In this document: positions 1 through 64,000 of the stretch, piece after piece
Numbering within the stretch: the first letter of the stretch is position 1
Layout: each line of letters begins with the position of its first letter
Source: a virus
Direction: 5' to 3' (one strand)
DNA length: 64,000 bases
Virus record (IMG/VR): IMGVR_UViG_3300027917_000033
Location: 23,843-87,842 of that record
Notes under the pieces: model-generated
Seen by the model: the letters and a program-made list of their open reading frames with translations, nothing else
Database searches by the model: none
Told to the model about the DNA's origin: nothing
Program-made: the position numbers and the translations under genes

Positions 1-650
1 TTGTCCGAATCCAAAAACTTTTGTCTCTTCTTGGGGTCTTCTGCCATCTCTCTTGATCTGACTTCACCTACATTGTAATAACCAATTAGATTGTCGGACT
101 TGTCGCCCATTAGTGCCTTAGTTACAATGACATCGATGGACGGCTTTGGCAACACTTGTTGGTCTTTTGATAACGGATTATATATTGAAACATGGCCGTA
201 TTTGTATGGAATCTGCTGGAAGTCCCCGTCACTTGATACAATTACAGTTTTTCCATTGTTTATCGAGCAGAATGCATATATTAAATCGTCTGCTTCCATA
301 GCAGGCACGTAGTATTGTCTACAATTCATGTCCTGGAAAAACAGAATAGCTAAACTTAATTGGCGTTTCAATTCTTCGCGTATATTGAACCCTAGATCCT
401 TGTACTTATCAACCCTGTGCTCTTTATAATATGGCAGTATGCCTCTGCGCCATACTTCGTTTCTTGGGGCATCCCAAAAGACATGCACGGCTTTGGGTTT
501 TAGTAGATTAATATAATTGCTTAGAAACCTTATCAGTATTACCGCATAATCATGCCCAGTACTCTTAAAATAAGAGTCGTAATAGCCAGCAAAAATTGCT
601 CGATATATCGAGTTTTTGCCATCAATTAGTAGGTGTTCAACATCTTCCAT
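1..650 (-). CDS. 5'-3' exonuclease / T4 RNase H-like flap nuclease (runs off window edge)
   Basis: Manual translation from ATG 650: LLIDGKNSIYRA...VFWD...WRR..LPYYKEHR...EADDLI...IVSSDGDFQQ...LMGDKSDNLIG (FEN/PolI 5'-nuclease motifs). Confidence 0.85.
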   Translation of the reverse strand, partial: MEDVEHLLIDGKNSIYRAIFAGYYDSYFKSTGHDYAVILIRFLSNYINLLKPKAVHVFWDAPRNEVWRRGILPYYKEHRVDKYKDLGFNIREELKRQLSLAILFFQDMNCRQYYVPAMEADDLIYAFCSINNGKTVIVSSDGDFQQIPYKYGHVSIYNPLSKDQQVLPKPSIDVIVTKALMGDKSDNLIGYYNVGEVRSREMAEDPKKRQKFLDSD

Positions 651-658
651 ATAAGGAA

Positions 659-682
659 TGGGGGCAGGTTTCCCTGCCCCCA
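659..682 (-). terminator. GC-rich hairpin downstream of SSB gene
   Basis: GGGGCAGG-tttc-CCTGCCCC inverted repeat. Confidence 0.5.
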
Positions 683-709
683 CCCGCACTACCATGAGCA
701 CCGGAGAGG

Positions 710-1756
710 TTAGATATTATCGTCCTTAATTTGCCCCATTAGTTTTTGTAACTCAGGATCATCGATTTCACTAACTGAAGATTGTGGCTCTGGCGCTGAT
801 TTTGGTGCTGGCGCTGACGCCTTCTCTGGTTGCGTCGATTTGGTGCTGCTTGGCATACACTCCTCTTCGTCTTCGTCACTCTTTGGCGTGCTTTTCTTTG
901 GTGCATCCTTAGGCGTTTCAAGGGCATCTGTGCTTCCGGTGCCGACTTTACTCAGCATTTCGGTCAGAGCAGCAACATCTCTAGGTGGCACCTTATCCCA
1001 GATATCAAAACGCTGGTCAAGAATCGTTTGAATTTCATCGCTTGAATCTGCCAACTGGTATTTGCTGGTCAAAAACTTGGACTTTTCGTAGTTATTGTAC
1101 CCGCCCTTGTGCGTTATTTCAAGCTGGAAGATCAAGCATTCGTGTGGATCATAGAAGATGCCCCATGGAAGCGGATCCTCAGCATCTCCTGGTCCACTAC
1201 GCATTAATACTTCTTCAGTCTTATCAAAGACTGTTTTTGGCATATTGTACCACATCACCTTACCATGTAGGTCAGTTGGGTTAACTTTCGACGGTGGGAA
1301 GTAAATGTTGACATTGAATGATGGCCTCGGCAGATATAGCTTGCTGATCCTCCTGCGTTCTTCTTCAATGTCAGTCTGGTTTCTGAGCTCGAAGCCCAGC
1401 TCACACCATGGGCATTGCTCGTCGTCAAATAGCCTTGGGCATCCGTATGGCCTAGTATTGATCCAATGCAGCCCGCCATTTACCGAGAAAGATACTTCTA
1501 CAAGTCGTCTCTCTTCGATGGTTTCGGCTGATGGTTCTTGCCCGGCAACTTTATACATGGTTTTTGTTACTGTGCCCCCAGCGCACTTCTCCCCCTTTAT
1601 CAGCCCAGGCAATATGATAAATCTGAATTTAGCTGTTTCATCAGGTTTTACGTTAGGGGGCCTAAATTGATTTGGGTCTCTACTCCCACTTTTCTGTTCT
1701 TTCATTCCCTTTTGAATTTTAGCTAACAATTTTTGCCTCTGTTCTGAATCCATCAC
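710..1756 (-). CDS. T4 gp32-like single-stranded DNA-binding protein
   Basis: FRFIILP, His/Cys zinc ligands (HW..CPR..CPWC), YNNYEKSKF, long acidic/low-complexity tail; replication context. Confidence 0.75.
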   Translation of the reverse strand: MMDSEQRQKLLAKIQKGMKEQKSGSRDPNQFRPPNVKPDETAKFRFIILPGLIKGEKCAGGTVTKTMYKVAGQEPSAETIEERRLVEVSFSVNGGLHWINTRPYGCPRLFDDEQCPWCELGFELRNQTDIEEERRRISKLYLPRPSFNVNIYFPPSKVNPTDLHGKVMWYNMPKTVFDKTEEVLMRSGPGDAEDPLPWGIFYDPHECLIFQLEITHKGGYNNYEKSKFLTSKYQLADSSDEIQTILDQRFDIWDKVPPRDVAALTEMLSKVGTGSTDALETPKDAPKKSTPKSDEDEEECMPSSTKSTQPEKASAPAPKSAPEPQSSVSEIDDPELQKLMGQIKDDNI

Positions 1757-1761
1757 TCCTC

Positions 1762-2247
1762 CTAAGTCGATTCTCTCTGCTCTTGGCGCTTAAATCCAGC
1801 TAATGACCGGAGATGGTCAGATTTCATCTTGATTGCGTCAACTATGTTGTATAACTTACCCATAGTTCTATTCGCAAGGATAAGTTGAGTCTCTATCCTT
1901 AATAGCTCATCATCCTTTTCGACCAATTCCCTAAATACCTTTTCCGGGATTTTTGGCCAATCTTCTTTTCTCGATTCCTGTATGATCATTTCATAGGCTA
2001 TAGCTCTTCTCCTTTTTGCTTTTCTATCTAAACTTGCTACTGTCGCTTTCTGTTCGCTATATACAGCAGCCCAAAATGCAAACTCTTGCGGAGTTGTAGT
2101 TAGGTCTTCCTCCAATGTTTCGTAGTCAATCTTTAAATCGGGTCTGAAGTCTCTTTCTACGATATTCTTTTCACCCATATCGACTCTGATTCTGATAACC
2201 CGCTTTATTAAATCTTCACTCAGATTCTCTGAGAACCAGTCCTTCAT
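1762..2247 (-). CDS. UvsY-like recombination mediator (helical)
   Basis: Coiled-coil 161 aa with a C-terminal IVDAIKMKSDHLRSL pattern; lies next to SSB. Confidence 0.5.
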   Translation of the reverse strand: MKDWFSENLSEDLIKRVIRIRVDMGEKNIVERDFRPDLKIDYETLEEDLTTTPQEFAFWAAVYSEQKATVASLDRKAKRRRAIAYEMIIQESRKEDWPKIPEKVFRELVEKDDELLRIETQLILANRTMGKLYNIVDAIKMKSDHLRSLAGFKRQEQREST

Positions 2248-3353
2248 CTGAAATCCCTATAAAATTTCCATTCTTTCCAAACCTTCCCGATATATACTCT
2301 CAACGGGAATCTTGGGAACTCATCTAGCGGCTTTATCATGATATCAGATGCGGCTTTTATGATATGTGGAACCAATCCGGGCCTGCTAGCAAATACGACC
2401 GAATCATGTGTTTCAGTCACCAGATACTTCTTTAATTCAGGTGCCATGCGTATCAAGCTTGATTGCATAGCATGCGCAACCGTTCCCTGCAGCACAGCAT
2501 TAAATACACTTTTTTCGTCTCTGTCACCAATTTTAAATCGTCTACCTAGCAAAGAACTCAGGTAGCCATCCTTTGCCAACTTTTGTGCCTGTTTGATCAT
2601 CCACTCTCTTAATTCAGGAAATACTTCCAATATTGGTGACTCCAAATCTATCGAGTATATTGTTCTAAGATATAGTCTTTTGCATTCATCACGAGGTATG
2701 TCTAATGCTTCGCTCAGCATCGTGTGTGGGTCTGACTTCTGAAAGCTCTCATTTAGGTATTCGTCATTAGAAAACGCTGCGGCAGCTCTAATGTCAGCTG
2801 CTATCCAATCAAGACAGACTAATACGTCTTCGTCATTGCCGGTGTTTATTGGCGTACCATTCGTTATGCCTTGCATGTTATATCTAGTACATCTAGACCT
2901 ACCTGTAAACGTATCCAATTCATAGCTAGGGTAGACACGTTGCTCATCTAGGTACAATTCTCTGCTTTCCATAACCTTATAGACTTCAGCGCTTCTGCCA
3001 AGCAAGTTCCGCCATTTGGTCGGTTGTGGGTTGGCGCTGATGATTGTTTGGAATAACATCGCAAGTTGCTTGTCGCTTGCTCCGTTCGGTACGTGAATAT
3101 TTAACTGGTTAAGCTTGCTGGTATCGAGTATGTTGAAAGCGTAGAGATGTGCTTTAGGGTTGTTTAGTAGAACCTGTGTTTTGCTTGATGTAATTATTTC
3201 TGATATCTGACTGATAGTTTTGTTAACTTCATACAAAGTTTTCCCGGTCCCCTTAGCATACAATGGGTATGTGCTATTGTGCTCGCCATCGTTTATAAAT
3301 GTAACTAGCGGCTTTGGTGGCGTGTTGCTATCGAATGCCGTAAAGATGATCAT
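2244..3353 (-). CDS. Compact family A DNA polymerase-like protein (polymerase core only)
   Basis: TFTGR, motif A LDWIAADIR, motif B RDECK...IYS, NAVLQGT, motif C ETHDS. Confidence 0.75.
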   Translation of the reverse strand: MIIFTAFDSNTPPKPLVTFINDGEHNSTYPLYAKGTGKTLYEVNKTISQISEIITSSKTQVLLNNPKAHLYAFNILDTSKLNQLNIHVPNGASDKQLAMLFQTIISANPQPTKWRNLLGRSAEVYKVMESRELYLDEQRVYPSYELDTFTGRSRCTRYNMQGITNGTPINTGNDEDVLVCLDWIAADIRAAAAFSNDEYLNESFQKSDPHTMLSEALDIPRDECKRLYLRTIYSIDLESPILEVFPELREWMIKQAQKLAKDGYLSSLLGRRFKIGDRDEKSVFNAVLQGTVAHAMQSSLIRMAPELKKYLVTETHDSVVFASRPGLVPHIIKAASDIMIKPLDEFPRFPLRVYIGKVWKEWKFYRDFR

Positions 3354-3742
3354 GTATAATATTGGCGCTTCTTCTTCGGCTTTCGTAGATTGTTTTTTAT
3401 CTCGTCAACTTCTCCGGGTTGCCTAAGACTTGCGTATGGGTCTTCTCCTTTGTCTAGCTTGTATAGATCCATGTCTCTTTGACAACCTTTTCTGTCGAGA
3501 TAGCCATATCCACGAATGTAAGATACTGGTGCGCCAATGCCCTCAAGAGTTTTGATGGCTTCTCCGTTGCATAGAGGGCACTTGATAGGTGGGTCCAATA
3601 ACATCCGATGTCTTTCTTCCCATACTAAATCACCGCTCTTTACAGCGACAATTGTATTTTTTATGGTATTCTTTTTGCCTGTTTGTTTCTTAAGATCATC
3701 AAATTTACACCCCTTAGCACATCTATAATGATATGTTGGCAT
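3350..3742 (-). CDS. FmdB-like zinc ribbon protein
   Basis: MPTYHYRC..GC...CPLC. Confidence 0.65.
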   Translation of the reverse strand: MPTYHYRCAKGCKFDDLKKQTGKKNTIKNTIVAVKSGDLVWEERHRMLLDPPIKCPLCNGEAIKTLEGIGAPVSYIRGYGYLDRKGCQRDMDLYKLDKGEDPYASLRQPGEVDEIKNNLRKPKKKRQYYT

Positions 3743-5065
3743 TTAACCTCCTATGGCTTTGTATGGATCTACCTGGACAACCATTGTATCATAATTTACT
3801 TTAGCGCTCAATGTTCTGAATCTCGGCCCATTCCTGTTTTTGGCTATATAAAATCTGATACGATTCTGCTTGTATTCGTCAGGAGTTTGGTTTAGACTAA
3901 CCACATAATCTGAAGGCATCATTTTGCCATATGATTCTGCTGCGCGATTGACGTCGATCAAATTGCCGCCATCACCAGGTCCGTTCTTGCCTTTGTCTTT
4001 CTTGACTTCCCTATTTGTCTGTGTTGCAGTAAACAGCAATACATTTTCCTTCTTGGCCAACCCACGCAACTCAGTAGATACGCTCTTTTGCTTTATATAA
4101 TCTTCCTTATTATATGCGGACCGCCTTGAAACCATCAGCTCCAAATAATCGATGATAACCACATCAGGGTTCCAGCCCTTCGTCCTCTTTAACCACTTTA
4201 TGACCTGGTGTATAGTATCGACACTAATTTCATCTGGCGGAAACTCATAAATTATTATATCACCGCTAGACCCGGCACGTTCTCTATCAATTCGTTCAAC
4301 CATTCTGTCTTTGTTTGAATATCTTTGTGAAATCGGCATTCTAGTAAAGACACCGCTGTACCTCAATTTAGTCTTGTGTGTTGAGATCTCCAATGTTATG
4401 TGCAGGACTTTCTGGTTTGCTCTGAAGCACATAGCACCGGTATTGACTAGTATCATAGTTTTCCCAATACCGGTTGGTGCCATCCAGACAAAAACATCGC
4501 CCTTTGTTGGCCCACCCTCATTGATCCATCTATCAAGATCTTTAAAGCCGGTCGTAAGTTTTACCTCTGTGCTTGTATCAAATATCGTTTGATATGTCTT
4601 AAAGAATTGATCACCAGTCTGTGATACATCTACTATCCTTTGGGCATTTTCTACTATGTCGCCCAATGAGTCAAAATCGCCTCTGTCATATGCATCCATT
4701 GCGTCTTTGCTGTATAGTAAACCGTAAGCTTTTTCTCTTGCCCATCCGATAAGAGTGTCTTTGACAACCGGGATCTCCCTTGGATCAGATTCGCGGTCGA
4801 TTATGTCTATGACGTCCTGGTATTCGTCATCTACTGTAAGCCTTTTTAATGCTATATCTTTAACCATCTCCCGTGTTGGTACGATTTCGTGCTGCTCATA
4901 CAACATATCTATGATTGCGAACACGTATTGTACGGCAGGATTGTTGAAATATTTTACGTCGAGGTGTTGGCCAACTGAACTATAAAATTCTGGTGAGGAG
5001 AATGCTAATGATATTATTGCTTTTTCTTCATTTGGTCCAAATGGTTGGTTAAGACTCTGATCCAT
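3743..5065 (-). CDS. Replicative DNA helicase (DnaB / T4 gp41-like)
   Basis: APTGIGKT Walker A, ITLE, IIDYLEL, TATQTNR, IAKNRNG. Confidence 0.9.
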   Translation of the reverse strand: MDQSLNQPFGPNEEKAIISLAFSSPEFYSSVGQHLDVKYFNNPAVQYVFAIIDMLYEQHEIVPTREMVKDIALKRLTVDDEYQDVIDIIDRESDPREIPVVKDTLIGWAREKAYGLLYSKDAMDAYDRGDFDSLGDIVENAQRIVDVSQTGDQFFKTYQTIFDTSTEVKLTTGFKDLDRWINEGGPTKGDVFVWMAPTGIGKTMILVNTGAMCFRANQKVLHITLEISTHKTKLRYSGVFTRMPISQRYSNKDRMVERIDRERAGSSGDIIIYEFPPDEISVDTIHQVIKWLKRTKGWNPDVVIIDYLELMVSRRSAYNKEDYIKQKSVSTELRGLAKKENVLLFTATQTNREVKKDKGKNGPGDGGNLIDVNRAAESYGKMMPSDYVVSLNQTPDEYKQNRIRFYIAKNRNGPRFRTLSAKVNYDTMVVQVDPYKAIGG

Positions 5066-5384
5066 TAGGAAAATGCTTATCAATCAGTTCATTGATTTTG
5101 TTTAGTTTTCTGGTTAGGGCAGCTCTAACCAGAAGAAAGGCTTCCTCCATGCCTATCAGTTCTCTTTCATCAAAATACATCGTCCTTGGGTTCTTGAGAT
5201 CTACCATGTCCATGACAGTAGCTTCAGATGGCAATCTCTGAGCAACGTCTATTGTGTAAAGCCATTTGCCCCTTATCCTGGTGACCCCTGTAATTTGATA
5301 CGCTTCTAAATGACCGATTTTGGCCGATGCTAGAAGATATACTATATCAGTTATGCTCCACGTCGGCGCAGGCGTCGTCGTCAT
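5049..5384 (-). CDS. hypothetical protein
   Basis: ORF tightly packed in operon. Confidence 0.6.
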
Positions 5385-6396
5385 TCTTGATTCTCCTAAG
5401 CGGCATCATTTCATCTAGAACTGCTTCCATCAGCTCGTCATAGATTTCCTGGTTATTTTTGAGGAATTCTACAGCCGCTTGTTTTCCATTGCCGACTCTA
5501 AAATCATTGTAACTATACCATGATCCTGACTTGTCAAGCTTTTTGCTCTTCACGCCAAGATCAATAATTTCCGATTCCCTACATATTCCTTCACTAAAAA
5601 CGATGTCGAATTCTGCTTTCCTGAATGGTGGTGCTACTTTATTCTTAATGACATTGGCTCTTACCCTGTTGCCTATTTTGTCTTTACCGTCTCCACTGTC
5701 TCCACCTCCCTTGGGTGCATCGATAGATGACACACGCCTCAAATCGATTCGCACGGAGGCATAAAATTTCAATGCACGCCCACCGGGAGTGGTTTCTGGG
5801 CTGCCAAACATCACGCCTATTTTCTCCCTCAATTGGTTGATAAAAACTAGCGCGGTCTTGCTTTTATTAACGATACCTTTAAGCCTACGACAGGCTTTCG
5901 ACATCAATTTAGCCTGGGCACCGATATTCGCATCCTTGTACTCACCGTCTAATTCAGCCTGTGGAACCAATGCGGCCACCGAGTCAATTATTACAATGTC
6001 TATTTTGTTTGATTTACACAGGATCTCAGCTATTTCAAGAGCCTCTTCGCCACTATCTGGCTGTGAAATCATCAACTCATCGATATTAACGCCGATATTT
6101 CTGGCGTATTGAAAATCCAATGCGTGTTCTACGTCAACAAACGCTGCCGTACCACCTCGTTTTTGGGCTTGTGCTATGGTTTCTAGCGCGAGGGTCGTCT
6201 TGCCGCTTGCTTCTGGGCCGAATACCTCGCATATGCGCCCCCTCGGGATTCCGCCAACGCCAAGAGCTATATCTAAATTAATAGACCCGCTTGGAATTGA
6301 TTCAATGTTCTTGTTGACGACTGTATCACCACGGATAATTGCGCCTTCGCCAAATTTCTTGCGTATTTCTTCAAAAGGATCAATCTGATCTACCAC
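5347..6396 (-). CDS. recA: Recombinase RecA (bacterial type)
   Basis: [57 protein letters not shown]. Confidence 0.97.
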
Positions 6397-6634
6397 TTTT
6401 GTGCTCCTTAATCTTCCGGTTTATATAGCTTTGTGGGCTGTAAGACGCGACTAGTCTTATCGCGTTCAATGGCGCTCTCACTATTGTTTCGTCTTTGGCT
6501 ATCATCACATCATATCCGACTATAGCTACTATTGACCAGTCGCCGTCTGGTGTGGCTGCTCTGCCACGTGGGCCAGATACGAATTTAATATTCTTAGCAG
6601 AGATAATTCTAACTATGTCAAATTGCTTTAGCAA
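6380..6634 (-). CDS. hypothetical protein (SH3-like beta)
   Basis: ORF overlapping recA start. Confidence 0.55.
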
Positions 6635-6651
6635 TTTCTCAGCATCCTAAT

Positions 6652-6659
6652 CAAATGTA
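6652..6659 (+). promoter_or_regulatory. candidate phage late-promoter motif CAAATGTA
   Basis: Recurrent CAAA(T/A/G)RTA upstream of gene starts; AGGAGG RBS follows. Confidence 0.4.
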
Positions 6660-6686
6660 AATATAGATAAGGTATAGGAGGAAAGA

Positions 6687-7379
6687 ATGGCTCTCACCGA
6701 TAAAGAAAAAGCTTTACTAGAAGCAATTTCTACCATGCTTAAGCAGGACGCAAAGCTTGGGTTGCCCATTTCTAGCGAGACCTCACATACTTCTCAGTTT
6801 AGGTGGGAAGGTATTGATGACGCTTTCGCGCTGAAAGTATCTAAGTCTCCATTTGCTGAATCTATCAGCTCGGCTTTCTTTGCTGTGCATAGCCACAAAT
6901 ATATTGACAATCCGACGTTCAAATTATCTTTTGACAGAGAGATGTCCGCCAGGGCTGTACCGACGCCAGAGAAAGAACGTGCATTCAAATACTTAGAAGA
7001 AATGACAAAGGAACTATCCGGCACCAAACTATCTGAACATGATGCTGGATGGAATCCTAATATAGCAGATATTGCCGATATGACAAGGAATGCTGATAAT
7101 AGGGATTCAGAACAGAGCAAGCCATTCACTGGTGGTGGGCCCGCCCCAGATGGTGAAAGGGGCGGGAAGGGTGGAATCTACATGGAAGGATTCGAAGACG
7201 AAATCAAACACGACGGCTGGACGATAACATATAAGGTCACACCGGCTGATGATTCCATGAAACTCACGTTGGTAGAGGCCAAAAACGAGTCTGAATCGGT
7301 GGTTGATCAAGAAGAGATCCTCAAAAAACTCGATATGGCTGAAGAAGAATTCTGGAAATTAATTGCTAATGGTAATTGA
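6687..7379 (+). CDS. hypothetical protein (acidic, possibly virion)
   Basis: Strong RBS, 230 aa ORF. Confidence 0.7.
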   Translation: MALTDKEKALLEAISTMLKQDAKLGLPISSETSHTSQFRWEGIDDAFALKVSKSPFAESISSAFFAVHSHKYIDNPTFKLSFDREMSARAVPTPEKERAFKYLEEMTKELSGTKLSEHDAGWNPNIADIADMTRNADNRDSEQSKPFTGGGPAPDGERGGKGGIYMEGFEDEIKHDGWTITYKVTPADDSMKLTLVEAKNESESVVDQEEILKKLDMAEEEFWKLIANGN

Positions 7380-7686
7380 TGAGCAATCACTCCAAACAAT
7401 ATCTAGCAGGCTAAGAAACCCGCTCGAAAGAATATGTCTAACCGGTATTGATGAATGGAATCCCATATTCTCAAATGGATATGGGTTTGGCAGTGATAAA
7501 TTAGTCATACGGATGAAACCTGTCCACGATATCGACACAGATATAATTGGAATAGATACCAATCACATATTAGAAGTATTGCGTATAATGATCGGTGACA
7601 TATGCTCCATTGAAGATCTAGAAGTTGTGCAGAGAGATGGATGCACAGGATTCTTTATTGTAGTAGATCTTAATGAACTTATCTAA
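7363..7686 (+). CDS. hypothetical protein
   Basis: ORF overlapping neighbours. Confidence 0.55.
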   Translation: MLMVIDEQSLQTISSRLRNPLERICLTGIDEWNPIFSNGYGFGSDKLVIRMKPVHDIDTDIIGIDTNHILEVLRIMIGDICSIEDLEVVQRDGCTGFFIVVDLNELI

Positions 7687-7990
7687 TTTACACACGATGA
7701 GAATAGCTTTTGACAAATACAAAGCTTTGCTAACTAAAGAACTAGACCCCAATAGCCCAGAATTAACCGGGCAGCCAGCAGAGCCAACACTAGGCCTGCC
7801 ATCACAACCAGCTAGAAGTGGTGTACAGGACACCCCGCTTAAAACGCGCCACAGGAAATATTTCGGCGCATATACAAATCAACCAGCCACTGATAAGATT
7901 GGGTACCCAGATCAGGTGTGGAGCAACATCAAATCATTAAGCCCTAGCAGCAAGAAAATCAGACCATACAACGTCAACAGCCATCATTGA
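7673..7990 (+). CDS. hypothetical protein
   Basis: ORF in operon. Confidence 0.55.
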   Translation: MNLSNLHTMRIAFDKYKALLTKELDPNSPELTGQPAEPTLGLPSQPARSGVQDTPLKTRHRKYFGAYTNQPATDKIGYPDQVWSNIKSLSPSSKKIRPYNVNSHH

Positions 7991-8748
7991 CGTTCAAAAA
8001 TACCGCCACCATTACACTTTGGGCATGTTTGCTTTGGGTCTGTGCGAGCCTTGCCGCTGCCGCCGCATGCAGGGCAATCATTGATATTGTATCCACTTTT
8101 GCCGAAATGGTGAGAGTTGTCATTGGCCTTCGATGCTGCTGCCATAGATTCAAACCTTCTCTGTAGTTCGCGATTTCCAGTCTTAACAATTCTTATGTCG
8201 GTATTTCCGCCTTCGTTGTCAAATATCCTCTTTGGTAGCGGAATTGGTCCTCTGGTTGATGTCTCGACTACTTGATTCTCTTTGGCAGTAGTTTGTATTT
8301 TGCAATATGCGAGATCCTTTTGGCTGTATCCTGAGTGGCTTTCGACGCCGCTTGGCGGTTGTGTTGTTGGCTCTACTGGTGTGGGGCTCTCTGCTATCGG
8401 CTCAGCAATTGGCTGCTTTGTTTGCCTGTTTTTCTGGGGCACCAGCTTATGTGGTTTTGTGCTTATTGGTGCTGGTTTATGAACTGGTGGTTGCTTGCTT
8501 ATAACTGGTATATTGTTGATATCAACCCCAAGCTCAGCAGCAAGTTCCTGGAGCTGTTTCATTTTCTGCTGTCGCTTCTGTTCTTCAAGCCTATTCTTAC
8601 TATCTCTTTCGAGTTGCTGTCTGATAGACTTTGGGGTCTGGTCTTCGCAATTCTCACACAAAGCTACAGTATGTGGTTGTCCATCAACTTTAACGGTCAG
8701 GGTAGTATTTAAATTGACAGAACCACAAAACAAACATTTACCGGCCAT
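7984..8748 (-). CDS. zinc-finger protein with DnaJ-type CxxCxGxG repeats
   Basis: N-term CLFC/CENC; C-term CPACGGSG...CPKCNGGG. Confidence 0.65.
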   Translation of the reverse strand: MAGKCLFCGSVNLNTTLTVKVDGQPHTVALCENCEDQTPKSIRQQLERDSKNRLEEQKRQQKMKQLQELAAELGVDINNIPVISKQPPVHKPAPISTKPHKLVPQKNRQTKQPIAEPIAESPTPVEPTTQPPSGVESHSGYSQKDLAYCKIQTTAKENQVVETSTRGPIPLPKRIFDNEGGNTDIRIVKTGNRELQRRFESMAAASKANDNSHHFGKSGYNINDCPACGGSGKARTDPKQTCPKCNGGGIFERQ

Positions 8749-8759
8749 GGAGACCTCCG

Positions 8760-9161
8760 ATGGAAGATAAGATAGAAATCATCGAACTTGGATTGGACGA
8801 AGATCTTAAGAAGGATATTGAGGATTCGGCTAAATTGTCAGACGACATACAAATTAAATTGAAAAACCAAGTACAAGGTATGACCAAACAAATGATAAAT
8901 AAGAAAGCCCAAGAAAAGAAAAAATGGGAAGGAAAGTTAGATATTATATATGAAATTCTGTTAGAATCATACGAACGTGATCCACAGAAGCATGTTCCCA
9001 AAACTACCATAATAGAAGCCATATCGTGTAGTGACAAAGAACTATCAAGTACGATCTTGCGGTTTAAGCGTTATTTAAGAACCACCAAGGAAGACAAGTG
9101 GACATTGATGCGTAAAAAGGTTAGGGGCATAACTAGTTACGCACTTGCTCCCTTTGCCTAA
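8760..9161 (+). CDS. hypothetical protein (possible winged HTH)
   Basis: ORF 133 aa. Confidence 0.55.
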   Translation: MEDKIEIIELGLDEDLKKDIEDSAKLSDDIQIKLKNQVQGMTKQMINKKAQEKKKWEGKLDIIYEILLESYERDPQKHVPKTTIIEAISCSDKELSSTILRFKRYLRTTKEDKWTLMRKKVRGITSYALAPFA

Positions 9162-9858
9162 GCCCAACAATCAATCTGCACAGCAAGCTAACCTGTCTAC
9201 TAAAAGCCTCTTTTCTAACTTTGTCGGCTAAATTTCTAGGAGATGGATGATATATTGCAAATATTTTCTTGCCAGCCAATTCTGAGTGAGTTAGCTTCCC
9301 AAGGGCTTTTGCGTATATTGCGTCCGGGCAGAAATGGTTGAATGAAATAGCTCCAAGCGTAATCAAAAAATCTGGGTTTAATATGGCAAGTTCCATTTGC
9401 AAGAACGGGTGGCATTTCTGGATACTATCATACTCTGGCTTAGCATTATTTTCTGTATAGCATTTGCAAATGTTGGTTATGTAAAAATCCTTCCGTTCTA
9501 AACCATTCTTTTCTATTTCTCTGTTGAAATTTATGCCAGCTTGCCCCACGAATGGTTCATCCTGATGGCACTCATTGACTCCTGGATTTTGCCCGACTAT
9601 CATATACTTACTAGGTGTCATAGTGCTAAATACATGCTGGTCATACCCGTAGTGTTTTCTGCCGAGATGGCACATGATGCAATCTTTACAAGTGTCTCTT
9701 AGCGATCTCAGCATTGTTATTCTGTCGTCGTTCACTGGTTTCCAATCGAAGTGTCTGATCTCCCTAACAATTCTATCTTCTTCACTGTTGTACACTAAAT
9801 AATTTCCGAATCGAAGTGGCAATATCATAAAAATAATCCCATCTAGCATTACTACCAA
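9133..9858 (-). CDS. Uracil-DNA glycosylase family 4
   Basis: CxxCxxC Fe-S cluster ligands, VGQNPG, PFVGQAG, YITNICKC, YHPS. Confidence 0.9.
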   Translation of the reverse strand: MVVMLDGIIFMILPLRFGNYLVYNSEEDRIVREIRHFDWKPVNDDRITMLRSLRDTCKDCIMCHLGRKHYGYDQHVFSTMTPSKYMIVGQNPGVNECHQDEPFVGQAGINFNREIEKNGLERKDFYITNICKCYTENNAKPEYDSIQKCHPFLQMELAILNPDFLITLGAISFNHFCPDAIYAKALGKLTHSELAGKKIFAIYHPSPRNLADKVRKEAFSRQVSLLCRLIVGLRQREQVRN

Positions 9859-10684
9859 TACATGTTATGCCATCTTCTTCTAAGCGCGATAGGATTCCAG
9901 CCGGTGGAGCGCCAAGTGGGAAAGCTTCCTTGATGCTTGTTTCGGCTATTATTTTATATCTATTCTTCGTCATACGTGAAAATAACTCTTCGGCGAATGG
10001 GACCGATTCATTTGAAAAGAATTGATATAGCCCATCACCAATCATATTAACTTTCCAAAATGGGATTTGTTTGTCACCTATGAATACTCTTTGAGCGCCT
10101 TCTAAATTGAAGAAATTAGTATTTATCAAGAATAAGTAGTAATCGGAGGATTCCAGATCAGCCTGCATTCCACAGATATTCATCAAAGCGTTTAGTGGTA
10201 TAGTGCTGATGATAGAGTCGTACTGGGTTGGTTTGTCATTTATTACGATGTAATGGTCTTTAATTGACGATACAACGGTATTAATATTTCTTTTAATTTC
10301 GTCGCTATACTTGTCAAGCAGCAAATCGTGCAAGAATTTTGCGGCAATGAACGCAGAACCCTCATTGCAAAGAAGGTGCGATGCTAACGGGTGTGGATTG
10401 TCACCATAAATCTTATCTATAACCGGCCCAATCCAGGCTTTCTTGTTAAATAGTAACTCCCCACCGAGCGACACCGCCACTGGGAAATACAGTGGGATTG
10501 CATTGATGGCCAAGTCGTCTAATAGTTTTGTTGTCTCATCAGTGCGTTTTATTTCAGCGTCTGCTGTCGGTATGTTGAACGAATAGTATCGTGACTTTTT
10601 AAATGGAATAATCTTATAACTCGGCCCAAGAACATGGCGAGCTATAAGGCCGTTTATACCGCTGCCCAATACGAACTTATTCAA
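9782..10684 (-). CDS. FAD/NAD(P)-binding oxidoreductase-like protein
   Basis: VLGSGINGL dinucleotide-binding motif, IISTIPL, GSNARW. Confidence 0.65.
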   Translation of the reverse strand: MNKFVLGSGINGLIARHVLGPSYKIIPFKKSRYYSFNIPTADAEIKRTDETTKLLDDLAINAIPLYFPVAVSLGGELLFNKKAWIGPVIDKIYGDNPHPLASHLLCNEGSAFIAAKFLHDLLLDKYSDEIKRNINTVVSSIKDHYIVINDKPTQYDSIISTIPLNALMNICGMQADLESSDYYLFLINTNFFNLEGAQRVFIGDKQIPFWKVNMIGDGLYQFFSNESVPFAEELFSRMTKNRYKIIAETSIKEAFPLGAPPAGILSRLEEDGITCIGSNARWDYFYDIATSIRKLFSVQQ

Positions 10685-11198
10685 CCTTCATTTCCCCGGA
10701 TGCGATTGGATCTTCAAACCAATCAATGTCATCGCCTTCAATCTTTGGTTCGATTGTCTTTGGTTCTGGCTCTGGTGGCTCTGGTGGCTCTACAATTTCT
10801 GGCACTTCCTTTGCCTCTTCCAGTTTTTGCTTTTGCGGCACATCGAGATATGCGTTTTCTATTTCCTTCTTCAACCCTTCTGCTCGCTTCAACTGTTCAA
10901 CAGCACTAAGTTTAATCATTTCAATTTCTTTTTCACCAGCCCTGCAATTCGTACATATTACCCTTTCTTTGTCCTCTTCCTTGATTATGTCCTTGACGGT
11001 AAATTGAATCATTTGGGCGCATTTTGGACACACTGTAATGTACACTGTTGGCAATATCAAATTGCCATCTTTATCGCGTCCTTGACCAGTATAATCCTTC
11101 CCATCCCATTGGGTCGGCCTAGCGTCAACAAATTCATCGCCTATACAAATGTTGCGCAGCTCAAAGGCTGGAATCGAATTTTCTCCTTTCACGACCAT
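10677..11198 (-). CDS. zinc-ribbon hypothetical protein
   Basis: CPKC...CTNC; Pro/Glu-rich tail. Confidence 0.6.
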   Translation of the reverse strand: MVVKGENSIPAFELRNICIGDEFVDARPTQWDGKDYTGQGRDKDGNLILPTVYITVCPKCAQMIQFTVKDIIKEEDKERVICTNCRAGEKEIEMIKLSAVEQLKRAEGLKKEIENAYLDVPQKQKLEEAKEVPEIVEPPEPPEPEPKTIEPKIEGDDIDWFEDPIASGEMKVE

Positions 11199-11632
11199 CC
11201 CCCTTTCTTATCGCGGTTTTGTCTAGATTCAAGAAGGTGCTTCTTCCATTTTTCGCCACATTCGAAACACATATTGAAGTCCATATGCTTGGGAATTACT
11301 TCAGATGGTCCCTCTTCTTTTTTGTTTTTATCTACTACCACCTTGGTTACAATTAATTGGTAGTACGTGAAAGACGCTCCCTTGCTGTACTTCGGGCACG
11401 AATCACATTTTATCTGTAAAGGGGTGATAGGGCCAAGGTTTTCAATACACTTATTCTTGATGTTAGCAAAGCATGATTCACATATATCACATGAATCAAT
11501 CATTTTGGGCGGCGATGAAAACCCACCGTTAACTGAAATTTCTACTCTGTCGAACGAATAATACGTGAAATCATTTCTATATGCCGACGTACAGATATCA
11601 CACTCTATACCATCCTTTGATTTAAGAAGCAT
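11189..11632 (-). CDS. Cys-rich hypothetical protein (duplicated CxxC module)
   Basis: IECDIC..FTYY..DICESC and IKCDSC..FTYY..NMCFEC. Confidence 0.6.
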   Translation of the reverse strand: MLLKSKDGIECDICTSAYRNDFTYYSFDRVEISVNGGFSSPPKMIDSCDICESCFANIKNKCIENLGPITPLQIKCDSCPKYSKGASFTYYQLIVTKVVVDKNKKEEGPSEVIPKHMDFNMCFECGEKWKKHLLESRQNRDKKGGWS

Positions 11633-13985
11633 CTTTCATCTCCAGTGGAAGGATAATCGACCCAGGCCTTATGTTGAAACTAGAGTATTCTTCCTTCCAT
11701 GCAACCCTGATTCGTATTCCGACTCCTTCCTGAAACAAAGATGGGTCATTAATTGACAATTCGCTATTCCAGACCATGATTTTGGCCAGTTCTACACCAT
11801 CAGTCACCATCATTTGCATGAATTCACCACTAGCGCCTCTGCGCATTTCTAAACTTTCTATTACAGCTTCCAGTATTCCATGTGTTTTGGCGTCTGTTAC
11901 AGTGTGGCCTTCGCAATTGTAGGCATCAAGCGGCGAGTTCCAATAATACCCAAGATACTGTTTCTCAAACGCGAGTTTTTCGGTAAACTTGTAATCGTCA
12001 TATAGTTCTTCTATCTTAGTTAATGTTGGGTTTGGTTTTGGTTTCCAATTTTCTATGCTCTTAGGCACCTTTTTTCTGTTTGGGTATTGCACAAGATACT
12101 CAGCTTTTCTACGCTGTCGTTCCTTTATTATATCAGATTCTTGCCATGCAAGTTTTTCGTTGACTTCTTTCTTGATTTCCTTGTGTTCTTGGCCGGAAGT
12201 AGTATATTTGTAAAGGTACCAATGCCACAAAGCTCGCCGGTTTGGGCATATTTCGTTAAATGCGCCTAGCTTTATTAATCTCTCAAAAACTGTTTTATTC
12301 TTACCCGCTTGGACTATGAACTCATCTATTGAATCTGTGCTTCTTTCGCCAGCTATTTTCTGGGCAGCTTTGATACCTATACCTTTTATGCTTTCAAGCC
12401 CAGGCGTAACCATGTCTCCGTCAACAGAGAAAGTCGGCCCAAGCTTGCGAAAATTAATAGCACCAAACTTAACACCTTCGGCTCTGGCTATACCCATATA
12501 TCTAACTAATTTGTCGTGTTTACAATTAGACATCACCGCAGCCCACCATTCTGCTGGGTAATGTGATTTGAGCCACAAACACCTGTACGAAATAATTACG
12601 TAGGCTATCGCATGGCTAAGGTTGAAACAATACCTAGCAAATGATTCGATTTTGCTCCACCATTCAATTGCCTTTGCGCCCCCTATTGTCTTGGTTGCGC
12701 CATCTATTACTTTGTCTTTAACCTTGGCAAGCTTGTCGGCCCACTTTTTGGCAACGGCTTTGCGTGCTGCTTCAGCTTCTGGGATTGAGAATCCACATAT
12801 GTCGGTGAAGAATCTACTTAATTGTTCTTGGAACACTATAATATTGTATGTGTCTTTTAATATCGCTGTAATCCTTGGGTCCTCGTCGTCCTTCCATGAT
12901 TGGCTGCTTGAATCTCTGCGTTTGATATATTCATCAACTAGAGGCAATGGCCCTGGTCTGCCAAGAGACGTATAAATCACCAGATCATTAAAGTTTTTAA
13001 CACCGCCCTTTTGCAGAATGCTCTTGGCGAGGTCTGTCTCAAACTGAAAAATTGTTTCTACTCGTTTCTGGTCAGCCATTTTGATGGCCAGTGGATCACT
13101 AAACCTTATCGGTTCTCGTTTCCCATCGGCAAATACTTCCCATCCAGCTCGATCTTCTTCCGGGTCCATATTATCCCAATCTATGACCACCCCCCTATTG
13201 CCTTCAATTAATTTCTTGCAGTTCCAAATGTGTAACAAATTGGTTAGGCCAAGTATATCGAATTTGACGAATCCAAATTTTGATAGCTGCGTGCTCCTGC
13301 CTTCTGTCCATGAAGAGGTCCATTGGCCGCCGCTTATTGTCAATGGAATATGGTCTTTGACAGGAACACTAGAGATAATCAGCCCACCAGCATGCCTACC
13401 CTGCGTTTTGATAAGTTTCACAAGTTTGTACGCCAGTGAGACTACGTTCTGGTTTCTGTCGGCATAATCTTTAAATGCCGGATAAGCATCCGCTGCCTCA
13501 TCATAATCCATGTCATCAAACTCATCCGGGAGTGTCTTTGTAAGCTTTTGTATTTCGTCTATGTCTATCCCAAGAGTCCTGCATGTGTCGATTAATGCTA
13601 ACTTTGGCTTGTACGTCTGCCATAAGCCGACACTGCACACCTTATCGACTCCGTATGTATCGGCAGCATACTTCTTAATGTGGTCTCTAGCGATTGGGAG
13701 GAAATCAGAATCAATATCTGGATAATCAGGATGATATTGAATGTTTGGTTTTATGCCAGCTTCTACCGGATCGATATCGGTCAGGCCAAGTAGATGCAGC
13801 AAAACAAGACCGTTTGGATTGTCGTCGAGTTTCTCATTCTTTTCATATAATTCAACCCAGTAATCGGCCATTCCTTGCAATTCTATCTGTTCAAACTCGT
13901 ATGATAGGCGTTTAGAATATGGCTTTGTGTCCGGTTTCTTAGTTAATGCAACGAGTGCAATCTTTTTGAGCTCATTCCAAGTCAT
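11622..13985 (-). CDS. dnaE: DNA polymerase III alpha, catalytic/C-terminal part
   Basis: PDIDSDF, GRHAGG, KFDILGL, IFQFE, RPGPL, VFQEQ, YCFNLSHAIAY, WLKSHYP, IKGIG. Confidence 0.9.
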   Translation of the reverse strand: MTWNELKKIALVALTKKPDTKPYSKRLSYEFEQIELQGMADYWVELYEKNEKLDDNPNGLVLLHLLGLTDIDPVEAGIKPNIQYHPDYPDIDSDFLPIARDHIKKYAADTYGVDKVCSVGLWQTYKPKLALIDTCRTLGIDIDEIQKLTKTLPDEFDDMDYDEAADAYPAFKDYADRNQNVVSLAYKLVKLIKTQGRHAGGLIISSVPVKDHIPLTISGGQWTSSWTEGRSTQLSKFGFVKFDILGLTNLLHIWNCKKLIEGNRGVVIDWDNMDPEEDRAGWEVFADGKREPIRFSDPLAIKMADQKRVETIFQFETDLAKSILQKGGVKNFNDLVIYTSLGRPGPLPLVDEYIKRRDSSSQSWKDDEDPRITAILKDTYNIIVFQEQLSRFFTDICGFSIPEAEAARKAVAKKWADKLAKVKDKVIDGATKTIGGAKAIEWWSKIESFARYCFNLSHAIAYVIISYRCLWLKSHYPAEWWAAVMSNCKHDKLVRYMGIARAEGVKFGAINFRKLGPTFSVDGDMVTPGLESIKGIGIKAAQKIAGERSTDSIDEFIVQAGKNKTVFERLIKLGAFNEICPNRRALWHWYLYKYTTSGQEHKEIKKEVNEKLAWQESDIIKERQRRKAEYLVQYPNRKKVPKSIENWKPKPNPTLTKIEELYDDYKFTEKLAFEKQYLGYYWNSPLDAYNCEGHTVTDAKTHGILEAVIESLEMRRGASGEFMQMMVTDGVELAKIMVWNSELSINDPSLFQEGVGIRIRVAWKEEYSSFNIRPGSIILPLEMKDAS

Positions 13986-14356
13986 TCTTCCCTACATAAT
14001 TGTCTAGCCTCGTCGCTTTTATCAAATACCACCTGTATATCTTTATCAATAATCAGATCTCTTATTTCTTCAACTAGCTCTCTGTTGGATTTCGGCGTAA
14101 GGTCCCATGTAATTTCCTTTCCGTCTGTTTTATATTTCGTCATATTTGCTACATATTGGTTCGGCGTAGTTACTGTGACGTTCTCAATCTTGACACCCAT
14201 TGCGGCAAATTTCATAGCTAATAGTTCAACACTATTAACTGTTGCGTTATCTCCGCCATCATACACAAATGTCTTCTTTTTGTCCTTGTCTTTAACGATC
14301 ACACAGAACTTAGTACCGTATTTGCCACTGACGATACCAGCCGTTTCAATCTTCAT
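13982..14356 (-). CDS. RNase H-fold-like protein (degenerate)
   Basis: ATVNSVELLA, TPNQYV, SNRELVEEI resemble RNase HI elements; catalytic Asp residues not evident. Confidence 0.45.
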   Translation of the reverse strand: MKIETAGIVSGKYGTKFCVIVKDKDKKKTFVYDGGDNATVNSVELLAMKFAAMGVKIENVTVTTPNQYVANMTKYKTDGKEITWDLTPKSNRELVEEIRDLIIDKDIQVVFDKSDEARQLCREE

Positions 14357-14769
14357 GAAAGCATCTCCAAGTGTGGTATCCCAACAGACTTTGCTAATCT
14401 TTTGGCCGTTTTTAATGATGATTTGTGCCAGTCCAGAATGGCATCAACGTCGCCTTTGTCTACATCTGGCATAGTTTTCCCAATTGTCGATATTTCTTCG
14501 GGCCTAAGATTCAATATTTCGCAGAATCCAAACACTAGTGCGCGTAACGTGTGTATGATCATGGCACCAACGTCTTCGACAATTCTTGACTCGTCTCCAT
14601 TTTCATATGCTGCTGCAATCAATGATTCAACAACATCCGGCCATTTAAACATTGAATGTACAGCTATGAATTGGGTTCTACCAGCGCCTACAATCGATAT
14701 ATAGGCTGCTTCTAATTGCTTGGTTTTATTGATTAACTCTTTTAACTGATTTAATTTCGTTGGCGTCAT
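14353..14769 (-). CDS. hypothetical protein
   Basis: ORF between the dnaE halves. Confidence 0.6.
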   Translation of the reverse strand: MTPTKLNQLKELINKTKQLEAAYISIVGAGRTQFIAVHSMFKWPDVVESLIAAAYENGDESRIVEDVGAMIIHTLRALVFGFCEILNLRPEEISTIGKTMPDVDKGDVDAILDWHKSSLKTAKRLAKSVGIPHLEMLS

Positions 14770-15103
14770 ATATGTCTAACTTTAATTCTCCTTCGGCTAT
14801 TCTTATGCCCGATTCAGTACCTTGTATCAGTAGGTGATTGTAAGGTAAGATATTCAAAGCTATTCTCTTATTCGATGGTATCCGCCACACCCTACCTATT
14901 TTGTTATCATAAATATTTACAATTGTGGATATCATTTCCTTTAGTTTCGATATGTTGTCCAACCTGGCAAAAAACCTCAATTCGTTTGTGAAGTTTTTGT
15001 GCGTTGTATTCAAATAGCAATCATCACTGTTTCCAGTCGGATCTATCATTATACTAATAGCGCAGAACCCTCTCGACCTTAGTAACTCTATTGCATCGAT
15101 CAT
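14726..15103 (-). CDS. hypothetical protein
   Basis: ORF between the dnaE halves. Confidence 0.6.
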   Translation of the reverse strand: MIDAIELLRSRGFCAISIMIDPTGNSDDCYLNTTHKNFTNELRFFARLDNISKLKEMISTIVNIYDNKIGRVWRIPSNKRIALNILPYNHLLIQGTESGIRIAEGELKLDIYDANEIKSVKRVNQ

Positions 15104-16491
15104 TCTGCTTTTACATTCAACAGATAACCACCCCTGCTTGGTGACAAAAACCTATTAAACGACAGCTTCCATTTTAGTGGATTGAGGCTATGAATTCCTA
15201 GCAGATAACATAGCAGTGAGCCGCCCGCTGATCCTCGCGCTGGGCCAACGTCCCATCCATTATCTCTTGAATATTGTACTAAATCCATCATTATCAGGAA
15301 GTATGATGCAAAACCTTTTGATATTATTCTCTTAAGCTCCTTTTCTACCTGTTGTTTGTGAGTTACCATTTCGCCGTCCATATGGTATTTAGTCTCGTCG
15401 TTGAATAAATTGTGCTTTTTTAGTCTGTCAAATGCAAGCAATGTCAGTTTTCTGTCGGCATCTGGTATAGACGGCAATTTTGGCGATAGGTCCGGATCGA
15501 ATCCGTCGCACTTATCTGCTGCGATAATTGTATTGTCACATATCTCTTCGAATTTGTCGATTGTTACACCATTGCTGTAGCCTTCATCATAAAATGTGGT
15601 CCTTAAGTCCGCTCTCGTCTTAAAGAACTGTTCATCCGAATTGACTATAAATAATTCCGGGTTATCCATCGTGGTGTTCTGGTCTATTGCCATCATGCAT
15701 TTTTGAACTTCGAAGTCCTCTCTCTTGATGTAGTGACTATCGTTGGTCAACACACCCTTTATCCTGAATTTATCAGACCAGCCAGCACACATCGCGAACG
15801 CCTCTATAGATCCTTCTAGGTCTTTGCCTGGCATTTGCATTTCAATGTACAAGTCATCTCCGAATATTTCATACATTTTGTGCAACCAATCTTTGGCGAT
15901 GTCCAAATACCTCTTGGCCGCCGATCTGTTTTTTTCTTTCATGGCCAAGTATGCTAACCTGATTTCGTGGCATAGCGGGCCGTTTAGGCAGCCAGTTAAT
16001 ACAAGCAAGCCTTCCCTATGCTTGTCCAGTCTATCGAGCCAAACCCTTGGTTTGTAATAGAATCCTATATCCCACGCAGTTGATGTCATATGAATTAGGT
16101 TACGATACCCAACTTTGTTTTTGGCCAGTACTGTCAAATGTCTTTGCCTCCTCAAGCGTTCATATCTCTCAGGGTCAACCAGCTTCAAGGAGGCCCATTT
16201 TTGTCCACTAGCCTGGAATTCTTTTAATTCATTGTGATAATCATTGTAGTACACTTCGCAACCTGCGATGAATTTCACCTTATGCTTTTTGGCGGCAAAA
16301 TATGCGTCTGGAAATGATGCTAGACTACCATGGTCTGTGATTGCTACGGCTGGCATTCCAAGTTCAACGCATCTTTCCATATAATCGTTTGGTGATGCTA
16401 TTCCGTCCAATGGTGAAAATATTGAATGGGTGTGTAGATGGACGAAATTAGTTGGACCTGGATATTTATCTGCCATCTGGCTCGACGTCAC
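15100..16491 (-). CDS. dnaE: DNA polymerase III alpha, N-terminal PHP part
   Basis: FVHLHTHS.FS.LDG, AITDHG, GCEVY, YYKPR, TNDSHY, GPARGSAGGSL, FNRFL. Confidence 0.9.
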   Translation of the reverse strand: MTSSQMADKYPGPTNFVHLHTHSIFSPLDGIASPNDYMERCVELGMPAVAITDHGSLASFPDAYFAAKKHKVKFIAGCEVYYNDYHNELKEFQASGQKWASLKLVDPERYERLRRQRHLTVLAKNKVGYRNLIHMTSTAWDIGFYYKPRVWLDRLDKHREGLLVLTGCLNGPLCHEIRLAYLAMKEKNRSAAKRYLDIAKDWLHKMYEIFGDDLYIEMQMPGKDLEGSIEAFAMCAGWSDKFRIKGVLTNDSHYIKREDFEVQKCMMAIDQNTTMDNPELFIVNSDEQFFKTRADLRTTFYDEGYSNGVTIDKFEEICDNTIIAADKCDGFDPDLSPKLPSIPDADRKLTLLAFDRLKKHNLFNDETKYHMDGEMVTHKQQVEKELKRIISKGFASYFLIMMDLVQYSRDNGWDVGPARGSAGGSLLCYLLGIHSLNPLKWKLSFNRFLSPSRGGYLLNVKAE

Positions 16492-16768
16492 TGACTCTTC
16501 TTAGTCTTTTCCTAGCGGCTAGCAATTTATTTTTTATCTCGTGGAGCAAGTCGTAACGCCCATCAGAATCGTCACTTTCACACAATTCAATGACTTCGCC
16601 AATCATTTCAATTGCATTCTGGACGAGGACGACAACTGCCTGTTTCTTTTTGAACACCTCAGCAGTCTTTAATTTTGGATCGCCAATTATTTTTAGGAAT
16701 ATCTGGCGTTTTGCAAATTTTGCTTCAGTAGCAAGCTCTTCCATGTCCATATTCACCACATCCTCCAT
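16466..16768 (-). CDS. hypothetical protein
   Basis: ORF. Confidence 0.55.
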   Translation of the reverse strand: MEDVVNMDMEELATEAKFAKRQIFLKIIGDPKLKTAEVFKKKQAVVVLVQNAIEMIGEVIELCESDDSDGRYDLLHEIKNKLLAARKRLRRVSDVEPDGR

Positions 16769-16795
16769 TCACCACATATTAAATACTATATATAC

Positions 16796-16830
16796 GCAAC
16801 GAGGCGGAGTCGTCATCTCCGCCTCGTTGC
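16796..16830 (-). terminator. hairpin/terminator
   Basis: GCAACGAGGCGGAG...CTCCGCCTCGTTGC inverted repeat. Confidence 0.6.
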
Positions 16831-16858
16831 AGAAGGAGCTGCCCGAGTGGACTAAAGG

Positions 16859-17116
16859 CTATTCATAGGCGAATTCAGTCGCCAAATCATACAAATCCTC
16901 ATCACTTTGGTCGATTAATGTTGGGATTAAATAATTCCACCATCTTACTAATATAGAACATTCGCTTCCATTTAAAATGATTGGGCGTCCCGATCTTAAT
17001 TTCCTCGCAATTGTTTTATCGGCTTCTATCGTATCCCCTACGAACTGATACCACGTGATGGCTGTCATCACGAGGTTTGGTGGCAATACCACCAATCTTT
17101 TCGTAGTCTCTGCCAT
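16859..17116 (-). CDS. hypothetical protein
   Basis: ORF with GGAG RBS. Confidence 0.55.
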   Translation of the reverse strand: MAETTKRLVVLPPNLVMTAITWYQFVGDTIEADKTIARKLRSGRPIILNGSECSILVRWWNYLIPTLIDQSDEDLYDLATEFAYE

Positions 17117-17179
17117 GTTAAATCTCCGTTTACGCCTATTTACTAAAATACATCTGTAACCACAAGTATATAAGCGAAA

Positions 17180-18934
17180 TTAAGCCGCGACATATGACTC
17201 CACGAATCTAACCGAGCAGGTCCAATCCCATGTCTCTGAATTGTTTCCAGTTATCCTAACCCTTATGCTATCGCCACTAGTATCAAGTGCGGCTTGTAAC
17301 GTAGAGCCAGTTCCAGCCGATTGATTATTTCCAAGCGGCCCGCCAGCAGGAACCAAGACAGCACCGTCAAGAGCTGCATCCAAATACGCCAGTTGATCAT
17401 CATGCCCAAAAGACGCAGCGTCATCTGATGTTCTCTTTTTGGCTGCAATTAGGATCAATAGTGAATATGCCTTCCACGGTTCAAGAGGCATATCCAATAT
17501 TGTCTGTGTTGTATTGGTGGTAGTTTGCAAGTACTTTATGATTTCGCAACTTTGCGAATGGCCAAGACCAGAAGTCCTGTTCGAGCCGAAAGCTTTCTGG
17601 TCAGCTCTGTAAGCATCGGCGTAATATCCCTGGGCGAAGCCACGTGCGGCATATGAACGGCAGTTTTCGCCTTGGCAGAACGACCATTCTGCGTTGTTAA
17701 CTACTGTATTGCTGGAGCCCTGCAGAAATGAGTTGTTCTCATCGGCAGTATTACCATATCCCTGCAACAAATTATAGTCGTTGTTACTCGCTTGTACTGT
17801 ATTAGTATCGCCTTGTATGAAATTGAAATTGTTTCCAGCGCCAGAACAAGTATTATCTGTCCCTTGCATGAAGTTGCCAGAATTGCCAGTGCCAGTGATG
17901 TTGTTACTTAAGCCCTGCAGGAAACAATAGTCGGCCCCGGCAATGCCATTACTCTTACCTTGTATGAAATTGTAATTGTAATACCCATACTCACCGAACA
18001 CACCACCAGTGTAATTGCCATACCCTTGTGTCATACACCCATAACTTTTTCTAGATACAGCATTGCCCTCGCCCTGTGCAAAACTATTCTTGCCACGACC
18101 TGCACCATATGGTCCAACAGCGGCGGCTATGTTGTTTGTGTCACCTTGTGCGAAAGAAGACGCAGAATTGCCGTAGATGGTATTGTTATAACCCTGTGCC
18201 ATACTATTCGGCGATGATGCGTATATTATGTTCGTGTCGCCCTGTGCAAAGCAGTTGTCTGAATATACATCGTTGTCGCTGCCGATTGCAGAGCTATTCG
18301 ATACTGCTGTCGGATAAGCTCCAACTGTATTGCCAGTGCCTTGGGCTATGCCTTGAGAAGCATATACAGAAATCGAGGAGCCCTGCACAAGCATGTCATA
18401 GGTATTAGCACCATAATATCCGACTACCAGGGTTGCGCCTTGAGCGAACGCACGCTGCGTGTAGTTGACGACGACGTTGCCTTGTACCATGGCTATCTGA
18501 CCGTAGCTAAGAGCGCCTTTACCTTGCGCAAACACGTAAGCCGCACCAACTGACCCGGCCCCATAGCCCTGTCCCATCACACAATTTGAATTAGCTATAA
18601 TACCACGCCCCTGCGCTAACGAATAGTTGCCGTTTGCAGACGATGACCAACCTTGGGCAAACGAGCCAACGCCGCTCGCGGATGCAGAGTTGCCTTGCGC
18701 GAACGAATGGTTACCACCGGCAGCCGAAGAGTTTCCCTGAGCAAGCGCGTTGTCACCAGCTGCCGTGGGGGCCACTGCACCCTTACCAATGCCAGCATTC
18801 GTGCCAGCGCCATCAGTGAAGAAGCCTGTGCCATCTGGTGCTGGGATTTCGATAGCACCAATCATCTCCGTGATCATTTCCCATTCACGCTGCATCCCAG
18901 CCCATTTGTCAGGGAATGTGTCTAATACGCTCAT
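17180..18934 (-). CDS. fibre/adhesin-like virion protein with YadA-head-like (S/C)FAQG repeats
   Basis: Many ~14-aa xxAQGxxN repeats (beta-roll), followed by a C-terminal beta domain. Confidence 0.7.
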   Translation of the reverse strand: MSVLDTFPDKWAGMQREWEMITEMIGAIEIPAPDGTGFFTDGAGTNAGIGKGAVAPTAAGDNALAQGNSSAAGGNHSFAQGNSASASGVGSFAQGWSSSANGNYSLAQGRGIIANSNCVMGQGYGAGSVGAAYVFAQGKGALSYGQIAMVQGNVVVNYTQRAFAQGATLVVGYYGANTYDMLVQGSSISVYASQGIAQGTGNTVGAYPTAVSNSSAIGSDNDVYSDNCFAQGDTNIIYASSPNSMAQGYNNTIYGNSASSFAQGDTNNIAAAVGPYGAGRGKNSFAQGEGNAVSRKSYGCMTQGYGNYTGGVFGEYGYYNYNFIQGKSNGIAGADYCFLQGLSNNITGTGNSGNFMQGTDNTCSGAGNNFNFIQGDTNTVQASNNDYNLLQGYGNTADENNSFLQGSSNTVVNNAEWSFCQGENCRSYAARGFAQGYYADAYRADQKAFGSNRTSGLGHSQSCEIIKYLQTTTNTTQTILDMPLEPWKAYSLLILIAAKKRTSDDAASFGHDDQLAYLDAALDGAVLVPAGGPLGNNQSAGTGSTLQAALDTSGDSIRVRITGNNSETWDWTCSVRFVESYVAA

Positions 18935-18960
18935 ATCTCACCTTGTTATCTGGCCTATGT

Positions 18961-18968
18961 TATATTTG
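18961..18968 (-). promoter_or_regulatory. candidate late promoter CAAATATA
   Basis: About 27 nt upstream of the fibre gene start. Confidence 0.45.
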
Positions 18969-18972
18969 AATA

Positions 18973-19776
18973 TTATCTGTATCCGAAGAACTGGTTAAAG
19001 AATGAATGCGATCTCATAATGTGCATTACTACTGTTGGGTTGATTATATTCTTCCATTCGTCCATAGGTGGAGCCTTGACTTCTCCGCATCCCTCGTGCG
19101 GGAATTTATGCAAATAATACGCATCTGGGTCGGTTGAGGTATTTTCTACGTTTTTGAAATCATGTTCGTAGTAGTCTTCTTCCAATATGTCATAAATTTC
19201 GCGCATCATTGCGTCCGGTCGATCTACCAATCTTTCATACCTTACAAAATTAACTGGCAATTTACGATTTATGATATCGTAAATGCCGTTCAGGGGTCCG
19301 CCGACGATCCCCTGATTGCTAAACGCAAATTCTGCCCTTCCCATCATCGTCTTGCGTTCGCTGTTTTGTGCATAATCGAATAGTGGATTTTTACGATGCT
19401 GTTTTTCTATAGACGCGAATACCTCACGTAAATCTCTTATCATAACTAATATTTTGCTGTTTGGGTACACCCGTCTCAGCGGCATAACTAAATGAGTCCA
19501 CCCACGGCTTTTGTCAAATATTACAGCCCTGTCGTCGTTTCTCGCGTGCCAATTATCCGAGAATGCGCGCAAAGAACGTTCGAGGCGATCTTCTGTGCCT
19601 TTACGATCAGCGTCTAGATCACCTTTAACTTCGAAAGCGTTGCTCCACGTGTTTATTATGTTGTTCCATATAAGTGGCAACGCACTGGTGCTAGTCGCCC
19701 AGAATTTTGGGTTTTGGTTCAAGATATTACACAGGAGTGTGCTTCCACTCCTAGGCAGGCCGGTTATGACGTGCAT
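18973..19776 (-). CDS. Sulfotransferase family protein
   Basis: ITGLPRSGSTLL PAPS loop, DKSRGW, IRDLREVFAS, VRYERL. Confidence 0.85.
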   Translation of the reverse strand: MHVITGLPRSGSTLLCNILNQNPKFWATSTSALPLIWNNIINTWSNAFEVKGDLDADRKGTEDRLERSLRAFSDNWHARNDDRAVIFDKSRGWTHLVMPLRRVYPNSKILVMIRDLREVFASIEKQHRKNPLFDYAQNSERKTMMGRAEFAFSNQGIVGGPLNGIYDIINRKLPVNFVRYERLVDRPDAMMREIYDILEEDYYEHDFKNVENTSTDPDAYYLHKFPHEGCGEVKAPPMDEWKNIINPTVVMHIMRSHSFFNQFFGYR

Positions 19777-20063
19777 CAGACGTTAATATCCTCGTCGCCA
19801 GACATTTTGTGGGTATTGACAAAGGCTCTCATGTTATTTATCATTGAGACAGCTTCGTCTTTGTCAGCCCCCAGCAAATCAAGTATTGCAGCTTTGTTGC
19901 CTGGCGCGGCGGCGACGATGCCTTTGATGTTTTTCAATATTTGCCGTTGAATCCTTACCGAACGACCAAGCGCCCTCCTGATGGTGATTGCTGCTTGTTC
20001 GTTTTTCTGTGTGTTTGTTAGAGAGATTTGGCCCCGTGCTTTTGCGTTGTCTGCTAGGCCCAT
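19776..20063 (-). CDS. hypothetical protein (start MGLADNAK)
   Basis: AGGAG RBS before ATG 20063; CAAATATA at 20090-20097. Confidence 0.65.
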   Translation of the reverse strand: MGLADNAKARGQISLTNTQKNEQAAITIRRALGRSVRIQRQILKNIKGIVAAAPGNKAAILDLLGADKDEAVSMINNMRAFVNTHKMSGDEDINV

Positions 20064-20104
20064 CGTGTTGTCTCCTGCATAATTTTTATTATATTTGAAT
20101 AGGC

Positions 20105-20505
20105 TGTTTCCCACCAACCGCATCCCACTAACTAAAGAGTTGGTGGTTAGAAGGGCGACTCTAAAAGTTTGGAAGACCGAAATGAAGGTCGGAAAACCAA
20201 TTTCTTAAAGATGCTACCTTCGCGGCGGTACCTAAACGGGTCTACGATTGTTTCCTTCGCTTTCCCGACCCATTGGAGGCTCAACCGCCGGGTGCCTTCA
20301 CACCCGAAGCCCAGAGGCCATCTCACGATGCTGACTGGTCCCAGTTATGAACAGCGAAATTCACTGGGGAGCACTCGGTCCCAATAGGATTTTACGACAT
20401 CTTTTGATGAAGGCCCGACGTGAACTGGTTGTTTAAAGCCTAACCCGCACAAGCGTCCGTGGGTCAAGCGGGCACCACGGAAGAACGTTTTGAACGGCTT
20501 CAACT
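20105..20505 (-). ncRNA. candidate large structured non-coding RNA
   Basis: GC-richer ~400-nt gap without a convincing ORF, multiple stems, possible pseudoknot, CAAATGTA directly upstream. Confidence 0.55.
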
Positions 20506-20545
20506 TAGATACATTTGACTGACGAACGCGCAAAAATAGCGTAGA

Positions 20546-21034
20546 ATGAAACTAAAATCATTGTATGAATCTGAGTCTGATGAATCTCGCATAAAACGAC
20601 TTCGGGATTCTGTAACAATACCATCATCTAAAAATATTTATAATGACATGATCGGAGTGTCGGAAAGACTGGCGATAGTTGGGCAATATTTAAGTGATTG
20701 GGGCTTTCCAGTTGACCCAGTAAGTAAACCATCAACTGGTCATCCCCCATTCATACGGGTATGGAATAATGAACACAAAACCGGTGTCGTTGCAATATCT
20801 GTTAGAGCATTGGTATCGGGTTATAAAGTATTTGGGATTCCTACAATTGGCCCATCTGAAGTGTTTATAGAAAAACTTGGTAGCAATATGCGAAGAAAGT
20901 CAGCGAATCTGTGGGCCAAAAAAGTCGATTTGGCTAAACCTAATGCACTGCAAACAATAAAACAAATAGTCGAAGAAATGGTTTTTCTGCCAAACCAAAG
21001 ACGTGATCATTTAGTGGACCCAGATGAATCCTGA
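20546..21034 (+). CDS. hypothetical protein, MKLxxLYE leader
   Basis: MKLKSLYESE; C-terminal VDLAKPNAL motif. Confidence 0.7.
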   Translation: MKLKSLYESESDESRIKRLRDSVTIPSSKNIYNDMIGVSERLAIVGQYLSDWGFPVDPVSKPSTGHPPFIRVWNNEHKTGVVAISVRALVSGYKVFGIPTIGPSEVFIEKLGSNMRRKSANLWAKKVDLAKPNALQTIKQIVEEMVFLPNQRRDHLVDPDES

Positions 21035-21548
21035 AGAAATAGCCAAGTTGATCACGGAAGATCCCGACGTCTTCGAAGACTGGGATGAAGCTGATATAGG
21101 ATTGGTGGAAACGATGAATCCAGAGGATATAGCCAAGTTGATCACGGAAGATCCGGACACTCCGGACATTCTGGATCTCGTAAGTCAAAAATTATTCGAA
21201 TTAGGCTATAGCCACGAGAACAGGTGGGGCGGATTATTGATTCGCCCTGAGCAGCTGAACATCGAAGGCGTAGAAGACTGCGAAGGGCTTTATATCGAAG
21301 ATAAAGGCCAAGCCAACATTAACATGATCATGATAGACAAGAACGCGCCTGAGGCTTTCGGTCCTGGAGACTTCACGCCATGGTGGTCGGGGACCTTCCT
21401 GAAGAACATCTGGCGTCGACCAACAGGTTACTTTGACTATTGGTATCCATTGAATTTGGCTGATCCCGAAGAATATGAAGAATTTGAAGAAATTCTTAAA
21501 TGGTCGATGGAAGATTGGAGAGGCTATTGGAGACTGGGTCAACTGTGA
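21024..21548 (+). CDS. ITEDPD-tag protein (two tags)
   Basis: MNPEEIAKLITEDPD...MNPEDIAKLITEDPD. Confidence 0.8.
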   Translation: MNPEEIAKLITEDPDVFEDWDEADIGLVETMNPEDIAKLITEDPDTPDILDLVSQKLFELGYSHENRWGGLLIRPEQLNIEGVEDCEGLYIEDKGQANINMIMIDKNAPEAFGPGDFTPWWSGTFLKNIWRRPTGYFDYWYPLNLADPEEYEEFEEILKWSMEDWRGYWRLGQL

Positions 21549-22387
21549 ACCCTAAAGATATAGCCCGGATGATTACTGAAGACCCGGATATGACGGAAGA
21601 TATAGACGACCTGACAATATTGGGGTGGTTCAAAGAATATCTTGAAAATAGCCCGATTATTGCGAAGGCTTTTGAACACGGTCGCTTTGGCAAGTTCATC
21701 AGGTACGATTTTGAAAACTTTGGGCCTGTCCAGAGCAAACCGTGGGTGCGTCTCAATATAACGACATCTGCACACAGTGGCGCTGTAATTGTACACAATG
21801 GCAAACTTGAATTATTTAATTATTTCATGCCAAAAACGCGCATCGTAGACTTGGCTGATCCGAACGCATTTGAACGTGCTACAGAGATTATAGTAGAGCT
21901 ATTGTTCGCTGGTCCTGCTCGTCGGGCTTTCCAGACAGAGGAAATGAATCGCCCTGACCCAGAAAATACAATCAGGTTGGTCGAAGAAGACCCGAACGCT
22001 AAGTCTATAGAAGAAATAGCGAGTGAGGTGCGTTTAAAGGCAAGCCAACTAGGGATTGATCTTCCACCGACATCGGTCATGTGGACAGATAAAGACACTA
22101 GTCATTATGATTTTAAAGATATCTATATAAGCCAAAGGGATGCTGATGATGCATTTGCGATTGTGGCGCACGAATATGGACACGTTTTGTATGATATGCT
22201 GTCAAAAGAACAGCAAGACATGTGGTTTGAGTTGGTGAATAAAGAAGTCTTCAATGGCAAATTATATCCTGCCCATGGTGACGAAGTTTTTGCTAGAAGT
22301 TTCCAACACGTGATCGCAAATGAGTCAGAACCAGCTTATGAAGCTGCTAGAGATGCATTTTTTAAAATAATGTCATATGAATCCTAA
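21545..22387 (+). CDS. ITEDPD-tag protein with HExxH zincin-like domain
   Basis: GTG start overlapping the previous TGA; VNPKDIARMITEDPD; AHEYGH...DEVFA. Confidence 0.75.
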   Translation: MNPKDIARMITEDPDMTEDIDDLTILGWFKEYLENSPIIAKAFEHGRFGKFIRYDFENFGPVQSKPWVRLNITTSAHSGAVIVHNGKLELFNYFMPKTRIVDLADPNAFERATEIIVELLFAGPARRAFQTEEMNRPDPENTIRLVEEDPNAKSIEEIASEVRLKASQLGIDLPPTSVMWTDKDTSHYDFKDIYISQRDADDAFAIVAHEYGHVLYDMLSKEQQDMWFELVNKEVFNGKLYPAHGDEVFARSFQHVIANESEPAYEAARDAFFKIMSYES

Positions 22388-23111
22388 AGACATAGCTCGG
22401 CTGATCACTGAAGATCCTGATATCTTTAACGAAGACTGGGAAGAATTAGGCATCGAAGATCCATTTGCTATTGATGAAGACGAAATTAAAAAGAAATGGA
22501 CTGCGGCATTAATGGATGCGATGGGCCAAGAATGGGCGTCAATACTAAATGAGAATGATAAGGAGCAGATCCTTGCTGATCAAGATAAGTTCGTAGAGAT
22601 ATTAAAATATGCTAAGGAGGTGGCAGAGAAAAGATACCCGCAGTATACTGTAGACGAGTATTTGCGTAATGCCGCCATATCTGTGGTGGCTTTCCAGGTG
22701 AACATGAGAACGCCCAAGAAGGCTCCTCCAGAAACTCCGCCAGAGACGAAGTATACGGTTTTCCTCTCAGACCCAGAAATGATGCTGGAATTAACCACCA
22801 ACCCGCAAAACTGGAAGAATTACATAGCGATTATCAAAAGAGAGCTAGGAGACGGTCCTTATTATTGGCAGCAATTTGATTCTGATACTGGAATGTTATA
22901 CAATGGACTTTATGCTTACCCAGTGCCAGACGAGCACGTGCTGGAATATTATGACGTATGGTGGATGTATGTAAATATTATCGAAAAAATAACAGACCCT
23001 GAAGAGATTGCCAATACCATACCAGCAATGGGCGACTATAACCTAGGTGGCATCGTGGTATTCAAAAACATGAATGATTTGCTTACTAGGTGGGAGCCAC
23101 TTAGTTTATAA
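22377..23111 (+). CDS. ITEDPD-tag protein
   Basis: MNPKDIARLITEDPD. Confidence 0.8.
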   Translation: MNPKDIARLITEDPDIFNEDWEELGIEDPFAIDEDEIKKKWTAALMDAMGQEWASILNENDKEQILADQDKFVEILKYAKEVAEKRYPQYTVDEYLRNAAISVVAFQVNMRTPKKAPPETPPETKYTVFLSDPEMMLELTTNPQNWKNYIAIIKRELGDGPYYWQQFDSDTGMLYNGLYAYPVPDEHVLEYYDVWWMYVNIIEKITDPEEIANTIPAMGDYNLGGIVVFKNMNDLLTRWEPLSL

Positions 23112-23134
23112 AGGCCGGGTTATCTGGCCTTTTT
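23110..23134 (+). terminator. intrinsic terminator-like hairpin
   Basis: AAAGGCCGGG-TTA-TCTGGCCTTTTT. Confidence 0.55.
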
Positions 23135-23144
23135 ATGAGAGAAT

Positions 23145-23870
23145 ATGGAACCGATAGACATAGCTCGGCTGATTACGGAAGACCCGGATATTGCAGCCGA
23201 TTTCTTTCATGGATACAGATCGTATGGCGACAGAACCAATATGTTGAGGATTTTGGAAAATGGCATAGCCGTCCCAGATACTATGGAAACATATTGGAGT
23301 TGGGATCCTATTCTTTATTATTGGTATAACAAAGACGCAACGCCGGGATATAAGAAAGGGAGACTTGTTGGTAATATCGTAGAGGTAAGGTTCACAGAAA
23401 ATGATCCGAACGTGGGTGGTTTTGGGGATGGCCAGCCTCTATATGCGTATATGGTGGCTAGAGACAAAGAGTGGGTTGACAAACATCATATGGCTAAAGC
23501 GGAAAATCTACTAGACGAATTACCACCTGCAATGAAAAAATCATTCCTAGACCTGCAGCAGCAAATTACAGGAGATCCAAAATGGCGTGGTGATTGGATG
23601 TTTGCTGGCATTTTGCCTGACTACCACAAACAGGCAGCTGTTGATTGGTTTAGAGATGCAAGACGATACTTGTCGGCAGTTGGTACGGCATCTAGTCATG
23701 AATTTAATTATGTTGGCCCTATCATTTCGTTTGGTGACCCAAATAATACTTCAATAGTTGGTATTTACGAATTATACAAAGATACCGGAGAAATCTACAA
23801 GGCATATTATACTTGTGGATTGTCGAAAATCGGATCGGACCTTTTCGCGTCACACAGAAAAACAACATGA
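23145..23870 (+). CDS. ITEDPD-tag protein, possible ADP-ribosyltransferase fold
   Basis: MEPIDIARLITEDPD; FFHG...ILENGI...YWSWDP...HEF. Confidence 0.7.
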   Translation: MEPIDIARLITEDPDIAADFFHGYRSYGDRTNMLRILENGIAVPDTMETYWSWDPILYYWYNKDATPGYKKGRLVGNIVEVRFTENDPNVGGFGDGQPLYAYMVARDKEWVDKHHMAKAENLLDELPPAMKKSFLDLQQQITGDPKWRGDWMFAGILPDYHKQAAVDWFRDARRYLSAVGTASSHEFNYVGPIISFGDPNNTSIVGIYELYKDTGEIYKAYYTCGLSKIGSDLFASHRKTT

Positions 23871-23977
23871 AGAAGCCAATTGAAGTTAAGCCGCAGCCAA
23901 TTAGTTATGGCTGTGTAGGATTGGCTTTATTTGCACTGGCGGTTATCATCACAATTGTTATTGGGATTTATCTATGA
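23867..23977 (+). CDS. small single-pass membrane protein (36 aa, below ORF-track cutoff)
   Basis: MKKPIEVKPQPISYGCVGLALFALAVIITIVIGIYL; ATGA overlaps on both sides. Confidence 0.6.
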   Translation: MKKPIEVKPQPISYGCVGLALFALAVIITIVIGIYL

Positions 23978-24405
23978 ATACAAAAGACATAGCCATGTTA
24001 ATCACTGAGGATCCAGATGTGGCCGAATCGCTAAGAATACTCATTTTAGATGATGATCCACATCCTGATGACCCAGACAACTTTTCAAAAGCTGGCCAAT
24101 TCAGAATTAAGGCATTCAAGAAGAAGTTTATCGGGCATGTTGTTAAATGGGTTAGAACCGCTGAACAGGCTATAGATGAACTAGCAAACAACGACTGGGA
24201 TGTGTTGTTCCTGGATCACGATCTTGGTGGCGAAATATATGTAGATTCTGGGCCTGGTACAGGTTACGAAGTGGCCGTGTGGCTTGAGAAAAACCCAGAC
24301 AGACAGCCACCGCAGATATTCTTACACAGCCTAAATTCTGTTGGTAGGCAAAATATGCAAGCGGCCTTACCAAATGCAACGCAAACGCCGTTCGCGTGGA
24401 AATAG
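23974..24405 (+). CDS. ITEDPD-tag cyclic-phosphate-processing receiver-like domain protein
   Basis: ILDDD...LFLDHDLG...TGYEVAVWLE...LHSLNSVGRQNM. Confidence 0.75.
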   Translation: MNTKDIAMLITEDPDVAESLRILILDDDPHPDDPDNFSKAGQFRIKAFKKKFIGHVVKWVRTAEQAIDELANNDWDVLFLDHDLGGEIYVDSGPGTGYEVAVWLEKNPDRQPPQIFLHSLNSVGRQNMQAALPNATQTPFAWK

Positions 24406-24442
24406 AGGCAAAGATAATTTATGAATACATTGTGTGCGAAAC

Positions 24443-24850
24443 ATGAATGATATTAAGAAAATAGCAGGCCTGATCACTGAAGATCCTGATGTGATACAGG
24501 AAACCGGTTTATCAGATTTGTATGAACAAGAAGCAGAATTATTAAAAGCATTATGGGGATACCTTGAGGAAGAAGGGATCCAAATGGAGGCCGGGTCTCA
24601 TCTAACTCGTGGTGTGCCAAAAGGTATGACCAGGCATCCTGAAACTGGGCCGCAATTGTGGAGAAGATCTCCAAATGGTAGGATTGATATCTGGAAAACA
24701 CCAGGGCGACTGGCAAAGAGTGACCACGATTACACTGCATCTTACGATGCCGGGTGGTCATCTAAAGGGCGTTTATATTTTAGATTCAATGTATGTGACC
24801 CGGAATCGTTCCCAAAGGTTAGGGATTTCATTTTAAAGCATACAACATGA
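24443..24850 (+). CDS. ITEDPD-tag protein
   Basis: MNDIKKIAGLITEDPD...LSDLYEQE...FNVCDPESF. Confidence 0.75.
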   Translation: MNDIKKIAGLITEDPDVIQETGLSDLYEQEAELLKALWGYLEEEGIQMEAGSHLTRGVPKGMTRHPETGPQLWRRSPNGRIDIWKTPGRLAKSDHDYTASYDAGWSSKGRLYFRFNVCDPESFPKVRDFILKHTT

Positions 24851-25206
24851 AACCAGAAGACATAGCGAAAAGAATCACTGAAGATCCTGATGTGATACAG
24901 GGAATGCCAGATTTGGTTGTGCCATACACCCTGTTTGACGATGATGATTATGAAGTTGCGGTGTCTGTCGGTGGCGATTTAGACGATACAATGCTCCAGG
25001 ACATACTGTTTGCCAAAGAAAAACGTACTGGCAGACTATTGGATGGTGACGAATTTGCCAGTTTGAACGCTGCTGAGGGCATAGATTATATAGGACAACT
25101 TGAAGATCGGATTAACGAATATTATGCAGATGCTGGGATGATAGACGACGTCGATGCTTATAAACGCACTAAGGAAGACGAATTACTTGGAAGACACGGA
25201 TATTGA
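24847..25206 (+). CDS. ITEDPD-tag acidic protein
   Basis: MKPEDIAKRITEDPD. Confidence 0.75.
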   Translation: MKPEDIAKRITEDPDVIQGMPDLVVPYTLFDDDDYEVAVSVGGDLDDTMLQDILFAKEKRTGRLLDGDEFASLNAAEGIDYIGQLEDRINEYYADAGMIDDVDAYKRTKEDELLGRHGY

Positions 25207-25583
25207 AATTGCCGGTGTTATATGAAGAAATAGACAAGGCTAGTTATGATGTAGCAGAACTGCTCGTAAAATTTTTGCAAGATGTTAAACTTCCTGGCAA
25301 CCCTGAAATAGACAGCCACTCTCCCCCGTGGCGGGCTGGCCGATCGAGTGCTGCTGCTGTAATTACAGTTAGAGCACGTATTGCATGGCGTTTTCAATTT
25401 CAAGCACTTGCTAGAATAATTGTGTATGATGATGGAACGATTGACCTGGCAACTGGATTGTGTAAAAAGGGCGATATGGTACCAAGGATTGGCGCGAGTC
25501 ATTGGCAATATAATTATTATGACCCAAAATCATTTGGGAACATAGAGAGACGTCTTAAAGAGTTGTTCGGTAAATATTTTTAA
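25203..25583 (+). CDS. hypothetical protein, MKLxxLYE leader
   Basis: MKLPVLYEE; C-terminal YNYYDPKSF. Confidence 0.65.
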   Translation: MKLPVLYEEIDKASYDVAELLVKFLQDVKLPGNPEIDSHSPPWRAGRSSAAAVITVRARIAWRFQFQALARIIVYDDGTIDLATGLCKKGDMVPRIGASHWQYNYYDPKSFGNIERRLKELFGKYF

Positions 25584-25588
25584 TATAG

Positions 25589-25645
25589 CAGGGGCGAAGC
25601 TCACGAAGCTTCGCCCCCTGGTGTTGATCTCCGACGATCAACACC
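25589..25645 (+). terminator. tandem hairpins
   Basis: CAGGGGCGAAGCT...AGCTTCGCCCCTG then GTGTTGATC...GATCAACAC. Confidence 0.55.
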
Positions 25646-25673
25646 TTTAGCACCCCGTTTTAATTTTGATGTT

Positions 25674-25886
25674 ATGATATTATGGGTACTGATGGATCCG
25701 AAGAATATGTCTCCGGTACTTCCGGGCTCAACTTGGATATATCGCGGTCTGATGATCTTTGTTGTCGAAAGTTATGCAATAGATGACGAATGGATCATTA
25801 CTGCGGTAACTAGGGATGGAGATTCGATGGTTATTTCTACAAATATAGAGAAATGGCTTGAAGATGCCGATTATCTGGAGACATAA
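25674..25886 (+). CDS. hypothetical protein
   Basis: ORF. Confidence 0.5.
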   Translation: MILWVLMDPKNMSPVLPGSTWIYRGLMIFVVESYAIDDEWIITAVTRDGDSMVISTNIEKWLEDADYLET

Positions 25887-25887
25887 G

Positions 25888-26241
25888 ATGGTTGACTTTG
25901 TGCATCCGTTCCCAGGCAAGAAACCAGGTGACAAAATCACGAAGCAAGAGCTGATTAGTGCTCTTCGCCTGTCACTATGTGCTGAAGAAGAAGCAACTCA
26001 TCTTTACGACACAATAGCCGAATATACAGATGACGAAAGAGTCAAAAAAGTCATGAAGGATGTGGCCAATGAAGAACAGGTACACGTTGGCGAATTCCAA
26101 AAATTATTAGATCTCATGGAAGATGACGAAGAGGAGAAAGTAGGGGAGGGTAAGAAAGAAGCCGAAGAGAAAATAGAATCTATACAGAAACAGATAGCAG
26201 ATTTTATCACAGAGGACCCGGATTGGTCCGTTAGTAAATAA
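25888..26241 (+). CDS. Ferritin-like protein (encapsulin-associated Flp/rubrerythrin type) with C-terminal ITEDPD tag
   Basis: ALRLSLCAEEEATHLY...DVANEEQVHVGEF di-iron motif; ends IADFITEDPDWSVSK. Confidence 0.8.
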   Translation: MVDFVHPFPGKKPGDKITKQELISALRLSLCAEEEATHLYDTIAEYTDDERVKKVMKDVANEEQVHVGEFQKLLDLMEDDEEEKVGEGKKEAEEKIESIQKQIADFITEDPDWSVSK

Positions 26242-26245
26242 TTAT

Positions 26246-26842
26246 GTGGATCGTACGCTACATATAGTATGCGGCGGACATAACGCCGGTAAATCGGTCT
26301 TTTCAAGATACTTGCAGATAGGTAAGAAAAATATCTATAGGCTGTGTTTTGAAGAAGTTGCATATAGTATAGGTGTTGGCCCAAATCAAGACAAGATTTT
26401 CTATCAAATGCTTATGCTGTTTTTGAACAGTGGTGATGCAATTGTAGAGGGCATCAGATTCAACGACAGGGAAATGAGGGAAAGAGTGATAACAATAGCT
26501 GGTGCGATGTCGCCCAGAATTGTTGCATATGTGATGAAACGACCAGTAGAAGATTGTTACGATGAGTATTATTCCAATGATGAAGTAGAAATTAGCCACA
26601 CACTAGATTACCCTAAATTAGACGAGGGTGTCAATAGAGTTATTTCTGTGTCATGGGTAGACTCAACAGAGCCAGTAGTATACGGTGATGAAGTATTGAT
26701 GGTAAAACCAAAACTGACCACTGTTTATGAAATTGACGACAAAAGCCCAATTGTTGTTAAGCCAAAGAAGAATATAATCAAACGTAAATTGGAACGCAAT
26801 AAACGCAGTTATATTATTGAGAAGCCAAAAAAGAATGGTTGA
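26246..26842 (+). CDS. P-loop kinase (polynucleotide-kinase/AAA_33-like)
   Basis: VCGGHNAGKS Walker A; IVEG...RERV. Confidence 0.6.
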   Translation: MDRTLHIVCGGHNAGKSVFSRYLQIGKKNIYRLCFEEVAYSIGVGPNQDKIFYQMLMLFLNSGDAIVEGIRFNDREMRERVITIAGAMSPRIVAYVMKRPVEDCYDEYYSNDEVEISHTLDYPKLDEGVNRVISVSWVDSTEPVVYGDEVLMVKPKLTTVYEIDDKSPIVVKPKKNIIKRKLERNKRSYIIEKPKKNG

Positions 26843-28982
26843 AATTCCGTCACCACCAAGATTGCCTACATATGGTATGACAGATGGCGACCAGGTAATG
26901 GATGGTAATGGAAATATTTATGAATACAATGCTGAGAAAAACGAATGGATTTATCGAGGGCAGATAGAAGTCCCCGCACAGGTATCGTACGAAAATGATG
27001 GTGTGATATATCCGGAAGTATATCGAAGATTGGCTTTAATCCAGGAACTATTAGATCGTGGCATAGACTTTGGGCTATTTAAACTTGATACACCTGGCAG
27101 GATTCCATATTACTACTACTTTTATTCGTCTGACGATTTGATCAGGTTTTACCCACAATCGAACAGCAGGCTTGGTATTGAAATTGATCGCCCCAGGTTG
27201 TATCAGAAACTGCTGAGAAACTGCTGTGTCGGTCCTAAGGGTGAGACTGGAGCAAAAGGCACAACTGGTCGTGCTGGGATACCGGCAGCCGATGAAGAAT
27301 TTAAATCACCGACGACCGTTACGTCTGGTAGTTTCGAATTTTCTACGACAGTTAATACACCAATAGACACTGATATTTCTATTAGGTTGTTCAGGGGCAA
27401 CACGGTCCTTGTTGAATACCTGGTCTCAATTGCCAGTAGCTCTGACATCATCACTGCTGGAGGGGCTCAAAATTTAACAGATATTGAGAAGCAAGCGGCA
27501 GAATTAGAATTTGAAGCGAGAGGTAAAGTTGAAGAAGGCAAAATTGAAGACGCTATCGATAAGTATCAACAAATTGTTGGTTTGGGGGTTGGTGTAGAAC
27601 GCGTACAACTGATAATCGATTCTCTACAAGAGACGAACCAAGTGCCAGATGAGCAGATACCATTGACTATCATTATTTATGATGATGACATAAATGTAGA
27701 CATAACGAACACTGAAATTAATTTTGATCCTGACAATAACAGATTGTGGGGGATGCTATCGTTTACAGCTGGCGACGGTGATATCGCTAGCTGGCAGTAT
27801 AAGGCAAGACAGAGAGGACCAAAGGGGTCAGCTGGCAGTGATGGGTCGGCCTTTCTTGAAGTTACCTCTCAGACGATAGGCGATTCATCAGTCACTAGTG
27901 GTTCTGCGGTAGTGTCGGTCAGGAAATCTGATTTAACAAATAACATAGTATATCTATCAAGCGATTTACCAACGGATGTATGTGTTAGTAATCTGGCACT
28001 AAGTGCGAGCACTTTGCCAATCGGAGACATTCTGTCATCAAAATATGTTTCGGCCAAAGTGACTACTAGGCGTTGTAAAGACATTGGATCATATGAATAT
28101 AAGCAGCCTGAATACAGCACACCACCATTAGAACTACCTGCATGGGAGCCAACACCAGATTGTGTTTCGGCAGCTAGGTATAGTTCTTACAAATTTGAAT
28201 GGTGGGACTCGACAGATCCTAAGTATCCATTTAGGATAGTAACTCCGCCGAGGCCAAATGACCAATGTTGTCAAGAACCGTTCTTCTGGTGTCCAAATGT
28301 AGGAGATAACCCCTGTGGCGTCAACCATTGGAGGTGTGGTGGTCTTGAGAAACTTCCAAGTGGTGCTGCAAATGCGCAGGGCCTGTCCTGTGATGGGACT
28401 GCTATGGAGCCAATCATAAAAGCTCCACAACCACACCCACCTGATTGTGATTGCGACTGTGACAGCCCTATTGCTTTTGAATTGCAAGATGGTGGTTTGT
28501 TAATAGGGACTGTTATTCTGGGGCCAACTGGCGAAGACAGCCATTCGCTCGTCGAATATAGTGTAATAGATGGTAGAACTGACACCTACAAAATCAATTT
28601 TAAATCGTCTGGATCAATGCAGGCGACTATTAGTTTAGATTGGAAGCCGGAAATTTGTGGGGGTAAAGATAAAGAAGAAAAGAATTGTCAATTTATTGAA
28701 GAATGTGAAGTTCATACTACGGTGGTGTTTGAAGACAATAATCAGAATGCAGAAATAGATGGTGGAGGTGCTTCTGAAATCACGACTCTTCCTGGCTATG
28801 CTACATTTAATATTACACCATTGTCAGGGACTGAAGTCGATGTGAACATGAGCATCATGGTTAATGATACTAGATCGCAGTGCTGCAGAGGCTATTCGAT
28901 CAGGATTGGCGGTAGTTATACAGGAACGCCAGTTCAGAGTACTGGTGATGTTCAAATTGTTGATATGAACTGGACACCATGA
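26835..28982 (+). CDS. Cys-rich putative virion structural protein with short collagen-like repeats
   Basis: GPKGETGAKGTTGRAG, GPKGSAGSDG; many CC/CxC. Confidence 0.65.
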   Translation: MVEIPSPPRLPTYGMTDGDQVMDGNGNIYEYNAEKNEWIYRGQIEVPAQVSYENDGVIYPEVYRRLALIQELLDRGIDFGLFKLDTPGRIPYYYYFYSSDDLIRFYPQSNSRLGIEIDRPRLYQKLLRNCCVGPKGETGAKGTTGRAGIPAADEEFKSPTTVTSGSFEFSTTVNTPIDTDISIRLFRGNTVLVEYLVSIASSSDIITAGGAQNLTDIEKQAAELEFEARGKVEEGKIEDAIDKYQQIVGLGVGVERVQLIIDSLQETNQVPDEQIPLTIIIYDDDINVDITNTEINFDPDNNRLWGMLSFTAGDGDIASWQYKARQRGPKGSAGSDGSAFLEVTSQTIGDSSVTSGSAVVSVRKSDLTNNIVYLSSDLPTDVCVSNLALSASTLPIGDILSSKYVSAKVTTRRCKDIGSYEYKQPEYSTPPLELPAWEPTPDCVSAARYSSYKFEWWDSTDPKYPFRIVTPPRPNDQCCQEPFFWCPNVGDNPCGVNHWRCGGLEKLPSGAANAQGLSCDGTAMEPIIKAPQPHPPDCDCDCDSPIAFELQDGGLLIGTVILGPTGEDSHSLVEYSVIDGRTDTYKINFKSSGSMQATISLDWKPEICGGKDKEEKNCQFIEECEVHTTVVFEDNNQNAEIDGGGASEITTLPGYATFNITPLSGTEVDVNMSIMVNDTRSQCCRGYSIRIGGSYTGTPVQSTGDVQIVDMNWTP

Positions 28983-29335
28983 GACTGTGCGACCTACATG
29001 AAGCAGCCGATAAAATGGCTGCTATAAAGAGAAAAGTTAGAAAAAGAATAATGAAGGGCGATAGTAGGCTCAAGAAGTTATTAAAATCCACAAATTATAG
29101 TATTGACAATGTGATTTACGCAATCAAGAAGGGTGAATGTATGAGCAACCCGGCTTCCGATGCGAAAGCATTGGGACCAACTTATTTAGAGCAAACCATC
29201 TCTAATATCTTACGTGACATGCTTCAAGATAGAGAATTCCCAATCATGAAGCTAAACAGCATCAGGAAATACTTTGGGTTAGTTAGATTGAACCACAAGG
29301 AATTAAGACTTATATCCTATAAAACTTCTGTTTAA
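28979..29335 (+). CDS. hypothetical basic protein, MRLxxLHE leader
   Basis: MRLCDLHEAA. Confidence 0.6.
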   Translation: MRLCDLHEAADKMAAIKRKVRKRIMKGDSRLKKLLKSTNYSIDNVIYAIKKGECMSNPASDAKALGPTYLEQTISNILRDMLQDREFPIMKLNSIRKYFGLVRLNHKELRLISYKTSV

Positions 29336-29382
29336 TTCTCCCACCCTGTTACGTATCGGTATTTGACCTGTATATAAAGCGT

Positions 29383-30441
29383 ATGGACAAGATTATCATA
29401 GCTGCGGACATACACTGTGGTGTCAGAGGCAAGCTTGATGACTGCCTGTGGGCTTTAAAGACCATAAGACAATATGCTAGCGATAATAGCATCGATGTGG
29501 TAGTGATCTTGGGCGACTTATTCCATGACAGGGTTAATTTAAACATCAAAGTGATATCTGGTGTTGCAGATTTTCTCGATGAAGCGAAGTACAAGTACAA
29601 CCAGGAATGGTTGTTATTTCCTGGCAACCATGACATGTTCATGAGGCATTCGTGGAACGTTAATTCGCTCCGTCCGATAAAAAGGCTAGTTACCCTTATT
29701 GATGATGTAGCATTAGTCCGTATAGAAGACAGAAAATTCAGAATTGTGCCATTTATACAAAAAGAAGAAGTGTTCAGCCGTGTTCTAGACAGGATGGAAG
29801 AGAAAATAAGCGGAGATGAGGTATTGTTGACCCATGCCGGTATTTCCGGTGCGAAATATAATTCATGTTTTTTGATGCAGCATTGGGGCATTATAGATTT
29901 CACAAACACCAATTTCTCAAAGGTGTTTGCTGGTCATTTCCACTGCATGCAAGAATATGGGAATGTACACATACCTGGTAGTCCTATTCCATTTAGATTC
30001 GATGAAGGCATGGTTGACCACGGGTTCTTTGAATTTGATCTTAATACTAACCAGACGAAATTCGTTAATATAAATGTCGGCAGAGAGCTGGTAGGCGGTT
30101 CGTTGCCACCAGATTATGTGACTATTCCGATAAATGATTTAAGTGATGTTGATGTATCGAACAACAACATAAGAGTATTTCTTGATCAGGAGAACAAATC
30201 GAGGGATGAATTAGACAGAATCAGGAAAGATTTGATGGATCGTGGCGCTATTAAAGTAGCATGGATGAAGACGAAAGAAGAAGACAGAGAGGTTCCTAGC
30301 GGTACAGCATCTCTGGAGCCATCGTCGTTATTAGAAAAATTCATCGAGTTTGATAAGCCTAAAGGTCTCAATAAGCAATTGCTTCTTTCATTAAACAAGC
30401 AGATTATGGAAGAAGCGTTCGACGCGAACCCAAATGAATAA
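29383..30441 (+). CDS. Mre11/SbcD-like nuclease (T4 gp47-like)
   Basis: ADIH, LGDLFH, PGNHD, LTH, AGHFH metallophosphoesterase motifs. Confidence 0.9.
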   Translation: MDKIIIAADIHCGVRGKLDDCLWALKTIRQYASDNSIDVVVILGDLFHDRVNLNIKVISGVADFLDEAKYKYNQEWLLFPGNHDMFMRHSWNVNSLRPIKRLVTLIDDVALVRIEDRKFRIVPFIQKEEVFSRVLDRMEEKISGDEVLLTHAGISGAKYNSCFLMQHWGIIDFTNTNFSKVFAGHFHCMQEYGNVHIPGSPIPFRFDEGMVDHGFFEFDLNTNQTKFVNINVGRELVGGSLPPDYVTIPINDLSDVDVSNNNIRVFLDQENKSRDELDRIRKDLMDRGAIKVAWMKTKEEDREVPSGTASLEPSSLLEKFIEFDKPKGLNKQLLLSLNKQIMEEAFDANPNE

Positions 30442-32590
30442 GTTGATCATATCAAGTGTTGAATTCAAAAATTTTCTCAGTTATGGAGACTATGAAACCC
30501 AAGTACGCTTGGAGGATAGCGGCCCAGTCCTGATAGTTGGTGACAAATCAGAAAATGGTTCGAGAGATTTTGGCAATAGTAATGGCGCTGGGAAATCGAC
30601 AATAACGACAGCCATCCTATGGTGTTTGTTTGGCAGGACATTTAACAAGGCGAAGCCAGGCGACAAGGTAGTAAATTGGTATACTGGGAAAAATTGTTAT
30701 GTCACGATTAGAACAGCCGATGGTTGGAAGATCACGAGGACCAGGAAATCTGATAACGATAATGAACTGGCTATAAATTATAACGGCGAAGACAAGACAT
30801 TATCGACACCGACCAATACACAAAAATTTTTAGATAGACAATTTGGGCTTGATTTCGATATATTCACGTCTAGTATGTTCTTCGGGCAGTTTTCAGCACC
30901 ATTCTTAGGGTTGGGCGATCAAAAGAGGAAAGCTGCCCTGGAGAGGTTGTTAAACTTAGATAAACTCAATTTATGGTCATTAATTTCGAAAGATAAGGCT
31001 AAGAAATCAGAATCAGCGATTGGGAAATGTACGATAAAGATAAACGGGTATGAATCTGAGTTAGCTAAGCACCAAGAGCATAAAGACGCCATGGAGAAAC
31101 TTGCCGATGATTATGAAAAAGTCAAAGCTGGTAAACTTGCGCAACTGCGCAAAAATGTAAATCTTAAAGAAAAAGAACGTGATTCAATAATAGTTCCAGA
31201 CGTTGACAGACTTAGGATCAGGTGGGATGCTATCAACAAAATCCACGAGAAATTAAAGGATTATGAAACCAGGAGGAATACTACTTCAAATCAAATTGCA
31301 CAATTGAAATCAAGTATACAGAGAAACATTCAAACGATAGAAAAGCATCAAGATCAACTAAAAGGGTTTGAAAGTTATGATATTGACTCCATACGCTTGC
31401 AGAATGCTGAAAATAATAAGAACGATGACGAGAGAGCTAGGATTAAGTCGGTTATAGATAACCTTAGAAGAAACTTGATAATGAGGCAGGCCACAAAGGA
31501 CGCCAAACTATCATCTATAACCGAATGGGAATCTCAATCTGGCAAAATATGTCCAAACTGTAAACAAAACATAGATCCAGATCATACCAGCCACATCTGT
31601 GACCCCATACAAAAGGAAATCAATGAGATTTCCGAACAAATTGAAAGACTAAACAGAGAAATCGATGAATGGAATGAAAAATTCGGTCAAATAGCAGAAA
31701 ACATCAGGCTTATATCTGTTGAGGAAGCCATTAAAATAAATTCATCATCAACAATGATGAAAGAAGAAGTAAACAGGATGAAGTCTGAGAATGAGGCGTC
31801 TATCGAAACAATAGATAAACTGAGTTCAGAAGTTTCGTCAATCAATGTGTTAATAAGTAAAGTTGGTGAACAAATACAAAAGTCTATCCCGGATATGACA
31901 ATTGACGAAGCTCTTGAAATAAAGCACAGTAGGAAATTGGTTGAGAATGAAATATTAGAACTGAACAACAAAATCAATGAGCTCAACAGGGAAAACAATC
32001 CGCATGAAGCATCATTGAATTTGATAAAGAACCAAATAAAATCAACGACTGATAATATGAACAAAGCGATTGAAGCCAGAGACAGGTTGCAATTGCTATA
32101 TTCGCACCTAACTTATATCCAATCTGCCTATGGCGACAGGAAGAAAATCAAGAAATTTATATTGACTAACCTCATTCCGTCATTGAATCAGAGAGTACAA
32201 TATTACTTGGAATCATTCGAATGTGATTTTGGCATCGAATTTACACCAACATTGTCCATATTGCCGTCTAAATGGGATTATGAATTCTGTTCGGGTGGCG
32301 AACAGAAGAGGATAGATATGGCGATAATGTTCGCGCTGTATGACTTGTACGTTGATATGTATGGTCAGCAGTGTAACGTTATGGTTCTTGACGAAGTAGA
32401 TGGTAGATTAGATAGCACAGGTATCGAATCATTTATATCAATTATAATGAATGACTTCTGCAAGAAGGATGGGATACATCCTGACACAATAATGGTCATT
32501 AGCCACAGACAAGAGATGCTCGATGTGTTTCCATCGAAACTGTTGGTGAGGATGGAAGAGGGATTCTCTTTTATAGAACCTATTATTTAG
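30434..32590 (+). CDS. Rad50/SbcC-like ATPase (T4 gp46-like)
   Basis: FKNFLSYG, NGAGKS, CPNC zinc hook, SGGE signature, LDEVD, ISH. Confidence 0.92.
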   Translation: MNKLIISSVEFKNFLSYGDYETQVRLEDSGPVLIVGDKSENGSRDFGNSNGAGKSTITTAILWCLFGRTFNKAKPGDKVVNWYTGKNCYVTIRTADGWKITRTRKSDNDNELAINYNGEDKTLSTPTNTQKFLDRQFGLDFDIFTSSMFFGQFSAPFLGLGDQKRKAALERLLNLDKLNLWSLISKDKAKKSESAIGKCTIKINGYESELAKHQEHKDAMEKLADDYEKVKAGKLAQLRKNVNLKEKERDSIIVPDVDRLRIRWDAINKIHEKLKDYETRRNTTSNQIAQLKSSIQRNIQTIEKHQDQLKGFESYDIDSIRLQNAENNKNDDERARIKSVIDNLRRNLIMRQATKDAKLSSITEWESQSGKICPNCKQNIDPDHTSHICDPIQKEINEISEQIERLNREIDEWNEKFGQIAENIRLISVEEAIKINSSSTMMKEEVNRMKSENEASIETIDKLSSEVSSINVLISKVGEQIQKSIPDMTIDEALEIKHSRKLVENEILELNNKINELNRENNPHEASLNLIKNQIKSTTDNMNKAIEARDRLQLLYSHLTYIQSAYGDRKKIKKFILTNLIPSLNQRVQYYLESFECDFGIEFTPTLSILPSKWDYEFCSGGEQKRIDMAIMFALYDLYVDMYGQQCNVMVLDEVDGRLDSTGIESFISIIMNDFCKKDGIHPDTIMVISHRQEMLDVFPSKLLVRMEEGFSFIEPII

Positions 32591-32602
32591 CAAATATAAA
32601 CT

Positions 32603-33148
32603 ATGATTAATCCCAAAACACAGAACCGTATTAGAAGATCCATCCAAGAAGAGCTGATAAAGAGATTGCTTGTTAAATATTTTAAAGATAAAGGATTCTC
32701 TGAATCATTCGATAAAATGATATTTCCGCCGATGATATTCGATATGCCATATATGATTCCAGAGTTATTAAATAGTGTCGAAGTTGTTCCGTTTGTCGAA
32801 CAAATGGATCCAATAACTAATGTAGTGACGATAGGATGGAATTTATTTGTACTAGGCACAAACAGGATGTTTCTTGGTACTTCTACGCATCCCAATCTGA
32901 TGGAATTCCGCAGAAGTTTGATGGGTCAGCACGGGCAGAAATTGCCAAGCGAAATGAAAAAGACACCGAAGGCGATTATTGAATTTGTAATGAATATAGT
33001 TGGTCGTAACAAGAATGCAATTACGGAATTCCCACCAAATACTAGGATGCCAACCATAAACAATATGATACCGCCAATTGGTGCTAACAGGCCTAGGATT
33101 GGCCCATCGATGTCTGGTGGGTGGTATGAAAGAAATAGGCCGGTTTAA
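32603..33148 (+). CDS. hypothetical protein
   Basis: ORF; CAAATATA at 32591-32598 immediately upstream. Confidence 0.65.
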   Translation: MINPKTQNRIRRSIQEELIKRLLVKYFKDKGFSESFDKMIFPPMIFDMPYMIPELLNSVEVVPFVEQMDPITNVVTIGWNLFVLGTNRMFLGTSTHPNLMEFRRSLMGQHGQKLPSEMKKTPKAIIEFVMNIVGRNKNAITEFPPNTRMPTINNMIPPIGANRPRIGPSMSGGWYERNRPV

Positions 33149-33486
33149 CTAAAATCCATAAGATCTGCTACCTGATCTGCTTCTTTCCCGAATTTTTCTC
33201 TGGGCACTTCTCCGTCGTCTGTATATTCTAAGGTTAGCTGATAAGCACCGCTGTAGCCTTCTGCTGCTGATACTTTATCCATTAGCTCTGAGCGAACGTG
33301 GTCGTCCATTTGCGTCTCTGGCACCCAAACTTTTCTGACTATTTTAACTTTTTTGGCGACCGGACCAGCATGAATATTAATTATGTCGCCAACTCTTATT
33401 TTGTCTTGTAGCTGGAATGTATATGTCTTCTTGCCAGATTTAATATCTTCCGCGTATTTGTCGGGCAATTCGATAGCTAAGCTCAT
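33145..33486 (-). CDS. ASCH/PUA-domain protein
   Basis: YAEDIKSGKKT...IRVGDII. Confidence 0.65.
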   Translation of the reverse strand: MSLAIELPDKYAEDIKSGKKTYTFQLQDKIRVGDIINIHAGPVAKKVKIVRKVWVPETQMDDHVRSELMDKVSAAEGYSGAYQLTLEYTDDGEVPREKFGKEADQVADLMDFS

Positions 33487-33502
33487 TGGTCAATCCTCCG
33501 TT

Positions 33503-35134
33503 TTACATTTGAGGAGAATCTGGCCCCATTCCGAGAGCAAGCATTTGGATTTTAATCATTGATTCGTATCTCTTAACTTGATTGGCGCTGATTCCTAAAT
33601 AGTCAGCAATATCAGCCTTTTTGGGGTTGCTGCCATAGGTCTTCTTGAAGTCGGCTGGCGGGTCCACTTTGATGGCAATATATTTTATGGCCAGATCTGG
33701 CAGTTTTTCAAGTAGTGTACGCATAGCATCCCTACTAAGTAAGGAGTTAAAACTTGCGGACAACATATCCTTGTCTGCTATTTGCGACTCTAGCACATCC
33801 CTAACAGTCTTATCGCTATCATTGCTGTGTGGCTCATCAAACGATCTCGTCTGGTTGAACCTCGTTTCGACAATCTTTCTTGATATTATTGGCTGATCGC
33901 CGTTTGGATATACGTAGATTCCTTCATTTTCTACGGCTTTGACACTAACGTTATAACCAAGAAACTCGCGTTTGATTTCTGCAATTTTGATTGTCATTGC
34001 CCGGGGGAGCAAATTGGTTTCAGTTTTGATCAAATTGTTATCGATTTCAAATTTGATCGAATCTTTGGAGTTTTGTAGCATTGAGGCGATGAGCTGCAAA
34101 GCCACATCCTGGGCTTCACCCTTAACCACTCTCGTTATTTTAGTCATTGGTCTCTTATTCTCCTTTAGTATCTGGCCAAAGAATTCCCACCCGAAAGTCT
34201 TCATCAACTTGAACATCTGTTTATCGTCAAAGATGACCGACAGGTTGGGCGTCTTGGCCCTGATGATCAGATGGATCGGACTAAGGCCTTGGATGACGAT
34301 ATAGTGCGGCTTACCTTGTGACACAGTGAACTTGTCTTTTAATTTGTCATAAGCCAGCTGCATCATTTTGAGATCTGAGCCGATTATTGCTGGTCTAGAA
34401 CCATAACCAAGTTTGATCCCAGATGGGAAGGCTTGTGTTATGGTTACTTTTTTGCCTAAATCTGGTCCGGATACAATTTCGACAACATCGCCTGGCCTAA
34501 TTGGTGTTTTGTCAAACGTCCCGAACGGACCACTAAAAATTTGTCTGTGGCTGTTCCACCATGGCGTCATCGGCCCCAATATTGTGCGACCATCCCTGCT
34601 TATGGTAAACTTGGTCTGATCGTTTGGGTTACATAACAAACCACGATCACTAATAGAGACTGTTTTGGTGCTGTCCGGTGTACAAATATGAATTGTGTGC
34701 TCTGGCGGGATTGGCAAATTTTCGTTAATCAATATCGAGACGTTACCAATCTCGATGATGTTGTTATCATAAATGATCCCCTTTTTCCTGGATTTTTTGC
34801 CATTGACTAAGCATTCACCATATGCACGGTATTCTAGTGGGGTATGGTATGTTACTGAGAGGACTGCTCTCCATGCAGCGATCCAGAATTCAGTTTCTGC
34901 GGCATCTGAAAGATCTCGGTATTCACCCTTTATTGTTCTGGCTAGCTGCTTTTTGAATTCGCTTTTGTGCGGGGCCATTTCCGGGTCATCGATCAGTCTT
35001 TTGGTAATTTGATCGATGTTTATGCTTTGGTCCCGGTTGAGGTTCTTGGAGGTGAAGTTGACGAGACTTCCCCTTACGCAAAGACGGGCTACTTGCATCT
35101 TCTGCTCCTTCTTTTTTTCTTCCCGAAATGTCAA
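33503..35134 (-). CDS. sigma70-like factor with large insertion containing a KOW-like motif
   Basis: Region-2-like AETEFWIAAWRAV, RSFDEP, region-4 HTH KADIADYLGISANQVKRYE; IRPGDVVEIVSGPDLGKKVTI. Confidence 0.6.
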   Translation of the reverse strand: MTFREEKKKEQKMQVARLCVRGSLVNFTSKNLNRDQSINIDQITKRLIDDPEMAPHKSEFKKQLARTIKGEYRDLSDAAETEFWIAAWRAVLSVTYHTPLEYRAYGECLVNGKKSRKKGIIYDNNIIEIGNVSILINENLPIPPEHTIHICTPDSTKTVSISDRGLLCNPNDQTKFTISRDGRTILGPMTPWWNSHRQIFSGPFGTFDKTPIRPGDVVEIVSGPDLGKKVTITQAFPSGIKLGYGSRPAIIGSDLKMMQLAYDKLKDKFTVSQGKPHYIVIQGLSPIHLIIRAKTPNLSVIFDDKQMFKLMKTFGWEFFGQILKENKRPMTKITRVVKGEAQDVALQLIASMLQNSKDSIKFEIDNNLIKTETNLLPRAMTIKIAEIKREFLGYNVSVKAVENEGIYVYPNGDQPIISRKIVETRFNQTRSFDEPHSNDSDKTVRDVLESQIADKDMLSASFNSLLSRDAMRTLLEKLPDLAIKYIAIKVDPPADFKKTYGSNPKKADIADYLGISANQVKRYESMIKIQMLALGMGPDSPQM

Positions 35135-35190
35135 AATATTTGGCCATTTATCTGGAGTGTATTTTACGCAATAACCTTAAGGAGACAAAA

Positions 35191-35619
35191 ATGTACGTGA
35201 TATCAGAAGAACTGGAATTTGATTGGACACAATGGCAGCAAGATGGTAATCTCTATGCCTGGGAGAGGTTGCAAGAACAAATTTACAAGATGTGCATGGG
35301 TATCGCAATTAAATTTCGCCCCATAAATGAAGAAGAGCACCGAGAACTGGCACACGAATCATTTGTGCTTACTATGGCCAAAATAAGGGATGGACGGCTT
35401 ACTTTCGACGACAGGGCTCCAGTGTTTAATCTGCTGACAACTACAATTTTCAGGCACCTGTACAGCCTAAAGAACAAAGACAGCAGGCGGCGTAACGCGA
35501 TGAATAAATACGCTAAGAAAATCTTGAATAAGTCTCAAACCAAAGAACAATTATCAACCTCGCAATTAAATCACATTTGGGACTCTCTGTCAAGTATTGG
35601 CGTTACATCGCAAAAATAA
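35191..35619 (+). CDS. short sigma region-2-like protein (gp55-like late sigma candidate)
   Basis: AWERL...IAIKF...RELAHESFV...FD...VFNLLTTTIFRHL. Confidence 0.55.
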   Translation: MYVISEELEFDWTQWQQDGNLYAWERLQEQIYKMCMGIAIKFRPINEEEHRELAHESFVLTMAKIRDGRLTFDDRAPVFNLLTTTIFRHLYSLKNKDSRRRNAMNKYAKKILNKSQTKEQLSTSQLNHIWDSLSSIGVTSQK

Positions 35620-35623
35620 TTAT

Positions 35624-36616
35624 ATGAAACTGAAACCAAATTTACGCCCAAGACCTAATCTACTCAAGACCCCGAAGATACCGGCATCTATATCCGTACA
35701 ACCTAAGAACGCGGTTAAAATACCTACGATTCATTCGAAGCCAATATCTGTTGTTAGAGCTGTTACAAGAAATAGGCCAAAACCGGTGGCTAGGCCAAAA
35801 CCAAGTGGCGTCCAAACAGTTTCGAAGAAAGCTTATGTTGTCAGGAAGCGGTCACTAACTAATGTCCGCCCCAGCCATCTGAGGAAAGCACACGATGCTC
35901 TTCTTGGGAAGCATACCGACAAGATAAGAGAATTGATCGGCTCCGGACATGGTAGAATATTAATTATTATTGCGTGTGGGCCGTCCGTAAATCAAGCAGA
36001 TTTCGAAAAGCTGAAAGAGCATTCAAAAATTGACTTTTTATGTGTGAACAAGCCAGACATGAGGGTTTGGCCATCTAAATATTGGGTATTCTGTGACCAG
36101 TCCCAATACAATAGGAACCAAGAATATTGGCCAGGGTATAAAGGCACCATTATCAATGCATCGTCGGTAAGGGCAAACCACCCAAAGCAGATCCTAATAA
36201 GAACATTGGCTGGTAAAGGATTTTCTAGAGATATGACTAAGGGGTTTCACATAGGTAGATCTACTACATATGCGTCAATGCAAGTGGCACTGTATATGGG
36301 ATACAACAAAATCTACATTTATGGTTGTGACATGAGTGCTGTTGATGGCCAAATGCATAGGTATGGGCAAAACCCTGACGTTTCAAACGAAAATAGGCTG
36401 AAGAGATTCGATAAAGAAGCTGAAAATTATGATTGGGCTCTTCGCGGCATGAAGCAGCATGAAATAGACAAGTTCTTTTTTTGCTCATCACATAATCCTT
36501 ATGGTTTTGCCGATATGTTTGGTAGGCTTGACCAAATAGATGCGCATATAACTATTTTGCGAGAAGCCAATGAATTAATGACCAAGAAAGAAGAATCTGA
36601 GCTAGCAAAAATATAA
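35624..36616 (+). CDS. MAF_flag10/MptE-like (sialyltransferase-like fold) protein with basic N-terminus
   Basis: IIACGPS, CVN, FCD, STTYASMQVALYMGYNKIYIYGCD. Confidence 0.65.
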   Translation: MKLKPNLRPRPNLLKTPKIPASISVQPKNAVKIPTIHSKPISVVRAVTRNRPKPVARPKPSGVQTVSKKAYVVRKRSLTNVRPSHLRKAHDALLGKHTDKIRELIGSGHGRILIIIACGPSVNQADFEKLKEHSKIDFLCVNKPDMRVWPSKYWVFCDQSQYNRNQEYWPGYKGTIINASSVRANHPKQILIRTLAGKGFSRDMTKGFHIGRSTTYASMQVALYMGYNKIYIYGCDMSAVDGQMHRYGQNPDVSNENRLKRFDKEAENYDWALRGMKQHEIDKFFFCSSHNPYGFADMFGRLDQIDAHITILREANELMTKKEESELAKI

Positions 36617-36638
36617 TGGATTTTTAAGGGAACGCATT

Positions 36639-37151
36639 ATGGCCAAAAAGGGTGCGCCAATGGGCAAGGGAAATGTTGGTAAAACTTCTTCAAAGACTTC
36701 GGCCAAGGGTGCCCACGGAGGCGGCATTAAATTTGGCCAGGTTGTGCTTGGCAGTGGATTCAAGACTATTAACAAGGGAATCAATAAAGCAAAATCTGCA
36801 GCAAAGCTACCAAAACCAAAGAATAACATTTCTGAAAGCACAAGCCCGCTAACTAGGCCTCCAGTGTCGCTTGGGAATGGATTTGGAACAAATCCGTATC
36901 TTAGAGCTGAGGCCAAAGCCGTCAGCAAGAAATGGGGGCAGTCTGCGTTAAAGAAAGCTGCCAAGCCGCCCTCGAAAGGTGGTACCAAAGGCTCTCTGCG
37001 CCGCATGATGGGCAAGGGTGAAGGTGAGAAAATAACTAGATCTGAACTTAAGGCGGTGATTGATAACCCAAGAAGTTCTGCCAAAAAGAAGCAAAAAGCA
37101 TTAGCAATATATAATCTTGGTGGTGGGGCGAAGGGCAAAAATGGGAAATAA
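36639..37151 (+). CDS. highly basic Lys/Gly-rich protein (possible DNA-condensing core protein)
   Basis: Composition; CAAAAATA motif at 36606. Confidence 0.6.
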   Translation: MAKKGAPMGKGNVGKTSSKTSAKGAHGGGIKFGQVVLGSGFKTINKGINKAKSAAKLPKPKNNISESTSPLTRPPVSLGNGFGTNPYLRAEAKAVSKKWGQSALKKAAKPPSKGGTKGSLRRMMGKGEGEKITRSELKAVIDNPRSSAKKKQKALAIYNLGGGAKGKNGK

Positions 37152-37185
37152 ACATTATTTGCCTGTTCATGCGTAGTCGTATTTA

Positions 37186-37809
37186 ATGTGCATGAACCTA
37201 TTAAAAAACACCAGTTGCTATTTGGCAGGCCCGGTTGAGCACGACAAGAAAGCCACATCTTGGAGACAGGATGTGGCTTCTTTCTTATCGGCCAGAAGCG
37301 TCAGATCGTACGACCCGCTAATTAAACCACCATGGTTGGACGACATATGCCATGTTGATCCGTCTTTATATAAAAAAGCACTAGACGGCGAAACGCAGGT
37401 AGACGAAATAAACGGCAAAACGATCGAAATAAAGCCGAGCGACGTTATCGAAGCAAATCATATGATGCGTGTTGCTTGCATGCGTATCGTACACGCGGTT
37501 GATTGGGTGATCTGTTATTTGCCCATCAAATTCACTGTTGGAACGTTCGAAGAAATATTCGAAGCAATCCGAGTCGGCAAACCTGTGTTCTTCTGCTGTC
37601 CTAATGGCATACCGTCAACATGGATCTTGTCTGCTGTTGCACGGAATATGAACGAACGAGAGCGCTATTTCTTTGAAGATTGGGATTCACTAAAAGAGCA
37701 TATTGTTAGCATAGATATGGGTCTTGTAAAGTTGGACCCAGTTAAGTGGATGTTTTTGGCGTGGCTCGACTGGGACAAGTACCCGATAGAAACACCGGCA
37801 TGGAGGTGA
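37186..37809 (+). CDS. Nucleoside 2-deoxyribosyltransferase / dNMP N-hydrolase-like protein
   Basis: CYLAGPVE...WR...YDP...DWVICYL...TVGTFEEI...GKPV. Confidence 0.7.
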   Translation: MCMNLLKNTSCYLAGPVEHDKKATSWRQDVASFLSARSVRSYDPLIKPPWLDDICHVDPSLYKKALDGETQVDEINGKTIEIKPSDVIEANHMMRVACMRIVHAVDWVICYLPIKFTVGTFEEIFEAIRVGKPVFFCCPNGIPSTWILSAVARNMNERERYFFEDWDSLKEHIVSIDMGLVKLDPVKWMFLAWLDWDKYPIETPAWR

Positions 37810-37812
37810 AAA

Positions 37813-38481
37813 ATGTATAATATAACCGGGAAAATGGAAATCAACATGATCACTCCGGAGATTGATCCCGCCGCAACATCGAACTTTGCCATGAAATATA
37901 GATGCCCGGCAATTGTAATGAAGCCAGAATTTGTTCCGGCCATGATTGTTGATAGGTCAGCGAAGAGCGGGCAGTATAAAATTATTTCCGCAATCGATTT
38001 CCCAAACGGTAAGAATTTTGCCCTAGATAAGCTCAAGAACATTGATCCGATGGGGTTGGAAGTTGATGGTATGGATATCCTACTGTCGCAGAGGGCCGAA
38101 ATAGATGTGATGAATGAGCTGAAGACTCTGAAAGAGTTGATCAGGCAGACGATAAACCCGGCCATGAGCATCAGGGTTGTTCTTAGATGTCATAGTTCTG
38201 AATGGAGTAACGTTAAGAACTGTTTTGAAGCAATCAAGAAGCACGCCCCCGATATGATTCGTGTAGACCCACATCTTGAATTGCCTAAAGTCGGTTTGGA
38301 AGAACATATTGAGTGTTATAGGAAACTGCGCGAAGTGATTGCCAAGCCAGTTAAAATCTCTGGTAATGTTGATCTAAAGACCATCGAAGAGATTAGTAAA
38401 ATAGATAAGAATGCCAGATTCGACGTCAATCCGAAGCAGGCATATAATATCGTGAACGAATTAAACAAAAGAGAGGAATAA
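37813..38481 (+). CDS. DeoC (deoxyribose-phosphate aldolase)-like TIM barrel, divergent
   Basis: IDFPNG, G.DGMD, VKISGNV; the Schiff-base Lys position appears to be Arg (DMIRVD). Confidence 0.55.
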   Translation: MYNITGKMEINMITPEIDPAATSNFAMKYRCPAIVMKPEFVPAMIVDRSAKSGQYKIISAIDFPNGKNFALDKLKNIDPMGLEVDGMDILLSQRAEIDVMNELKTLKELIRQTINPAMSIRVVLRCHSSEWSNVKNCFEAIKKHAPDMIRVDPHLELPKVGLEEHIECYRKLREVIAKPVKISGNVDLKTIEEISKIDKNARFDVNPKQAYNIVNELNKREE

Positions 38482-39738
38482 ATGTTTAATACTAACGACA
38501 TCTTCCATCCAGGCAAATTGACTATCTGCATGGATGCCAGTGCAGGGAGTTCTGGCAAGGGAAAAGTAGCATCATTCATCTGCGAACACGCAGACAATTG
38601 GCAATTTTGTTGCAACACGTTCTCGGCTCAGGCTGGACATTGGGTGAAATTCGAAGATAAAACATACTTTTATCAGACCTTCAATAGCTGTGCATATTCT
38701 GATAAGTATGAAAAGATGTACATAGGGCCCGGCGCTTCTATGGAATACGAGGCCTTTTTCAACGAGATGGAAGAGAACAATATTGCGCCGGAAAGAATAG
38801 GCATCCACCCGCTATGCGCAATCATTCAAGGCAAAGACGCCGCTTTTGAACGCGGAGAAGTGGATCTGGATGGAAATCCGGCCAAACACACGGGAACTAT
38901 GGAGAAAGGTTCTACTTGCCACGGGGTGGGAGTCTGTCGTGCCAGGCGCGTCCTGCGCAGATCAGATGTCTTGTTGGCCAAAGACGTGCCAGAATTGCAA
39001 AGGTTTGTATGCGATACGACCGAGGAGATCACAGGCCGTTTGGAAGCTGGTCAGGCTGGGCTCCTTGAGATAGCACAAGGATTCCAGTTAAGTCTAATGT
39101 TGGAGAAAATGTACCCGTTTACAACAAGTAGGAATGTTACCGTTGCCGCTGGCTTCGATGATATGATGCTGCCAATAAAGTACGCTGGTGATATCGTCAT
39201 GAATTGCCGCACATATCCGATTAGGATTAACAGCAACAAATACCTTGACCCAGATGACGGCCACCATCTGGTATGGGATGAAATAGAGCAATATAAGAAA
39301 GAGGGCAGGGAGATTACGATATACAAAGGCGATTCAGGACCTGGATACAGTGACCAAAAGGAAATCAGTTGGGATCATCTGACCGAAATCAGCGGGTCGC
39401 CAGAACCCATAATGGAAATGACATCCGTAACCAAGCTTCCTAGGAGGGTGTTCACATTCAGCCAAGAAAATATCAAGCAAGCGATCAAGTACAATGACAC
39501 TGGTTGCACGATTTATTTGTCGGTGAATTTTGCTAACTATGTCGATCATGAAATTACAGGCAAACGTGGCGTGGTGGAACAGCCAGCGCTAATTGGTGAT
39601 AATCTTACTAGCAAATTTAAGGTATGGATACAGCGTAACATATTACCGCTGCTGGGCGATAATGTCAAGTTGCGGTTTGTTGGCACCGGACCCCTTACTG
39701 ATGACATGATTGTGGTTGGCGAAACATGGCCGGAATGA
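38482..39738 (+). CDS. purZ: PurZ-like N6-succino-2-amino-dAMP synthase (PurA paralogue)
   Basis: GSSGKG (Ser for the PurA Asp), AQAGH, GSTCHGVG, EIAQG, YPFTTSR, RTYPIRI, SGPGYSDQKEISW, TKLPRRVFTFS, NFANY in place of TKLD. Confidence 0.75.
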   Translation: MFNTNDIFHPGKLTICMDASAGSSGKGKVASFICEHADNWQFCCNTFSAQAGHWVKFEDKTYFYQTFNSCAYSDKYEKMYIGPGASMEYEAFFNEMEENNIAPERIGIHPLCAIIQGKDAAFERGEVDLDGNPAKHTGTMEKGSTCHGVGVCRARRVLRRSDVLLAKDVPELQRFVCDTTEEITGRLEAGQAGLLEIAQGFQLSLMLEKMYPFTTSRNVTVAAGFDDMMLPIKYAGDIVMNCRTYPIRINSNKYLDPDDGHHLVWDEIEQYKKEGREITIYKGDSGPGYSDQKEISWDHLTEISGSPEPIMEMTSVTKLPRRVFTFSQENIKQAIKYNDTGCTIYLSVNFANYVDHEITGKRGVVEQPALIGDNLTSKFKVWIQRNILPLLGDNVKLRFVGTGPLTDDMIVVGETWPE

Positions 39739-40724
39739 AGAAAATTGTGATCACTGGCGGTGCGGGCTACATCGGGTCGCTTCTCACTGGCAAGTTTATA
39801 GACAGTGGGTATGAAGTCGCGGTCATTGATAAGTTATTGTTCGGTGGCGATCATATGCTGTGCTATAATCGTGACCAATTTTCTTTGCACCCATATGATA
39901 TAATGGATATGCCAGATGGTCTGCTTAGCTCGATATGCAGTGGTGCCGATGCAGTTGTACATTTGGCAGCATTGGTTGGCTTCCCGGCCTGTCAGCAAGT
40001 AGGCCCTTCCGTGTCTAAACGTTACAATGTTGATACCACAAAGAAAATGTTTGATATTGCGAATGCCGAAGGAGTGGAGAGATTCGTTTTTGCATCTACA
40101 TACAGCAATTATGGTAAATCATCAGATGGTAAGCCTGTAACTGAGGAATCGCCTCTAAATCCACAATCAATATATGCCGAAAACAAAATAGAGTCAGAAG
40201 AGCTTCTGTTAAATGCCAATACCGATTGTAAACCTCTTGTTTTGAGGCTATCTACACTGTTCGGCGCTTCACCGAGGACACGATTCGACTTAATAGTAAA
40301 CCAGTTTGTACTCGAAGCCCTGACTCATGGAAAGATAATAATCTACCAGAAAAACTATCGCCGGTCGTTCTGTCATGTGTATGATGTAATCTTATGCATG
40401 CATCAAGCCATTGCTGAATGGGATCTAGACTCGTATGATGATGTATGGAACGTCGGGAGCAATCAGCATAATATGTCTAAAGAAGAGGTCATCAGTTTGA
40501 TCAAATCCAAGATTCCGCTTGAAGTGGAATACAAAGATTTGTCGTTTGGTGGTGATATGAGAGACATCACAGTGTCTTTTGACAAGATTATATCAAAGCA
40601 TGGCTTCGAGCCTAAGATATCAGTTATGGGTGGAATCAGAGAAATCAAACAGATTATACAAACCGGGTTGGTTAAGAATCCGTTTGACGACAAGTATAGA
40701 AATGCTAAGTTTATCGTCAGTTAG
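39735..40724 (+). CDS. NAD-dependent sugar epimerase/dehydratase
   Basis: ITGGAGYIGS, HLAA, YAENK (YxxxK), LRLSTLFG. Confidence 0.9.
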   Translation: MKKIVITGGAGYIGSLLTGKFIDSGYEVAVIDKLLFGGDHMLCYNRDQFSLHPYDIMDMPDGLLSSICSGADAVVHLAALVGFPACQQVGPSVSKRYNVDTTKKMFDIANAEGVERFVFASTYSNYGKSSDGKPVTEESPLNPQSIYAENKIESEELLLNANTDCKPLVLRLSTLFGASPRTRFDLIVNQFVLEALTHGKIIIYQKNYRRSFCHVYDVILCMHQAIAEWDLDSYDDVWNVGSNQHNMSKEEVISLIKSKIPLEVEYKDLSFGGDMRDITVSFDKIISKHGFEPKISVMGGIREIKQIIQTGLVKNPFDDKYRNAKFIVS

Positions 40725-41272
40725 ATCATAAAGACTGACTTCAATTCAGAAATGAACTTTTCCACTTCTTCGTTGGTGTGTCCCTTCTTCATTCTTTTTA
40801 TGCCGTCGCATATGAGTTGAACATTGGATTTCGTGTAATCCGTCCCACTCTTTAAATCTATCCGCACCGCAAACAAGTCACCCCTTTGGTGCGTCATTTC
40901 TATCCCGCTCATAGCACATCTTCCGTTCTGTTTGCTCCAAAGATCGTCTAGGAAATCTAATGATAAATCATATTTAAGCGAATTTTTCTCACTGATCCTG
41001 CGAATATGAGACATCTGGTCGGTAAGAAACCTTCTTGGGCTCGACTGCTTTGATTTTGAATCCGTATCGGCATTTCTGGTTATGTTTTTCTTGTTTTTCT
41101 TGTACCATTTGCTCCATCTTTCACGTCTTTCTTTTACAAACTTTGGGTCACCCGATCTTTTCTTATTGTAGGCTGATAAGATTGCCAGTGCGCATTCGCG
41201 GCACTTGGCGGAGTTGTAAAAAGGAACATCCTTGTCGTTTGCACCACATATCTTACAAAATCGCATTTTCAA
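40721..41272 (-). CDS. zinc-finger + degenerate His-Me endonuclease-like protein
   Basis: CKIC/CREC; QNGRCAMSG...RID...YTKSNVQLIC. Confidence 0.55.
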   Translation of the reverse strand: MKMRFCKICGANDKDVPFYNSAKCRECALAILSAYNKKRSGDPKFVKERRERWSKWYKKNKKNITRNADTDSKSKQSSPRRFLTDQMSHIRRISEKNSLKYDLSLDFLDDLWSKQNGRCAMSGIEMTHQRGDLFAVRIDLKSGTDYTKSNVQLICDGIKRMKKGHTNEEVEKFISELKSVFMI

Positions 41273-41333
41273 GCAAACCTAAATTAGACGTTTTGGACAG
41301 CTTTCAAATACTTTTGACTTGAGGAGACAAGAG

Positions 41334-41729
41334 ATGGCCAGTCAGCCAGCAAATGCGAGTATTAGGGTTCACCGCCGGATTCGCTCATACCGGCAGATGA
41401 TCCGGCACAATAATGTGAAGGCCATGGTCAATCGGATGAGGCCGTTGATCATGTCCATGCCGGGTCGTGAGACTCAGATTCTTAGCACTTTCGATGGAGA
41501 TGCCAATATCGTGCAGACCAACCTCACATCTGATCGCCGGGGCCTGCCGATTGTCAGGTACCTCAGGCCTGTGGTGCCGTTCCAGACGGCAGCCGAGAAC
41601 ATCGCCGGGCTTAACTTCCCCGTGGTGATTGGCCAGGACAAGTTCCTGGAGAAGAGCGATGCGAATGTCGCAGACGATCTCCACGAGAATGCCCGGGATA
41701 CGGATGCTGGCCAGGCCAACTTCCGGTAA
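41334..41729 (+). CDS. putative highly expressed (virion) protein
   Basis: GC-rich codons, AGGAG RBS, CAAATAC upstream, strong terminator downstream. Confidence 0.65.
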   Translation: MASQPANASIRVHRRIRSYRQMIRHNNVKAMVNRMRPLIMSMPGRETQILSTFDGDANIVQTNLTSDRRGLPIVRYLRPVVPFQTAAENIAGLNFPVVIGQDKFLEKSDANVADDLHENARDTDAGQANFR

Positions 41730-41749
41730 TATGGGGAATAGGGAACTCA

Positions 41750-41782
41750 GAAAGGGAGGAGAGATTTTCTCTCCTCCCTTTC
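41750..41782. terminator. bidirectional terminator
   Basis: GAAAGGGAGGAGAGA-ttt-TCTCTCCTCCCTTTC between convergent genes. Confidence 0.75.
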
Positions 41783-41891
41783 ATTATTATACAGATGCAC
41801 ACTGTTGGGACGCATCTAGAAAACGAGTACCCAAATAAGGCGTTTAGTATGACGCTGACTCTTTCCGGCTATTCTGGCCCGCAGAGTTAAG

Positions 41892-42308
41892 TTAAGTCGT
41901 CTCCACCCTGAGCTGCGATGCTGGGCACAAGTATTCACCAGGTCTCTTGTATCCATCAGGCATCTCCCACGACTCTACCCACCAGTAGAATTCTGGTCCC
42001 CAGTGATGCTCACGCGAGATCCTACACTTCTTCCCCTGAAGCTTAGGTGCACATACACTACCTGGCCCGATGCCTGGACAGTCTTCGCAGTTGACATCTA
42101 CGTAGTCACCTACTTTCACAGTTCTCTCCTGAACACTACGTTGCTCGGCGTTAAGGGTATTCCAGAACCCTTGCAGTCGGAGCATTTCTGCCGTTGTCGG
42201 CAGGTGGGCGTCCCTGCATTTCTCGTTGCAGTAATGCCACTCATACCAAGCAAGGCCACAGCTCCCGCAGGAGTGGAACGTCTTGCCACAGCTCTTGCAC
42301 TTGCCCAT
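41892..42308 (-). CDS. Cys-rich hypothetical protein
   Basis: CKSC..CGSC..CNEKC. Confidence 0.5.
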   Translation of the reverse strand: MGKCKSCGKTFHSCGSCGLAWYEWHYCNEKCRDAHLPTTAEMLRLQGFWNTLNAEQRSVQERTVKVGDYVDVNCEDCPGIGPGSVCAPKLQGKKCRISREHHWGPEFYWWVESWEMPDGYKRPGEYLCPASQLRVETT

Positions 42309-42695
42309 GGTTCACCTCACTTCCCGTCTAAAGTGCCAATCCAAGAAGCAAACCAACGGCCCCGCCGACAAGGGCGACCAGGACCGCTATACATCCGACG
42401 GCATACATCGCCCTAGTCTCTATGAGAAGCCCTATTATTTGTAGTAAATACATGGCTATCCCCCTACTTAGTCTTGTTCTTCAGCCCTTCGAGAAACCGA
42501 TCACGGGCATGCAATTCAAGGACCGCCTGTGCCGCCTTCCCAGCATCTACGCCGAACCCGAAGACTTGGCGCAATATCTTGATCGCCACCTCCCGGCGTA
42601 GTGGGTCGCGCTTCACGTTCATCTCTGACAGAAGGTGCTCTGCCCATCTGTCGAAGTCAGCATCGGTTTCCATTCTTATTCTCCATTAATTCTGT

Positions 42696-43007
42696 TTACT
42701 TGACGATCTTGGCCTTTGTGTCGTCGGGTGCTTCCACCACCAACATTGGGCTATACCCTCGGTCGTGGGTATCGAAGCGCATGGGCCACTCTGGTAGGCA
42801 CTGCCCCTCATCCACCATGCTGACCCCAATCACCCACGCTGCCCCCTTGGTAGGCTCTGGAGCGTAGACCCCGTAGACAATCAACTCGCCCTCTTTGGAC
42901 TTGAGGTGATAGGCTGCGCCTTCCTCGTAACACACGATTTCCTCGCTCTCTGCCCCCTCCATTTCCAAGAGATAGTCGGAGGCCCCATAGAATTTGTAGG
43001 TCTTCAT
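42696..43007 (-). CDS. hypothetical protein
   Basis: GGAG RBS; FYGASD motif. Confidence 0.6.
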   Translation of the reverse strand: MKTYKFYGASDYLLEMEGAESEEIVCYEEGAAYHLKSKEGELIVYGVYAPEPTKGAAWVIGVSMVDEGQCLPEWPMRFDTHDRGYSPMLVVEAPDDTKAKIVK

Positions 43008-43034
43008 CTCTTCTCCTTCATCTAAAAGTTAAAT

Positions 43035-43195
43035 TATGGGGTGCGGGGGGACCTCATCGTTCCCCCTCAGCACTATCCCGTCGATTCGGGACCGCACCCG
43101 CAAATGTCCTACAGTTAACGCCTCTGGATGGAGCTGCCAGAAGTCGTATTCGGTGGTCGTGAATTCAACAAACGATACCCGTCTCGGGTCAGTAA
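43035..43195 (-). ncRNA. candidate structured RNA downstream of HNH gene
   Basis: GGGTGC...GCACCC encloses GTCCCG/CGGGAT and GGGGA/TCCCC stems. Confidence 0.4.
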
Positions 43196-43201
43196 GTATA
43201 A

Positions 43202-43753
43202 TCAGATAAATTTTTGCCAGACCGAGTGGTTCCTGATTCTCTTCCGAATTATTTTGGCCATGTTTAGATCTGGGCGATACGGAACATTCCTAAGTGTCAT
43301 TCCGGACTTTTTGAGGTCCTTGTCAGCTTTTGACTTGTTGCATTCCTCGCATGCGCTGACTACGTTTTCCCATACAGTTTCGCCGCCCTTTGATTTGGGG
43401 AGCACATGGTCGATTGTGAGATCACGGCTCTGCTTCCCGCAGTACTGGCATGTGTATCGGTCCCTCTTCAACACGTTCCTCTTGGAAAATGTGCTGATCG
43501 TCGGGACTCTATCATAAGTGTTGAGTACCATCACGTACGGGGCTGCAATCTTTCTCTTTATGGTTTGCACATACCCATTGCCGTTTGATGGTACTGCTAG
43601 CCAGTCGTCAAAGTCGTATGTCTGGAAGGACTCTGGGCACACAGCTTTTGCAACATCCCTATATAGTAGCACAATGGCTTCTCTAACGGTAGAGATGCCA
43701 ATTGGCATCCACATTTTGTTCAGGATTAGAGTCTTTTGATTCAGAGCAGACAT
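43202..43753 (-). CDS. HNH endonuclease (McrA-like)
   Basis: RDRYTCQYCG...TIDHVLPKSKGG...WENVVSACEECNKSK. Confidence 0.9.
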   Translation of the reverse strand: MSALNQKTLILNKMWMPIGISTVREAIVLLYRDVAKAVCPESFQTYDFDDWLAVPSNGNGYVQTIKRKIAAPYVMVLNTYDRVPTISTFSKRNVLKRDRYTCQYCGKQSRDLTIDHVLPKSKGGETVWENVVSACEECNKSKADKDLKKSGMTLRNVPYRPDLNMAKIIRKRIRNHSVWQKFI

Positions 43754-44019
43754 TACTTCCCCCCGACGATTAGGTGATAAAAATCACTATCGTCAAACTC
43801 CTCACAAGTCATTCTTTTGTCTTCTACCATTTTGTTCGGTTCCCAGTCCCATAATCTTACATTATCTGACCCCTTGTCTATTATTTCTAACGGTCTGTTG
43901 CTTGATTTCGAAGCTATCCAATCACCAACGATGGTGTTATTAAACGTTGCCTTTTCTCCAAGAGAATAATTTGTTGGTCTAAGTCTACTATCCAATGTCG
44001 TATTCCTTAACAGGTTTAG

Positions 44020-44091
44020 TACCCCCGGCAGGATTCGAACCTGCGTACGACCGATTAGGAATCGGTGGCCAATCCATTTGGCGACGGGGGC
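44020..44091 (-). tRNA. tRNA-Arg(CCU)
   Basis: ACCGA-TTCCTAA-TCGGT; GGTTCGAATCC. Confidence 0.85.
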
Positions 44092-44555
44092 TCGTCACCG
44101 GCTTTGTCTTTACTCATACCGTTTGGGTGTAATCCTTGAACTTTCTTTACTCTTGGGCCTATTCTAAAACATTTGTTACATCTTATCACATCATCCAATC
44201 CGGCTGGTACGGTTTCCATATCTCCACCACACGAGCATTTGAAACTAAATATTCTTGTGGGCCTTCCAACACCTTTCTCCCATTCGTCAAATCTGACCTC
44301 TCTACTCCTAACCCATCCCTCATATCGGTCAATTGCTACTGTTGCGCGAGCTTTTCTCTCTTTAAGACAATCATCACATATGAATATGTGTAATGATAAA
44401 CTTTCATTTAGTGGGTCCCAAACCGATGAGGCCCAATTACCAGTTGCTCTAAAATGAACTGCACTTCCTATTTCTATGGATTTACGTCCGTCACAGTGTT
44501 CGTGTGACTCGGCTATGCAGTTTTTACCGCAGATGAGACATTCGTCGCTGTTCAT
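44055..44555 (-). CDS. Cys-rich hypothetical protein
   Basis: CLIC, ICDDC, CSC, CNKC. Confidence 0.55.
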   Translation of the reverse strand: MNSDECLICGKNCIAESHEHCDGRKSIEIGSAVHFRATGNWASSVWDPLNESLSLHIFICDDCLKERKARATVAIDRYEGWVRSREVRFDEWEKGVGRPTRIFSFKCSCGGDMETVPAGLDDVIRCNKCFRIGPRVKKVQGLHPNGMSKDKAGDEPPSPNGLATDS

Positions 44556-45007
44556 TGATCCTCTGTAATCTCACTAATACCCCCGGAAGGAGTCAAACCT
44601 TCGTTTTCAGCTTCGGAAGCTGGTGCTTTATTCGTTAAGCTACGGGGGCTTTTGACAATATGAGTGTGGCCGATGCTACATTCCATCGAATGGCTTGCCA
44701 CCAATAAGCCATGCCAATGATTGTCGAACATGATCGGATTCACTAATATGGGTGAATCTAGCAGATTCATTAATTCTTGGATTGATGCTGGTGCGCACAA
44801 TTCTAAAGTTATCGACTCATGCATATTTCCTGATATTGTAACTTTAGTGCCGTCAAATCTTAACCGGCGCGGAGCAACAATAGAATATTTTCCATTATCA
44901 TCACTGACCCCCATATATGGCTTGTTGTATACGATGGTATTGTCTCGCATCACGACGCCTAAACCAGCATTTTTAAGATGCTTGAAAAGTATGTCTATTG
45001 CTTCCAT
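44552..45007 (-). CDS. hypothetical protein (LxDP-type family); 3' end reads through a tRNA
   Basis: LELCAPASI. Confidence 0.5.
   Translation of the reverse strand: MEAIDILFKHLKNAGLGVVMRDNTIVYNKPYMGVSDDNGKYSIVAPRRLRFDGTKVTISGNMHESITLELCAPASIQELMNLLDSPILVNPIMFDNHWHGLLVASHSMECSIGHTHIVKSPRSLTNKAPASEAENEGLTPSGGISEITEDQ
44578..44649 (-). tRNA. tRNA-Arg(CCG)
   Basis: CAGC-TTCCGAA-GCTG; T loop TTTGACT. Confidence 0.75.
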
Positions 45008-45013
45008 TACTCA

Positions 45014-45085
45014 TGAGGGCGGTGGGAATCGAACCCACGACAGGCAACTTATAAGGCTGCTCCTCTGCCACTGAGGTACGCCCCC
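45014..45085 (-). tRNA. tRNA-Ile(UAU)
   Basis: GCAGC-CTTATAA-GTTGC; GGTTCGATTCC. Confidence 0.85.
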
Positions 45086-45131
45086 GGTTGAGTAAGGACG
45101 AATCCCCCCCGACCCGCCCTTACTCGTGCCA

Positions 45132-45320
45132 CTACAAGTGGCGAATTCTGTACTGTGTTTTCCTGTACTTCTTCCAGTTTTTGTTGTTGATGAGATCTGA
45201 TCGGCAGATGTCATCCCATGCATCTGGTAAACGCCTTGGGCTTCTCCTAGCTCTACCGCACCATTTGATGTATTTTCTTTTCTCTTGGGTGGTTTTTGGG
45301 TGTCTCAACCATTTACCCAT
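45132..45320 (-). CDS. small basic protein
   Basis: RHPKTTQE..LPDAWDD..NWKKYRKTQY; GGAGG RBS. Confidence 0.6.
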   Translation of the reverse strand: MGKWLRHPKTTQEKRKYIKWCGRARRSPRRLPDAWDDICRSDLINNKNWKKYRKTQYRIRHL

Positions 45321-45395
45321 TTTGGCCTCCTTAATGAAACACATTAAGTGAAGCCTTCTTTCCAATTTGACATGATCTGGTCCTCAAAGGGTTAA

Positions 45396-45466
45396 TAGGC
45401 GCGAGGGGAATCGAACCCCTACAAACAGCGTGTAAAACTGCCACCCTACCATTAGGTTACGCGCCT
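45396..45466 (-). tRNA. tRNA-Val(UAC)
   Basis: GCAGT-TTTACAC-GCTGT. Confidence 0.85.
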
Positions 45467-45471
45467 GTTAA

Positions 45472-45557
45472 TAGCGGGGACGCGAATCGAACGCGCACTC
45501 CCTTTCAGGAACCGGCTTATGAGACCGGTGTGCCTAACCAATATGCACCTCCCCGCT
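45472..45557 (-). tRNA. tRNA-Met-like (CAU) with long variable arm
   Basis: AGCGGGG/CCCCGCT acceptor; CCGGT-CTCATAA-GCCGG; variable arm TTCCTGAAAGGGAG. Confidence 0.75.
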
Positions 45558-45559
45558 GA

Positions 45560-45645
45560 TGCCCAGAGCGGGATTCGAACCCGCACGCGGTTCAGCCGCA
45601 CTAGCTCCTCGGGCTAGCCTGTCTACCAAATTCCAGCACCTGGGC
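45560..45645 (-). tRNA. tRNA-Leu(GAG)
   Basis: CTAGC-CCGAGGA-GCTAG, long variable arm (C at position 33). Confidence 0.85.
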
Positions 45646-45654
45646 GCATCCGGG

Positions 45655-45975
45655 CTATTGATTTATTTGTACTTTCTTCTTGGTTACGTCAATGATTAGT
45701 TCGATTACGGACGGTACCAAATTTTTGAGGACGTAATCTTCAACCCATGTTTCAATTGGTTCTGGGACCCAAGGTATATTAGGATTTACTTCTTTGTAGG
45801 CTTGTCTTATGACATCAACCACGAACTGCTTTTTCTGTGGGCCATCTAGTTCAGTTATCGTTTCGGCGATTTCTGCGGCGGTCTTAACAGCATTGATAAT
45901 ATCATCAAATTCGAATCCGTTGCCAAAACATTCAACAACCTTCTTGACAGCAACAACAGTCTGTTCACCGTCCAT
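45655..45975 (-). CDS. hypothetical protein
   Basis: LDGPQKKQFV...NIPWVPEPIE; AGGAG RBS. Confidence 0.6.
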   Translation of the reverse strand: MDGEQTVVAVKKVVECFGNGFEFDDIINAVKTAAEIAETITELDGPQKKQFVVDVIRQAYKEVNPNIPWVPEPIETWVEDYVLKNLVPSVIELIIDVTKKKVQINQ

Positions 45976-46193
45976 GTTCTTCTCCTTTAATTTGTGAACG
46001 TCGCATCTGAATTTGGGCCGCTACGTTTATACCGTCTGCGTGGATCATTTCCCACCATGAAGCCATCACTTTTATCGCTTCATCGTAAGAGAAATGGCTG
46101 ATATGAACAATATTATCTGAATCCAATTTCTCTACTAGCACAAATCCCTCACCACAATCTGTCTTGATACTGTTGTTTATTTTCATTGTTGTC

Positions 46194-46571
46194 TCACAGA
46201 ATGCTGAATAGGATCCACATCAACAAGAGGTGCATCCCGTTGTCTACACCGATATAAATGCATGGCACGAATGGTCCTTCAAGTGAATGCCCGTATACCT
46301 GCATCCATTTGTGCCCAAGTGACCATCGATCTATTGGGAAATGTGTTACAAACGCTATCAAAAATGCGACTATAGATGATGCCGCTGGTTCTAGTTTTGA
46401 TTGCCAGTTGCTGGCAATCATCACCACAGTAACCATGCATGCATATATTGTACAGTGAATCAAGCATGCTTTGAGACCAAGATACCCAGGCTTGTGTTTG
46501 CGGTTGGCCATCCAGTCATTCTGAAAGATATAATCGCCAAGCAGATGGCCAATTAGCAATTCAATGTTCAT
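46194..46571 (-). CDS. DUF3307-like membrane protein
   Basis: GHLLGDYIFQ.DWMA..K...HCTIY...THFPID...DNGMH. Confidence 0.75.
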   Translation of the reverse strand: MNIELLIGHLLGDYIFQNDWMANRKHKPGYLGLKACLIHCTIYACMVTVVMIASNWQSKLEPAASSIVAFLIAFVTHFPIDRWSLGHKWMQVYGHSLEGPFVPCIYIGVDNGMHLLLMWILFSIL

Positions 46572-46848
46572 CGTTCAGATATTTGTTCCAGCATTCAAGT
46601 ATCACTATGCCAAGGGCCTTTTTGGTAGTTATCCATAAGATTGAATCTTTTTCTGACCCATCTGGGTACATTTCTTGCAATGCCGACAATGTCGTTTGGA
46701 ACACCAACAAGTATTCTTTAGCTTGAGCCCAAGCTTGATCAAGATTATGAATGCCTTGGCCTTGCATATACTCTTCTAGTTTTCTTTTGTCTTCGTCTGA
46801 TAATTCCATTGGTTAAATACCTCGTGGTGCTCTTTGCAATACGTCCAT

Positions 46849-46934
46849 TGGTGCCCGAAGCGGGATTCGAACCCGCACGCCCAAAGGGGCACAAGATCCT
46901 AAATCTTGCGTGTCTGCCATTCCACCATTCGGGC
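46849..46934 (-). tRNA. tRNA-Leu(UAG)
   Basis: CAAGA-TTTAGGA-TCTTG; encoded CCA. Confidence 0.9.
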
Positions 46935-46974
46935 AAGCTCCCCTCGGCCCTCGCAATGAGGGTTTGAATGGAAG

Positions 46975-47200
46975 GCCTGTCGCACGGAGGCGGGGCCGAG
47001 GAGATTGGTGCCGGTGGGGAGATTCGAATTCCCACGCCCTCGGGGAGCACCTACGTAGCGTAGCCTGTCTACCAAGTTCCAGCACACCGGCATTATTCTT
47101 TCCAGTATTTTTCGACAAGTTCATCTAATTCGTTCTGCGGCACTCCGCTATGTCTGCTTTCTGTAATTCACGGCTTCTGCTCGCCTGTCGCACGGAGGCG
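46975..47200. repeat. 18-bp direct repeat GCCTGTCGCACGGAGGCG (46975-46992, 47183-47200) flanking the odd tRNA
   Basis: Exact copies; each forms a hairpin on the minus strand. Confidence 0.8.
47006..47091 (-). tRNA. Leu-type tRNA body with shortened anticodon arm centred on CUA
   Basis: GCCGGTG/CACCGGC-ACCA, Leu D arm, anticodon arm CTACG-CTA-CGTAG. Confidence 0.6.
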
Positions 47201-47215
47201 ATCCTAGAAGGCTCT

Positions 47216-47572
47216 TCATCTTTGGTTGCATTTCCTAAGGATCTCTTCGTCGAGTTCATCTGGGTCATCTATTTCTTTGTCTGAACGGGGATAGTAAATC
47301 CCTCGTTTGTACAATCGATCCTGAACTAATTGTTTGAATGCCTCAAATAAGTAATTTGATGGGTCGAAATCTGGGTTAGCCAGAATATCATGTGCTATTT
47401 TATCGAAGTCGAATTCCTCAGCGATTCCTGTTGGGCCGACTGGCCCTGTTATTCCTGTTACTCCTACTGGACCAGTAGGTCCTGTCAAACCAGTTGGCCC
47501 AACAGGTCCCGAATCACCTGTGAGCCCTCTCACACCTTTAATCAAATCGAATCTAATCTTTTTTACTTTCAT
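47216..47572 (-). CDS. collagen-repeat protein with shared C-terminal NP/DP-x-FD motif
   Basis: (G-X-Y)n; ILANPDFD. Confidence 0.65.
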
Positions 47573-47579
47573 TGAATAC

Positions 47580-47939
47580 CTATTTTTCGTTTCCTGGGTT
47601 TAGAGCTTTTTGTATCGCTGGATCTTTAAATACCTCTGGTTTGAATTTATTCCTAGCCAGAAAACGAGCAACCATCTCAAGCATGACTTTACCCAGATCA
47701 AATTCTGGATCGTGTAATAGTTTGATTGCCGTTTTATAATCTTCTTCTGTAGGTTCTATTGTGTATGGCCATGAAGCCCACGTGGCATCTCCGTTGACCA
47801 GGGGTACAGTGCCACTACTTCCATTGATGATATTTCCGCTGCTGGAATAATTCTCCGTTGTTATTGTTCCAGACCATGCAGTGTCGTCACTGCTGATAGT
47901 CCACGTGGTAGCCGAGTTGGAATCAAAGTTGGTGGTCAT
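47580..47939 (-). CDS. hypothetical protein, paralogous C-terminus
   Basis: LLHDPEFDL. Confidence 0.55.
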
Positions 47940-47958
47940 CAGAAAATCCTCAAGAGTC

Positions 47959-48044
47959 TGGTACCGGAAGCGGGAGTCGAACCCACACGGGCTAGTGCCC
48001 ACTTGATTTTGAATCAAGCATGTCTACCATTCCATCATTCCGGT
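47959..48044 (-). tRNA. tRNA-Leu(CAA)
   Basis: CTTGA-TTCAAAA-TCAAG; encoded CCA. Confidence 0.9.
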
Positions 48045-48311
48045 ATTCGGATTATGCATTAGGTAGTAACCAACTGCTTCAACTAATATTTTATTTACGT
48101 CAAACTTGGGGTTGTGTAGTAACTTTTTAGCCTTTTCAGCCCATTTTACAGTATCTTGGCTAATCATCGGGGGGCCAACGAACGTGCATGATGTCAGGAT
48201 TGCACCAGATATTGTACAATTATCAATTTTTGTATTGGCTATTGTGCTGTTGTGTATTGAGCAATTTGCAATAATAGCTCCGTCAATCATAGTGTATTTT
48301 GTGCTACTCAT
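48024..48311 (-). CDS. pentapeptide-like repeat protein, paralogous C-terminus
   Basis: IANCS/IHNST/IANTK/IDNCT; LLHNPKFDV. Confidence 0.55.
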   Translation of the reverse strand: MSSTKYTMIDGAIIANCSIHNSTIANTKIDNCTISGAILTSCTFVGPPMISQDTVKWAEKAKKLLHNPKFDVNKILVEAVGYYLMHNPNTGMMEW

Positions 48312-48693
48312 TTATCTTCTCCATATTTTTGCAATATTCAATATAGCCACGGACTGGGTTATCTGTTCCTTCATGCTGCCACAACTTCCTGACTATTGGA
48401 GAATTTTCATGCAATAGGGTTCTGGCAACGTACCTGAATTTCGCTATGGTTTTGTTGTCGGTTGGTTCGGATAAGACAACCCAGCAACATATAGATTCAC
48501 ACCAAATAGATTTTGGCATTACTGCTGGGATTATCCATCTATTGGTTTTGCCTTGTTTTACTTTTATTGCTAAATTGAAATTATTTCTAACCTGGTCTTC
48601 TATCAGGCTAGTCAATATATCGTCAGGCATATCACTGAGCCCTAGATCGTTAGCAGATTCAACTGCATGATTTGTTACGAATGTCAGTCTCAT
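48304..48693 (-). CDS. hypothetical protein
   Basis: TNHAVE. Confidence 0.55.
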   Translation of the reverse strand: MRLTFVTNHAVESANDLGLSDMPDDILTSLIEDQVRNNFNLAIKVKQGKTNRWIIPAVMPKSIWCESICCWVVLSEPTDNKTIAKFRYVARTLLHENSPIVRKLWQHEGTDNPVRGYIEYCKNMEKINE

Positions 48694-48732
48694 TTGCCAC
48701 TCTCAAAGTTTCTGGCCTACTCTTTGAATTAT

Positions 48733-48806
48733 TGGGCGGCCTGCGACTCGAACGCAGATCTCCTTGGGTAAGAACCAAGTGTGTTATCCAATTACACTAA
48801 CCGCCC
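48733..48806 (-). tRNA. tRNA-Lys(CUU)
   Basis: CTTGG-TTCTTAC-CCAAG. Confidence 0.85.
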
Positions 48807-48811
48807 TGTTA

Positions 48812-48883
48812 TGGGCCCGGTGCGAGTCGAACGCACAATTTCTGCTTTAAAAGAGCAGTGTGATGCCATTTCACTACGGACCC
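48812..48883 (-). tRNA. tRNA-Lys(UUU)
   Basis: CTGCT-CTTTTAA-AGCAG. Confidence 0.85.
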
Positions 48884-48952
48884 GAGAGGTCATTTAAGAT
48901 AGAATCAGTCAGCACATTTCTGATCGCATGTAATTCTTCTGCTAAATCTGTT

Positions 48953-49309
48953 TTATCCATCGCATTGTGCCATATAGTCCCATCGAGCCATGTCATGGGC
49001 TCGCTCGTCAATGATTTTGTCAATCCTTTTGGCTATATGTTGGAAGCTGTCTGGATCGTGAACATCGATCTTTTCAGCATCACCTAGGAGGTGCATATTC
49101 TTGACAACCAGTATATGGTCCACGCTTTCAATCAAAGCCACTAAACCATAGAAATGCACCTCGACATGCTTAGTCACCTTGCCAGCAGTATGAAACACCA
49201 CCGTACCACCAGCTGCGCGATGCTCCTGAACTTCTTGTTTGTCGATATACTCCACCTCATAGCGCCTATCTTTTAGGTAGCTGAATATCGCAATCAGTGT
49301 TTCACTCAT
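48953..49309 (-). CDS. LxDP-family hypothetical protein
   Basis: IDVHDPDSF. Confidence 0.55.
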   Translation of the reverse strand: MSETLIAIFSYLKDRRYEVEYIDKQEVQEHRAAGGTVVFHTAGKVTKHVEVHFYGLVALIESVDHILVVKNMHLLGDAEKIDVHDPDSFQHIAKRIDKIIDERAHDMARWDYMAQCDG

Positions 49310-52300
49310 CGCAGGACGATAGATAGGACGATGTATCCGACACACAGCAGGACCACTCCGCCCAAAATCCCGCACAAGATGTCCATCCATCACCTCAACT
49401 CGTTTGTTTAATCGATATCGAAATTCTGGTTCCCGCATGAAGGACACATGGCCTTGTGCTTGTTCTTCTCCCAACCCTTCGCTGTCCACCACCGTTGTTG
49501 CCACGCCACCCTCAACTCCTTCACGAATTCGAGCAGCAACCAGTTCCATGAGAAACACGCCATGCCCTTTTTGGTCTTCCACCGAAGCACGGGCACCCAT
49601 GTAAACCGAATCAGATCGGGAAAGATGTAAGCGTCGAACCGAATGAGCCGGGGACGCCATAGCCACTTGATGTCATCCCACATCTTCGTAAGGGGATTGT
49701 ATCGCCGTGACCAAAAATCATCCTGCGCCCAATCACAGGCGTGGCAGTGTAGATAGGCCACCTTCGTTCCCTCCAAAACCAATCCTCAACTCAAAAGCAT
49801 TGCCGCGCCCATAATAGCTGTCCCGACAGATATGGTAATGATCGCCCATGCAACATCGCGGAGAGCAATCTTGCACAGCCAATGGGCCTCTCCTGGAATT
49901 GGCATCTTCACTCTCCCAATCATTTGATTGTGCGGCACTTGATCTCGCCACTTCCTTGGCAATAGGTGCAGGGCTGCGTCCCAATGTCTTCGCCATCCGC
50001 CGTTCGGATGATCTCTGCTCCCCCGCCACCGCAGGCCAAGCACGGCATTTTTGCTATCTCAATTTTCGCTCTCGGCTTCATATCTCCTCGCTTCAATACC
50101 GCCACGATTTCTGAGTGGTTCTCGCCCCACCGGATTGTGATCCGTAGCGCCCTCACCCAAGCCCTCCATGTGGCTGGCTCCGTTGGCGCACTCCAGGCGC
50201 AAAACCATGTCTGCGTGAACGGGAGTCGCCAGTAAATCGGCAGCTTAAAATGATTGCGGAGCCAGTAGGTAAAGCGTCTTCTGGGGGCCCACTCGAATGG
50301 GAGAATGCCGCCCATCTGTGCTATTTTGGCCCATCCGTGGATAACCCCCGCCTCGGTCCCCATGGCCGATGCCGAGAGCTTTTCCACCTCCTTGAGAATC
50401 TTGGCCTCCGACAGGTCTGGGCGACAACTCCGCAGCGCATTCAGCGCCTCTCCTATTTCAATCGCCCGCTTGCAGCCGTATGGCATCATTTGATACTCCT
50501 GTGAAAACTCTTGTGCTTTTTGCACTTCTTCCCCCGCTTACACCTGGCGCATTTTCCCATCAAACTCTTGTCCTCTTAAGGCATCTTGACTACGGGTTTG
50601 GGATACAACACGAAATCGGCCCCACACACGGGGCAAGCGGCGTGGGCAAAGTCGCCGGGATCGCGCTGGCACCCATGCTCGACCTTCAACTCTGCGGCCT
50701 TCGCCTCCATGGTCGATTTACAGGCGTGGCATGTGCCCCGGAATGTTCTTTCCTTGGGGGCCGTCCCTCGCTCTACAACTTCCATCGTCCTACCTCTTCG
50801 CTCTTACTGGTATTTGTCCAACTTGGCGAACCGGATGACGGCCCCAGGCTCCCGGTAGAAGGTCATGGTGTTGGCCTTGGGGTTGCGCCACTGAAAGACC
50901 ATGAAGGCCACCCCGTAGAAGGCCATCACCACGAAGAGAATGACTTGGATTACGATTGCCGCCTTGCTATTCATCTTCACTCCCCTCGTCATTTGTCCAC
51001 AAACGGATATGTAATCCAAATCACCCGCCTGCAACCACGGCAGCGATACCCCCGCCCCCCCTGAGAATCTACATCGAATGAGAGCCACGCGGCCCCACAC
51101 CGACACGCGCCGCCGTTCCAGTCCCTCTTCTCAAGTGAGCGGGCTGTTACCATAGCGCCCACGAAAACCGCAAAAACCGTAATTGCCACGATCACCATGC
51201 AACACCTCTATCAGGTCAGAAGAACGTCTATCTACCCGCCCGTACTTTACACACCTGGGACACCATCCCCCCGGCTGGATCACATCCCCGCATCGAGGAC
51301 ACGGCCAGGTGGCGGGGTAGCCGGGGTATAGTCCTGGGAAGTCCATATTGCTTTCCTAAGATTCTGACCGTGCTAACGCCTTGCGTTAGAGTGGTCGGAT
51401 GTTCCATTATGTCTTACACATGTTGTTTTGCCTCACTGGTTTGGGTAATGGCGCTTGATAGAATCCTGTAGCACCATAATGATGTGATCGCGCTCCAGCG
51501 TATGTGGGCTGTTCTTTTTGAGCCAATCAATGTCCTCATAGACTAATTTCATATAGGCGTCTTTATTCAACTTGGTTCCCATTTTAACTTCCCCTTTCAT
51601 TTGTCATCTTGACTCGATTCTCTCTCCGAATCGGTCTTCTGGGTATACGAGCATCTCGCCCCCTATTGCGATACAGCGCGGCACCTCACTACCAGCCGCA
51701 ATGTAGCCCCGGCAAAACTCGTTTGTGCCTTCGGCAAGAGACACCCACTCCCATCCACCACGAAGTTCATTGTATTGATGCTGCACCACATGATAATTCT
51801 CTGGCCCCCCACCACTGACAGCATTCACGGCAAGGAGGGCATCAAGGGCGAAGTCTGCAATCGACCGGACGGTTTCGGAATCTTTGCCATTTAGGTCAAG
51901 CGCCAGCTTCATCTTGGCTATCTCTGGGCCTCCCATGTTTCCTCCTTACTCCTCAACTCGAAAATAAGGTTGCCACCTTTTCCGCACATCGACGGCAAAT
52001 CGTAGCCCACGCGTCCCATCTCTTCTCGTTGTCCACGTAATCCCGTGTTGGGAGATTACAGAAGCTGCACCACCCAGAGATCCATGAGATATTCGCCCCG
52101 GCATCGTCTATGTCTTGTGGGGTGGCATTCTCGACATCCAGGGCCGCAAGGCGGTTATATATCACCTCAGGGTCATTGTGCATAAGCCCGCCCCATTTTC
52201 CCCCGCGCCTATGGAAGTATTGGTCCTTCCACCTCTCGGCCACCCGCCGTATCATGTCACGCTCGGTCACTCGAACCATCTCACTCTCCCAATCCTCAAC

Positions 52301-54110
52301 TCGTATGTTGGGCCTTCGCTAATGCCCTCTCCACGATCTCCCACACCACTGGGAATCGCCTCAGATGTTCGTCATCGGCAAACCGATTCCTAACGACCAA
52401 AAGGGCATCCCGCATGTCTGGCGCGGCTGATGCGAGATGGGCGTTCTTGCGCCCCTCGGGATCGTTGTTGAAAAACCCGATATGGACCTCTTTCCCGCGT
52501 ATCACCTCGATCTGGTCGTCTGTGTATTCTGCTACTTCCCAATCGTCCATCTTCACTCTCCCAATCATTTACACAGTTCCCACCGGAGATCGCCCTCGGG
52601 GTGGGTCCAGTATCGTTTGTGTCGATAGAGATTCCCGTTTTTGTGGACCCCCACGCGCCTGCCGCACTTGGGGCACTCGACAGACTTCTTGGCCTTTGGG
52701 GGCTTCCAGTATGTAGGATAAACCGTGTACCCTCGGTAAACCATCACAAGTCCTCAACCAATCAACAGCCTGGTTCGTCCATGTCCCGCAAGAGATAATA
52801 GAGATGTTTGACATCCCACCACAAACGAGTCGTCCATGGTATGTCTGGGCTCACCACCCCATCATCCTCAACGGCATGAAAATATACGGTCTTCCCGCAA
52901 GCATCACAGAAAAGAGAATGGTGTTTCGCCTTGTCGTCACCCATGGGGCTGTAACATTCGTCCCAAAGGTGCAATCCGCGTCGGCAAAACCACCTTGGCC
53001 AAACCCATCCCAGTATTCCAATGTAGGTAAATCCGTTGTATTTCATCTGACTTTCGTCCTCAACCAATCATTTGCCTTGCTTCTGGCACTCCTTGCACAG
53101 CCTCCGGTATATCCCTGGGTGTCCACTCACCCTCATTACAAACTCCCGCCTGCACCGGATGCAGTTGGCCGTGTGCGTTGTCTTCTTCTTCCCTGGTCGC
53201 ATCACTCTTGTCCTCGTTTGATTAACGCCTTTTCACGAAAGATCCGCTGCCATCTGGCTTGACGTATCCTTCGTCGAGAAGCCACGAGGCAAACGAATAG
53301 AGAAGTCCATCGATTCCAGCTTCAAGGATGAATTCCTGCAAGGTCGAGCCCGTTTCCTTCAAGTTGTTTTGAAGCCATTCTTTGTAGAGATTGTCAATGG
53401 ATTCTCCCATCATCGTTGCCTTTCAAAATCGCTCATTTGCCTATTCTACGAATAGCCTCGATCACGCATCGCACATCCCCCGGGGAAATCGGCGGAAATT
53501 TGGTCACCTCGTTCGCCCGGAGCATGTTTGCGATCTTGGCGATCTCTTCCATTTCGATCAGGTTGTAATCGTCTTTCATCTTCACTCCTCTCGTCAACTA
53601 TGAATCCACTGCCTTGCGATCTCGCATAGGGCAATAAAGACCTCATCCTTGTCTCGCTCCCGGCTTTCGAGTTGATCATAGGGAACGAGGTCGGGGTGAA
53701 CCTTCTTCTCGCGGTCATAGACCTCCCCGTACACCCACCCCATTTCGATGTAGGCTTGCATCCACCCCCCATGCAGCTCCTCGGGAGACGATGATCGGAG
53801 GTCGCCACACTGCCTGTCGATTACCTCGATGAATTGGGTCTTGAATGCATCTTCCCTGTCTGCCCACAGCGCGGGAACAATAGGGGCCTCGGCTGCTTCT
53901 GCCGCCAGCCTTGCCGCGTTGTATACAAATTCCGCCCTTCGCTCCTTTAGGTCCATGGTTCAACCTTTCAAATCTAAGATTCTGTGCATCGAGTCCACTT
54001 GGACCCCAGGAAGATCCGCGCCCGAAGGCGCATGAGCCAAGACACATCCCTGCTCATGGTCACAAGCAACTCCCCTGAGCCGAACACGTCCCACACCCAG
54101 CCGTTACTAT
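49300..54110 (-). other. GC-richer island of small co-oriented ORFs with repeated stop-RBS-start junctions
   Basis: Visibly higher GC, no tRNAs; ORFs e.g. 49408-49782, 49920-50525, 50576-50785, 51953-52279, 52296-52568, 52762-53067, 53594-53956. Confidence 0.6.
53594..53956 (-). CDS. RyR-domain protein
   Basis: HGGWM...GWVYGEVYDREKKVHPDLVPYDQL...KD. Confidence 0.8.
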   Translation of the reverse strand: MDLKERRAEFVYNAARLAAEAAEAPIVPALWADREDAFKTQFIEVIDRQCGDLRSSSPEELHGGWMQAYIEMGWVYGEVYDREKKVHPDLVPYDQLESRERDKDEVFIALCEIARQWIHS

Positions 54111-54125
54111 TGATCTTGAATTCGT

Positions 54126-54401
54126 TTACCACTCTGACCATTGTTTAGCTCGAACCTGCTCGGCTACCTCCCAAATGTAGTCTCTGGTGGCTACTTTAAA
54201 CCCAAGCCTGCTACTGACTTTCTTCAGCCAAGCCTCTTGACCTTTCTTTATTGGATGAAAATCCCAAATTGAGGATTCATCTGTGACGTAGGCTTCTGGA
54301 TGGCCTACAGCTTCGAGAACAACCATTACATATTCACGTAGCGCATCAATTTTGTTTTTATCTGCAGGAACTATTTTCTTCATGTTATTCCTCTTCTTCA
54401 T
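54126..54401 (-). CDS. hypothetical protein
   Basis: AYVTDESSIWDF. Confidence 0.55.
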   Translation of the reverse strand: MKKRNNMKKIVPADKNKIDALREYVMVVLEAVGHPEAYVTDESSIWDFHPIKKGQEAWLKKVSSRLGFKVATRDYIWEVAEQVRAKQWSEW

Positions 54402-54972
54402 CTGATATTAGGCCAATGTCACAGAATTCACACTCTGGCTCATCGCATGTGTGCTCTTGCCACCGACATTCTGCTCTCCTTTTGTTATAATCTACAGCAA
54501 TCCGGCAAATAAATTCTCTGCATGTTTCATGAGGCATTTTCATGCTTGTGTCTTTCCAGCAGAGCCAGGCTGGGCCATCGTAGTTTATGCACCAACGACA
54601 ATTATTTTCATGTGTCTCTTCGCAATGCAAAGTGCAGAATTTATCATGATTAAATCTAGCGCAATCACTGCCACCATAATGCCACAAAGCAAGCGCTCTA
54701 TTCATCACTCTTTCAAACAAGCTTGGGTCATGTATATCGTAATAATGACTAAAATTGTAGGCGTATACACACACTTTGGTGATCGGGCCTTTGTCTGGGA
54801 TGATAATTGATATATTAATGATAGCATGGCTACTACCACTCTGCGCCTGTCGCCAGAACGATCGCTCTTGCCTGCGAATTCCATCTGACAACACGATTTT
54901 TCTCCAACCATTACAATACATATAATCTGCAATGGTGTCCAATATAACTTGGCATTCTTCAGCAGCTGTCAT
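54385..54972 (-). CDS. LxDP-family protein with Cys-rich tail
   Basis: YDIHDPSLF. Confidence 0.55.
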   Translation of the reverse strand: MTAAEECQVILDTIADYMYCNGWRKIVLSDGIRRQERSFWRQAQSGSSHAIINISIIIPDKGPITKVCVYAYNFSHYYDIHDPSLFERVMNRALALWHYGGSDCARFNHDKFCTLHCEETHENNCRWCINYDGPAWLCWKDTSMKMPHETCREFICRIAVDYNKRRAECRWQEHTCDEPECEFCDIGLISDEEEE

Positions 54973-55048
54973 TGGCGCTCCAGGGGGGAGTCGAACCCAC
55001 CTCTTGCGGTGTGAAAGACCGCCGTCCTAACCGGTAGACTACTGGAGC
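54973..55048 (-). tRNA. tRNA-Glu(UUC)
   Basis: GCGGT-CTTTCAC-ACCGC; GCCA end. Confidence 0.9.
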
Positions 55049-55585
55049 TATCTGTGGAATGGTTCTGCCGCTTTCTTGTTAATCTCCGGTTATTCTGCCT
55101 TGAGCATTCTTGGTCGGACCTCGTTGGGTTCGTCGTCGGACTCGTAGAACTCCTCTTTGATGGTCCCGCACACGCAGCACCAATAAATCCCTATGCTTCC
55201 ATTGGTCCCGGCATGGCCCATGAATCTCCACTCGTGTATGTGCTTTTGCATGTCCATCTCCTCATTAAAACTGTTGGCCGTGTACCGGGCAGACCCACCC
55301 AGCCGTAAGAGCCCCTGGTCGGTGGTTCATACAGTTACACTTGGGCTTGATTTCGTATTGAGTGTTTGCCTGCGTCGGTGGTTGTTCCTCTCGGACCACT
55401 CTGATAAACACCTGTCCCAGTTCTTTCCGCACAAATGATTCAAACTCCTGAAGCTTGCACCCCAGAGCGTAAACGGCATCATGTGCTTCGGGGTCAGTTA
55501 TGGCGTTGATCTTTTCCCACAACTCCCGGCTTGCCTCTCCAGAGAATATTCTGTCCATGTCTCCCCCTATCTCATCTAAAATTGA

Positions 55586-55657
55586 TGGCGTTGGAGGGAT
55601 TCGAACCCTCGGGCTGTCACCGGCTGGCGGCCCACCTTACGCCGCGTCCCCAATGCC
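55586..55657 (-). ncRNA. tRNA-like element (acceptor + T arm, non-canonical interior)
   Basis: GGCATTG/CAACGCC, GAGGG-TTCGAAT-CCCTC. Confidence 0.45.
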
Positions 55658-56005
55658 CTGCGCTCCCGTTGGTGGTCGCCTTCTCTACGCTCTAAATCCC
55701 CTTAATATATTCTTCTTTATTAACCTATGTGCCATATCATCAAATCTTGTGCGTGATAAAGCAAAGTGTTGGATGTTAAGACGTATGTTCCTGGTTGGTG
55801 CGTATTGGTGAATATCACCAATTCATTTGAATGTTTACGTTTTATACCCCAGCATTCGACTCCGAATTTAAATCCATGCCCATTTTCTGGTGGTAGATCG
55901 TCGCCTATCTTGAATTCATATAGTTTGTCCACTACTTCATTTGGATCGTATATCCAGTTTGGTATGGTGTTGGTACGGTGAATATGGAGATGATCGCTGT
56001 TTTCA

Positions 56006-56629
56006 TCAGCCATGTAGCCATCCTTCTGCTTCTTCTGCACATTTTGGGTTTGCTATGCTGGTGGTTCTTAGCTTGTAAGTTTCTTTATTACCGAACTCTA
56101 CGTTGTTGTTGCCCCAGAAAGTGACGTTTTTGTGGTTCCTGCTAAGCATTATGGCCATTCCTTTGTGGTCATTGCTGACACAACTGTAGTTATATATACC
56201 GTCTGGTCTGAACCTGTCCATCACGAACTTTGATATTAACGTAAAATCGCTAAAATTATGTGTAACTGGGCTGCATGAAGCAGATGCCGTTCCGACTATC
56301 TGGTCGTAAATTATGTTAAATTGCTTGTGGTAGCTGCCACGGTTGGTCATACAGTTGCCCCAGGCCCCATAAATTATATAATTAGGCCCCACGATCTGCG
56401 ATTTGTAATCTGTCGGTTCGGAAAGCCTGTGAATACTCAAGAATGCTGAGTTTATAACATTAATAATTGCAGCGTCTGATGTTATTAAAGTAGCTATCGG
56501 ACGCGCAGCGGGTCTTGGCGTTACCGGCCAACCAGCGACATGGGAGCCAGCAAAGGCGCTCCAATTAATGTAAAGCTTTGCGTCCGTAAATATTCCATCG
56601 AACGTGTTAACTATGATTACATCGTGCAT
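56006..56629 (-). CDS. hypothetical protein
   Basis: ORF from MHDVII. Confidence 0.55.
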   Translation of the reverse strand: MHDVIIVNTFDGIFTDAKLYINWSAFAGSHVAGWPVTPRPAARPIATLITSDAAIINVINSAFLSIHRLSEPTDYKSQIVGPNYIIYGAWGNCMTNRGSYHKQFNIIYDQIVGTASASCSPVTHNFSDFTLISKFVMDRFRPDGIYNYSCVSNDHKGMAIMLSRNHKNVTFWGNNNVEFGNKETYKLRTTSIANPKCAEEAEGWLHG

Positions 56630-56632
56630 TGA

Positions 56633-56716
56633 TGCCCGAGGTGGGATTCGAACCCACACTTCCTTGCGGAAACCACATTTTAAGTGTGGTGAGTCTACCT
56701 ATTCCTCCACTCGGGC
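56633..56716 (-). tRNA. tRNA-Leu(UAA)
   Basis: CCACA-CTTAAAA-TGTGG. Confidence 0.9.
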
Positions 56717-56759
56717 AATTGGTAACCTGAATAAAATCGGGCAATGTATACCAATTCCA

Positions 56760-57254
56760 TCACTCGGGCGGTTTCGTACCAATCATGCCGTCCTTTGGAT
56801 TAATCGACTTAGTAGCCTTGTAATTCAAGAAGAAGGTTTGGCTGCACACTGGCTCATACGGGTTGGCTAACGATACTGGTTTGTCAGTAATATAGGCATT
56901 TTCTGGGCTTACTGTGTATTTCTTAAAAATCTTTCGATCTGTACAAATTATTGGTTTGTGGTTGGCATCATAAATGGCATATCCATTGCCGTTGGTTATG
57001 CCAAAGTGCGGGATGTAATCTGGGCTGTAAAGATCTTTTTTGACACAAGTTTCCCACGTATCAAAGGCGGCACATTTAACCCAATATGTGCCGCCTTTAT
57101 ATAATGCCAATTTGCCCATTGGTTGTACGCTAATTAGGCCTGACGCAATGGTGCTTGGATACACTTTTCTAATGGTAGGCATTGTGAATTTAGTGAAATC
57201 GATATCTTTAATTTTTTCTTGCGCCTTTGGGTTGAATTTGTATTCAGTCGTCAT
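56760..57254 (-). CDS. protein with T4 gp23 major-capsid-like N-terminal segment
   Basis: MPTIRKVYPSTIASGLISVQPM. Confidence 0.55.
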   Translation of the reverse strand: MTTEYKFNPKAQEKIKDIDFTKFTMPTIRKVYPSTIASGLISVQPMGKLALYKGGTYWVKCAAFDTWETCVKKDLYSPDYIPHFGITNGNGYAIYDANHKPIICTDRKIFKKYTVSPENAYITDKPVSLANPYEPVCSQTFFLNYKATKSINPKDGMIGTKPPE

Positions 57255-58227
57255 TTATTTTAATTCCTTCTTTTCTCAAGTCACCAAGAATACCATTTAT
57301 CATTTCTTGTGGCAAATCTTCTGGTGCGTACACTCCTGGTTTTAAGTTGCTGCAAACCAATCTTGCTGCTGCGTATGCTGCTGGGCTGGCTGTGGTCCTG
57401 GCCATCGCCGATTTCCCATTTTCGCCGAAGGCCGTCATTGCCCAGCATTTATTATCAACTTCTACTCTCATTGTAACTACGTCGTCTTGATATCCACAGT
57501 TTAGTATGTTAGCGTCGAGCATGTTCATTTCTTGCAGCAATTTGATCCTGTCTATGTGCCCTGGCCATCTAAGAGTTTTCTCGACCGCACTATCTAGGCA
57601 ATTTATGCCCAATAACGTCCTAAGACCATCAGTTAGGAAAGCTTCTTGTAAGCCAACTCCCTCGAAGAATACAAATTCTCTGTCTGTTAGTGGGTTTACT
57701 GTGATACGCACTCCCCGTGGTTGTATGATCCTGGCTGGTCTTGTATATTCTTCGATGACGTCGTTTGGTGCGAATTGTGCGTTATAATATAGTGGCGGTT
57801 CTGGGTGGATCGGGTTGCCGCCAACGAGTATCTTCACGTTCTTTGGCTCTTTTACCAATCCTACCAACATATTTGTTATGCCAGGTGCTAAACCCATATC
57901 AATCACAATGATTGATCCGCTATGCTCGGCTTTTTCGCTTAGCTCTTCCATTGGGTCTTCTGGCATGAATGTGACATCGACGCAATTTTGGCCACATTCG
58001 ATGATTTTATCTAATACTTGCCACCCTATGGCACTTGGTAATGTGTTGACTATGATGTCCCATTGTTTTTGTAATACTGCGGAAATATTTTCACTCTTTG
58101 AGAGATCAAGCGTAATAGCTTGTTTTGATGGGTCGGCATCAAAGGCTTGTACTTTGACACCCATGCTGCCGAGAATCTTTGTGGCTTCTGTACCCACGTT
58201 GCCCATGCCCAACACTGCAGCATTCAT
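57244..58227 (-). CDS. Saccharopine dehydrogenase / lysine 6-dehydrogenase family
   Basis: LGMGNVG, DMGLAPGITN, VGGNP, IEEYTRPARI, TDGLRTL, KTLRWPGH, AMARTT. Confidence 0.85.
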   Translation of the reverse strand: MNAAVLGMGNVGTEATKILGSMGVKVQAFDADPSKQAITLDLSKSENISAVLQKQWDIIVNTLPSAIGWQVLDKIIECGQNCVDVTFMPEDPMEELSEKAEHSGSIIVIDMGLAPGITNMLVGLVKEPKNVKILVGGNPIHPEPPLYYNAQFAPNDVIEEYTRPARIIQPRGVRITVNPLTDREFVFFEGVGLQEAFLTDGLRTLLGINCLDSAVEKTLRWPGHIDRIKLLQEMNMLDANILNCGYQDDVVTMRVEVDNKCWAMTAFGENGKSAMARTTASPAAYAAARLVCSNLKPGVYAPEDLPQEMINGILGDLRKEGIKINDD

Positions 58228-58556
58228 GCTTCGCCTTTCAACGGACATGCCTGGCACACCGATGGAGTTGCCGATAAACAGTGTTTGATTGCATCTGCTA
58301 ATGTGTCAAGACTATCTGGATCGTGCAACATGATCGTTGCATATTCACAGAATTTAATTAATCCGTTTACTATTCTAAATTCATGATAAAATGACTCCAT
58401 CCATACTCGTAATTCAAATCCACCAGGGATGGCCCACTTTACCTCAGTATTGTTGACACCTCTTGACGCCAACTCATCGGCCAGTGAATTGTAGATATGC
58501 TGTTCCTCAGCGAATCCTGGGTGTGAAATTGTCGCCCTATAATGCATTAGAGCCAC
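58224..58556 (-). CDS. LxDP-family hypothetical protein
   Basis: MLHDPDSL. Confidence 0.5.
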   Translation of the reverse strand: MALMHYRATISHPGFAEEQHIYNSLADELASRGVNNTEVKWAIPGGFELRVWMESFYHEFRIVNGLIKFCEYATIMLHDPDSLDTLADAIKHCLSATPSVCQACPLKGEA

Positions 58557-58621
58557 CTATCGGGATCGAACCGATGTTTCGACTATACCACAGTCGCGTT
58601 CTACCATTGAACTAAGGTGGC
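58551..58621 (-). tRNA. tRNA-Thr(GGU)
   Basis: CGACT-GTGGTAT-AGTCG. Confidence 0.85.
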
Positions 58622-58905
58622 TATTTTCTTTTCTTCTTGGCCATGCACATCCCGAATCTCTTTTTGCTTTTTACCCAATCAGTCCATTTTCTGACTTGTT
58701 CGTTTGCCAGTATAGCTTCTACAGTATTGTACTGCTTTCTTAATTCTTTGTTTGTGAAGAGTAAATGAAGTTGGTCTCCACAATCAACACAAACCTTGAT
58801 AGTCTTCAGCCCTCTGTTTTTGTTTTTGTCACGTGATTTTGGTACGAGATGGTGCTTTTCTACAAATCCATCTGGTACCTCTCGCTGGCAGATTTTACAT
58901 TTCAT
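58621..58905 (-). CDS. small HNH-like protein
   Basis: CKICQR...HHLVPK...CVDCGDQLH..FTN.EL. Confidence 0.75.
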   Translation of the reverse strand: MKCKICQREVPDGFVEKHHLVPKSRDKNKNRGLKTIKVCVDCGDQLHLLFTNKELRKQYNTVEAILANEQVRKWTDWVKSKKRFGMCMAKKKRK

Positions 58906-58908
58906 TAA

Positions 58909-58979
58909 AGCCACCGATCGGAATTGAACCGATATTTCCGGCTTACGAAACCGATGCCCTACCATTAGACGACGGTGGC
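58909..58979 (-). tRNA. tRNA-Thr(CGU)
   Basis: TCGGT-TTCGTAA-GCCGG. Confidence 0.85.
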
Positions 58980-58982
58980 AAA

Positions 58983-59057
58983 TGGAGCACCCGGAGGGAG
59001 TCGAACCCTCAACGTCACGCTTTGCAGGCGTGCGCCCAGCCCGCTAGGAACGGGTGC
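58983..59057 (-). tRNA. tRNA-Cys(GCA)
   Basis: CACGC-CTGCAAA-GCGTG; UCCA end; compact D arm CCTAG-CGGG-CTGGG. Confidence 0.85.
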
Positions 59058-59079
59058 TAATATATTTTGAACCTCTGTT

Positions 59080-59427
59080 TTACTTCTGATTTTGCTGCCT
59101 CAACCAATCTTTCAAAACAGTTTTCCTTGCTGCCTCAACCAATCTTTCAAAACAGTTTTCCTCATATAATGAGAAATCAATATATGAAGTTCTGCCATTA
59201 TGTCTTGTGCACAATATTGTTTGCCCAAAATCTTCGTCTACAACTATCCATGTTGCCTCGTGGACATAGTCTGGGTTTCTATTATACGCCGAAATGTACC
59301 AACCTTTGTTTCCAACCCGCCTACGCCCCTCACTCCAGTATGGGCCATTAAATTGTAAGCACTCGCTACGCAGTATGTCCCTTATCTGGATTAACAACTC
59401 TTTTATAATGTCTGGTTCTTCATCCAT
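59080..59427 (-). CDS. LxDP-like family protein
   Basis: FSLYEENCF; C-terminus altered by a tandem duplication. Confidence 0.5.
   Translation of the reverse strand: MDEEPDIIKELLIQIRDILRSECLQFNGPYWSEGRRRVGNKGWYISAYNRNPDYVHEATWIVVDEDFGQTILCTRHNGRTSYIDFSLYEENCFERLVEAARKTVLKDWLRQQNQK
59092..59161. repeat. perfect 35-bp tandem duplication
   Basis: TTGCTGCCTCAACCAATCTTTCAAAACAGTTTTCC x2. Confidence 0.9.
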
Positions 59428-59515
59428 TGGCGGCGAGCAGAGGACTCGAACCCCATTCCGGTGGGAACCAACCGCTTTCCAAGCGGCGCTGGGAACCCGT
59501 CCCAGTTTACTCGCC
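59428..59515 (-). tRNA. tRNA-Ser(GGA), 8/4 cloverleaf
   Basis: GGCGAGTA/TGCTCGCC 8-bp acceptor, GGGG/CCTC T stem, CTGGGA/TCCCAG D stem. Confidence 0.8.
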
Positions 59516-59779
59516 ATATTTGCCGACAAACCCAGCGAGACTATTAAAGCAGTTTGGGTCTGCCAATGAAATTTTAAATACTACACGTTCCAGGAAAATT
59601 GTACTTGTTGCGTGACAAAATATAGTGCAGACAAAGATTGTGGAATCCATTATTTTAATTGCTAGATTTTTGTCGTGGTGAACAACGCTGTTGTCGAATA
59701 TGTAACCTTTGATGCAATTTTCCGCCAGGATTCTTAATATTTCTTTCAGCAAAGAATCTGAGAAATTTGTTTCTATCAT
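59507..59779 (-). CDS. LxDP-family protein
   Basis: ISLADPNCF. Confidence 0.5.
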   Translation of the reverse strand: MIETNFSDSLLKEILRILAENCIKGYIFDNSVVHHDKNLAIKIMDSTIFVCTIFCHATSTIFLERVVFKISLADPNCFNSLAGFVGKYGE

Positions 59780-59909
59780 AGATTGCTGACCTGGTAGATG
59801 GTTTCAACAAAATGTCTACTGTAATTTTGTCGAAGCAATCCGGATCAGCCAACGCGTATTGTTTAGATTTTAATGGCGATGAATAATTCATGTACGGTTT
59901 CTTTTTCAT

Positions 59910-59996
59910 TGGCGGCGGGTGAGGGAGTCGAGCCCTATCCCTTACGGGACCATCTGCTTTCGAAACAGCGCCGGGACCCTCCCGGTTCTACCCGCC
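59910..59996 (-). tRNA. tRNA-Ser(CGA), non-canonical
   Basis: CTGT-TTCGAAA-GCAG; CCGGGA/TCCCGG D stem; 4-bp T stem. Confidence 0.8.
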
Positions 59997-60281
59997 AATA
60001 AGCCAGTCAACATGGGATGTTACATCTGTGATGACTTGGATCGTATACTCGGCCATTTCTGTTTCAATATTGGGCCCCCACACCCTGATAATGACTGTTT
60101 CGTAATTATAGCAATAGAATGTTAGTTTTCTCTTCCGATACCACACTTCGATTATACCGGTCAAATCTTCTTCGCCATTTAAATCTGGTGTGGTATGTGA
60201 TTTTATGTTCCTGCTTTTCAATGTCTGCTGGATTTCTTCTATCGATATCATAGCCGCCTCATTTGCCGATTTGCTCTTCAT
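59988..60281 (-). CDS. hypothetical protein
   Basis: ORF. Confidence 0.5.
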   Translation of the reverse strand: MKSKSANEAAMISIEEIQQTLKSRNIKSHTTPDLNGEEDLTGIIEVWYRKRKLTFYCYNYETVIIRVWGPNIETEMAEYTIQVITDVTSHVDWLIGG

Positions 60282-60510
60282 GGTCCATTTTGGCTTTTAT
60301 TTCTTGTTTGGTAATCTTCCCAAACCATTTGCGAGGATTTCCACAACAAACGCAAGAGCATAATGTTGGTGTGTCTCTCAGTAACTTCAGCCATCTGTTG
60401 TCATCTTTGTAAGCCTTGAACGATTTGTATCCGGTACAACATCTGTATGCTCTTTTTATTCTTTTCCGTTTGATCGCCTCAGTTCTAGACCTTCTTACTC
60501 TTCTTTTCAC
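60259..60510 (-). CDS. small basic protein
   Basis: TPTLCSCVCCGNPRKW...TKQE. Confidence 0.6.
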   Translation of the reverse strand: MKRRVRRSRTEAIKRKRIKRAYRCCTGYKSFKAYKDDNRWLKLLRDTPTLCSCVCCGNPRKWFGKITKQEIKAKMDHEEQIGK

Positions 60511-60772
60511 CTTGGGAATTCCTTATAAGAGTTTCCATCGTTTCTATCACATGCGGGCATGCCAAAGGTACGGACTCTATTTTATATGCAAGGGTTGGTG
60601 TATTTATAGCATAATCATACCCAACACTCCAGAATACCATTTTGTCGCCGTTTATCCCCATGGCAAATCGGTTGTCTGGAGTGAATAACGTGTCATTGCA
60701 TATTTCCAGTTCAAGTCCTTTGGACTTGAATTCGTGGTATATTTCACTTATTAAGTGGCCTTCAAGGTTCAT
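60485..60772 (-). CDS. LxDP-like family protein
   Basis: VPLACPHVI. Confidence 0.5.
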   Translation of the reverse strand: MNLEGHLISEIYHEFKSKGLELEICNDTLFTPDNRFAMGINGDKMVFWSVGYDYAINTPTLAYKIESVPLACPHVIETMETLIRNSQGEKKSKKV

Positions 60773-60773
60773 T

Positions 60774-60860
60774 TGGCGGCGGGTGAGGGAGTCGAGCCCT
60801 ATCCCTTACGGGACCATCTGTTTAGCAAACAGCGCCGGGACCCTCCCGGTTCTACCCGCC
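60774..60860 (-). tRNA. tRNA-Ser(GCU), near-identical copy of Ser(CGA)
   Basis: CTGT-TTGCTAA-ACAG; rest identical to 59910-59996. Confidence 0.8.
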
Positions 60861-61018
60861 AATTTCTATTTGGGTTTCTTTCCCAAATTCTGGATGGCCC
60901 AACCGGACTTGGCCTGGACTCTGAAGTCTTCGTCCATCGCTACACCAACGAGTCCACTATCCTCTGGTGATCACCCCGGATGGTGTGTGGCTGTCTACGA
61001 CGAATGTATGGCTCATGA

Positions 61019-61309
61019 CTATTCCTTCAAAATTTCTGTCACTTTTCCGAAGACTGCTTTCGTCCACCCATTTATCTTGCCGTGATTGTTCCCGATCAGC
61101 AGCCCTCGTCCATTACTTTTACCTTTCACGAGATGTGTATAATACCGCCCCTTCACTTTGCAATAAACTATATCACCTTTATTGCAATCCTCCCACTTAC
61201 ATGGCGTAAGCTTGACGGGCTGGCGGCTCTTAATAATTGGGATCATACTATTGCCAGGTTCCTTGCTGATGATGGTCTCCCCGGCTTGCAATCTCTGTGC
61301 TTTATTCAT
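61019..61309 (-). CDS. S24/S26 peptidase-like protein
   Basis: PGNSMIP...GDIVYCKVKG...THLV...GNN. Confidence 0.65.
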   Translation of the reverse strand: MNKAQRLQAGETIISKEPGNSMIPIIKSRQPVKLTPCKWEDCNKGDIVYCKVKGRYYTHLVKGKSNGRGLLIGNNHGKINGWTKAVFGKVTEILKE

Positions 61310-61333
61310 AGTCCTAAAATACGGAATTAGCAA

Positions 61334-61500
61334 ATGGATTCGAAAGACATAGCTGGATAATCACGGAAGATTCGGATGTACTTTTAGAATCCCTATTTCA
61401 TCTTACGACCAAGGACAGAGTAGAAGATATTAATTCGATCGGCTGTTCGTTATCACAGGCCCTTTCGCCTATGCAATCCAGAACCCGAAAGGTCATCTCA
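61334..61500 (+). pseudogene. frameshifted ITEDPD-tag gene remnant
   Basis: ATG GAT TCG AAA GAC ATA GCT GG ATA ATC ACG GAA GAT TCG GAT = MDSKDIA(fs)IITEDSDVLLESLFHLTTKDRVEDI. Confidence 0.55.
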
Positions 61501-61575
61501 GTTTCAATCGGTCATTTTGCGGTCTGCTCCCAATCAAGCAGCCAACAGATCAGGCGTCCCGTCCGGGAGGTCTCG

Positions 61576-61923
61576 TCATTGGTTTTCCCAGACTGGTATC
61601 CCGGCTGCTTTGGCCTGTTTGACCATGTTCGCCGTGCCACGTGATTTCTTCTTATCCGTGTAGAATGCAAACACTTTATCTGGCTTCCCTTCATCAAGCA
61701 TTTGTTTGTTTCTGATTGGGCCAGCGGCTTTGCCATATTTGTTCCATTGTGCTGGGAACTCTAAGATTGTTAATCCTCGCCGTTTGGCCAACCAACCAGC
61801 GATGGTATCTGCTCCCCGTGCGCATCCATGGACTATGATATCGTTAGTATCCAGATTATCCACAACAATTTGGATTGCCTGGATATCATGGAAATCTCTA
61901 GATCCGCAAATTAAAACTCTCAT
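61576..61923 (-). CDS. DUF2493 / YspA-like SLOG protein
   Basis: VLICGSRDF, VHGCARGAD, WNKYGKAAGPIRNKQM, SRGTANM. Confidence 0.85.
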   Translation of the reverse strand: MRVLICGSRDFHDIQAIQIVVDNLDTNDIIVHGCARGADTIAGWLAKRRGLTILEFPAQWNKYGKAAGPIRNKQMLDEGKPDKVFAFYTDKKKSRGTANMVKQAKAAGIPVWENQ

Positions 61924-61926
61924 TAA

Positions 61927-62011
61927 CGGAAGACGGAGGACTTGAACCCCACACCTTGCGGTGCCCACTGTTTTCAAAACAGGTCCGGTGCGCCTGCCCG
62001 GTTCGTCTTCC
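61927..62011 (-). tRNA. tRNA-Ser(UGA), 8/4 cloverleaf
   Basis: GGAAGACG/CGTCTTCC perfect 8-bp acceptor, GGGG/CCTC T stem, CTGT-TTTGAAA-ACAG. Confidence 0.85.
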
Positions 62012-62012
62012 A

Positions 62013-62083
62013 TACCGGGAGGGGGAGTTGAACCCCCGACTACGCCGTATGAAAGCGTCGTGTTTCCGTTACACCATCCCGGC
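62013..62083 (-). tRNA. tRNA-Met/Ile2(CAU)
   Basis: ACGCT-TTCATAC-GGCGT. Confidence 0.8.
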
Positions 62084-62087
62084 TATT

Positions 62088-62528
62088 TCAGTCAACCCAG
62101 ACGTAGCCTTGTCTGGGCACTTGACCAACTCTCTCGCCCTTCTTGATGTCTTTCCTTCTAATGAATAAGACATCTTTCTTGGCTTCATACGCCTTCAGTG
62201 AGATTCCTTTGATTCCATCTCTGGCTGGATATATACCAGTTTTACGTGAGATATTGATTCTGTTTTCCTGCACGCGGTGATACTTAGTTGCTTCTGATAA
62301 TGTCTTGTGCGTACTAATCGCATAATCGTCTCCGCAGCACGTACATGAGACTCGTTCTGGATTATGACCAAATCTGTTGTAGAATATCGTTATAGCTTCG
62401 CTTTTGGGTGCTTCTATATAAATTTTGTCATACGGAGGCTCTTTAGTGTTGCCGCCGCTATGCATATCCCAGAATAGTGTCCAAACCATCTTAGAAATCC
62501 TTGAATGGATTGTCTTCAAGTGGTCCAT
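62088..62528 (-). CDS. hypothetical protein
   Basis: FWDMHSGG..K...IYIEA...CTCCG. Confidence 0.55.
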   Translation of the reverse strand: MDHLKTIHSRISKMVWTLFWDMHSGGNTKEPPYDKIYIEAPKSEAITIFYNRFGHNPERVSCTCCGDDYAISTHKTLSEATKYHRVQENRINISRKTGIYPARDGIKGISLKAYEAKKDVLFIRRKDIKKGERVGQVPRQGYVWVD

Positions 62529-62790
62529 ATTTCTTTCTTATTTCTTCTTTTGTCGGCACTTTCCCTTCATCAGCAATTATATGCAGTTCTGCCGCCCTGG
62601 CCGCTTCGTTTCCCCACATTTTTCTAATCTCTTCTACACCATCCGTATGGTGCCTAATTTGGCGATGGCCTGTCCATGGGAAATAATCTTTTGCTGTTTC
62701 GTCAAGCCACACATGGACTCTGTTCCATCTTCTTCCAAGCTTTAACAAGCATTCTTGACAGTGTTCTTCTCGCTTCATTTTACTATCCAA
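62491..62790 (-). CDS. DUF6915-like protein
   Basis: VHVWLDE...HRQIRHH..G...AELHI..D.G.VPT. Confidence 0.6.
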   Translation of the reverse strand: MDSKMKREEHCQECLLKLGRRWNRVHVWLDETAKDYFPWTGHRQIRHHTDGVEEIRKMWGNEAARAAELHIIADEGKVPTKEEIRKKYGPLEDNPFKDF

Positions 62791-62794
62791 TTAA

Positions 62795-62866
62795 AGCCAC
62801 CAATCGGACTCGAACCGATGTCTTCTGAGTACAAATCAGATGTTCTGGCCGCTGAACTATGGTGGC
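62795..62866 (-). tRNA. tRNA-Thr(UGU)
   Basis: TCTGA-TTTGTAC-TCAGA. Confidence 0.9.
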
Positions 62867-62906
62867 ATCTTTAAAATTTGTATCCAGGCTAGAGGCTGAG
62901 TTCTAA

Positions 62907-62977
62907 TGAGCGTGGGGAGAATCGAACTCTCGCTTTCTGGCTGTCATCCAGATGTACTACCATTATACGACACGCTC
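62907..62977 (-). tRNA. tRNA-Val(GAC)
   Basis: TCTGG-ATGACAG-CCAGA. Confidence 0.85.
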
Positions 62978-62979
62978 AC

Positions 62980-63010
62980 TGGTGGGTATACCAGGGAATC
63001 GAACCTGCTC
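62980..63010 (-). pseudogene. 3' tRNA fragment
   Basis: CAGGTTCGATTCCCTGGTATACCCACCA with no matching 5' half. Confidence 0.5.
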
Positions 63011-63036
63011 CTGTTTCTTGATTGGCTTTCCTTCTA

Positions 63037-63360
63037 TCAGGTTTTAGTTTCTTTCGTCACAAGTCTACATTTTTTGCATTCCGAGCATCTTTCTATTGCG
63101 GTAAGCAATAGGTCTAGGCTATCTGGTTGTGCCAAATCGATACCTTTTTGTCGATTAATCGGCGCTATAGTACTCACACATTTTATAATATGTTCATCTG
63201 ATTCTATATGAAGTCTAATTATATGCCGAAGTGGATGCCGAAGTGGGCGGTGGATATCAACATATTCGCCAAAATGTTTATTATAATCGTCGCCATATGA
63301 TCTGGCATCATAACCGTTTTCGACCAGATATGCCGCAATTATATCGGCTGCTATTGTCAT
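63037..63360 (-). CDS. LxDP-family protein
   Basis: IDLAQPDSL. Confidence 0.5.
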   Translation of the reverse strand: MTIAADIIAAYLVENGYDARSYGDDYNKHFGEYVDIHRPLRHPLRHIIRLHIESDEHIIKCVSTIAPINRQKGIDLAQPDSLDLLLTAIERCSECKKCRLVTKETKT

Positions 63361-63363
63361 TAG

Positions 63364-63434
63364 TACCCCTACGGGGAGTCGAACCCCGGCCTTCGCGTTG
63401 AGAACGCGATATCCTGCCACTAGACGATGGGGGC
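63364..63434 (-). tRNA. tRNA-Glu(CUC)
   Basis: TCGCG-TTCTCAA-CGCGA. Confidence 0.85.
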
Positions 63435-63953
63435 ACACATATAAAGAGTCGTCCATTGTGCTTCCATTGGCACAACCATGAATCCTGCCGATGTTAATAG
63501 ATCAACGCACTCATCAGTCTGTAAGAGTCCATAATGATGAATTCTTGTGTGGTGTCTTGGTGGCGTCGATAAGAACATGTTCATTTTAACGTATTTAGCG
63601 CATTTTTCCAAAAATCGTTTTCTATCTTCTACTTTGATATGTTCTAACACTTCAACGCATAGAATGTAGTCAGCAACAAACAATTCATTATCACTTAATT
63701 CGAGCCAATCTGCGATGATTGCTTTGTGGTTGCTTTTGTCTTGGATTATTTCGTTTAATTCTGCAATGCCGCCTTTGTGAAGATCCAGGCCCAAATACCT
63801 CGATACGGCATTTTCCTCTATTAATCTGTAATAACCATACCCATTTGAACATCCTATGTCGATTACGTTCGATTTGCTACCATTGATCATCCTTGCTGGT
63901 GCTTCATACATAATTCTGTGGCCACGGGAGACGATCGGTTTATCCCAATTCAT
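63420..63953 (-). CDS. class I SAM-dependent methyltransferase
   Basis: VIDIGCSNGYG, GLD, CVEVLEHI, LSTP. Confidence 0.85.
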   Translation of the reverse strand: MNWDKPIVSRGHRIMYEAPARMINGSKSNVIDIGCSNGYGYYRLIEENAVSRYLGLDLHKGGIAELNEIIQDKSNHKAIIADWLELSDNELFVADYILCVEVLEHIKVEDRKRFLEKCAKYVKMNMFLSTPPRHHTRIHHYGLLQTDECVDLLTSAGFMVVPMEAQWTTLYMCAPIV

Positions 63954-64000
63954 AACCCCTCCGCATCCATTATATGATCGACCACTCTGTCAAAGCAGTC

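Follow-up and report, generated by a model that had tools for sequence, protein, structure and literature searches.

The 3' third of a gap between two divergent phage genes, its last ~120 nt, is probably a conserved structured RNA element of the minus strand, judging from its sequence and that of one relative. The element matches no known RNA family, and the lineage that carries it is rare. The window, meaning the whole stretch of 64,000 nt that was analysed, comprises bases 23843-87842 of an IMG/VR virus record of 87,842 bp with a CheckV completeness of 24%, and its source is a large or huge marine-sediment phage of a rarely sampled lineage. The explanation that we prefer, tentatively and at somewhat less than an even chance, is that the gap is transcribed leftward and that the structured RNA is the 5' leader of an operon for a 95-aa protein, a sulfotransferase and a YadA-like fibre. 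The element is a lead and not a discovery: it has two carriers among the matches listed, and the second, the metagenome locus L014, covers the 3' part.

The stretch is present in two DNA runs of one marine-sediment sample, and no variants relative to the window were found in the contigs of those two runs. A 261,688-bp assembly encodes an identical 95-aa protein. The gap is placed at 20064-20545 because the 95-aa ORF on the minus strand begins with the ATG at 20063, with AGGAGA 8 nt upstream and a start Met shared by its homologues, and because the 162-aa ORF on the plus strand starts at 20546. The gap that a preliminary description had pointed out is thus real, 482 nt long and flanked by divergent genes. 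It lies where a long minus-strand gene block gives way to a long one on the plus strand, and the cumulative GC skew has a local minimum there. It is also GC-richer than its flanks, as that description held, with values of 0.505-0.535 at 20100-20500; the immediate flanks have 0.355-0.47 and the whole record 0.437. Coding DNA at 18500-18900 is richer still (0.555-0.595). The features of the gap are as follows.

20064-20545, minus: whole gap between divergent genes, 482 nt, candidate RNA-coding region; the 5' limit of the RNA is not fixed
20517-20510, minus: CAAATGTA, previously called a late-promoter-like motif
20480-20475 with 20462-20457, minus: pseudoknot stem 1, CCGTGG with CCACGG, from the sequence
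20473-20468 with 20448-20443, minus: pseudoknot stem 2, loop GCCCGC complementary to GCGGGT, from the sequence
20443-20480, minus: predicted H-type pseudoknot formed by CCGUGG/CCACGG and GCCCGC/GCGGGU, from a single sequence
20442-20437 with 20105-20100, minus: predicted 6-bp closing helix UAGGCU/AGCCUA, from fold prediction
20215-20442, minus: GC-rich central part with predicted helices, from MFE and centroid folds and inverted repeat I4
20330-20319, minus: predicted CATC-GTGA-GATG hairpin
20305-20289, minus: GGGTG/CACCC helix; a CGGGUGU-GAAG-GCACCCG hairpin is predicted in the central part
20214-20154, minus: 61-nt extended hairpin with conserved pairing, from the window-only fold and L014
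20190-20175, minus: GACC/GGTC helix, the tip of the 61-nt hairpin
20111-20146, minus: terminal hairpin CCACCAAC/GUUGGUGG as a whole, compatible with L014
20146-20139 and 20118-20111, minus: arms CCACCAAC/GTTGGTGG of the terminal hairpin (inverted repeat I15, 8 bp, 100% complementary)
20128-20097, minus: 32-nt block identical in L014 by alignment, holding the 3' arm GUUGGUGG and the 3' strand of the closing helix
20093-20088, minus: TATAAT shared with L014, part of AAATATAATA, after the block and before the ribosome-binding site
20345-20533: 62-aa small ORF, outside the stretch covered by L014

The standard genetic code applies because all three stops close large frames (TGA 42, TAA 35 and TAG 19 of 97). 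An alternative code is ruled out by this use of stops and by the lack of a suppressor among the 19 tRNA genes that ARAGORN found in the window. None of these genes lies within 20 kb of the gap, and the tRNA arrays begin 24 kb from it. The Rfam count of tRNAs in the window is 18 against the 19 of ARAGORN; an 86-nt tRNA-Met at 45472-45557 (CAT, anticodon at position 37) is called by ARAGORN and is unreported by the Rfam tRNA model at gathering score.

The gap is non-coding. Stops occur in six of six frames, and the codon-usage log-odds of its four ORFs of 37-72 aa (0.026, 0.027, -0.116 and 0.14) can be set against 0.279±0.093 for real 60-codon chunks of this genome and 0.003±0.134 for wrong frames. 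None of the four has a Pfam or PHROG match at E<0.1. A small ORF that would account for the region in place of an RNA was looked for, and by codon usage, Pfam and PHROG no coding-like one was found. Indels in L014, of 5 nt in a hairpin loop and 3 nt further on, fall inside three of the four small ORFs, which argues against coding. On the plus strand, 20147-20533 read in register with the 162-aa ORF scores 0.18 for codon usage, between the 0.28 of genes and the 0.00 of wrong frames, although it has several stops; composition is probably the cause.

It is quite unlikely that the gap is a spacer or a decayed gene, with nothing beyond ordinary promoters and with helices that arise by chance from its locally higher GC. 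Such an origin would suit a minus-strand frame with a single stop across ~129 codons, the plus-strand score of 0.18, the unremarkable folding z-scores described below, and a lineage so rarely sampled that conservation is hardly testable. However, codon usage in the small ORFs is of the non-coding kind, family searches with them gave no match, and the proteins encoded upstream of the 95-aa gene in four other metagenome loci (L015-L018) have no tblastn match in the gap. A remnant of the gene that precedes these genes in other phages was rejected on the same lack of a match. The spacer reading also leaves aside that conservation is higher in the non-coding DNA than in the flanking genes, that the longest identical run falls there, and that the substitutions there preserve structure (P ~0.001), as set out below.

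Every helix of the preliminary description is present in the sequence, at the positions listed above. With search criteria (H-type, two 6-bp GC-rich stems, comparable loops) that were set after the case had been seen, and that make its rarity suggestive only because they are fitted to it, the predicted pseudoknot is the sole one of such strength in the 64-kb window on both strands (128 kb scanned). Among 3000 dinucleotide shuffles of the gap, 12 contain a comparable one, and so do 5 of 12 shuffles of the whole window. The whole gap has an MFE of -151.8 kcal/mol (z -1.83), and 5 of 100 shuffles fold as well; for the 416-nt core, z is -1.76 on either strand. A local fold scan covered 774 window-strands of 150 nt at window positions 1-17,550, 17,476-26,100 and 44,001-47,100. 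The best local z in the gap is -2.15, and the scan background has a mean of -0.38, an sd of 1.23 and a 5th percentile of -2.72. The folding energy of the gap is not clearly below shuffled controls (z ~-1.8, no outlying local windows), so stability alone gives no support. The earlier claim of a structured RNA is supported in part, by the conserved pairing of the 20214-20154 hairpin; the thermodynamic stability of the region is unremarkable.

Conservation was assessed through relatives of the downstream gene. HMMER with the 95-aa protein against 1.84 billion representatives gave 14 relatives, and an alignment of the five closest (A3) led to at least five metagenome loci, L014-L018. In the 95-aa family of 14 representatives, M1, D5, P54, H85 and K86 are invariant in 16 aligned sequences. 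Homologous upstream DNA occurs in L014 alone among the matches listed. The 95-aa protein of L014 (P0004, for which a 3,299-bp contig is on record) is 63% identical to that of the window. The L014 contig breaks off 162 nt before its ATG for this protein, at the equivalent of window position 20214. It covers the 3' 143 nt of the gap only, two sequences yield no per-pair statistics, and 20215-20480, with the pseudoknot and the GC-rich helices, lies outside the comparison because L014 ends where it does.

Within the shared stretch, the non-coding upstream DNA is identical at 119 of 164 columns (72.6%), and the nucleotide identity of the 95-aa gene is 63.1%, that of the sulfotransferase gene 68.1%. 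By blastn, the upstream DNA matches L014 at 75% over 144 nt (E 2e-21). The 61-nt hairpin, with 18 predicted pairs, already appears in single-sequence folds. In L014, 17 of the 18 pairs are kept despite substitutions at 20 of the 61 columns, nine of them paired. Three pairs are compensatory (G-C to C-G twice, A-U to G-C), and one U-A has become U-G. Such pair retention was matched in 42 of 200,000 random-placement simulations (P 2e-4), and with the substitution types kept the P value is 0.0014. Compensatory change of the kind expected of a conserved structured RNA was found for 20214-20154 only, in one homologue. The GACC/GGTC stem that had been noticed earlier proves to be part of this longer hairpin, in which compensatory changes preserve the pairing in L014. 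The hairpin contains three G·U pairs, and it folds better on the minus strand than on the plus strand in both sequences (-17.7 vs -10.1 kcal/mol in the window, -21.5 vs -15.3 kcal/mol in L014). The G·U pairs and the better minus-strand folding point to an RNA read from the minus strand, and thus favour the sense proposed earlier.

No identical run in the 1.18 kb common to the window and L014 is longer than the 32-nt block that follows; the second longest, of 21 nt, is inside the sulfotransferase gene. The block is unique in the 87.8-kb record. The terminal hairpin CCACCAAC/GTTGGTGG, which had been described from the letters alone, has its 3' arm in this invariant block. It shows no covariation because that arm is invariant, and in L014 a 3-nt insertion in the 5' arm would form a bulge. 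Beyond the block, both sequences share AAATATAATA with its TATAAT, at a distance from the block of 3 nt in the window against 11 nt in L014. The TATAAT was not called by the promoter scan because it has no good -35, and it is possibly a -10 element or a pause signal.

A role of the gap at the level of DNA is unlikely. The gap would hold divergent promoters and operators, or a replication origin; a protein would bind the invariant block, and the hairpin would be a feature of the DNA. Its place exactly between two large divergent gene blocks, at the local cumulative GC-skew minimum, agrees with this, as do the need of both flanking gene sets for promoters, the resemblance of the 32-nt invariant block to an expected operator or initiator site, and a folding z that is equal on both strands. 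Yet compensatory changes keep a hairpin that has three G·U pairs and is 6-8 kcal/mol stabler on the minus strand, and these properties together fit an RNA better than DNA. The distance from block to TATAAT varies. Repeated boxes and an AT-rich unwinding stretch, the marks of a replication origin, were not found in the gap, where repeats are two-copy short matches without iterons and the GC content is higher than in the flanks. Together, the difference between the strands, the G·U pairs, the missing iterons and the high GC weigh against a DNA-level role.

Searches for further carriers gave little. Comparison of the gap by blastn with 50,697 phage records gave no match, and the element is single-copy in its own 87.8-kb record. 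Two genomes that carry relatives of the sulfotransferase, G001 (527 kb) and G002 (50 kb), gave blastn matches at chance level only (E>=0.04) and no covariance-model match to the element; G001 is distant, its DnaE being 34% identical. Related-locus searches with the 162-aa protein and with the DnaE part found none. The same was true of the 95-aa alignments A1 and A3 against viral contigs, of A1 against metagenome contigs, and of P0002 against genome contigs. Short exact words were no more productive: a 17-mer had two chance matches in viral contigs, and a 20-mer from the invariant block had none there and four in genome contigs. These four, like the two matches of an 18-mer in viral contigs, were judged by eye to be chance in GC-rich coding DNA. 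In L015-L018 an ordinary co-directional ORF stands directly upstream of the 95-aa gene, and the element is absent by blastn and by model R1. Over the window and seven loci, that model matches its two source sequences only.

Known RNA families were searched with Rfam 15 (4227 covariance models, with the family gathering score as the criterion), in a copy that we take to include GOLLD, ROOL, OLE, HEARO, tmRNA, RNase P, SRP, group I and II introns and riboswitches. At gathering score the window gave 18 tRNA matches only, none of them in the gap. A permissive scan at E<=10 gave for the gap one match of 15.1 bits to sobemo_FSE, a plant-virus frameshift element with a gathering score of 55, and a scan of L014 1-200 gave nothing meaningful. 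ARAGORN found no tmRNA, that is, no tRNA-like domain with a tag frame, in the window. The Rfam check proposed in the preliminary description, which named GOLLD, ROOL, OLE and HEARO, has thus been run and yields no meaningful family match even at E<=10. Its remark that RNase P, tmRNA, SRP and intron signatures are missing agrees with Rfam 15 and ARAGORN. A literature search, judged from its search results, found no paper on such an element.

Downstream of the gap, the genes of the minus strand are arranged as follows.

16859-20063, minus: co-directional genes downstream of the gap, whole
20063-19776, minus: 95-aa protein gene, directly downstream of the gap
19776-18973, minus: sulfotransferase gene (Sulfotransfer_3, 1.2e-16)
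18934-17180, minus: 584-aa YadA-head-like fibre protein, from Atlas features and structure look-ups
17116-16859, minus: 85-aa ORF
16796-16830: perfect 14-bp GC-rich hairpin with a 7-nt loop, after the 85-aa ORF, with an AU-rich stretch next on the minus strand

The hairpin at 16796-16830 is likely to be the end, or terminator, of the unit with the 95-aa, sulfotransferase and fibre genes, and 150-nt windows of its region have z values of -3.4 to -4.9. The 95-aa and sulfotransferase genes form a recurring module that is conserved in L016 and L018, with sulfotransferase identities of 56-67%. The fibre gene follows the module in the window; a relative of the 584-aa protein is likewise encoded downstream of it in L016, but upstream in L018. 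Together, the 95-aa protein, the sulfotransferase and the YadA-head-like fibre may constitute a fibre-modifying module.

Elsewhere in the scan, the most negative fold z of all 774 window-strands (-7.1) is at 25590-25660, where two adjacent perfect GC-rich hairpins of 13 bp and 10 bp occupy a 90-nt gap between the plus-strand ORFs 25203-25583 and 25674-25886. They resemble an intrinsic terminator, possibly a two-way one, inside a gene cassette that had been called 'tagged'.

Signals for the start and end of an RNA bear on whether the element is transcribed with these genes or apart from them. The late-promoter-like motif of the preliminary description is not supported. CAAATGTA is not recurrent, with six occurrences against 3.0 expected and 6 of 100 shuffles reaching six. 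It lies upstream of a gene start in two of the six cases (positions compared with ORF lists), and its two intergenic copies have no extended similarity to each other. A recurring promoter motif was rejected as well, since k-mer enrichment in 56 upstream regions returned tRNA-derived words only. No terminator-like site was found in 19700-20900, and the ribosome-binding site follows 30 nt beyond the conserved domain with no terminator between.

A free-standing, trans-acting structured RNA of ~350-420 nt, with a 5' pseudoknot and a multi-helix domain, is a rather unlikely alternative. Such an RNA would be closed by UAGGCU/AGCCUA, would have the invariant block as its 3' end, and would arise from a promoter of its own or by processing of a longer transcript. 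Several observations speak for it: stable RNAs in AT-richer genomes typically show such a length and such a raised GC content, a pseudoknot like the predicted one seldom arises by chance (12 of 3000 shuffles, the sole site in the window), the predicted long-range closing helix has its 3' strand exactly in the invariant block, and the 3' hairpin is conserved. The absence of the element from other carriers of the module suggests independence of those genes. In addition, the conserved TATAAT after the block could be the operon's own, separate promoter, in which case the structured domain would lie outside the mRNA and be a separate RNA. Against these points, there is no terminator after the element, no promoter was identified (with CAAATGTA not recurrent), the MFE z is only -1.8 with no outlying local windows, there is no Rfam relative, and no second copy was found in the 87.8-kb record, in G001 or in G002. 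The earlier proposal of a free-standing RNA of ~400 nt therefore keeps its conserved 3' structure, but with no terminator before the downstream gene a leader is at least as likely. A bolder version has 20097-20480 as one free-standing RNA of ~380 nt that would act in trans during infection, representing a new large class in huge marine-sediment phages. In this model a predicted 5' pseudoknot would be followed by a five- or six-way junction, the UAGGCU/AGCCUA closure and an invariant 3' seal. We regard this version as improbable.

The simplest reading is a structured 5' leader, because no terminator separates the element from the 95-aa gene. A leftward, minus-strand transcript would cover the gap and run into the 95-aa gene, and the unit would extend from 20063 to the hairpin at 16796-16830 and hold four genes. 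The last ~120 nt of the leader would contain the long hairpin 20214-20154 and a second hairpin region with the 32-nt block as its 3' half, and the GC-rich 5' two-thirds and the pseudoknot may belong to the same RNA. We infer from the sequence that the RNA would act in cis, on its transcript or on the transcribing polymerase. It could be a two-hairpin elongation or antitermination signal, or else an operator of stability or translation, with a putative factor binding at the invariant block. In favour of the leader are the position of the element at the start of a transcription unit, where the coding strand switches and the GC skew turns, and the properties of the DNA itself: it is non-coding, 72.6% identical to L014, and carries the 32-nt block, 17 of 18 kept pairs and a minus-strand preference. 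Against it, L015-L018 carry the same gene module without the element, so that the module does not need it, and whole-gap folding is unexceptional and equal on both strands.

Large structured non-coding RNAs are rare, each new class is informative on RNA function, and phages are a known reservoir. The present element has no match among described families, shows partly conserved pairing, and lies at the main divergent control point of a fragment of a huge phage. A cis-acting leader, if true, would add a new case in which an RNA controls a set of phage structural genes. A free-standing RNA, if true, would be a new class.

Three kinds of known system offer comparisons. Like GOLLD, ROOL, OLE, HEARO, tmRNA and RNase P, the candidate would be hundreds of nucleotides long, with multiple helices and a pseudoknot (predicted here), and it is phage-borne. 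It also resembles GOLLD, ROOL and other big Rfam classes in being GC-richer than its surroundings and in having an unknown or unusual function. Unlike these classes, it has no covariance-model match and lies in a gap 24 kb from tRNA arrays, and it has two known carriers only among the matches listed. The leader of T4 gene 32, a translational operator, has a 5' pseudoknot and an unstructured AU-rich stretch before the start codon. The window likewise has a predicted 5' H-type pseudoknot and an AU-rich unstructured stretch before the ribosome-binding site. In contrast to the T4 leader, the predicted pseudoknot of the window is separated from the start codon by ~380 nt that include several helices, and the gene that follows is not known to encode an autoregulator that binds nucleic acid. 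The put RNAs of HK022 are cis-acting antitermination RNAs of a lambdoid phage. According to the parts of the source consulted, they are ~70 nt long with two stem-loops, putR lies ~270 nt downstream of the start site, the effect of put persists for at least 10 kb, and putL is associated with a -10-like sequence (PMC9378689). The conserved domain of the window is longer, at ~120 nt in a whole gap of 482 nt. In a put-type arrangement of two stem-loops, one hairpin of the window shows covariation, the second is invariant and hence uninformative, and the promoter position is not fixed. The resemblance is an analogy and not membership, being a likeness of position and outline only, and it is limited to what those parts of the source describe. 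Within that scope, both would be phage elements at the start of a transcription unit with two stem-loops, the second a predicted one in the window, and no terminator of their own. In the window the conserved hairpin is followed by a second hairpin region and by the TATAAT shared with L014.

Follow-up and report, generated by a model that had tools for sequence, protein, structure and literature searches.

The purZ-type locus

The stretch analysed here, called the window below, comprises 64,000 nucleotides of viral DNA, positions 23,843 to 87,842 of IMG/VR record IMGVR_UViG_3300027917_000033. The record is linear and 87,842 bp long, and it is a fragment, its completeness being put at 24% by the CheckV estimate. 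The stretch was found in two DNA runs from a single marine-sediment sample of a single study, and none of the run matches listed is an RNA sequencing run. The purZ-type gene and its neighbours are the following:

35597..36616, plus strand: MptE-like/DUF115-type protein with a basic N-terminus (PF01973, E 4.6e-5, below the cut-off; PHROG 4603, E 8.7e-7)
37186..37809, plus strand: NDT-superfamily protein, 207 aa, a DmtZ/DNPH1-like candidate dNMP N-glycosidase (weak Pfam matches, Atlas model, hhalign)
37813..38481, plus strand: DeoC-fold (TIM-barrel) protein, 222 aa (Atlas model; no Pfam match)
38482..39738, plus strand: long-form PurZ-type (Ser-type) adenylosuccinate-synthetase homologue, 418 aa (ORF, PF00709, PHROG 1211, PDB matches, residue mapping, trees)
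39726..40724, plus strand: NAD-dependent sugar epimerase/dehydratase family gene (PF01370, E 6.7e-36)

The purZ-type ORF runs without interruption from an ATG start, and its coordinates include the stop codon. All five motifs that the first-pass annotation had named are present in the translation: GSSGKG (residues 22-27), RTYPIRI (243-249), SGPGYSDQKEISW (285-297), TKLPRRVFTFS (317-327) and NFANY (349-353). The protein matches Pfam PF00709 (E 4.7e-15, 55.7 bits, cut-off 27) and PHROG 1211, annotated as '2-aminooxy adenylosuccinate synthetase' (E 4.7e-31). Among PDB structures it matches the PurZ enzymes of phages phiVC8 (6fm1/6fko, E 1e-21) and S-2L (7odx, E 1.1e-15), and also Pyrococcus-type PurA (5k7x/2d7u, E 1e-21). 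A collection of 5.8 billion proteins yielded 608 homologues at E<=0.001, more distant Ser-type sequences included, and the catalytic positions are invariant over 32 members of its clade, at identities down to 34%. Judged by these matches the ORF is a real protein and no chance reading frame. Four relatives carry inteins, which usually occupy important active-site regions.

Active-site residues of the PurZ-type protein

Residues were mapped by alignment with E. coli PurA, with the S-2L and phiVC8 PurZ and with 34 clade rows, and their roles were taken from the structural work on S-2L and phiVC8 PurZ, as given in PMC8342488 and in preprint 10.1101/2025.10.22.683976. S23 aligns with Asp14 of E. 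coli PurA (counted with Met1) and is Ser in 33 of the 34 clade rows; we equated Asp14 with the Asp13 of PMC12884076, assuming an offset by the initiator Met. Replacement of this catalytic Asp by Ser is described as a mark of PurZ in PMC12884076 and the same preprint. Residues N349-F350-A351-N352 fall on T331-K332-L333-D334, the TKLD motif of E. coli PurA, with F350 and N352 present in 34/34 clade rows. With S23 placed on Asp14 and NFAN on TKLD in the alignment, both substitutions are real, beyond the by-eye reading from which they had first been claimed. According to PMC8342488 and the preprint, N-F-x-N/Q stacks on and hydrogen-bonds adenine, T-K-L-D being its guanine-specific counterpart.

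Two further positions follow PurZ. T314 occupies the place of phiVC8 T262 and S-2L T273 and is Thr throughout the 34 rows, where E. coli PurA has Gly299. R248-I249 lies at S-2L R240-V241, the residue after the Arg being Ile in 26 and Val in 8 of the 34 rows. The branched aliphatic residue after this conserved Arg in S-2L is described in PMC8342488 as crowding C2' and so excluding a 2'-OH, and we infer that Ile249 would act like the Val of S-2L. The protein thus retains Ser23 and Thr314, assigned to the guanine 2-amino group; Arg248-Ile249, assigned to 2'-OH exclusion; His53 and Arg321, for aspartate/phosphate handling; and the ATP/dATP adenine contacts Asn349, Phe350 and Asn352.

Three pocket positions are altered relative to canonical PurZ, namely A21 (phiVC8 F12/S-2L Y21), Q50 (S-2L N49) and W54 (S-2L T53), and the clade itself is mixed there (19 Ala, 6 Phe and 4 Tyr; 23 Asn and 10 Gln; 19 Thr and 11 Trp). 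A 34-residue insert directly follows R248-I249, and two more inserts lie elsewhere. The altered A21, Q50 and W54 and the 34-residue insert were counted against the Z reading.

Under an alternative on which these residues bear, the gene is an ordinary PurA-type auxiliary gene that raises the output of AMP, made from IMP, aspartate and GTP, in the infected cell; Asp-type PurA homologues in other large phages may have such a role. PurA-like genes are indeed carried by phages Va1 (195 kb) and RHph_Y65 (207 kb) and by Bxz1-like phages (154 kb), and some relatives of our phage have a purB-like gene. The protein shares with the PurA of bacteria and archaea, and with that of Va1, RHph_Y65 and ScottMcG, the fold, the Pfam family, the P-loop architecture, the catalytic His and the Arg and Thr that bind the phosphate of IMP/dGMP. 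It differs from them in Ser for the catalytic Asp, NFAN for TKLD and Thr for E. coli Gly299, and it lies outside the Asp-type sequences. The P-loop is recognisable in 225 of the 270 nearest proteins, and the catalytic Asp occurs in none of the 225: Ser takes its position in 224, one has GGEGKG and none has GDEGKG. With no GDEGKG P-loop, no TKLD and no grouping with PurA in the trees described below, we regard this alternative as very improbable.

Phylogenetic position

In the careful tree the protein falls within a Ser-type PurZ/PurZ0 supergroup (support 100/99), inside a clade of its own, which we call long-form (23 rows, 100/99). The Asp-type phage PurA of Va1, RHph_Y65 and ScottMcG form a separate clade outside this supergroup. 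The canonical PurZ of phiVC8, S-2L, PMBT28 and SH-Ab 15497 make up a clade of 10 rows (100/100) from which our protein is excluded, and the PurZ0 of Wayne and Ghobes form a basal group (97/93) apart from it; the branching order of the clades within the supergroup is unsupported in this tree. A quick tree of 77 rows agrees. The assignment to PurZ therefore stood in part when checked by phylogeny: the protein's place is among PurZ/PurZ0, away from PurA, but outside the canonical PurZ clade. From the Ser, the NFxN motif, Thr314 and the tree, the predicted enzyme is PurZ-type, not PurA.

The canonical systems compared were those of phiVC8 (Vibrio), the cyanophage S-2L, SH-Ab 15497 (Acinetobacter) and PMBT28 (Salmonella). 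With their PurZ our protein shares the PurA fold, the P-loop Ser, the Thr at S-2L T273, the NFxN/Q motif, the Arg and branched aliphatic residue near C2', the His, Arg and Gln catalytic set and the supergroup. In contrast, it is only 26-30% identical to them, is about 50-70 residues longer and has GSSGKG where they have GSTGKG. From PurZ0 it is set apart by its position away from Wayne and Ghobes and by the lack of a guanine-type xxLD motif, Wayne PurZ0 having T-M-x-D where our protein has N-F-x-N.

Genes upstream and downstream of purZ

The NDT-like, DeoC-fold and purZ genes are spaced by 0-3 nt, and the trio recurs in 14 of 80 PurZ-holding loci, at PurZ identities of 32-68%. The DeoC-fold gene always adjoins the NDT-like gene. 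When the NDT-like gene served as the seed of an independent search, 8 loci were retrieved, and the two records among them that were new both have Ser-type PF00709 genes. These two upstream genes, the NDT/DmtZ-like and the DeoC-fold one, are the most informative part of the context and had escaped the first-pass annotation.

The NDT-like protein matches Pfam below the cut-offs (PF15891, E 6.2e-5; PF05014, E 3.5e-3), and its Atlas model resembles viral NDT clusters (TM 0.74-0.76 by query). Y12, E18 and E123 are the same in all of 14 homologues, and D106 in nearly all. Its hhalign match to the Wayne DmtZ domain has E 8e-4, and that to a profile of Wayne and Ghobes DmtZ a probability of 72.6% and E 3.2e-5 over 53 columns, the alignment being confident at the Glu region only and the Tyr/acid match coming from the weaker Wayne alignment. 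The residues given for Ghobes DmtZ in PMC12884076 are Y6, D12, N77 and E103; the same source describes DmtZ as a dAMP hydrolase that clears adenine in PurZ0 phages without DatZ. The gene at 37186-37809 has the NDT fold, the Tyr, the Asp/Asn, the Glu and an acid six residues after the Tyr; it resembles DmtZ and is a candidate dNMP N-glycosidase. In the PDB its profile found nothing better than weak matches to NDT and CMP-glycosidase structures (E 0.07-1.9). Ghobes gp51 was considered as the DmtZ and dropped: the NDT-like profile does not match it, and phmmer shows that DmtZ is Ghobes gp53. When the NDT-like and DeoC-like profiles were run by hmmsearch over all collected loci they found clade members only, with zero matches in the four PurZ0 loci.

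The likeness to the PurZ0 phages Wayne and Ghobes (PMC12884076) thus lies in a candidate adenine clearance by an NDT-family dNMP glycosidase instead of DatZ, the neighbour aligning with DmtZ near the catalytic Glu and sharing the N-terminal Tyr with its acid six residues on. In contrast to those phages, the glycosidase gene here is paired with a DeoC-fold gene, of which sections 19, 21 and 23-25 of PMC12884076 make no mention, and the polymerase is of family C.

The Atlas model of the DeoC-fold protein (pTM 0.81) matches a DeoC cluster across 208 residues, with TM 0.84. The absence of a Pfam match extends to the DeoC family itself, and its profile found nothing meaningful in the PDB. A weak hhalign alignment to E. 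coli DeoC (E 0.17) puts R150 on K167 and a PVK motif on K201. Lys167 of E. coli DeoC is the Schiff-base lysine of this class I aldolase; in the column so paired with it, the 15 members of the DeoC-fold protein's own family alignment have Arg 11 times, Lys three times and Asn once. The protein resembles DERA/DeoC in its predicted TIM-barrel fold and differs in these respects, and it probably, at low confidence, lacks the aldolase Schiff-base lysine and is no classical aldolase.

Other features of the neighbourhood are less specific to purZ. The epimerase gene overlaps the purZ stop by 13 nt, and of the 80 loci only L004 and L005, which are the two closest, have it beside purZ, so that a role in a purZ module is doubtful. 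The MptE-like gene is syntenic in 15 loci, plus L094, L096 and L099, and a sigma-like gene and the MptE-like gene are equally syntenic with the purZ region. The adjacency of the NDT/DeoC pair to purZ may thus come in part from a conserved gene order of the lineage. In one large record (G002) the pair lies ~25 kb from purZ, beside dCTP-deaminase-like, thymidylate-kinase-like and dUTPase genes, an arrangement that could tie it to pyrimidine metabolism instead. Nine of the 17 large records with long-form PurZ are without the NDT-like gene and eight without the DeoC-like gene. The cultured member of the long-form clade is Flavobacterium phage MaF61 (168 kb), which carries a purB-like gene. The NDT/DeoC pair is missing from every other ~130-170-kb record of its sub-branch that was searched in full, and the MaF61 record itself was checked for it within 12 kb either side of purZ.

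These neighbours raise the question of whether the enzyme acts on another purine (deoxy)nucleotide or attaches another group; the NDT-like, DeoC-fold and MptE-like proteins, joined here by the epimerase, would then help it to build some other modified purine or a base decorated with sugar. Such a reading would fit the protein's place in a clade apart, the inserts particular to that clade and the three altered pocket residues, as well as the uncharacterised conserved neighbours, a DeoC-fold protein that appears re-tooled and the pyrimidine-type cluster around the pair in G002. However, the residues that separate PurZ from PurA are kept across the clade, the epimerase is confined to the two closest loci, and a lyase-like gene, described below, fits an aspartate-adduct intermediate. 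We consider a different substrate or product quite unlikely.

Z-cluster genes, lyase and polymerases

The first-pass annotation had recognised no DatZ or MazZ gene in the window. This absence was confirmed for DatZ (YfbR-like/HD_3) and MazZ/DUF550 in the whole 88-kb record, and it extends to 17 of 17 related large-phage records, which hold no DatZ or DUF550 match over the cut-off; three of these are 100% complete (relatives of 320-341 kb). Both were found in 7/7 canonical PurZ contigs, which served as controls, so the query record differs here from the canonical Z-cluster. Three small ORFs between the two DnaE genes were tried as a hidden MazZ and rejected: they have no Pfam MazG match and are unlike S-2L MazZ, the pyrophosphohydrolase-annotated purZ neighbour of PMBT28 and a MazG-like stretch of G001. 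No dNTP pyrophosphatase, dUTPase-family gene included, was found in the fragment; complete relatives do carry MazG- or dUTPase-family genes, the latter recalling the DutZ of PurZ0 phages. Nor was an adenylosuccinate lyase found in the fragment; a Lyase_1 (adenylosuccinate-lyase-like) gene is present in 8/19 related large records and in 0/7 canonical contigs.

Three polymerase genes or pieces were identified:

2244..3353, minus strand: short family-A-polymerase-like protein (PF00476, E 2.3e-14, model positions 245-379)
11622..13985, minus strand: DnaE C-terminal piece, with the remaining pol III alpha, fingers and HhH (PF07733, E 5.8e-31; PF17657; PF14579)
15100..16491, minus strand: DnaE N-terminal piece, with PHP and the start of pol III alpha (PF02811, E 3.9e-42; PF07733, E 9.8e-27; PHROG 405)

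The Pfam and PHROG matches bear out a family-C (DnaE) polymerase, and the identical two-ORF split is found in six related records (G001, G002, G004, G005, G011 and G013). The family-A match covers only the C-terminal third of the PF00476 model; similar short matches occur in seven related large-phage records, six of them over the cut-off, whereas all seven canonical PurZ contigs have a full-length family-A polymerase. The earlier description of a DnaE-encoding jumbo phage thus holds for DnaE, encoded in two ORFs, and the jumbo size is an estimate from a 24%-complete record and from related records with a matching gene block, which measure 247-395 kb. Phage records bearing long-form clade members reach 341 kb. 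The genomes of four reference Z phages measure 39-48 kb, three having a family-A polymerase gene beside purZ, and PMC8599892 describes the characterised Z phages as siphoviruses and podoviruses. Compared with these, the query has a two-piece DnaE, no full family-A polymerase and a genome several times larger.

A possible route to Z-DNA

The explanation we lean towards, on present sequence evidence, is that the gene encodes a functional PurZ-type enzyme, one of a distinct clade of longer proteins carried by large and jumbo phages. The enzyme would join aspartate to dGMP at the expense of ATP or dATP; dZMP would be released by an adenylosuccinate lyase, kinases would carry it to dZTP, and the two-piece DnaE replicase would incorporate Z opposite T. 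Adenine clearance may proceed, as the neighbouring genes suggest, through the two upstream genes and without DatZ/MazZ: the NDT-family N-glycosidase would hydrolyse dAMP, yielding adenine plus deoxyribose 5-phosphate, and the DeoC-fold protein may bind or process this sugar phosphate. An intact, divergent PurZ-type enzyme together with helper genes and a polymerase unlike those of the small Z phages makes a genome with Z (2-aminoadenine, a substitute for adenine), as had been proposed, plausible, and dZ synthesis in this phage appears to us a reasonable expectation.

How far A would be replaced is a separate matter. That DnaE jumbo phages exchange A for Z completely, by means of a third set of helpers, not described before and made up of long-form PurZ, the DmtZ-like glycosidase and a re-tooled DeoC-fold enzyme that removes deoxyribose 5-phosphate or supplies it for Z-base salvage, is possible and, in our judgement, doubtful. 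Alternatively, the enzyme makes 2-amino-deoxyadenylosuccinate/dZMP and Z is only partial, or it serves mainly to shift the supply of dGMP and dATP, perhaps depriving host replication or a defence system of nucleotides, while the virion DNA stays mostly ordinary. Such an outcome would be in line with the missing DatZ and DUF550, with the lack of a DpoZ-type polymerase, and with two reports: E. coli carrying purZ-mazZ-datZ and no matched polymerase reached partial substitution only (PMC12944874), and S-2L PurZ consumes dATP itself (PMC8342488). However, purZ and the DmtZ-like gene are closely linked and DmtZ clears adenine in PurZ0 phages (PMC12884076), and S-2L attains a full Z genome with a non-selective PrimPol (PMC8065100). 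We think partial substitution or pool reshaping unlikely. 

If the long-form clade does make Z-DNA, Z genomes would extend to phages about eight times larger (250-400 kb), a DnaE-type (bacterial-type Pol III alpha) replicase would copy Z-DNA, and a new enzyme pair for clearing adenine would be at hand for making Z-DNA in cells.

A restriction-site footprint was tried as evidence of Z. In the 88-kb record GC-only palindromic hexamers are strongly depleted (15 seen against 83 expected, O/E 0.18) and A/T-containing ones are not (O/E 0.88-0.95). All groups show depletion in the same direction, among them the only negative control, the Asp-type PurA phages (GC-only hexamer O/E 0.41, on 25 kb), and the footprint was for that reason rejected as evidence of Z.

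Related phages, hosts and earlier reports

A megablast search of positions 36000-42000 against 50,697 phage records gave zero matches. The clade alignment, run against 185,579 species genomes, gave zero long-form clade matches and three distant ones, at 28-29% identity, in MAGs; none of these three belongs to the long-form clade, and the scan thus gives no clue to the host.

In the literature searched we found no paper on PurZ in jumbo phages; long-form members may be present among the 151 PurZ-group viral proteins of PMC12884076 and among the 'over 2000' predicted Z viruses to which PMC13128860 refers. The jumbo-phage overview PMC7824862 does not mention the PurZ-related terms searched, and none of the retrieved papers on huge phages mentions PurZ. 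The MaF61 paper does not mention adenylosuccinate, and the gene list in the PhiMa05 paper shows PurB only.

One further gene on the fragment has a parallel among dZ-enriched sequences:

9133..9858, minus strand: uracil-DNA-glycosylase-superfamily protein (PF03167, E 1.6e-26)

A uracil-DNA-glycosylase domain co-occurs on dZ-enriched contigs according to the metaGPA preprint (10.1101/2025.10.22.683976). Since MaF61 is in culture, the Z question can be tested directly in the long-form clade.

A PurZ-type synthetase in a clade of its own

Apart from its clade membership and three residues of the pocket, the product of the following gene (the query) is a predicted PurZ-type synthetase by every sequence criterion tested:

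38482-39738 (+), purZ-type ORF, 418 aa, single open frame

The motifs that the first-pass annotation had listed for this ORF (GSSGKG, RTYPIRI, SGPGYSDQKEISW, TKLPRRVFTFS and NFANY) are all present, and the PurA fold proposed there was confirmed by a PF00709 match exceeding the curated Pfam cut-off. PHROG 1211 ('2-aminooxy adenylosuccinate synthetase') also matches (E 4.7e-31). Among solved structures, phiVC8 PurZ (6fm1/6fko) ties with the short adenylosuccinate synthetases 5k7x/2d7u of Pyrococcus horikoshii (both E 1e-21), and S-2L PurZ (7odx) comes next (E 1.1e-15). The assignment of 6fm1/6fko to phiVC8 PurZ follows section 7 of PMC8342488.

A large protein collection contains 608 homologues, of which the 120 listed show 53-88% identity and lie on contigs up to 370 kb; a representative library contains 1338 (E<=0.001). 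Among the 270 nearest proteins listed, 224 carry Ser at the PurA catalytic-Asp position (P-loops GSSGKG 152, GSTGKG 42, GSEGKG 17, others 13), one has GGEGKG, none has GDEGKG, and 45, being fragments or variants, did not match the P-loop pattern. In four longer long-form relatives (P0121, P0122, P0126 and P0136; 750-824 aa), the protein is interrupted by Hint and LAGLIDADG inteins whose sites differ, lying near residues 148, 163, 219 and 235. Among named phages, the top match is Flavobacterium phage MaF61 (32% identity), and the classic PurZ phages are 26-30% identical to the query. MaF61 (cultured, 168 kb; PQ858689.1) encodes a long-form Ser-type PurZ homologue (118051-119394, annotated adenosuccinate synthetase) and, among its structural genes, an adenylosuccinate lyase (129735-131090), neither of which is mentioned in the paper describing the phage. 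Among the papers searched, we found no report on PurZ in jumbo phages.

The substrate-choice residues assigned in sections 7 and 8 of PMC8342488 and in Results 4 of the metaGPA preprint were mapped by alignment onto the query. Both replacements claimed for the protein were found: G22 is retained and followed by S23 where PurA has Asp, and N349-F350-x-N352 stands where E. coli PurA has the guanine motif TKLD, equivalent to the ATP motifs N305-F306-x-Q308 of S-2L and N294-F295-x-N297 of phiVC8. Also retained are A51, G52, H53, G143, S144, T145, R159, Q199, T215, R321 and G403-P404. R248-I249 corresponds to S-2L R240-V241, the second residue of which is described in these sources as crowding C2', and T314-S-V-T317 corresponds to S-2L T273-T276, where E. 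coli PurA has Gly299. Compared with canonical PurZ, however, the query has A21 for F12/Y21, Q50 for N49, W54 for T53 and F213 for Y203. The catalytic positions are invariant across 32 clade members with identity down to 34%, and the clade shares a 34-residue insert directly after R248-I249; two further inserts add to the length of the query.

In a maximum likelihood tree (58 rows, 371 columns, LG+G4, rooted on E. coli and Listeria PurA), whose bootstrap had not fully settled, the query fell in a Ser-type supergroup and not with PurA (100/99), as a PurZ assignment predicts, but outside the canonical PurZ clade. The canonical clade (100/100) comprises phiVC8, S-2L, PMBT28, SH-Ab 15497 and six IMG/VR contigs; a basal PurZ0 group contains Wayne and Ghobes (97/93); and the query's clade (23 rows, 100/99) includes MaF61 and genes on 341-, 320-, 256- and 247-kb records. 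The tree does not resolve the order among these three. Asp-type PurA homologues from other large phages (Va1, RHph_Y65, ScottMcG) were placed outside the supergroup. The same picture came from a faster tree of 77 rows. Neither tree includes intein-bearing and fragmentary representatives, 120 of 150 representatives, or most near-duplicates of the 79 IMG/VR loci (34 are in the 77-row tree, 22 in the 58-row tree).

Canonical helper genes

The absence of DatZ and MazZ from the window, noted in the first-pass annotation, holds, and none was found when the search was extended to the whole 88-kb record, which has no YfbR-like, HD_3, HD, DUF550, MazG, dUTPase or Lyase_1 match at E<=1. Since this record is a fragment, the search was also run on the whole records of 17 related large phages, of which three are 100% complete (320-341 kb or about 150 kb), with seven canonical PurZ contigs of ~50 kb as controls. 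YfbR-like (DatZ) matches over the cut-off occurred in 0/17 large records and 7/7 controls, with sub-threshold matches in five large records, and DUF550 gave 0/17 and 7/7. The dUTPase and MazG families each passed the cut-off in 6/17 large records, and Lyase_1 (PurB-like) did so in 8/19, compared with 0/7 controls. The DNA may contain Z, in whole or in part; a sequence footprint as a sign of it was rejected, as it failed its control.

The genes upstream of purZ

Preceding purZ are:

35128-35619, small sigma-like gene, upstream of the MptE-like gene
35597-36616, MptE-like/DUF115 protein with a long basic N-terminus
36639-37151, Lys/Gly-rich basic protein, 170 aa, between the MptE-like and NDT-like genes
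37186-37809 (+), NDT-superfamily protein
37813-38481 (+), DeoC-fold protein

The last two and purZ are separated by 0-3 nt. The NDT-like protein has only sub-threshold Pfam matches, and its Atlas model matches viral NDT clusters (TM 0.74-0.76 by query); across fourteen homologues Y12, E18 and E123 are invariant and D106 nearly so. It aligns with the DmtZ domain at the N-terminus of Wayne's DmtZ-DutZ fusion (hhalign E 8e-4), sharing YLAxPxD/E, YDP..W, a conserved Asp, G..E and DGxPSW, and, across 53 columns surrounding the nucleophile, with a DmtZ profile built from two sequences, Wayne and Ghobes gp53 (hhalign probability 72.6%, E 3.2e-5). According to sections 21 and 23 of PMC12884076, DmtZ hydrolyses dAMP specifically and can also pass deoxyribose 5-phosphate on to the Z base.

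A family search with the DeoC-fold protein gave no match; its Atlas model (pTM 0.81) resembles deoxyribose-phosphate aldolase clusters (TM 0.84). In a weak, low-confidence hhalign alignment with E. coli DeoC (E 0.17), Arg150 falls on Lys167, presumably the Schiff-base residue, and a PVK motif on Lys201. The predicted pathway around the query is closer to the PurZ0 solution (DmtZ) than to the DatZ/MazZ one, with the DeoC-fold partner as an addition that we did not find in the parts of PMC12884076 consulted.

Of the 80 loci that include a PurZ-like gene, 14 have NDT-like genes and 15 have DeoC-fold genes, the two invariably adjacent, with PurZ identities of 32 to 68% across these loci; in whole records the counts are 8/17 and 9/17 (0/7 controls for each). 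Searching with the NDT-like gene as seed gave 8 loci, including two new records (395 kb, complete; 125 kb). The Ser-type PF00709 proteins encoded on both belong to a further clade, and a PurZ-type gene is thus on the same record in 8/8. Counting against a purely functional reading, part of the adjacency may be lineage gene order, because the sigma-like and MptE-like genes are equally syntenic with the module (~15 loci); the basic protein is found in the two closest relatives only. The sigma-like product may resemble T4 gp55-type late sigma factors at its N-terminus. In a complete 320-kb record (G002), the pair lies ~25 kb away from purZ, in a nucleotide cluster that may be informative about the substrate of the pair:

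G002:C1:143000-155000 (locus L094), 5102-8604 (-), NDT, DeoC-fold, dCTP-deaminase-like, thymidylate-kinase-like and dUTPase genes

Genome and replication genes

The IMG/VR record is linear, 87,842 bp, the window being its final 64 kb; as its CheckV completeness is 24%, the whole phage is probably ~350 kb. Of 50,697 phage records searched with positions 36000-42000 of the window, none is close at the nucleotide level, and the source DNA is present in two sequencing runs of one marine-sediment sample. The window encodes DnaB-like helicase, RecA/UvsX, gp32-like and UvsY-like proteins, SbcCD and:

9133-9858 (-), UDG-superfamily protein (PF03167, E 1.6e-26)
11622-16491 (-), DnaE in two ORFs, with three small genes (124, 138 and 125 aa) in between

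The metaGPA preprint names PF03167 as a domain that co-occurs on dZ-enriched contigs. The phage had been called DnaE-encoding, and DnaE was indeed found, though split. For one of the intervening genes, RNase H matches below threshold (E 6e-4). Six related records show the same break in DnaE, at Pfam model position ~98-101, and in one large record (G001) a MazG-like ORF occupies the gap. A DnaE piece finds its top protein match in an uncultured 595-kb phage (30% identity). DnaE occurs in 8/17 large records (six of them with the two-ORF form) and 0/7 controls, whereas full-length family-A polymerase occurs in 7/7 controls and a single large record (G015); seven others have short C-terminal family-A matches alone, one below cut-off.

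GC-only palindromic hexamers are scarce in the 88-kb record (15 observed, 83 expected under a third-order model; 0 copies for 5/8 words), CTCGAG and GTCGAC are likewise rare, and the GC-only depletion has the same direction, more weakly, in every comparison group. Two auxiliary genes of the window are unusual for a phage:

18973-19776 (-), sulfotransferase family
57244-58257 (-), saccharopine-dehydrogenase-like (PF16653, E 2.8e-23)

G+C reaches 0.53-0.55 at 50001-54000, compared with ~0.43 over most of the window.
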